Part shown: positions 1 to 20,656 of the stretch, piece after piece | Layout of the letters: each line of letters begins with the position of its first letter | Position numbering within the stretch: the first letter of the stretch is position 1 | DNA from: Bacteriovoracaceae bacterium | GTDB taxonomy: Bacteria > Bdellovibrionota > Bacteriovoracia > Bacteriovoracales > Bacteriovoracaceae | Length of the DNA stretch: 20,656 nucleotides | Assembly (NCBI GenBank): GCA_049599895.1 | Contig: JBMYPC010000049.1 | Span: 1 to 20,656, forward strand | Direction: 5' to 3' | The notes under the pieces: generated by a model | What the model saw: the letters and a program-made list of their open reading frames with translations, nothing else | The model's database searches: none | Told to the model about the DNA's origin: nothing | Program-made: the position numbers and the translations under genes

Positions 1-2
1 TA

Positions 3-257
3 CCAAGTCTTGCTAGCACTCCTATCAGCAATATTAAGATAGTGGGGATATTCCTCGGTAAAGACCGAAGAGCAGTAGCAGCACTTCGATCGGGAAGCCA
101 GAATACTTTCATTCTTAAAGAAGGTATGCAGATCGGAGAGAATAAAGCCGAGATTAAGGCTATTCTTCCAGGTGGGATTGTTCTTGTTGAAAAAATTCGA
201 AATGTTTACGATCAAGAAGAATTCTTAGAAACAATTATTCCCGTTTCATCTAACTAG
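3..257 (+). CDS. pilP: Type IV pilus assembly protein PilP, 3' part (5'-truncated by the window edge)
   Basis: The frame is open from base 3 (PSLASTPISNIKIVGIFLGKDRRAVA...FILKEGMQIGENKAEIKAILPGGIVLVEK), so GTG42 is not the true start. It fits the PilP beta-domain pattern (l.lvGi......A......vk.G..iG.n.g.i..I) and lies directly upstream of a PilQ secretin. Confidence 0.8.
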   Translation, partial: PSLASTPISNIKIVGIFLGKDRRAVAALRSGSQNTFILKEGMQIGENKAEIKAILPGGIVLVEKIRNVYDQEEFLETIIPVSSN

Positions 258-298
258 CTGCGCAAGAGAAAAAATTTCCCGCAAACCTCGCTAAGTAA

Positions 299-307
299 TG
301 GTATAAT
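299..307 (+). promoter_or_regulatory. Extended -10 sigma70-type promoter element upstream of pilQ
   Basis: Perfect TGnTATAAT (TGGTATAAT) in the 76-bp pilP-pilQ gap. No recognisable -35. Confidence 0.5.
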
Positions 308-333
308 TTATTAGGTTAAAAAGTACCTTATGG

Positions 334-2121
334 ATGAGGTTCATGATGAAAATAGGATTACCCTTACTGCTTCTTTTATTTTCCTTTAGTGTTTTCAGCG
401 CTGAGATGAGTGCTATTCGCTTTCAGCAATTTGGTGAAGTCAGTCGACTAGAGTTTGCCCTTGATAGCAACGGCGTTGAAGCGGTGAAGTTTAAAAACTC
501 TGAAGTTAAGCAAATTGTTATTGATTTAAAAAACGTGAAAGCGACAGATCGAGTTCGAAGAGGTTTTGATACTTCTGAGTTTCCAGGTTCAATTGTTTAT
601 GTCTCGGCTTATCCAAAAGCAAGCAACTCAAATGACTTAAGAGTGGCAATTCAACTTAGAGATAATGTTCGATCTATCCTAAAGCGTGGTTCGAATAAGC
701 TGATTCTCGATGTTGAAAATCGCTTTGGTGTTTTCACTCAAGCGCAACTTCAAGAAGAAAGCCAAACTGAGTCTGATGATGTCTATGTTTCAAGCTCCGA
801 TCAAATCAATATCCCAAAGTCTGAACAAGTAGAGGACATTCTTGAAAACCTCACTTTGTCTGGTAAGAAAAAATATATTGGGAAGAAGATTACAATCAAT
901 GTTCAAGACATGAAGGTTGAAGACATCTTAAAGCTTATTGCTGATGCATCTGGTTTTAATATCATTATTACTGATGAGATAAAGAGACTTCCACCACTTA
1001 CATTAAATTTGACTAGCGTGCCTTGGGATCAGTCCCTCGATACAATTCTTAGCTTAAACAAACTCGTTGCAAAGAAGAATGGAATCATTCTTATGGTAAC
1101 GACATTAGATAAAGCAAGGAAAGATAAGGAACTTGAGATTAAGGCGAAGAAGGTGGCTTTTGAGGAGGAGCCATTGGTCACACGAGTTTTTGCTATTTCT
1201 TATGCAAAGACAGCTGATCTCATCAAAATTCTTAAAGACTACAGTACTGAAAAGCGGGGGAGGCTTACTGAAGACACAAGAATTAATGCTCTTATCGTAA
1301 AGGATACTGCTGAGGTCATTGAGAAGATGAGAAAGATTATTGAGACACTCGACACACAAACTCCTCAAGTTCTCATTGAAGCAAAAATTGTGGAAGTTTC
1401 TGAAGAGTACTCAAAAGAGATTGGTCTTCAAAATGGTCTTGAAGTTGGTTATGACCCAGTAACTTCTACATCATCAACAACTGATGCTGGGCCAGGTTTT
1501 TCATTTTCAAGTGCTCCTTCAGCAGGTGATGGTGGGCGATCATTATTTGGGCTTTCCATTGAAAGGTTTAATCGTTTGGTTAATCTTAACTTTTCGCTTC
1601 AACTCATGGAGAGCGAATCAAAAGGTAAGATTATCGCTAGTCCAAAAGTGATTACTCAAAATAAACAACCAGCAACACTCTCAACATCTGATGAAACGAG
1701 TTATGTCATTACCACGACAACTGATGGTAACGTCACTCAAGGTTATGAAAAGAGTACGGCGAGTCTTTCACTAAATGTTACTCCACAGGTCACTAATGAA
1801 GGTTCTATCAGTCTTGATATTGCTCTTGATAAACAACAGTTCGGGACAAGAAGTTCAAACGATGCTCCACCAAATAAGCAAGGAAGAAGCGTCAAGACAA
1901 CGGTTTTGGTTGAAAACGGATCAACAATTGTTCTTGGTGGTATCTATAATTTTGAAAAAAGAGAAAACCATTCAGGGATACCATTTTTAAAAGATATACC
2001 ATTGATCGGCTGGTTGTTTAGAACAGCCTATAATCCATCAACAGCTAAAAATGAAATGGTGATTTTTATAACTCCAAGAATTATTAACCAGGAAGAAGCT
2101 GGTTTAAGCGATAGAAGTTAA
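334..2121 (+). CDS. pilQ: Type IV pilus secretin PilQ (signal peptide, AMIN-like domain, N domains, secretin domain)
   Basis: Signal peptide ending VFSA; YIGKKITINVQDM and LTLNLTSVPWDQSLD (N0); LDTQTPQVLIEAKIVEV; LNVTPQV; GSTIVLGGIY; GIPFLKDIPLIGWLFR; EMVIFITPRII. The true start is more likely ATG346 (GAGGT at 336-340). Confidence 0.95.
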   Translation: MRFMMKIGLPLLLLLFSFSVFSAEMSAIRFQQFGEVSRLEFALDSNGVEAVKFKNSEVKQIVIDLKNVKATDRVRRGFDTSEFPGSIVYVSAYPKASNSNDLRVAIQLRDNVRSILKRGSNKLILDVENRFGVFTQAQLQEESQTESDDVYVSSSDQINIPKSEQVEDILENLTLSGKKKYIGKKITINVQDMKVEDILKLIADASGFNIIITDEIKRLPPLTLNLTSVPWDQSLDTILSLNKLVAKKNGIILMVTTLDKARKDKELEIKAKKVAFEEEPLVTRVFAISYAKTADLIKILKDYSTEKRGRLTEDTRINALIVKDTAEVIEKMRKIIETLDTQTPQVLIEAKIVEVSEEYSKEIGLQNGLEVGYDPVTSTSSTTDAGPGFSFSSAPSAGDGGRSLFGLSIERFNRLVNLNFSLQLMESESKGKIIASPKVITQNKQPATLSTSDETSYVITTTTDGNVTQGYEKSTASLSLNVTPQVTNEGSISLDIALDKQQFGTRSSNDAPPNKQGRSVKTTVLVENGSTIVLGGIYNFEKRENHSGIPFLKDIPLIGWLFRTAYNPSTAKNEMVIFITPRIINQEEAGLSDRS

Positions 2122-2126
2122 TCGTT

Positions 2127-3002
2127 GTGAATAAAGAACTGAGTTCACCTCTTATTCTTAAGTATCAAAAAGAGTTGGAAAAAAATCCAAAGTCGAGGGC
2201 GTTTGCTCCACTAGCTGAAGCTTATCGAAAATATGGCTTTATTGAAAAATCAATCTCTCTTCTTTTAGAAGGGATCAAAGAGCATCCCAATTACATGGGG
2301 GCTCATGTCACTCTTGCGAAATGTTATTTTGATCAAAATAAGTTCAACCGTGCTTATCAATTGCTTAAAAACTATGTTGCTAATGGAACCGAGAATATTG
2401 CACTTATTAAGACTTATGCCGCAAGTTGTATTGAACTTGGTTATCAAAAAGAAGGCCTTAAATATTATAAATATCTTTTGTTTTTAAATCCCAACGATGA
2501 AGAAGCTTTAGAGAAGATAAAAAAGGTGGAGGAAGAATCCGAAGTCGACAGCATTATTAGCTTTGAAAAAGAAGAGGCTGATGCTGAACAAGATGTTTCC
2601 AAAGCTTTGCTAGAAGAAGCCAGTAAGGATGTTTATAAGGATGCAGATAATTGGTTAAAAGTGGATATTGAAAAACCAGACGATTCTGCCTCTTTAGCTG
2701 GAGACCAAATTATTGAAGTCAGGCCAAAGGGAATTGATGCTAGTGAGCTTGAATTCATTCCCTCTGAACTTGTTGATTTGTACCAAGAAAAGGGTATGCA
2801 TCACAAAGCGTTAGAGCTTGCGGAAGAATGTTTTAGACGCGATCCTGAAAATAAGGAACTTGAAGCAAAGATCACTGAAATCAAAAGGGTAGTTTCTCCT
2901 GGTTTAAAAGATGTCTCTCGTCCCGACCAGAGTCTTCTTATTGTTGATGAGCTCAACAAGCTAAAAGCCTCATTTAAAAGCCATTTTACAAAAAATTTCT
3001 AG
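2127..3002 (+). CDS. Tetratricopeptide-repeat protein with acidic linker
   Basis: N-terminal TPRs (NPKSRAFAPLAEAYRKYG; HPNYMGAHVTLAKCYFDQ; LFLNPNDEEA), an E/D-rich middle and a C-terminal TPR (LVDLYQEKGMHHKALELAEECFRRDPENKEL). GTG start 5 bp after the pilQ stop. Confidence 0.85.
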   Translation: MNKELSSPLILKYQKELEKNPKSRAFAPLAEAYRKYGFIEKSISLLLEGIKEHPNYMGAHVTLAKCYFDQNKFNRAYQLLKNYVANGTENIALIKTYAASCIELGYQKEGLKYYKYLLFLNPNDEEALEKIKKVEEESEVDSIISFEKEEADAEQDVSKALLEEASKDVYKDADNWLKVDIEKPDDSASLAGDQIIEVRPKGIDASELEFIPSELVDLYQEKGMHHKALELAEECFRRDPENKELEAKITEIKRVVSPGLKDVSRPDQSLLIVDELNKLKASFKSHFTKNF

Positions 3003-3034
3003 AGCGATTTCACTACAAGCAAGAGATCAAATTC

Positions 3035-3064
3035 TTTACATAATCTTAGTAAATTTGATAGGTT
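3035..3064 (+). promoter_or_regulatory. Possible sigma70 promoter for aroQ-efp-accBC
   Basis: TTTACA (3035-3040), 18 bp spacer, TAGGTT (3059-3064) with TG at 3056-3057 (extended -10), in a 99-bp intergenic gap. Confidence 0.35.
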
Positions 3065-3101
3065 GTGACGCACAGAGTTTTTATTAGCAAGCACTTTAAT
3101 T

Positions 3102-3554
3102 ATGAAGATAGCGATTTTAAATGGCCCAAATTTAAATCTCCTTGGAAAGCGTGAACCTGAAGTTTACGGGAGCCTTACCCTTGATGAGATTGAAAAACGC
3201 ACTCAAAAGAAAGTTGAATCTCTTCTAGACGGGAAAGAAAAGCTTGATTGTGAGTGGTTTCAAACAAACTCTGAGCAAGAACTCATCGAAAAGATTCACC
3301 AAGTTTTTTTAGATCAAGAAAATTTTAAAGGAATAATTATCAACCCTGGTGCTTTCACTCACTCAAGTGTCGCGATTTATGATGCTCTCAAGATGGTGAA
3401 AATTCCAGTTGTTGAAGCTCATCTTTCAAACACCTATAAAAGGGAAGAAATCCGAAAGAATAAAGTGACAACACCTGCTTCAACTATTTTGATTGAAGGT
3501 GCTGGTCCTTCTGTTTACCTTCAAGGGATTCTGTCGCTGATTTACCAAATTTGA
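3102..3554 (+). CDS. aroQ: Type II 3-dehydroquinate dehydratase
   Basis: LNGPNLNLLGKREPEVYG (catalytic Arg/Tyr loop), IINPGAFTHSS, VEAHLSN...RE motifs. Confidence 0.95.
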   Translation: MKIAILNGPNLNLLGKREPEVYGSLTLDEIEKRTQKKVESLLDGKEKLDCEWFQTNSEQELIEKIHQVFLDQENFKGIIINPGAFTHSSVAIYDALKMVKIPVVEAHLSNTYKREEIRKNKVTTPASTILIEGAGPSVYLQGILSLIYQI

Positions 3555-3590
3555 TAAAGCATAAAATAAAGAACAGATAATGGAGAACTT

Positions 3591-4160
3591 ATGTTGCAAA
3601 CAACCGAGTTGAAAAAAAATACTAAAGTTGAAATGGAAGGAAAGGTCTATGTGATCATTAAAGCAGACTTTACCAACCCAGGTAAAGGTAGTGCTTTTGT
3701 TAAGTGCAAAATGAAGAACCTTGAGAATGGCTCGGTAATTGAAAGAACTTTTAAATCTGGTGTGAGTACAGGTGTTGTCAAACCAGATCTTGAACATAAA
3801 GAAGTTGAGTATATGTATGATGATCCAGATGGGTTTAACTTCATGGATCAAAAAACTTATGAAACGATTCATATCGCAAAAGAGTTAATTGAAGAGGAAG
3901 CCGGATACCTTCAAGAAGGTATTAAGATTAGTCTTCTGTACTGGAAAATGAAGCCTATTTCGATTGAGCTTCCAAACTTTGTTGAGCTAAAAGTTACTCA
4001 AACGGACCCAGGTCTAAAAGGTGATACAGCTCAAGGTGGGACGAAGAAAGCGGTTATGGAAACAGGTCTTCAGGTTAATGTCCCTCTTTTTATAAAAGAA
4101 GGGGAAGTCCTAAAGATTGATACTCGTACCGGCGAGTATAATGAACGAGTCAATAAATAA
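3591..4160 (+). CDS. efp: Elongation factor P
   Basis: NPGKGSAF loop (Lys32), EYMYDD..FNFMD..TYE, PGLKGDTA, ETGLQVNVPLFI..GE..KIDTRTGEY. SD GGAG at 3582-3585. Confidence 0.97.
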   Translation: MLQTTELKKNTKVEMEGKVYVIIKADFTNPGKGSAFVKCKMKNLENGSVIERTFKSGVSTGVVKPDLEHKEVEYMYDDPDGFNFMDQKTYETIHIAKELIEEEAGYLQEGIKISLLYWKMKPISIELPNFVELKVTQTDPGLKGDTAQGGTKKAVMETGLQVNVPLFIKEGEVLKIDTRTGEYNERVNK

Positions 4161-4182
4161 AAAATAATTGAAGGAAAAGAAT

Positions 4183-4626
4183 ATGAAACTTGAAGATCTT
4201 AGAGAGTTTATCAGTCTTGCAAAAGAATCTGGTGTCACAAGACTCGAATACGAATATAAAGACAAAAGATTTGTTGTGAGTTGGGAAAGTGAAAAGGGAA
4301 CCCCTGTTGTTCAACCTCTTCCTGTGAGCGCCCCTGCACCTACCCCTGCTGCAGAAGCAAAGGCAGAAGCTCCTAAAAAAGACAGTGGTCTCATTGAGGT
4401 TCAGTCTCCATTTGTCGGAACGTTTTATCGTTCACCATCTCCCAATGCTGATTCATTTGTTAAAGAAGGTGATCGAATCTCTTCAGGGAAAGTGCTCTGT
4501 ATTATTGAGGCCATGAAGATCATGAATGAAATTGAATCAGAGGTTTCTGGAGAAATTGTTGAAGTTTGTGTTGAAAATGAAACATACGTTGAATTTGGAC
4601 AAACTCTTTTTAAAGTTCGTCCATAG
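4183..4626 (+). CDS. accB: Acetyl-CoA carboxylase biotin carboxyl carrier protein
   Basis: Pro/Ala linker, SPFVGTFYRSPSP, biotinylation motif IEAMKIMNEI, VEFGQTLF. ATG4183 is preferred over TTG4168 because AAGGA (4171-4175) lies 7 nt upstream. Confidence 0.96.
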   Translation: MKLEDLREFISLAKESGVTRLEYEYKDKRFVVSWESEKGTPVVQPLPVSAPAPTPAAEAKAEAPKKDSGLIEVQSPFVGTFYRSPSPNADSFVKEGDRISSGKVLCIIEAMKIMNEIESEVSGEIVEVCVENETYVEFGQTLFKVRP

Positions 4627-4646
4627 AAATAAAAGACAAGTGTCCC

Positions 4647-5999
4647 ATGAGTAAAAAAATCAATAAAATTCTAATCGCAAATCGAGGAGAAATTGCTCTT
4701 CGAATTCTAAGAACCTGTCGTGAGCTTGATATCGCAACTGTTTGTGTACACTCTACTGCCGATGAAAATTCTTTGCATGTGAAGTTTGCAGATGAATCTG
4801 TTTGTATAGGACCTGCAAAATCAACTCAAAGCTACTTAAATATTCCAGCCATTTTATCAGCAGCTGAAATTACTGGCGCTGATGCAATCCATCCAGGCTT
4901 TGGATTTCTTTCTGAGAATACCGAATTTGCGACTATGTGTGAAAAATGGGGAATTAGCTTTATTGGCCCTTACAAAAAATGTATTGAGCTGATGGGAGAT
5001 AAGATTCGATCAAAAGAGCTTGCTAAAGAAGCAGGGGCCCCTGTTTTAGAGCCAATTAAGGTAAATGGTCGAAAAGACGCAGATATTTTAAAAGATGTTG
5101 AATCCATGGGTCTTCCTGTTCTCATTAAGTCTTCAGCCGGAGGTGGTGGAAGAGGGATGAGAAGAATCGATCAAATGAGTGATATTCTTTCAGCAATCGA
5201 AACGTTAAAAACGGAAGCTCTTGCTGGTTTTGGTGATGATACGCTTTTTATTGAAAAGTATATTGTGAATCCAAGACATGTTGAGGTGCAAATTTTAGGT
5301 GATAAACATGGTAATGTTGTTCATCTTGGAGAGCGTGACTGTACGATTCAGAGGCGCTTTCAGAAGTTGATTGAAGAAAGTCCTTGTCCTGTAATTGACC
5401 AAGAAAAACGAAAAGAAATCTGTGAGTCAGCAGTTCGAATTGCAAAGCATGTGAATTATGATAGTGCAGGAACAGTTGAATTTCTTTATGACCTTGATGA
5501 TGGCAAGTTTTATTTCATGGAAATGAATACTCGTATCCAGGTTGAGCACCCGGTTACAGAAGAGAGAACAAATATTGATCTTATTAAGCAAATGATCTTT
5601 TCAGCTGAAGGAAAAGAACTCTCTTTCAAACAAGACGAAATTTTATTTGATGGACACACGATTGAGTGTCGAATCAATGCTGAAGATCCCAAAACTCAAA
5701 GACCGAGCCCTGGAAAAATCTCTTATTATCATAGGCCAGCAGGACTTGGGGTACGAGTCGATGACTTTGTCTATAGTGGGTATAATGTGCCTCCTTTTTA
5801 TGATTCGATGATCTCAAAGGTGATTGTAAAAGCTGAAAGTCGAGATCAGGCTATTGCCAGAATGAAAAGATGCCTTGAAGAGATGGTTGTTGAAGGAATA
5901 AGTACGAATATTCCTATGCATGTTGAGATTTTAGCGGATGCAGACTTCATTTCTAACAAGTATTCTACGAACTATCTCAATGAAAAAAATATGATTTAA
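4647..5999 (+). CDS. accC: Acetyl-CoA carboxylase biotin carboxylase subunit
   Basis: KILIANRGEIA, AIHPGFGFLSEN, GGGGRGMR, ERDCTIQRRFQK, FMEMNTRIQVEHPVTE, ECRINAED, PPFYDSMISK. Confidence 0.97.
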   Translation: MSKKINKILIANRGEIALRILRTCRELDIATVCVHSTADENSLHVKFADESVCIGPAKSTQSYLNIPAILSAAEITGADAIHPGFGFLSENTEFATMCEKWGISFIGPYKKCIELMGDKIRSKELAKEAGAPVLEPIKVNGRKDADILKDVESMGLPVLIKSSAGGGGRGMRRIDQMSDILSAIETLKTEALAGFGDDTLFIEKYIVNPRHVEVQILGDKHGNVVHLGERDCTIQRRFQKLIEESPCPVIDQEKRKEICESAVRIAKHVNYDSAGTVEFLYDLDDGKFYFMEMNTRIQVEHPVTEERTNIDLIKQMIFSAEGKELSFKQDEILFDGHTIECRINAEDPKTQRPSPGKISYYHRPAGLGVRVDDFVYSGYNVPPFYDSMISKVIVKAESRDQAIARMKRCLEEMVVEGISTNIPMHVEILADADFISNKYSTNYLNEKNMI

Positions 6000-6118
6000 T
6001 TTTGCTATTTGTATGGGCCAAAACAAGGCTCAACTTTTGCAGCTTCCAGCAATTTTTTTTGCTTCAAGTTAAAATTAAACGAGTCTAAGTTTTTGAATTT
6101 AAAAAGAAGACGAGTTTA

Positions 6119-7366
6119 ATGGATCATTTTACTAAGATTTATCGCGAAGAAAAAATCGAAGCAACAATCAAAGAAATTCGAGAAATTCTTGAGAGTGATG
6201 AAATTGATTATCAGAACATTTTTTTAAGCCTCAATCTTTTAAAATCAAATAAAGAAAAAGCAGAAGTTATTCAGAGTATTTGGCTGCAAACCGAAGAAAA
6301 TGAAAATATTCAAAACCTTTTCCCAATTCTTGAAAGAACATTAAGTACAGAATTTTCATTTGAGAGTTTATTTCAATTCTTGGATGAAACAAGATTAAGA
6401 GGAGCACTTTCTCTTACCAATAATTGTGCGCGGCTAATTACTGAAAAAATTCTTACAGAGAAAAGAATAAACTTTATTGAGCAAGCAAGACTTTCATTTT
6501 CAAATGGAGGGATTTCAAAAGAAATCTCCACTATGTTTAATCTTGCGAGTGACGTCCTTCAAGGACACTCAATTAATTTCCATGATCTTCAAAAAAAATC
6601 GAATGGTGAAAAAAACTTTTTAAAAGAAAAGTTAAAGCTTCTCGTTAAAAGAAAGTTGAAACATTTTACAAGTATACAAAACGATTCCCTCTTATCTGTG
6701 AAATGGATTCTTCAAAACTTTATTAACCCTGATGACGAAAAAGAGATCCAGTTACAACTTGTTCTTCTCAATGAAATTTTTAAAGAATCAGTCAACCAGG
6801 ATGAACTTGGTTTAGTGTTTCAACTATTGCTTGATTACTCACTTTTATTTAAACAAGCTTGGTCTTATGACGTTATTGTGGAATATTCGAAAATCTTTCC
6901 AGATAAAATTGATCCTGTGAAGCTTATTGAACTTAAGAGTTTGTCGAACAATGCAGAGGAGAAAGCAAGCGAGGAAGAAGTTGGAAATGAAGAACTCTCT
7001 GAGGAAACTTCAACTTTTGTAAAAGATCTTCTGTTAAGAAAACCATCGAGGCAGTACGACTTTCTTGAAGTGAAAGAGAAGATTTTTGTACAAGGCCAAC
7101 ACCACTTCATCTCTCTTTTATCAAAGGAAGAGAGAGAAATTATCTATAAAGAATTCCGGGATAAGATGAATGAGAAGGGGATGGAGGGACCTTCTATTGT
7201 CGAGCTTGCCTATCGCCTCGTTCGTACATTTATAAGTGCTTCTGATTACACGATGGCGCTTGAATTTATGAGTCATTTTGAAAAGAACTTTCCAATGACT
7301 TCAAGAGAATCAGAGATTTTTTCTGACTTACACAAAAGAGTGATGAGACTTTGGGAAAGTACTTAA
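6119..7366 (+). CDS. Hypothetical helical protein; positional candidate for a diverged SgmX/Bd2492-type TPR protein
   Basis: 415-aa ORF rich in L/E/K/I/F with no signal peptide or TM segment, an acidic linker (AEEKASEEEVGNEELSEE) and TPR-like C-terminal helices (IVELAYRLVRTFISASDYTMALEFMSHFEKNFP). Overlaps the next gene by 16 bp. The ORF is secure; the function rests on position only. Confidence 0.6.
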   Translation: MDHFTKIYREEKIEATIKEIREILESDEIDYQNIFLSLNLLKSNKEKAEVIQSIWLQTEENENIQNLFPILERTLSTEFSFESLFQFLDETRLRGALSLTNNCARLITEKILTEKRINFIEQARLSFSNGGISKEISTMFNLASDVLQGHSINFHDLQKKSNGEKNFLKEKLKLLVKRKLKHFTSIQNDSLLSVKWILQNFINPDDEKEIQLQLVLLNEIFKESVNQDELGLVFQLLLDYSLLFKQAWSYDVIVEYSKIFPDKIDPVKLIELKSLSNNAEEKASEEEVGNEELSEETSTFVKDLLLRKPSRQYDFLEVKEKIFVQGQHHFISLLSKEEREIIYKEFRDKMNEKGMEGPSIVELAYRLVRTFISASDYTMALEFMSHFEKNFPMTSRESEIFSDLHKRVMRLWEST

Positions 7367-10300
7367 ATAAATACATCATTTCATTTCTCTTTGTTTTTGC
7401 GATTGCAAGTTATGCAGCACTTGAGTTCTCTCGCTCTAAAGTTGTTGCAAGTTTTATCACGAAAAGAATCAATGGTTATCTTTCAAAACAAAAAAATATT
7501 AAGATTTATTTTGAAAAAATTGATATCCATCCGCTAACCCTTTCAGCAAGTGTTCGAAACGTTTCAATTGAAACAAATGAGTTGAGAGGCTTAACATCAG
7601 ATGTGAATGTTAAGATTAAACTTTTTTCACTTCTTAGAAATAAAATTGCAATAGATCGCATTCACGTTAAAAACGGAGAGTTTTTCATTCATGACTTTTC
7701 TTTTGAAAAAAAAGGAGAAAAAGAGAATGAAAATTATAAAGATTATGGAAGTGAAATAAGAAAAAGTCTTAATCTCATGAAACTTAAGGTTTTCAATTCT
7801 GAGTACAGCGATATCGTAAATGAACTCTATATCGAAAACTCAAGAATCGATTTCAAAGATGAACAATTTTTAATTGATACAATTGAAATAACAAAAAACT
7901 CAAAGTTTGCATCGGCGCGAGTGGCCTTTAACGTTCCGACACAAAAAAAGATTTTTGCTCATGACAAAATTGAGATGGAACTAACTTTAAGCCAGACGAA
8001 GTTTCAAGTAAACTCGTTTAAAATAACGGATGGTTTTTTCTCATTGATGGGTGAAGTCTCTGTTCTTATTGCAAAGGATTTTCAATCTAAGATGGTTGGG
8101 AGTGTCGACTTTAAAATCCCTCTTGATAAAATTTCAGATTTTTACCCCGTTGAAGCAAGGGGATTGGCAAAAGGAGAGATTCATCTCGGGGGAACTTTAG
8201 AAGGCCCTCACATGAGATTGAATCTTGATGCTCGAAATATGGGGAATGAATATATTCGATTTCAAAGGCTCAATTCAAACTTGGCTTTTCGCAATCAAAA
8301 AATTTCAGTAGAGGATATTTACATACAAAATGAAGACGCTTCGGTTAAGCTTCTTAAGCCATTCAATATATTCGACTTAAAAGATTCAAAAATCCTCAAC
8401 TTTAAAGCTCTAACTCAAATTGAAAAATACCATACGAATGATTTACTTTTTTCGATTGATGATATCTTGTCGGGACTTAAGGGGAAAGTTTCTGGAAAGC
8501 TCTTAGTTGATAGTCGAAAGAGTTTTAACAGCACTCGTTTTATAGGCCAAAAGGGAATGAAGCTTAAGGATGTCGAATACTTTCCTGTTGAAGATAAACT
8601 TCTTGGGTTAAAAGAAGTTAACTTAAATCTTTTAAATGTCCATTTAGATTGGCCAAAAGATTCTGTAACAATTGAGTTAAAAGCAAAAAAACAAAACCAG
8701 ATGATTGATGTTAAAGGTGTTGTCGATAACGATAACCTTCGATTTGATGTCTTCTTTAAAAACTTTGACTTTGATCGATTCAAAAATATTTCAACTGTAC
8801 CATTCGGTGGAAACGGAGACCTTGGGATTACTATTTCAGGTCTTGAAAAAACGGTGTTTGATTTTGATATGAAAGCGGAAGAACTTCAAATATTAGGATT
8901 AAGCTTTGGAGAGAGTATAGGAAGAATGATTTTGACTTTAGACGATCTTAACCTCAAAGTTCAAAACATTAAGGCAAAGAAAAATGTTTCTTCCTATGTA
9001 ATTGATGGAAAGGTTAACTTTGAAAAATCAGAAATAGATCTTGATATAAATCATAAGAACAATCGTTTTGAAGACATTATTGAAATCATGGGAGTTCACT
9101 TTCCAAAGGAACTCAACTCTCTTCGAGAAATTAAAATGTATAGTGATGTTCAGTATAATGTTTCTGGAGGGTTTGCTTTTGATAAGCTAAAAATTACAGG
9201 GAAACTTAAATCTGATAAAGCCACTTACTATGGTGAAGAGTTTAAAAAGCCTCAAATGAACTTTTCTCTTAACAATGAAGTCATCTCTCTTAAACGATTT
9301 TCTGTAAATGCCTTCAGTGGCAAAATAAAAGGTGGTTTAGACTACAGTATACCGAGAGAAAATCTCGATTATCGAATGCAACTTTTTCAGGGCCGATTCG
9401 AAGATGTGCGTTTCCTTAAAAAAGGATTCCCGGGAGTCAATTCATCTTTTGAAATTAAAGCTTCTGGTTCATACGGAACAAGTAAACAAAAAGGAGAGGT
9501 TGTCCTCAATCTGAATCGAATGCAAATCGGCAACTCCTTCTTTAATAAAAATCAATTAGATTTTTCTTATAATCATTCGTCGATGATTTGGGGAGTCGAT
9601 TTTCTTGATTCTCAAGTTTTGGGTGCTAGCCAATACATCTTTGGTGGACGAAAAGAAAAAGGAGCAATCCTTGATATTAATTTTGATATCAATAACGGTA
9701 ATGATCTTTTTGCAGCAGTGAAACCAGAGATTATTCAAAATGTCGATCAAATGGACACAATGTTTAAAGGCCATCTTTTACTTGATGTTAATTTTGAGAG
9801 AAAATTAATGAACAAACTTTCTCTTGGGCTTGATGATTTTAAAGTTTTTTATAAAGGGAATCGTCTTGCAGCCTCTAAGAACTCAGGTTTTCTCATTGAA
9901 AAGAATAAAATCTTAAAAAGAAAAATTCAATTCGATACAAATCGTAAATATAAAGCTGAAGCCAGCATTGCTGCGGTTGATGGCCTCGATCTTATTTTGA
10001 AATCAAAATTTCTTTTACCAACAAATCTTGCAGAATTATTTGTTCCCAATGTGGATTATATTAATGGAGAAATTTCAGGAGAAGTTGAAGGAAAAGCAGG
10101 AGAGACTCTTGAGTTCAATTCAGGGATGTTAGAACTTTCTAACGGGGGATTTAAGCCCAAGGATATTCCTGTAAGCGTTGAGAAAATTTCTGGAAGATTG
10201 CGACTCGATAAACAAAGAGTCGAATTTTATGATTTCAAAGGGATCTTAGGAAAAGGAAATCTCGCGGCACATGGGCAGATAGACTTTTCAAATATTATTC

Positions 10301-11364
10301 CTAGTGTTGATATAAAGTATAACGTGCAAAATGCAATCGTTTCACCTTTTGAAAATACAAGGGTTCTATTTAGTTCAGCAGGAAATCTTTTAGGTGATCA
10401 ACCTCCCTATGATTTAAAAGGAAAAATCTTATTGTTTCATGGAACAGTTCACGAAGAGTTCGACAAACTAACATCCCGTGAAGGTGAAAAAAATGTAACA
10501 TCAAAATTTGCACCAGAAAAAAAGTTTCAAGAAGGAATCAGGTTTTTAAATGCTGGCTTTGATGTTGAAATCTTAGAGTCTGTCCATGTGAGAAATAGCA
10601 TTGTCGACATCCATCTTGAAGGTGAATCAAAGATTAAAGGCCCTATGGACTCGATGAACTTTTTAGGAAGTTTTAATATTGATAAAGAAAAAGAAAATAA
10701 AATTCTTGTCAAAGGAAATAGTTTTCTTGTTTCTCGAGGTGCGTTTCAATTAACGGATTCAACCGAAGGGGTTACAATTGATCTTGAGGCTAATTCAAAA
10801 GTGAAGGATTATGACATTCAATTAAATGTCCAGGGAGAAGAAGATGATATTAAAATCACTCTCAAGTCTACTCCAACTTTATCAAAAGAAGATATTTTCT
10901 CACTTCTTACCTTAGGGGTTACTTCTGAGTCTTCCCGTGAGTTAAAGGAAGATCAAAAGAGTTCAATTGCAACAATTGGAATTGGTTCAATCATATTTGA
11001 TCAATTAAAAATTGGCCAAGGACTTAACAATTCTCTCGGCCTAAGGATGTCAATCTCACCTGAACTTCAATCTGACGCTGATTCTACATTACTTGAAGGA
11101 AAATCTGCTGTAGCGAGCTCAAAAAGAGTTAAAACAGCGACAAAAATTAAAATCGAAAAATCCTTTTCAGACAATGTTGACCTATCATTGTCTAATACTG
11201 TGGGAGGGAGTTCACAGCAAAAACAAGAGATGAATTTGATTTATAAAGTTAATGAAAATGTTTCTCTAGACGGTGTTTTAGAGGTAAAAGATGTAGATGA
11301 AGAAAGTTCTTCGGAATCACCTGAATCTGTTGGTTGGGACTTAAAGTACAAATGGTCATTTTAG
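7351..11364 (+). CDS. tamB: TamB/AsmA-like (DUF490) translocation and assembly module inner-membrane protein
   Basis: N-terminal TM anchor (YIISFLFVFAIASYAAL), about 1300 aa of alternating beta-strand pattern, C-terminal DUF490-like segments (VHVRNSIVDIHLEG; LKSTPTLSKEDIFSLLTLG) and terminal strand VGWDLKYKWSF. Adjacent to an Omp85 gene. Confidence 0.85.
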   Translation: MGKYLNKYIISFLFVFAIASYAALEFSRSKVVASFITKRINGYLSKQKNIKIYFEKIDIHPLTLSASVRNVSIETNELRGLTSDVNVKIKLFSLLRNKIAIDRIHVKNGEFFIHDFSFEKKGEKENENYKDYGSEIRKSLNLMKLKVFNSEYSDIVNELYIENSRIDFKDEQFLIDTIEITKNSKFASARVAFNVPTQKKIFAHDKIEMELTLSQTKFQVNSFKITDGFFSLMGEVSVLIAKDFQSKMVGSVDFKIPLDKISDFYPVEARGLAKGEIHLGGTLEGPHMRLNLDARNMGNEYIRFQRLNSNLAFRNQKISVEDIYIQNEDASVKLLKPFNIFDLKDSKILNFKALTQIEKYHTNDLLFSIDDILSGLKGKVSGKLLVDSRKSFNSTRFIGQKGMKLKDVEYFPVEDKLLGLKEVNLNLLNVHLDWPKDSVTIELKAKKQNQMIDVKGVVDNDNLRFDVFFKNFDFDRFKNISTVPFGGNGDLGITISGLEKTVFDFDMKAEELQILGLSFGESIGRMILTLDDLNLKVQNIKAKKNVSSYVIDGKVNFEKSEIDLDINHKNNRFEDIIEIMGVHFPKELNSLREIKMYSDVQYNVSGGFAFDKLKITGKLKSDKATYYGEEFKKPQMNFSLNNEVISLKRFSVNAFSGKIKGGLDYSIPRENLDYRMQLFQGRFEDVRFLKKGFPGVNSSFEIKASGSYGTSKQKGEVVLNLNRMQIGNSFFNKNQLDFSYNHSSMIWGVDFLDSQVLGASQYIFGGRKEKGAILDINFDINNGNDLFAAVKPEIIQNVDQMDTMFKGHLLLDVNFERKLMNKLSLGLDDFKVFYKGNRLAASKNSGFLIEKNKILKRKIQFDTNRKYKAEASIAAVDGLDLILKSKFLLPTNLAELFVPNVDYINGEISGEVEGKAGETLEFNSGMLELSNGGFKPKDIPVSVEKISGRLRLDKQRVEFYDFKGILGKGNLAAHGQIDFSNIIPSVDIKYNVQNAIVSPFENTRVLFSSAGNLLGDQPPYDLKGKILLFHGTVHEEFDKLTSREGEKNVTSKFAPEKKFQEGIRFLNAGFDVEILESVHVRNSIVDIHLEGESKIKGPMDSMNFLGSFNIDKEKENKILVKGNSFLVSRGAFQLTDSTEGVTIDLEANSKVKDYDIQLNVQGEEDDIKITLKSTPTLSKEDIFSLLTLGVTSESSRELKEDQKSSIATIGIGSIIFDQLKIGQGLNNSLGLRMSISPELQSDADSTLLEGKSAVASSKRVKTATKIKIEKSFSDNVDLSLSNTVGGSSQQKQEMNLIYKVNENVSLDGVLEVKDVDEESSSESPESVGWDLKYKWSF

Positions 11365-14174
11365 TGAGATTTCTTATTCTTTGTTTCGTATTGGCCTCCT
11401 CGGTAGAGGTGATGGCCTCTAATAATCGTCTTATTTGTTTACAAGAAGAATTTTGCAATAAAATTAATGAACAGCTTAAACAACAAGAAGAGCCAGATTT
11501 AAAAGAAGTTTTAAAAAGGTTTTCTCATATTAGTAAGGTTTATCAAAACCCTGCCACAGAAGAATTTATTGTCGAAGTGAGTATAAAAGCGACAAAGTTG
11601 AAGTTGTCCATCTCTCCTGATTTCTCTTCTGAGGTAGATGAAAAAATTCGAAAGATATTGAGTTTTGGAAATCAAAAAATCATTGATTCTGAAATGGCGA
11701 GACAAAGAGTTTTAAGTTTAAAAAACTTTCTTTCTAATGAAGGTTATTCAAACTCTAAGATCTTAGCGTATGAACAACGACAAGAGGGGGAACGTGTCCT
11801 TCATGTGGAGGTGAATACTGGTCAGATTCTTAGGTTTGAAGGCTATGAATCTAATATTCAATTTAAAGACCTGAACCTTGAATCATTTGAACAACGCTTT
11901 TCACTGCAAAAGGGGAAAGTCTTTGACAAGTTAAAGTATAGTTTGATGATTCAAGAAATTGAGCGATCCTTGATTAATCAGGGTTATGTTCTTGCTCGAG
12001 TTGAAGATAATCTTGTGGTCTCAGAAGAACTTGTTCGCTCAACGATTACAATAGAGGTTGGCCAAAAAGTTCAATTCAGTGTGAATGGAAATAAACTTAT
12101 TTCTCGAATGGACCTTGTGAGAGAGATCAAAAAGACTCTTCGTTCGACTTTGACTCAAAGAGAAGTGAAGCCTCAAATTGAAAAAGCGATACAGTCCTCT
12201 TATAAGAAAATTGGTTATTATTTTCCACAAATCGAAATATTAAAGTTAAAGGGAAGGTCAAGAAGTTCCCTTGAAGTGAGTCATTATTATATTCAGATTG
12301 AGGAAGGAGATAAGACGCCAATCTTTTCAGTCGATTTTTATGGCACTGAAGACAACAGAGGAAAATCACTAAAAGAAAAATTCTTTAAGATCGAAAGTGA
12401 ATTGATTCAGTCAGGGTTTTATGATCAAAACGCAACTGAGCAGTTTCAAAAAGAAATTATTCTCTACTACCAGGGACAAGGATTTCTCTCTGTAGCTGTT
12501 CAAAAGCCGAGAGTCCTCTTTACTCCAAAAGAAGTAAAAATTGTTTATAACATTGATGAAGGTGAGCAGTACCTTGTTAGTGAGATGGATGTTTGTGATT
12601 GTGATGAAGAGACCGAGAAGTTCGTTCGCTCGATTTTGATAAACAAAGAAGGGAAACCCTTTAATATAAATGTCATCGAATCTGATTTTAAGAAGGCCTT
12701 AAGCTTTCTCAAAGAGAAAGGTTATTTTTATGCTTTTCGAAGCTCGCCTCTTGGAAAAGATGTTGTTCAATATGACCTTCAAAACCGAAAGGCATCGATC
12801 GATTATCTCATCATTTCTGGTGCAAGGTTATCTTATGGGGGTTATGGAATTGCTGGGCTTCAAAAGACTAAAGACTATGTGGTTTCAAGAGAAATATTAC
12901 ATAAAGATGGAGATGTCCTTTCTCCTTCGAGTTTAAGGGACCTTGAGAACCGATTAAATAATCTTGGTCTTTTTCAAGTTGTTAAGGTTAAGCCAGTTAA
13001 GACTAGAGCACAGCTTTTAGGCCAAAAAAAGGCAAATTCTCAAATTCAAATTCAGGTAGAGGAAAGAGATTTTGGAAGTGGTGAAGCTGCTGTTGGTTAT
13101 CGAACTGACCTGGGTGCGAAGGTATCAACATCAATTGTTTATAATAATGTGAGTGGAAAAAACTGGATTGTTTCTGCTGATGCTGAATCCAATTATCGCT
13201 TCAGTCTTTCAAACTTAGATGCAAGAAGAGAAGCTGAAGGGGACAAGTTCATTGAGTACTCCTTGGGAGCAGGTATTACTTTTCCTTATTTCTTTGATCT
13301 TCCCATTAGGACAAACTTCTCTGTTGGTTACAAACTTCAAAGATATTTTGCTTTTGATGCTGAAATTGCTCGATTTACATATTCTAATGATTATCAATTT
13401 CTTAAAAACCTTTTTGGTAGACTCAAATATCAGCTTGAAACAATTAATCAGTCTGATGCAACGGAAGCAAGAGATAACGACAGCTTCCGAATTGGGTCCC
13501 TTACTCCATCTCTAACATTGGATTTGCGTGACAGAGTTGTGAACCCAAGAAGAGGTTCCTTTTTTAATGTCTCTTGGGAGTTTGCTAATCCTTATTTTCT
13601 TTCCCAAAACGACCAAGAAGACCTTGTCATCAATTTCAATAGATTCATCTCAAGAAGTAAGTTCTATCTTCCTGTAACCAACAAGATTACTTGGGCCAAC
13701 TCGATTTCATTTGGAATTGAAACAAACTTTGCAAAAGAAAAGACAAATACAAATGGTGAGACGAGTGCTGAAGGTTACATCCCGAGTATCAAGGTTTTTC
13801 GCTTAGATGGTCAGGACACTATTCGAGGCTATAAAGACAGTGAAATTAATCTTTTAGAGGGTGGACAGGATATTGGCGAAGTCATCATTGATGATGAGGC
13901 CTATTTCCTCGCCTACAAAACTGAGCTTCGCTACAGCTTGAATGACCAGATCGTTTTTGGAGTCTTTTTTGACGCTGGGCAGGTCGCGGTGAACTCTTTT
14001 TCACCTACAAAGGTTCGAACTTCCCTTGGAAATACTTTCAAATTTGTGACGCCTGTTGACTCTCTTGATTTAGACTATGGTGTCAAACTCAAGAGGAGGC
14101 GTACCCAAATATCCGACACTGAGCAGCGCAGGGAAGTATTTGGCCGTTTTCATCTCTCCATCGGCTTTTTCTAA
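11352..14174 (+). CDS. Omp85-family outer-membrane protein (TamA/BamA-like) with multiple POTRA domains
   Basis: Signal peptide (RFLILCFVLASSVEVMA), repeated POTRA motifs (NEGYSNSKI; NQGYVLARV; KIGYYFPQI; GQGFLSVAV; EKGYFYA; GLQKTKDYVVSRE...LNNLGLFQVV), barrel loop-6 IRGY (13821-13832), FFDAGQV, C-terminal FHLSIGFF. The start is likely ATG11352 or GTG11364, both overlapping the tamB end, rather than TTG11334. Confidence 0.9.
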   Translation: MVILVRFLILCFVLASSVEVMASNNRLICLQEEFCNKINEQLKQQEEPDLKEVLKRFSHISKVYQNPATEEFIVEVSIKATKLKLSISPDFSSEVDEKIRKILSFGNQKIIDSEMARQRVLSLKNFLSNEGYSNSKILAYEQRQEGERVLHVEVNTGQILRFEGYESNIQFKDLNLESFEQRFSLQKGKVFDKLKYSLMIQEIERSLINQGYVLARVEDNLVVSEELVRSTITIEVGQKVQFSVNGNKLISRMDLVREIKKTLRSTLTQREVKPQIEKAIQSSYKKIGYYFPQIEILKLKGRSRSSLEVSHYYIQIEEGDKTPIFSVDFYGTEDNRGKSLKEKFFKIESELIQSGFYDQNATEQFQKEIILYYQGQGFLSVAVQKPRVLFTPKEVKIVYNIDEGEQYLVSEMDVCDCDEETEKFVRSILINKEGKPFNINVIESDFKKALSFLKEKGYFYAFRSSPLGKDVVQYDLQNRKASIDYLIISGARLSYGGYGIAGLQKTKDYVVSREILHKDGDVLSPSSLRDLENRLNNLGLFQVVKVKPVKTRAQLLGQKKANSQIQIQVEERDFGSGEAAVGYRTDLGAKVSTSIVYNNVSGKNWIVSADAESNYRFSLSNLDARREAEGDKFIEYSLGAGITFPYFFDLPIRTNFSVGYKLQRYFAFDAEIARFTYSNDYQFLKNLFGRLKYQLETINQSDATEARDNDSFRIGSLTPSLTLDLRDRVVNPRRGSFFNVSWEFANPYFLSQNDQEDLVINFNRFISRSKFYLPVTNKITWANSISFGIETNFAKEKTNTNGETSAEGYIPSIKVFRLDGQDTIRGYKDSEINLLEGGQDIGEVIIDDEAYFLAYKTELRYSLNDQIVFGVFFDAGQVAVNSFSPTKVRTSLGNTFKFVTPVDSLDLDYGVKLKRRRTQISDTEQRREVFGRFHLSIGFF

Positions 14175-14253
14175 CAGAATTTCAGCTAGTTATGCTTTTT
14201 ATTGAATCCTGAAAAATCTTTAAAAATCTCTTTGTTTTATAGGGGTTACCTTA

Positions 14254-14283
14254 TTGACGTAGGGCCAAATAATATCGTATATG
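14254..14283 (+). promoter_or_regulatory. Possible sigma70 promoter of rplM-rpsI
   Basis: TTGACG at 14254-14259 is a good -35. The -10 is imperfect (TATATG at 14278-14283, 18-bp spacer). SD GAAGGA at 14316-14321. Confidence 0.35.
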
Positions 14284-14327
14284 TTGTCATCTAATTTTTT
14301 ATTTCGTTATTGAAAGAAGGATAAATT

Positions 14328-14765
14328 ATGTACACCCAGCGATCGTTCACGCTTAAGCCAGCTGATGCTAATAAGAAGTGGTTACTTATTGATGCCGAAG
14401 GACAAACTGTTGGAAGACTTGCTTCAAAAGTTGCAAATCTTTTAAGAGGAAAACATAATCCACAATTTACAAATCACACTGATTCAGGAGACTTTGTAGT
14501 TGTTGTTAATTCTGAAAAAGTTGAATTCACTGGAAATAAGTGGGAAAGCCAAAAGTATTACAGACACGCTGGTTTTGTTGGAAATCTTAAAGTGAGAACA
14601 GCTAAAGAACAAAGAGAGATCCATCCAGAGCTTATTCTGAAAGAAGCGGTAAAAGGTATGCTTCCAAAGAACAGCTTAGGAAGAAAGCAATTAAAGAAAT
14701 TAAAGATTTATGTTGGTGATAAGCACCCTCATGAAGCTCAAAATCCAGAAACTGTAAGTTTATAG
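14328..14765 (+). CDS. rplM: 50S ribosomal protein L13
   Basis: KWLLIDAEGQTVGRLAS, LRGKHNPQFT, DSGDFVVVVN, AVKGMLPKNSLGR, HPHEAQNP. Confidence 0.98.
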   Translation: MYTQRSFTLKPADANKKWLLIDAEGQTVGRLASKVANLLRGKHNPQFTNHTDSGDFVVVVNSEKVEFTGNKWESQKYYRHAGFVGNLKVRTAKEQREIHPELILKEAVKGMLPKNSLGRKQLKKLKIYVGDKHPHEAQNPETVSL

Positions 14766-14785
14766 GCGAATAAGGAAGAGTAGAA

Positions 14786-15190
14786 ATGGCTGGAAAAAGT
14801 AAAAATTGGGAAGTTCAATCAGTAGGAAGAAGAAAGTCTTCTGTAGCTCGAGTTTATATGTCAAAAGGTGAAGGCAAGATCATCATCAATAAAAGAGAGA
14901 TCTCAGATTACTTTCCAAAAGGGACTGACAGATATGTTGTTAACCAACCGCTTAACCTTTTAAAGGTTTCTGATAAGTATGACATTCTTATCAATGTAAA
15001 AGGTGGAGGAACAACAGGACAAGCAGGTGCTTGCCGTCTTGGTGTTGCTAGAGCAATCATCAATCTTGACCCAACAGTGAGAAAAGAACTTAAAGCTGCT
15101 GGATTCTTAACGAGAGATTCTAGAAAAGTTGAGAGAAAGAAGCCTGGTCTTCGTGGCGCAAGAAGAAAGTTCCAGTTCTCGAAACGTTAA
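14786..15190 (+). CDS. rpsI: 30S ribosomal protein S9
   Basis: GRRKSSVARV, VKGGGTTGQAGA, GFLTRDSRKVERKKPGLRGARRKFQFSKR. SD AAGGA upstream. Confidence 0.98.
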   Translation: MAGKSKNWEVQSVGRRKSSVARVYMSKGEGKIIINKREISDYFPKGTDRYVVNQPLNLLKVSDKYDILINVKGGGTTGQAGACRLGVARAIINLDPTVRKELKAAGFLTRDSRKVERKKPGLRGARRKFQFSKR

Positions 15191-15275
15191 CGAAAGCCGA
15201 GAGGGTTTCGGCCCCGCAGAGAGCCAGAAAGCGTCAGCGCCCGGTCGAACAGAAGCCAAACAATTATTATACAAC

Positions 15276-15306
15276 AAGCCCCGGTTTTTTCCCGGGGCTT
15301 TTTTTT
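15276..15306 (+). terminator. Rho-independent terminator of rplM-rpsI
   Basis: Inverted repeat AAGCCCCGG (15276-15284) / CCGGGGCTT (15292-15300), 7-nt loop, then a T run to 15306. Confidence 0.9.
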
Positions 15307-15403
15307 ATGTTACTGAAAACGTGAGTTTTCAAGCGGATTAAGCGTTAGCGCACGGTAATTGTATATTAGTCTTTTCGCTAAATAAGAGTTATTTTTTTTA
15401 ACC

Positions 15404-18043
15404 ATGAGTCATCGCTACATTGAAATTAAAGGTGCAAGGACCAATAACCTTAAAGATGTGAATGTTAAAATTCCTCTTGGGCAAATTACTTGTATTATGG
15501 GAGCATCTGGTTCAGGAAAGACAAGTCTCGCTCATCAAACCCTTTATGCGGAATCAAAGCGGCGGTTTCTGAATTCTCTTCCCAATAGTTTTCGGTTTTT
15601 CAGTGAGAAACCAGCTCCCTCCGATGTGGATTCGATTTTTCCAATTTTACCAGTTTGGAGTCTGCCGCAAAATAATCCGATTCTAAGTTCAAGACAAAAT
15701 GTTTTAGACTTAATTGAAGGAACTCATTCCGTTCTTGATCTTTTTTCTTCATGTGGAGAAGTTCATTGCCCTACTCATAAAGTTCCTCTTGAAAAAGTTG
15801 GCTTTGGGCCACAAATTTCAAGATTTCTAAAAAAGTGTCCGGCAAAGGCAAAAGCGATTCATGTTTTTGTTTCAAAAGATGCGTATGCAGAGAACTTTGA
15901 AAGCGGCCCTATCCCGACAAGGTCAGTTAAAGCAAAGTCTTCAGAGGTGCAGAGCTTTGATTCGGGGGATAATTATTTTGAACTTTTTCGTGTGAGATCA
16001 ACTCAAGCTGAAAAGATTGAAGAAAAAATTAATGAGCTTGAGCTTAAAAATGTGAAAAGCTATTTATTAAAATTTGATCATGGAAAAAGCTTTTCAGAGC
16101 TTATCGATTCAAAAAGCTACAAGTGTCCTCACTGTGATTATATATCAGAGTCGAGATTTACGCCTCGAAGTCTTTTAACTCCTTTTAATGGTCTTGGGGC
16201 CTGCTCGAGCTGTAAGGGTTATGGAACAATTTATATCTATGATCGAGCAAAAATGATCAAAGAGCCTTGGAAAACGATTCGAGAAGGTGCGGTCACAATT
16301 CTTCAATCAGCTCATTTTGATTATTATGAACCAATCTTTAAAAGTGAAATTCAAAAAATAGGCCTTTCTATTGACGTGCCTTTTAGTGATCTTCCTGAAA
16401 AAAAGTGGAAGTTTCTTTATGAGGGAGGAGGAAAGTTTCCTGGGCTTAATGCTTTTTTTGATTACCTTGAACGGAAACGTTACAAAAAAACAATTCGAAT
16501 TTTTACAAAACGAATCCAAACGGAAGTTCTTTGTCCTGTTTGTGAAGGGGCCAGGATCACCAAAGAAAATCATTCTTATGGTGTGAGAACAACTAAAGAG
16601 AATATTTTTTACAAAGACTCACTTTTATTAACGATTTCAGACGCGATTAAAAAATTTGAAGAGGCTAAAAAGGAGCATAACTTTAAAAATAAACAGTTTT
16701 TAAAGTTTATGAACTCTTTGAAAATTTGTGAAAATCTTGGGCTTGGTTATCTTCAGTTTAATCGAAAAGTTAAAAGTCTTACAGCCAGTGAATATCAAAG
16801 ACTCCTTCTTGTTAAATATTTTAGTTTTCAAGGCACCGGCAGCCTTTTTATTTTAGACGAGCCATCGCTTGGTCTTCGAGTAGAAGAGCAAAAGAAAATT
16901 TACTATTACCTCGAAAGGCTCAAGGCCCTCGGGAATACAGTACTTCTTGTTGATCATTCTGAGTTTCTCCAGTCAAAAGTAGATTATCGGATAGAGATGG
17001 GACCAGGTGCAGGTATTCATGGTGGAGAAATTCTTTACCAAGGAAAAAATAAAGATGCGACAAAGTCTACTCGGGCGAAGAAGCTTTCAAAAAAATCGAT
17101 AAAACCAGCAAAGGCCTTAAAGTTTGAAAAGGTTCACTTTTGGAATAAAACTTGTCCCGATCTTTCTGTTCCTCTGGGAGAGCTGACTCACATTTCAGGT
17201 CCTCCGGGGGTGGGAAAAACTTCTCTTTTTATAAAAACTTTAGCGAATGCCCATGCAAAATTAAACCAAGAAGAAAAGGTTTACGATGGAGATCTTCGCT
17301 ATAAAAAGATTCACAACCTTGAAAAGTTTAAGTCTGTTTATACAATTGATGCCTCGGCTCTTCACTCGAACTCAAGATCAACAGTCGGCACTTATCTTGA
17401 AATTTCTCCGGTGGTTCGAAACTATTATGCGAATCTTTTTCATTCTCAAAAGATGGGGCTTGAGAAAGGTCACTTCTCTCCAAACTCTGCTAAAGGACGT
17501 TGTTCAACTTGCGAAGGGCGAGGGTTTCTTGAAGCTGAGATGAAGTACTTTGAGAGTGTGAGATACACTTGTCCTGATTGTGAAGGACATAAACTTAATC
17601 CTCTTTACGCCAATATTACTGATGGAAAATATAAGTTTAAAGAAATCGTGAAAGTACCCTTGTCTGAAATATGGGATATCATTGTGACCTCGCCAAAGTT
17701 TGTTATTGTAAAAGAGCTTCTTGAAAAATTTCATCTGGATTATCTTAACTTGGGAAGACCTCTTACTTCTCTTTCTGGTGGCGAGAGGCAAAGGCTAAAA
17801 CTTGCAAAGCTCTTTCTTAAAAGTCATAAAGAAAGTCTGTTTGTTATCGAGAATCTCTCGTTTGGTCTTTCAAGCTTAGAACTTCTCTCAATTGGCAATT
17901 ATTTAAGGCAATTAACCGAAATGGACAATACAATCCTCGTGATTGACCCCAACCAAAAAGTCTCTAAATTCTCACATAACTCACTAGAATTAAAGGAGTC
18001 TCAAGGTTCTAAGATAAGGTCAGAGCTCAAAGAAAATAAATAG
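15404..18043 (+). CDS. UvrA-family ABC ATPase paralogue with one degenerate ATPase site
   Basis: IKGARTNNLK, GASGSGKTSLA, TLYAESKRRF, Zn ligands (CPTH/CPHC, CSSC/CPVC, CSTC/CPDC), LDEPS, EMGPGAGIHGG, GPPGVGKTS, LSGGERQRLKLA. Several motifs are degenerate (see findings), so the uvrA symbol is withheld. Confidence 0.9.
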   Translation: MSHRYIEIKGARTNNLKDVNVKIPLGQITCIMGASGSGKTSLAHQTLYAESKRRFLNSLPNSFRFFSEKPAPSDVDSIFPILPVWSLPQNNPILSSRQNVLDLIEGTHSVLDLFSSCGEVHCPTHKVPLEKVGFGPQISRFLKKCPAKAKAIHVFVSKDAYAENFESGPIPTRSVKAKSSEVQSFDSGDNYFELFRVRSTQAEKIEEKINELELKNVKSYLLKFDHGKSFSELIDSKSYKCPHCDYISESRFTPRSLLTPFNGLGACSSCKGYGTIYIYDRAKMIKEPWKTIREGAVTILQSAHFDYYEPIFKSEIQKIGLSIDVPFSDLPEKKWKFLYEGGGKFPGLNAFFDYLERKRYKKTIRIFTKRIQTEVLCPVCEGARITKENHSYGVRTTKENIFYKDSLLLTISDAIKKFEEAKKEHNFKNKQFLKFMNSLKICENLGLGYLQFNRKVKSLTASEYQRLLLVKYFSFQGTGSLFILDEPSLGLRVEEQKKIYYYLERLKALGNTVLLVDHSEFLQSKVDYRIEMGPGAGIHGGEILYQGKNKDATKSTRAKKLSKKSIKPAKALKFEKVHFWNKTCPDLSVPLGELTHISGPPGVGKTSLFIKTLANAHAKLNQEEKVYDGDLRYKKIHNLEKFKSVYTIDASALHSNSRSTVGTYLEISPVVRNYYANLFHSQKMGLEKGHFSPNSAKGRCSTCEGRGFLEAEMKYFESVRYTCPDCEGHKLNPLYANITDGKYKFKEIVKVPLSEIWDIIVTSPKFVIVKELLEKFHLDYLNLGRPLTSLSGGERQRLKLAKLFLKSHKESLFVIENLSFGLSSLELLSIGNYLRQLTEMDNTILVIDPNQKVSKFSHNSLELKESQGSKIRSELKENK

Positions 18044-18084
18044 CCGATAAAATAGATAAAGTATTCCGCGCTAAATTCCGAAAA
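18043..18084 (+). promoter_or_regulatory. Sigma28 (FliA)-like promoter elements
   Basis: Perfect sigma28 -10 GCCGATAA at 18043-18050 without a well-spaced -35. A second element, TAAAGTAT (18057-18064) N12 TCCGAAAA (18077-18084), follows. SD GAGGA at 18108-18112. Confidence 0.5.
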
Positions 18085-18118
18085 TGATTAAGGAATTGGT
18101 TTTAACTGAGGAATTCTT

Positions 18119-18844
18119 TTGATTAATAAATATTTTGCCCTTATTGGTCTTGTTGTTCTTTGGTCTCATCAGATTTTTGCTGTAAGTTTCATCCCGATAT
18201 CTTTTGATGAGCAAGTGGAGCAATCCGATTCCATTGTTCATGCAGTGGTGAAGGGAAATAGTTATAAAAAGGCTTCGAATGATGAAGTCGTCACAATGAC
18301 TTCACTAAAAATTTTAAGTTACACCGGCATTAGTAATTCAAGAATGGTGAATCCCAATAGCTTTAAAGTTGTGAGCCCTGGTGGGGTCTGGAATGGGATT
18401 GTTCATAAAATCGATGCTTCTCCCAAGTTTAAAGAAGGGGAAGAAGTTGTTCTTTTTTTAAAAGAAACAGGAAGAGGGTTTGTTGTTCTCAATCTTGCTC
18501 TTGGGAAGTACAAAGTTGAAAAATATGACGGAGAAAAAATTCTTAAGAGTGAAATTTTCCCTAAACATCCCTTAATGAAACCTCTTCCTCTCTCTAAGCT
18601 GAAAGAATTGGTTTCGGTTATCAAGCGAGGGGAGACGTTTAAAGGCTTTAACCAAAAACAAGCTGTTGTGAAGAGAAACTTTGAAGAGTCCGGTGAGGGG
18701 CGGGGTCCAGCTTCTCTTGGAAATTCTTCTAAAAATCAAAGTGCATTTGACAATGAAAACGGTCTTACTCTTGTAACGCTCGTTATACTCTTTCTTTTGA
18801 TTGGGATTGTTTATCGATATGCAGTCAGAAACAGCAAAAATTAA
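18119..18844 (+). CDS. Exported, C-terminally membrane-anchored protein with a putative OB-fold (NTR/TIMP-like) domain
   Basis: TTG start with GAGGA SD; signal peptide ending QIFA; domain pattern SFDEQVEQSDSIVHAVV...VVT...VVSPGG...PKFKEGEEVVLFL...LALGKYKV; linker containing RGPAS; TM LTLVTLVILFLLIGIVY plus basic tail. Confidence 0.7.
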   Translation: MINKYFALIGLVVLWSHQIFAVSFIPISFDEQVEQSDSIVHAVVKGNSYKKASNDEVVTMTSLKILSYTGISNSRMVNPNSFKVVSPGGVWNGIVHKIDASPKFKEGEEVVLFLKETGRGFVVLNLALGKYKVEKYDGEKILKSEIFPKHPLMKPLPLSKLKELVSVIKRGETFKGFNQKQAVVKRNFEESGEGRGPASLGNSSKNQSAFDNENGLTLVTLVILFLLIGIVYRYAVRNSKN

Positions 18845-20648
18845 TACTTGTTCAAAGCTATTATTTTTTGTCTTGATTCTTATTTCAAGTCCTGGGCATT
18901 CGTATGTAAAATCATTAACTGGCTCAGGCAAGGCCATCAAGTGGAATGACTCAACAGAAGAAATTCGGTTCTACCTTGATAAAAACTCTGCTCCATCCCA
19001 GATTGGCTCTAATGACTTTGAGAGTATTTTCGTCGGCGCGCTTAATAGCTGGAATGAGTTGGGGAAATTCAACCTTACTTATGAAATTACAAACTCAACG
19101 GCATCAAGACGAAATGATGTTTATTTTTCTGATTTCTTAGTCGGTAGTAATGCCTTAGGTGTTACTCGCGTTTCATTCAATCAGGCCACAGGTCAGATTA
19201 TTGAAACAGATATTATGTTGAGTACTTTTCTTGTGAACAAAGATTCATCCACTGATGAATATCTTGGAAATATTTTAACACATGAAATAGGCCATGCTCT
19301 TGGTCTTTCTCATTCACAAATTGCTTATTCCACTATGTTTTATAAAGCCACTCGAGGACAACACACTCTATCTGAAGATGATAAGAATGGTTTTTATGAT
19401 GTTTATTCAATTAAAAAGTCTGGAACGGGAACAGTAAAAGGCAAAATTGTTGGAGGCCAAGACCTTGTGGGAATTTTTGGTTCTCATGTTCAGCTGATCT
19501 CTGTTGATGATTTGAGTGTTGTGGTTTCAACTGTCTCTGAGCCCAATGGAGATTTCCAGTTTAATAATGTGGATAAGTCGAAAGAATATTTTTTAAAAGT
19601 TGCGCCCTTGGAGCTTCTTGAAACACTTCCGACATATTACGAAGATGTCACCTCCGGCTTTTGTCTTGGCTATACAGATTACAAGCCTTCTCTTTGGCAA
19701 GGTTGTGGAAGTTCAAGTGAAGGAAAGCCTGTTAATATTAATTTTCAAAGTCAAAGCACAATCGATGCTGGCTTTGTCACGATTCGATGTAATACAGATG
19801 TTCCTGCGCAATATCTTCTTGATCGAGAGGATGGTTACGAACTTGATCTCTCTAAAAGGACCAATACTTACTTAGGCTATTTTTCGGAGGTTGATCTTAG
19901 AAATTCTGCAGTTGATAAAATCCACCTTGATCTTTCAAATGTTGCGCTTCCGGCTCTTTCAACCGGAGATCAAAATCTTCTTGAAATCTCAATCATGGCC
20001 CAATCTCTTTATTCGCCTCTTAAGATTAAGTCGAAAGTGATTTTTCAAGATTATACAGAGATTGAATATGGAGCCACGGATTGGATTGATAACGATCTTA
20101 ATCCTCAGACCGATTTAAAGTTTACAATTCTTTTAAGTCCCGTTGCTTCAAGTAATGTTTTTGATATTGAGGTTACTCCCCAGCATTTTGAAACTTTAAA
20201 TTTTAATATCAATGGAAAAAATGAAGTTCTCACAGGTTATTTATCAGGAGTTTCCAATTATTCTCTTGATGATTACTTTCCAGATTATGATGCTTTTAAA
20301 GCAGCTCTTCCCAATTATTTATTCTCTGCACGGGCCTATACTTTGAAGAGTAATGGGGACAAAGTTTATTTAAAGTCACCCTATGTCGCGGAAAATTACG
20401 AGCTTTATGACAATAGATGGTGCCCAGATGCTGATCTAAGCTACAAGCTCAGTCCCAATACAGTTTCAACGACGAGCAGTATCATTACCACGACGACATC
20501 TAACGAAGATAGTGGAGAAATTGCTCTTGGCGGATGTGGTCAAATAAATACCGGCTCAGGTCCAGGAAACCCTGGTTCAGCTCCATTAATTGCTATGATG
20601 ATGGGAATTCTTCTTTTCTTATTGCCTAGAATTCAATATCTTAAATAG
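18819..20648 (+). CDS. Secreted matrixin (M10-like metzincin) metalloprotease with a prealbumin/carboxypeptidase-regulatory-like domain and C-terminal sorting signal
   Basis: HEIGHALGLSH (19281-19313), Met-turn STMF (Met at 19335), upstream ALGVT and IIETDIML, downstream LSEDDKNG; next domain GTVKGKI...GSHVQL...NGDFQF; Ser/Thr linker, GGCG, hydrophobic stretch and basic end. The start is likely ATG18819, overlapping the upstream gene by 26 bp. Confidence 0.9.
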   Translation: MQSETAKINTCSKLLFFVLILISSPGHSYVKSLTGSGKAIKWNDSTEEIRFYLDKNSAPSQIGSNDFESIFVGALNSWNELGKFNLTYEITNSTASRRNDVYFSDFLVGSNALGVTRVSFNQATGQIIETDIMLSTFLVNKDSSTDEYLGNILTHEIGHALGLSHSQIAYSTMFYKATRGQHTLSEDDKNGFYDVYSIKKSGTGTVKGKIVGGQDLVGIFGSHVQLISVDDLSVVVSTVSEPNGDFQFNNVDKSKEYFLKVAPLELLETLPTYYEDVTSGFCLGYTDYKPSLWQGCGSSSEGKPVNINFQSQSTIDAGFVTIRCNTDVPAQYLLDREDGYELDLSKRTNTYLGYFSEVDLRNSAVDKIHLDLSNVALPALSTGDQNLLEISIMAQSLYSPLKIKSKVIFQDYTEIEYGATDWIDNDLNPQTDLKFTILLSPVASSNVFDIEVTPQHFETLNFNINGKNEVLTGYLSGVSNYSLDDYFPDYDAFKAALPNYLFSARAYTLKSNGDKVYLKSPYVAENYELYDNRWCPDADLSYKLSPNTVSTTSSIITTTTSNEDSGEIALGGCGQINTGSGPGNPGSAPLIAMMMGILLFLLPRIQYLK

Positions 20649-20656
20649 TGTAGTTA

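Follow-up and report, generated by a model that had tools for sequence, protein, structure and literature searches.

Locus and gene organization

The window, a 20,656-nucleotide stretch of a Bacteriovoracaceae genome, carries a UvrA paralogue downstream of rplM-rpsI, encoded by a single intact open reading frame (Table 1). All the motifs that the initial annotation had placed in this frame were confirmed. The rplM-rpsI pair precedes the paralogue at every locus whose flanks were read. A terminator-like hairpin with a T run separates rpsI from the paralogue, which suggests that the latter may have its own transcript. Comparable hairpins, judged by eye, are located upstream of the paralogue in many relatives, and apart from the terminator stem no shared palindrome was detected ahead of either the paralogue or the canonical uvrA. 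No drug-biosynthesis or mobile context was found at the locus. A functional tie to the downstream genes was considered and dropped, as these genes still adjoin rpsI where the paralogue is deleted. The canonical uvrA was found elsewhere in the source genome (G000:C77); its product is only 27% identical to the paralogue, and the two genes are not adjacent in Bacteriovorax-type genomes.

Table 1. Features of the UvrA paralogue and its upstream region (window coordinates; counts refer to the 166 full-length homologues)
Feature	Position	Strand	Conservation or remark
Terminator-like hairpin and T run between rpsI and paralogue	15276–15308	+	
UvrA paralogue, 879 aa, full UvrA fold, catalytically degenerate distal ATPase site	15404–18043	+	single intact ORF
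GARTNNLK	15431–15454	+	
Walker A1, proximal, intact	15500–15526	+	166/166
Altered DNA-probing wedge/dimer-interface helix: S62, F65, F66 for Y62, Q65, F66	15587–15601	+	
Q-loop 1 SLPQN (Q89), proximal, intact	15659–15673	+	conserved
Zn1 module (C122, H125, C241, C244) around diverged domain at UvrB-binding position (aa 126–240)	15767–16135	+	
Zn2 module (C267, C270, C377, C380) and insertion (DNA-binding) domain	16202–16543	+	PF17755 match
R454 (kept; corresponds to the adenine-stacking distal-site R480), then degenerate signature 1 LTASE (16778–16792)	16763–16792	+	
Walker B1 LFILDEPS (D485, E486), proximal, intact	16844–16867	+	conserved
H-loop 1 VDH (H518), proximal, intact	16949–16957	+	conserved
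Walker A2 GPPGVGKTS, distal, intact here	17198–17224	+	
Q-loop 2 IDAS without Gln, distal	17345–17356	+	Gln in 1/166
Zn3 module and beta-hairpin (C700, C703, C723, C726)	17501–17581	+	A-type
R785, then intact signature 2 LSGGE (17771–17785), proximal	17756–17785	+	
Walker B2 LFVIEN, EN replacing DE, distal	17837–17854	+	DE 0/166, EN 150/166
H-loop 2 VIDPN without His, distal, then shortened C-terminus	17939–17953	+	His in 5/166

Predicted fold and domains

The paralogue scores below the cut-offs of TIGR00630 (413 bits, cut-off 729.8) and PRK00349 (410, cut-off 1147). At the level of the fold it has the make-up of a UvrA, with two ABC nucleotide-binding domains in one chain and UvrA-specific Zn modules and inserts. 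The AlphaFold2 model (mean pLDDT 91.7) was compared with Geobacillus UvrA, as the initial annotation had proposed, and this protein (2R6F) proved to be its top Foldseek match (TM 0.75); VIA-align aligned 822 residues to 2r6f_A with an rmsd of 6.2 (Z 32.7). Class I UvrAs (E. coli; Geobacillus 2R6F/3UWX; C. thermocellum 9GXK series; TIGR00630) agree with the paralogue in the whole fold and the order of the domains, and in having three Zn modules, the insertion domain and the hairpin, an intact proximal site and a domain located at the UvrB-binding position. Unlike these, the paralogue occurs as a second copy beside a canonical UvrA.

All 12 Zn ligands are present, as first noted. The insert of the Zn1 module spans 110–124 residues in the aligned paralogues and 101 in the orthologue of genome G019, versus 4–11 in class II copies. 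Its domain (residues 126–240) gave no Pfam UvrA_inter match, and HHalign, in a window that includes the Zn ligands, related it to canonical UvrB-binding domains with a probability of 94% (E 1.6e-8). The domain is of the right size and in the right place and has conserved R173, E193 and R196 residues (R173 in 161/166 homologues, Arg or Lys at 196 in 165/166), so that two arginines are kept, and its Asp-Arg and helix motifs are altered. Folded alone without an alignment, it yielded a poor model (pLDDT 58.9) with no structural match above Z 5. The Zn2 spacing of 110 residues is that of the A-type UvrAs described below, and the hairpin of Zn3 has the family consensus (E/D)MQ(F/Y)LED.

The DNA-probing wedge of UvrA, defined as Y62, Q65 and F66 (PMC12796330), is replaced at its first two positions, a loss beyond those in the initial annotation. 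Within the family Y62 is found in 22 of 166 proteins, F65 in 159 and F66 in 162. At the dimer interface, P80 and P83 are invariant in the paralogues and differ from canonical UvrA, and aromatic residues are kept at the self-pairing positions 55 and 66.

The distal ATP site has lost its catalytic residues

The ATP sites of UvrA are composite: the proximal site combines the Walker A, Walker B, Q-loop and H-loop of the first nucleotide-binding domain with signature 2, and the distal site combines those of the second with signature 1 (PMC6486640, Figure 1 legend, in agreement with the rule as first stated). Sixteen standard catalytic positions, eight per site, were scored on this basis. The window protein keeps 8/8 in the proximal site and 1/8 in the distal site, which bears out the claim that the catalytic lesions are confined to the latter; the chance that all seven changes fall in one site is about 0.0014. 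The paralogue has thus lost the catalytic residues of the distal ATP site, and this is a conserved, family-wide pattern. Unlike class I UvrA, it lacks the Walker B DE, the H-loop His, the Q-loop Gln and the signature GG; among the 166 full-length homologues, a single one retains SGGE in signature 1. The GPxGG loop after H-loop 2, also lost in addition to the changes originally listed, is kept in none of the 166, and the C-terminal tail measures 13–38 residues versus about 50.

The survival of Walker A2 noted in the initial annotation holds for the window protein and for 135/166 homologues; the motif is lost in the other 31, as well as in the 760-residue orthologue of G019, and is therefore not essential. 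Because Walker A2 and the R480 equivalent are retained jointly in 132/166 homologues, the dead site probably still binds nucleotide in most members.

An arginine marks the surviving proximal site

All eight proximal-site residues are intact in 166/166 full-length homologues, and the motifs accordingly point to a single active site per protein. Five residues before signature 2, the paralogues carry Arg in 166/166 cases (R785), versus Gln in 270 and Arg in 6 of the 286 intact UvrA modules at the equivalent position. Arg at this position is the mark of the tight distal site, and Gln is found at the proximal site in UvrA (PMC6486640). The Arg five residues before signature 1 (R454) is present in 132/166. 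The paralogue thus has Arg before both signatures, in contrast to the canonical rule of Gln before signature 2 and Arg before signature 1.

Distribution and selection

The paralogue was found in 151 and the canonical uvrA in 183 of the 187 genomes of the order. The canonical gene was matched in 150 of the 151 paralogue-bearing genomes, the exception (G193) being 85% complete. Thirty-six genomes were scored as lacking the paralogue, G019 by threshold alone: this 0.9-Mb genome keeps both the paralogue and the canonical uvrA, plus uvrC. The absence corresponds to a clean deletion in four of five genomes checked. UvrAs from a profile scan of the collection, mostly unrelated, served as outgroups only and are excluded from these counts. 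No member of the subfamily occurs among the best 25 of 572 plasmid matches.

The best 120 of the 166 homologues share 37–50% identity, and the reading frames are intact at one fixed locus across relatives. The dN/dS ratio is 0.021–0.046 over three independent pairs and 0.023 on the distal-motif codons. These values, together with a pattern common to 166 proteins, uphold the view that the loss was selected and is not random decay.

The annotation of the paralogue in Halobacteriovorax sp. GB3 (WP_273871675.1) and Peredibacter sp. HCB2-198 (WP_408098488.1) reads only 'hypothetical protein'; cultured hosts are thus at hand. Literature searches returned no description of a UvrA subfamily of this kind, and the main text of PMC11656739 does not mention uvr genes. 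The subfamily is apparently undescribed so far, as had been surmised.

Descent from the A-type UvrA lineage

In the mixture-model trees, both of which are 'quick' searches, the paralogue is placed on the A side of a split between A- and B-type UvrAs (support for the B side 99–100). The paralogue and the A-type copies of Bdellovibrionota form one side of a branch with a support of 92; the paralogue branch is long and its exact position inside clade A is not starred. A union with the canonical UvrA of its own family was rejected (p-AU 0.010). A FastTree analysis with class II outgroups put the paralogue at the root, which was read as long-branch attraction, and the mixture-model trees were used for this reason.

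The Q-loop, the hairpin and the 110-residue insertion spacing of the paralogue are A-type characters. Both ATPase sites and the proximal Gln are kept in the A-type copies, unlike in the paralogue. These trees and characters identify the paralogue as the degenerate orthologue of the second, intact A-type UvrA carried by most other Bdellovibrionota. No intact A-type copy was found among the top matches in the paralogue-family genomes. Of 121 genomes sampled from outside the family, 118 have at least two UvrA matches. Two uvrA genes, bd0159 and bd2442, are annotated in B. bacteriovorus (PMC3593177, Table 1).

The A-type lineage is, by its place in the trees, kin to the N-terminal half of fused double UvrAs, in which an A-type module precedes a B-side module; the paralogue shares with both of these its descent, the Q-loop and hairpin characters, the 110-residue spacing and the presence beside a B-type UvrA. 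In genome G224, the A-type gene adjoins the B-type gene at a distance of 3 nt. Of 110 full-length B copies listed, 78 are short, and the aligned short copies lack the insertion domain, like most fused C-terminal halves; on these grounds, the short B copies are plausibly in need of an A partner. In genome G314, an A-type UvrA is present alone. The fusion is taken as an analogy and not as the same pair, because the genomes with a fused double UvrA also hold a separate single UvrA (whole in four of five, in fragments in the fifth) and because the fused C-terminal halves and the Bdellovibrionota B copies form separate clades. A fused double UvrA is also reported for Planctomycetes in the accessible text of PMC8567305; both of its halves fall on the B side in our tree, and it is therefore different from the Verrucomicrobia/betaproteobacterial fusion. 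The paralogue itself is a single, unfused chain, and its degenerate pattern was seen in no double-length match among the matches listed.

A proposed mixed dimer with canonical UvrA

We give about even odds to the paralogue serving in DNA-damage repair as the unequal, accessory half of a UvrA heterodimer in which three sites are live. The paralogue would pair with canonical UvrA via ATP-binding domain I and grip DNA via signature domain II, the hairpin and the insertion domain. Its distal pocket would hold nucleotide unhydrolyzed, or be empty where Walker A2 is lost. Since R785 would give tight ATP binding at the proximal site without help from the distal site, the paralogue would be in a state like that of UvrA E858A, with DNA binding and UvrB loading regardless of damage. 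The canonical partner would contribute the tyrosine wedge and the sole working distal site, deciding on damage and releasing the complex. In such a mixed dimer three of the four sites would be live, and its left and right halves would be inherently different; UvrA protomers are already unequal in their action on a lesion, according to the accessible text of PMC11985968. In E. coli, the distal-dead UvrA homodimer is repair-defective and sticks to DNA (PMC5007444), so that a live partner would be needed for release. The engineered distal mutants (E. coli E858A/K646A, Geobacillus E854A/K643A, C. thermocellum K647A) have the same site disabled and are repair-defective as homodimers; the paralogue, by contrast, evolves under purifying selection, and the change at its other site looks compensatory.

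An eroded wedge and a shortened insertion domain were found in the canonical UvrA of 4/13 paralogue-positive versus 0/30 paralogue-negative genomes, the four perhaps reflecting one event, as three group together and the fourth was chosen for its low score. In paralogue-negative genomes, the canonical UvrA keeps YARQ and a full insertion domain in 30/30 and looks self-sufficient. With 36/187 genomes scored as lacking the paralogue and 30/30 canonical copies of this kind, the pairing would not be obligate for the canonical copy; in 9 of the 13 paralogue-positive genomes, the canonical UvrA has the interface helix of the paralogue-negative ones. Several observations count against the mixed dimer: R785 would fit an autonomous site equally well, the aromatics at positions 55 and 66 are kept, the two genes are not neighbours and an A-type UvrA stands alone in G314.

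The solitary A-type copy speaks for the view that the paralogue is autonomous, a homodimer whose two proximal sites are live and which would bind DNA without damage discrimination and apart from canonical UvrA. This is the reading of the initial annotation and the chief alternative to the mixed dimer, and it appears less likely. Such a dimer might strip intercalators or bound proteins, as thought for class II UvrAs, or might, whether or not a lesion is present, load UvrB or cooperate with Mfd. It would draw on the tight-site residue R785 at the surviving site, the loss of the wedge tyrosine and the free loss of the gene; the invariant, non-canonical P80 and P83 are compatible with an own self-interface. 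Undamaged DNA stimulates the proximal ATPase more than tenfold in Geobacillus UvrA K643A (PMC6486640), and Ecm16 does not need UvrA, B, C or D to function (accessible text of PMC9328131). The latter source describes class IIa UvrAs (Ecm16, DrrC, Deinococcus UvrA2) as second UvrAs beside a canonical one, with an unclear or non-repair function, and as devoid of Zn1 and the UvrB-binding domain. By motif both sites are intact in class IIa. The paralogue, with one site lost, retains Zn1 together with a domain at the UvrB-binding position, and its descent characters do not group it with class II plasmid copies. The absence of a drug-biosynthesis or mobile context, the near-constant company of canonical uvrA and the trapping of distal-dead homodimers in E. 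coli also argue against autonomy, as does the cryo-EM structure of C. thermocellum K647A, in which both sites are empty.

The initial annotation had further suggested a role outside nucleotide excision repair, which is not supported as stated. Given the retained UvrB-position domain with its two conserved arginines, insertion domain and Zn3 hairpin, the co-occurrence of canonical UvrA in nearly every genome and the descent from a UvrA lineage fused to or adjoining another UvrA, a function within repair is no less probable.

A regulatory decoy that titrates canonical UvrA monomers, UvrB or Mfd is improbable. Its effect would be to restrain repair or set its timing, for instance as between cells in the non-replicating attack phase and cells growing within prey, in keeping with the predicted separate transcript and with dispensability in about a fifth of the genomes. 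Pseudo-enzyme regulators typically lose catalysis and retain interaction surfaces, which also counts in favor of a decoy. Decay of a duplicate derived from the canonical uvrA of the same genome would account for the low identity to canonical UvrA, the long branch and the repeated losses, and is refuted by the selection and conservation results and by the rejection of a recent duplication.

Implications

In asymmetric ABC ATPases such as CFTR, TAP, TM287/288 and MRP1, a consensus composite site is paired with a degenerate one that keeps Walker A and has neither the catalytic Glu nor the His switch nor the signature. These proteins are membrane transporters, unlike the UvrA paralogue, and no UvrA-family example of this type was found in the literature searched. 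To our knowledge, both ATP sites are needed in every UvrA studied, and a selected natural UvrA without a working distal site would mean that the cycle of four sites is open to rewiring. Through the Gln-to-Arg change, the proposal that one residue sets the weak versus the tight site can be tested directly.

More tentatively, Bdellovibrionota may sense damage with a labour-dividing heterodimeric UvrA, of which the Bacteriovorax-lineage subunit gave up the distal ATPase and the wedge tyrosine and moved the high-affinity Arg to the proximal site. If so, nature would have supplied, in the form of this three-site asymmetric sensor, a separation-of-function system for the four ATP sites of UvrA. Should the paralogue and canonical UvrA pair, they would form the first UvrA heterodimer with evidence found in the literature searched, and the pairing would explain the two uvrA genes across the whole phylum, one of them often without an insertion domain.

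The paralogue and its ATP sites

All motifs that the initial annotation had claimed were found at their positions within the ORF of the UvrA paralogue, and its composite-site rule agrees with PMC6486640, in which the proximal site combines ATP-binding domain I with signature II and the distal site ATP-binding domain II with signature I. When eight standard residues are counted per ATP site, the paralogue retains 8/8 proximal versus 1/8 distal residues; the chance of all seven changes coinciding in one site is ~0.0014. The AlphaFold2 model, built from a 120-row alignment, is confident (pLDDT 91.7), and its best structural matches are UvrA structures along the whole length.

Features of the window and coordinates of related UvrA loci
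Feature	Location	Strand	Description
UvrA paralogue ORF	window 15404-18043	+	879 aa
Genes following the paralogue	window 18119-20648		241-aa protein of no known family; 615-aa matrixin-like metalloprotease
Gene between accC and a tamB-like gene	window 6119-7366		415 aa, without Pfam match
Tandem uvrA pair	L150:2152-7491 (G224:C19)		B-type, 862 aa, without insertion domain; A-type, 915 aa; 3 nt between
Sole UvrA of a Gemmatimonadota chromosome	G314:C1:2758916-2761669 (L096)		A-type; genome also has two uvrC-like matches
Both UvrAs retained in G019	L018:1501-3783; L180:1361-3862		each eroded

A search for a canonical uvrA elsewhere in the same genome revealed a 935-aa UvrA on contig C77 with every motif intact, to which the paralogue is 27% identical. 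The genome also encodes a UvrB interrupted by a contig end and, at a contig edge, only a C-terminal fragment of UvrC. On C77, ~7 kb from the canonical uvrA, a frame of 1183 aa that partially matches UvrB is read as a putative Mfd.

According to PMC6486640, the position that precedes the signature by five residues is occupied by Gln in the weakly binding proximal site and by Arg in the tight distal one; both are termed absolutely conserved, and the Arg is implicated in tight binding. The proximal position is Arg (R785) in 166/166 members of the paralogue family; in intact UvrA modules it is Gln in 270/286 and Arg in 6/286. Walker A2 and R454, the distal Arg, persist together in 132/166 members and are both missing in 17/166; as the members are related, these are not independent observations. 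The reported survival of Walker A2 holds for the window protein, not for those 17 members or the orthologue in G019. Degenerate ABC sites still bind nucleotide, and we infer from sequence that the dead distal site would usually do so as well. The live proximal site may now be independent of it, which matters because in canonical UvrA with a mutated distal lysine the proximal site stays empty (PMC12796330).

The DNA-probing wedge, Y62-Q65-F66 in the same paper, reads S/D62-F65-F66 in the paralogue family. Conservation within the paralogue is lowest (mean 0.38) in the domain at the UvrB-binding position, which nevertheless aligns with canonical domains (94%, E 1.6e-8). Two arginines are kept there, matching those of the G(F/Y)xR and DR motifs in canonical UvrA, which we take to be UvrB contacts.

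Conservation and selection

The 120 best matches of a sequence search were pooled with the single-length matches of a profile search; from 260 fetched proteins, 166 of 820-930 aa were retained, excluding fragments and double-length proteins. Named homologues belong to Bacteriovorax, Halobacteriovorax and Peredibacter, so that the family within the order, f1, would be the Bacteriovorax group. Walker A1, Q1, Walker B1 DE, H1 and LSGGE are present in all 166. Walker B2 is DE in none and EN in 150, and the distal H-loop His (5/166), Q-loop Gln (1/166) and signature 1 SGGE (1/166) are rarely retained; the GPxGG loop occurs in 0/166. Three independent unsaturated pairs among 48 genes, congeners within one genus that do not include the window's gene, gave dN/dS values of 0.046, 0.032 and 0.021, and distal motif codons 0.023 in the same analysis. 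With the pattern common to 166 homologues and dN/dS of 0.021-0.046, the protein is selected, as had been proposed, and decay can be dismissed as extremely improbable.

Distribution and gene neighbourhood

The family profile (E<=1e-150) detected the paralogue in 151/187 genomes of the order, as a single match in 149, whereas each of the other 2 has two partial matches lying on different contigs; canonical uvrA has a match in 183/187. Within a phylum sample of 151 genomes, a gap separates family members (964 bits) from other UvrAs (555 bits), and no paralogue was found outside f1. Nearly all loci with readable flanks share the arrangement tamA-rplM-rpsI-paralogue-hypothetical-matrixin. All five paralogue-negative genomes checked yielded the canonical gene only, and four of these have rpsI immediately next to the hypothetical gene, showing that the paralogue was lost by clean deletion and that its neighbours are independent of it.

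The 241-aa protein and the metalloprotease accompany rplM-rpsI family-wide, paralogue present or absent. By eye, hydrophobic segments are predicted at the N-terminus of the metalloprotease and membrane anchors at its C-terminus; the protein weakly matches a myxosortase-dependent family. In many relatives (L031-L060 and other loci), a -10-like hexamer lies, by eye, 5-9 nt upstream of the paralogue ATG and just past the rpsI terminator, with no visible ribosome-binding site; these transcripts are possibly leaderless.

G019, a 0.9-Mb genome (96% complete) of a sister family, encodes a 760-aa orthologue immediately 3' of rpsI that has entirely lost Walker A2, together with canonical-type uvrA and uvrC. 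Its canonical-type UvrA has an insertion spacing of 71 aa and lacks the YARQ wedge. A changed wedge helix with 108-110 aa insertion spacing is found in four canonical-type UvrAs (L185 in G001, L165 in G133, L186 in G005 and L232 in G128), all from paralogue-positive genomes. The Zn1 ligands are lost in most canonical UvrAs of f1 and kept in the paralogue.

Origin of the paralogue

Trees of 199, 42 and 28 sequences, the last omitting G019 as a long branch, divide the sampled intact UvrAs into two sides. The B side (support 99-100) comprises UvrAs of the E. coli type, the canonical copy of the family and the C-halves of fused, double-length proteins. The A side includes a second UvrA present in other Bdellovibrionota, in Gemmatimonadota and in Acidobacteriota, together with the N-halves of fusions from Verrucomicrobia and betaproteobacteria. 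Both mixture-model trees place the paralogue on this A side; it forms one side of an unstarred branch (support 92) together with the Bdellovibrionota A copies, and has sequence characters consistent with this placement. Its grouping with the family's canonical UvrA was rejected (p-AU 0.010).

Outside the family, two or more UvrA matches, which do not equal copy numbers, were obtained in 118/121 sampled genomes, and a full-length A-type match is listed in 109/121, the last ~5 near B-type scores; inside it, 0/30 sampled genomes have one. Given the A-side placement, the shared characters and the lack of a full-length A-type match in the 30 family genomes sampled, the simplest reading is that the paralogue represents the A copy of this family, its distal site having been lost. 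G131, a family member without the degenerate paralogue, carries a second, intact UvrA (924 aa; L236, C34) whose type is uncertain.

Possible subunit arrangements

From the sequences, we give an even chance to the paralogue working in a mixed dimer with canonical UvrA. A-type modules occur fused to a B-side module, and in G224 the A-type gene adjoins a B gene. B copies beside A-type modules are short in 78/110 listed, and the aligned ones lack the insertion domain, which contributes DNA contacts (PMC7835731). In E. coli, UvrA mutated in distal hydrolysis binds DNA and loads UvrB even where no damage is present, yet is repair-incapable (PMC5007444); a live partner would thus make a distal-dead subunit easier to account for. 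Against the mixed dimer, however, 36 genomes live without the paralogue, the interface helix of canonical copies is ordinary in 30/30 negative and 9/13 positive genomes, genomes with fused proteins also have a separate UvrA, the C-halves of these proteins form their own clade, and in G314 an A copy is the sole UvrA. An autonomous single-site homodimer is possible, though distinctly less probable than the mixed dimer, and a decoy role is improbable.

Nearly all sampled Bdellovibrionota outside f1 have two intact UvrAs (for example L015 with L170 in G026, and L012 with L169 in G024); the E. coli-type copy is the one listed as short. Published work reports two uvrA genes in B. bacteriovorus (PMC3593177) and a fused double UvrA from Planctomycetes (PMC8567305). 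The phylum-wide pair may be an undescribed heterodimer.

The full-text literature, outside which most subscription papers lie, UvrA classification papers among them, yielded no description of a UvrA in which a site is naturally dead, nor of the paralogue family; the suggested subfamily is apparently undescribed. The paralogue is real, conserved and selected; it is a variant form of UvrA rather than a system of another kind.

Follow-up and report, generated by a model that had tools for sequence, protein, structure and literature searches.

A putative disulfide-free TIMP-like partner of a propeptide-less matrixin in Bacteriovoracaceae and other bacteria

The gene pair and its surroundings

The window analysed here, i.e. 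the whole stretch of 20,656 nucleotides of contig JBMYPC010000049.1 from a Bacteriovoracaceae bacterium (assembly GCA_049599895.1), likely a predator, ends in two overlapping genes on the forward strand, on which all window features given below lie. The upstream gene (18119..18844; reading frame and structure model), here called the partner, encodes 241 amino acids from a TTG start that lies 6 nt downstream of a Shine-Dalgarno-like GAGGA (18108..18112). The downstream gene (18801..20648) encodes a 615-amino-acid matrixin (an M10-like metzincin), identified by its reading frame and by the PF00413 profile, which it matches with 38 bits against a cut-off of 24. An alternative protease start, the ATG at 18819, is the one used by the Atlas record and yields 609 amino acids; depending on which start is taken, the two reading frames overlap by 26-44 nt. 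A sequence-only reading of this DNA had described two overlapping exported genes, and both reading frames are indeed present. The source genome (3.27 Mb, 97% complete, 266 contigs) contains five PF00413 genes and one partner gene. The partner nevertheless adjoins one of the five, a pairing far above chance, and none of the other four matrixins encoded in the genome has a partner gene next to it.

Directly upstream of the pair (window 15404-18043) lies a gene for an 879-amino-acid atypical UvrA-like ATPase, which scores 413 bits where TIGR00630 requires 730; in many relatives what stands before the partner is either this gene or rplM-rpsI. The remainder (window 334-15190) is a housekeeping run that includes a TPR protein and what we take, by eye, to be a PilQ-type secretin, type II dehydroquinase, EF-P, AccB, AccC, TamB-like and Omp85-family proteins, L13 and S9. 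In several relatives (L032:4563-6501, L033, L034, L036) the next genes after the pair encode an AMIN-like exported protein and, as read by eye, a Lon-like protease, and where relatives have lost the matrixin these two genes close up behind the partner.

Sequence and predicted fold of the partner

The partner starts with a predicted signal peptide (residues 1-21, ending I-F-A; 18119..18181), as judged from its sequence; the cleavage sites of both proteins were placed by eye and by the A-x-A pattern. The predicted mature N-terminus, V-S-F-I-P (18182..18196; family consensus T-T-F-x-P), stands in register with TIMP residues 1-5 and opens a predicted disulfide-free NTR or N-TIMP-like OB-fold domain (residues 22-171; 18182..18631), which is suggested by the model, by structure comparison and by a lead from the Atlas. 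Residues 177-216 are modelled as a low-confidence linker, followed by a membrane helix and not by a C-terminal TIMP domain; the predicted transmembrane helix and basic tail (residues 215-241, modelled helix 215-240; 18761..18841) end the protein. The partner matches no Pfam or NCBIfam family, NCBIfam having no model for it, and none of 24 rows of its family matches PF00965 at E<=0.1; one Atlas cluster is 30% PF00965 at score 0.90, which we treat as a lead only. Cysteine is absent from the partner and from all 135 of 135 homologue domains.

In the model, residue 22 aligns with chain residue 1 of TIMP-3 and TIMP-1, and the predicted NTR OB fold spans nearly the whole N-TIMP domain at 9-11% identity to TIMPs. 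The earlier likening of the upstream protein to NTR/TIMP N-domain OB folds is supported by this comparison; against it, Foldseek returned nothing at E<=0.001. The agrin NtA domain and the PCOLCE NTR domain lie within 2 Z units of TIMP-3 in the structure comparison, and most proteins among the NTR-fold matches (agrin, PCOLCE, complement) are not known to be inhibitors. We describe the partner as predicted to have a TIMP/NTR fold, with its residue 1 falling on TIMP residue 1.

The register between signal site and fold is fixed, and a small residue, Thr/Ser and a hydrophobic residue are conserved at positions 1-3. Among 88 paired copies, i.e. those beside a protease, 86 have Ala, Gly or Ser at residue -1, 86 a small residue at position 1 (Thr in 70), 69 Thr or Ser at position 2 (Ser23 in the window's copy) and 84 a hydrophobic residue at position 3, with no Cys; 135 further homologues agree with this pattern. 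The full N-terminal signature occurs in 67/88 paired copies vs 8/164 exported proteins of the same genome (crude prediction). At two positions the window's own copy departs from its family, with Val1 in place of Thr and Ala100 in place of Gly.

The sequence-only reading had observed that the mature N-terminus lacks the TIMP Cys1 and had concluded that any inhibition would have to be non-canonical. The observation stands: the N-terminal C-x-C and the TIMP disulfides (equivalents of Cys1-Cys70 and Cys3-Cys99) are absent from the partner. The conclusion does not follow, since in TIMPs it is the alpha-amino and carbonyl groups of the first residue, and not a thiol, that bind zinc (PMC3003256, PMC3679795, PMC9890683), so that the canonical geometry could also be adopted by an N-terminus without Cys. 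Changing Cys1 to Ser severely weakens real TIMPs (PMC3003256), and MMPs are not inhibited by AceES-2, an NTR protein whose N-terminus is flush and lacks C-x-C (PMC3679795).

Membrane anchors vary across the family. The C-terminal helix of the partner passes a crude hydropathy threshold at 42/52 loci of its own family and is also found in most related families. The f3 and f11 families lack it altogether (0/14 loci), as do 8 of 9 named records, and the tether is therefore a lineage variant. The linker carries the motif R-G-P-A-S (18701..18715; sequence, in a stretch modelled as disordered), which in the form R-x-[PI]-A-[SQN] is found at 43/52 own-family loci vs 1/61 others; R-x-P-A-S occurs 27 times in the reading frames of the source genome where 5.4 are expected. 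This linker motif is a possible site of shedding or modification, and R-x-P-A-S in general may mark a kind of processing or modification peculiar to the lineage. One alternative account of the pair builds on these features: the protease would cut the partner off its anchor, e.g. near R-x-P-A-S, and the freed NTR domain would be the active product. Such a role would suit the disordered, motif-bearing linker and the persistence of orphan partners, and it recalls Listeria, where a metzincin cleaves and releases its TIMP-like lipoprotein partner (PMC8235301). It is nonetheless unlikely in our judgement, as the loci in f3 and f11 and most named records offer no anchor to cut, and the motif is limited to a single family and enriched genome-wide.

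The protease

The catalytic domain (18903..19415; alignment and fused-homologue model) begins at Tyr35, right after the signal peptide, with no propeptide between. Its zinc motif HEIGHALGLSH (residues 161-171) and Met-turn (M179; together 19281..19337) occupy columns invariant in 19/19 aligned orthologues, and structure comparison of the model points to an MMP-type catalytic fold. A likely CarboxypepD_reg-like beta-sandwich follows (19431..19790), a weak assignment from PF13620 at E 0.083 and an Atlas feature at 0.83 that is a lead only.

The claim that the protease lacks a propeptide and cysteine switch is well supported among its relatives. Of 89 proteases beside a partner, 79 could be aligned at a conserved Trp (10 unalignable rows were dropped), and 76 of these 79 have a signal-type site 11-15 residues before that Trp (13 residues in 67). 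The first mature residue is Tyr, Phe or His in 69/76. Cys occurs in just 1/76 of the segments from signal site to Trp and Asp somewhere in 27/76, with no fixed position seen by eye; in these paired proteases, with their typical 13 residues, we found no propeptide with either a cysteine or an aspartate switch. In the model of a fused homologue (see below), the equivalent of Tyr35 is residue 124, which is Tyr or Phe in 87/107 rows and aligns with the mature first residue of karilysin (35), MMP-8 (79), MMP-3 (83) and MMP-2 (1). Signal peptidase alone would therefore be expected to yield the activated form of the enzyme. The likeliest class of substrate would be a cell-envelope protein.

At its C-terminus the protease has a tail (20529..20645; sequence) consisting of G-G-C-G (Cys579), a Gly/Pro linker, a hydrophobic helix and a basic end. 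A Cys lies in the same tail region in 45/54 complete neighbour proteases, and the Cys-helix-basic arrangement occurs in only two proteins of the genome, both matrixins; the second is a 287-amino-acid stand-alone matrixin (L024:1342-2202, contig C25) with Gly-Gly-Cys-Gly, linker and membrane helix. By eye, the tail resembles Cys-containing sorting signals such as MYXO-CTERM; export of the protease to the surface would be a putative fate. In Myxococcus, MYXO-CTERM proteins are cleaved and sent to the surface (PMC11980579); the accessible part of a preprint on MYXO-CTERM sorting (bioRxiv 10.1101/2023.06.07.544157) does not mention the phylum studied here. TIGR03901 matched 0/10 tails, a test of low power because a Myxococcaceae tail was among the unmatched. 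No stand-alone myxosortase was found in the source genome (97% complete, 266 contigs), where the sole PF02517 (Rce1-like/CPBP) match is a fusion to an ABC-2 permease (L137:1-1938, contig C7).

Distribution, linkage and fusions

The partner profile matches 97/201 genomes of the phylum, including 40/42 in its own family, nearly always as a single copy, and 10,852 of 1.84 billion cluster representatives (50% identity clusters) at E<=0.001. Its nearest clusters in the Atlas belong mostly to Bdellovibrionota, and among named records the closest comes from an uncultured Bacteriovoracaceae bacterium. We examined 116 partner loci, six of the 97 matching genomes not having been fetched. At 88/116 the partner stands directly before a gene encoding HExxHxxGxxH; at two it is in frame with one and at one it lies a gene away. 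At one further locus (1/116) the gene that follows encodes a matrixin homologue lacking the zinc motif, and 24/116 have no such gene nearby, of which 5/24 are explained by contig ends or by a protease elsewhere. This leaves 19 copies in 18 genomes without a close protease orthologue (best E 5e-18 or weaker), four of them without any A3 match. Conversely, wherever a genome has a protease match at E<=1e-33 (65 of 65 genomes), it also has the partner, and two extra protease copies lack an adjoining one. Kinship among loci and genomes makes them non-independent, and these linkage counts therefore show a pattern and not its significance.

Adjacency or fusion of partner and matrixin extends across phyla. 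Named records place the pair in Myxococcota, Acidobacteriota and Planctomycetota as well, and it is missing from whole families of its own phylum. The partner domain is always upstream of, or N-terminal to, the protease. A domain fused to the N-terminus of bacterial matrixins, to which the sequence-only reading had pointed, is real: full-length relatives of a 418-amino-acid single-chain fusion (G094) number about 110. Among 107 aligned fusion rows the zinc motif is kept in 106, an Arg stands two residues before the first residue of the catalytic domain in 104, and position 2 is Thr in only 41. The proposal of a split prodomain acting in trans fits these fusions, and the survey across genomes bears out the conserved adjacency. 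A role specific to predators finds no support: the same pair occurs in the three other phyla, entire families of its own phylum lack it, and the protease has been lost repeatedly while the partner stays.

A few loci depart from the usual arrangement. In G028 (L035:2837-4331) the gene right after the partner encodes a matrixin homologue (PF00413 E 1.7e-4) without the zinc motif, likely a pseudo-protease whose partner has been retained. In G108 (L081:1528-4158) partner and protease form one 877-amino-acid frame with an internal membrane helix and a second signal peptide, reflecting a lost stop codon, an assembly error or a fusion in the making. Two Myxococcota loci (L038:3899-6266, L041:2478-6486) have one anchorless partner and two adjacent matrixins with MYXO-CTERM-like tails.

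Position of the N-terminus in a fused homologue

The fused homologue was modelled confidently as two domains (pLDDT 92, pTM 0.88, built on 107 rows). Its residues 2-3 take part in a beta-bridge that is absent from the model of the lone partner. When the catalytic domain is superposed on zymogens, residues 1-5 of the fused homologue join the alignment with prokarilysin (model 2 on 24), profragilysin-3 (1 on 190), B. fragilis metalloproteinase II (4 on 186), the ADAM17 zymogen (5 on 174) and pro-astacin LAST (2 on 29). With mature chains the alignment starts at model residue 124 or later, and with three other zymogen chains (8k5v, 1eak, 5gwd) at 79-109, the N-terminus not being included. The overlap positions in the first four zymogens presumably adjoin the switch residues. 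For LAST, PMC9629494 gives a propeptide of residues 22-48 that crosses the cleft. The overlap, known from the first and last aligned residues only and on a homologue of the window's pair, would place the N-terminus near the cleft, with the qualification that models of this kind can copy solved TIMP-MMP complexes.

The two-domain model would also agree with the partner being a folding chaperone or export escort, i.e. a prodomain in trans needed for folding or export, with inhibition transient and secondary. That the protease is essentially never found without the partner, and that the domain is invariably upstream or N-terminal in the manner of a prodomain, agree with such a role. We give it a small chance, because four other propeptide-poor matrixins in the same genome do without such a neighbour, and the fixed register from signal site to fold and the many orphan partners would be left unexplained.

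Orphan partners and decay of the N-terminus

Partners that have lost their protease differ between families. In the window's own family the N-terminal signature is kept in 28/42 paired vs 0/9 orphan copies. These orphans fall into about five lineages; the tree needs six changes, counting one outgroup orphan, and its starred branches force only two. Decay is strongest at positions 1 and 3, in the loop that follows strand C and in the N-L motif behind strand E (columns chosen post hoc), and core residues stay; the decayed loops appear to resemble the disulfide-linked loops of TIMP. In other families the signature is present in 11/13 orphans vs 39/46 paired copies, across 6-8 changes on the tree. 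Two further genomes are unusual: G020 has a degenerate partner beside an intact protease, and G012 (L010, L023) has no protease orthologue and two divergent partner copies at new sites.

A partner that acted as an activator or substrate adaptor, binding an exosite or the substrate and presenting it at the membrane like non-inhibitory NTR modules, would accord with the structural closeness of agrin NtA and the PCOLCE domain to TIMP-3, with the anchoring of both proteins in the window's lineage and with the copy beside a zinc-less matrixin. We regard this as improbable, as it would account neither for a small residue 1 that directly follows the signal site, nor for the own-family decay of positions 1-3 once the protease is gone, nor for the zymogen overlap.

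Because the 19 copies without a close protease orthologue persist and orphans outside the own family keep the signature, the partner has some value alone. A wholly independent role could be imagined, in which it blocks foreign or other endogenous metzincins, or serves the envelope in an unrelated way, and its linkage to the matrixin is regulatory or historical. Retention of a single copy at a conserved site in the 18 genomes, the duplication in one of them and the signature in those 11/13 orphans would be in keeping with this. Linkage across at least four phyla, to proteases with very different C-terminal parts, together with the fusions, makes such a role very improbable.

Proposed mechanism

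We consider that the partner is probably a disulfide-free TIMP-like latency factor of the propeptide-less matrixin, its own N-terminus plugging the zinc cleft. Inhibitor is the best-supported, if putative, of the three roles first suggested for it (inhibitor, chaperone or presenter), and this latency factor and its rivals (chaperone, shed substrate, adaptor, independent role) are not mutually exclusive. Both proteins would be exported by Sec and then held in the inner membrane by their C-terminal helices. The protease would be born in its mature form and, under this proposal, would therefore need an inhibitor in trans. The partner's N-terminus, made by signal peptidase, would be pushed into the zinc cleft, where residue 1 would bind zinc through its free amine and carbonyl and residue 2 would enter S1', with Phe3 and the C-D and E-F loops standing in for TIMP's disulfides. 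Release would come about when the protease leaves its membrane-tethered partner, through clipping of either anchor or through export. In the fused relatives the same domain would act as a cis prodomain, with the conserved Arg two residues before the protease's aromatic first residue as the likely cut site.

A broader reading is tentative, and we think it rather doubtful. The family could be a bacterial, disulfide-free TIMP inhibitory domain, in which case the MMP-TIMP pairing would predate animals and an 'amino-terminus switch' would replace the cysteine or aspartate switch. Equally doubtful is its continuation, in which the domain would act as a prodomain within fused chains (in cis), as the product of its own gene elsewhere (in trans) and, in the window's pair, as an inhibitor tethered to the inner membrane, such that moving the protease away amounts to activation. 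If true, a TIMP-fold partner that alternates between fused prodomain and separate gene would answer how propeptide-less matrixins are restrained, would link prodomains to inhibitors, and would suggest an origin, open to testing, for both the NTR/TIMP module and the pairing of MMP with TIMP. Expression and study would also be easy for a TIMP scaffold that has no disulfides and comes straight from signal peptidase cleavage.

Comparison with known systems

Bacterial matrixins are common. We found no paper on the partner family in the mostly open-access literature searched. Earlier publications already describe co-encoded inhibitors of bacterial metzincins and a bacterial TIMP-like partner (potempins, AprI, Listeria Tim), which makes the present pair less of a surprise. 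A close parallel in fold and register is with the animal TIMPs and their N-terminal inhibitory domain (MEROPS I35, PF00965; 3cki_B, 1uea_B) and their MMP targets (M10A), with which the partner shares the predicted NTR fold, the residue-1 register, Ser/Thr at position 2 and a target with an MMP-like catalytic domain. In contrast to TIMPs, it has neither cysteines, C-x-C nor a C-TIMP domain, its identity to them is low and it does not match PF00965; it carries a C-terminal membrane anchor and is co-encoded with, or fused to, a single propeptide-less protease. By sequence the partner fails membership both of the TIMPs, having no C-x-C and no profile match, and of the potempins, whose lipobox Cys a cysteine-free protein cannot supply.

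The Listeria Mtz-Tim system (PMC8235301) likewise consists of an adjacent bacterial metzincin and membrane-bound TIMP-like protein kept as a pair. Unlike the partner, Tim is a lipoprotein encoded downstream, with about 50 residues ahead of its TIMP-like part; Mtz cleaves it, its locus is phage-derived and its fold call comes from Phyre2 only (PMC8235301). We found no partner match in phage or plasmid records. Among the myxobacterial proteases, MXAN_2677 and MXAN_2678 (NF041905; PMC11980579) share a related catalytic domain (E 1.7e-13) and the Cys-helix-basic tail, and a Myxococcaceae locus has the partner before two proteases of this type. The window's protease differs from them in scoring 50.2 bits against the NF041905 cut-off of 250, and its tail drew no TIGR03901 match in the low-powered test above.

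AprI binds zinc by its N-terminus without a Cys1, and its serralysin targets have a propeptide and RTX repeats. According to PMC8235301, the serralysin/AprI (Inh) pair is alike in its co-encoded periplasmic inhibitor and TIMP-like engagement of a metzincin, and unlike in that the structure of AprI is not TIMP-like. PotA of Tannerella forsythia, which was not among the best 50 structural matches listed for the partner, is a 98-residue lipoprotein with loop-based (bilobal) inhibition, otherwise unrelated to TIMPs, and its target karilysin, unlike the window's protease, keeps an aspartate-switch propeptide (PMC9890683). The partner and its matrixin form a putative system that would work like TIMP-MMP, potempin A-karilysin and AprI-serralysin.
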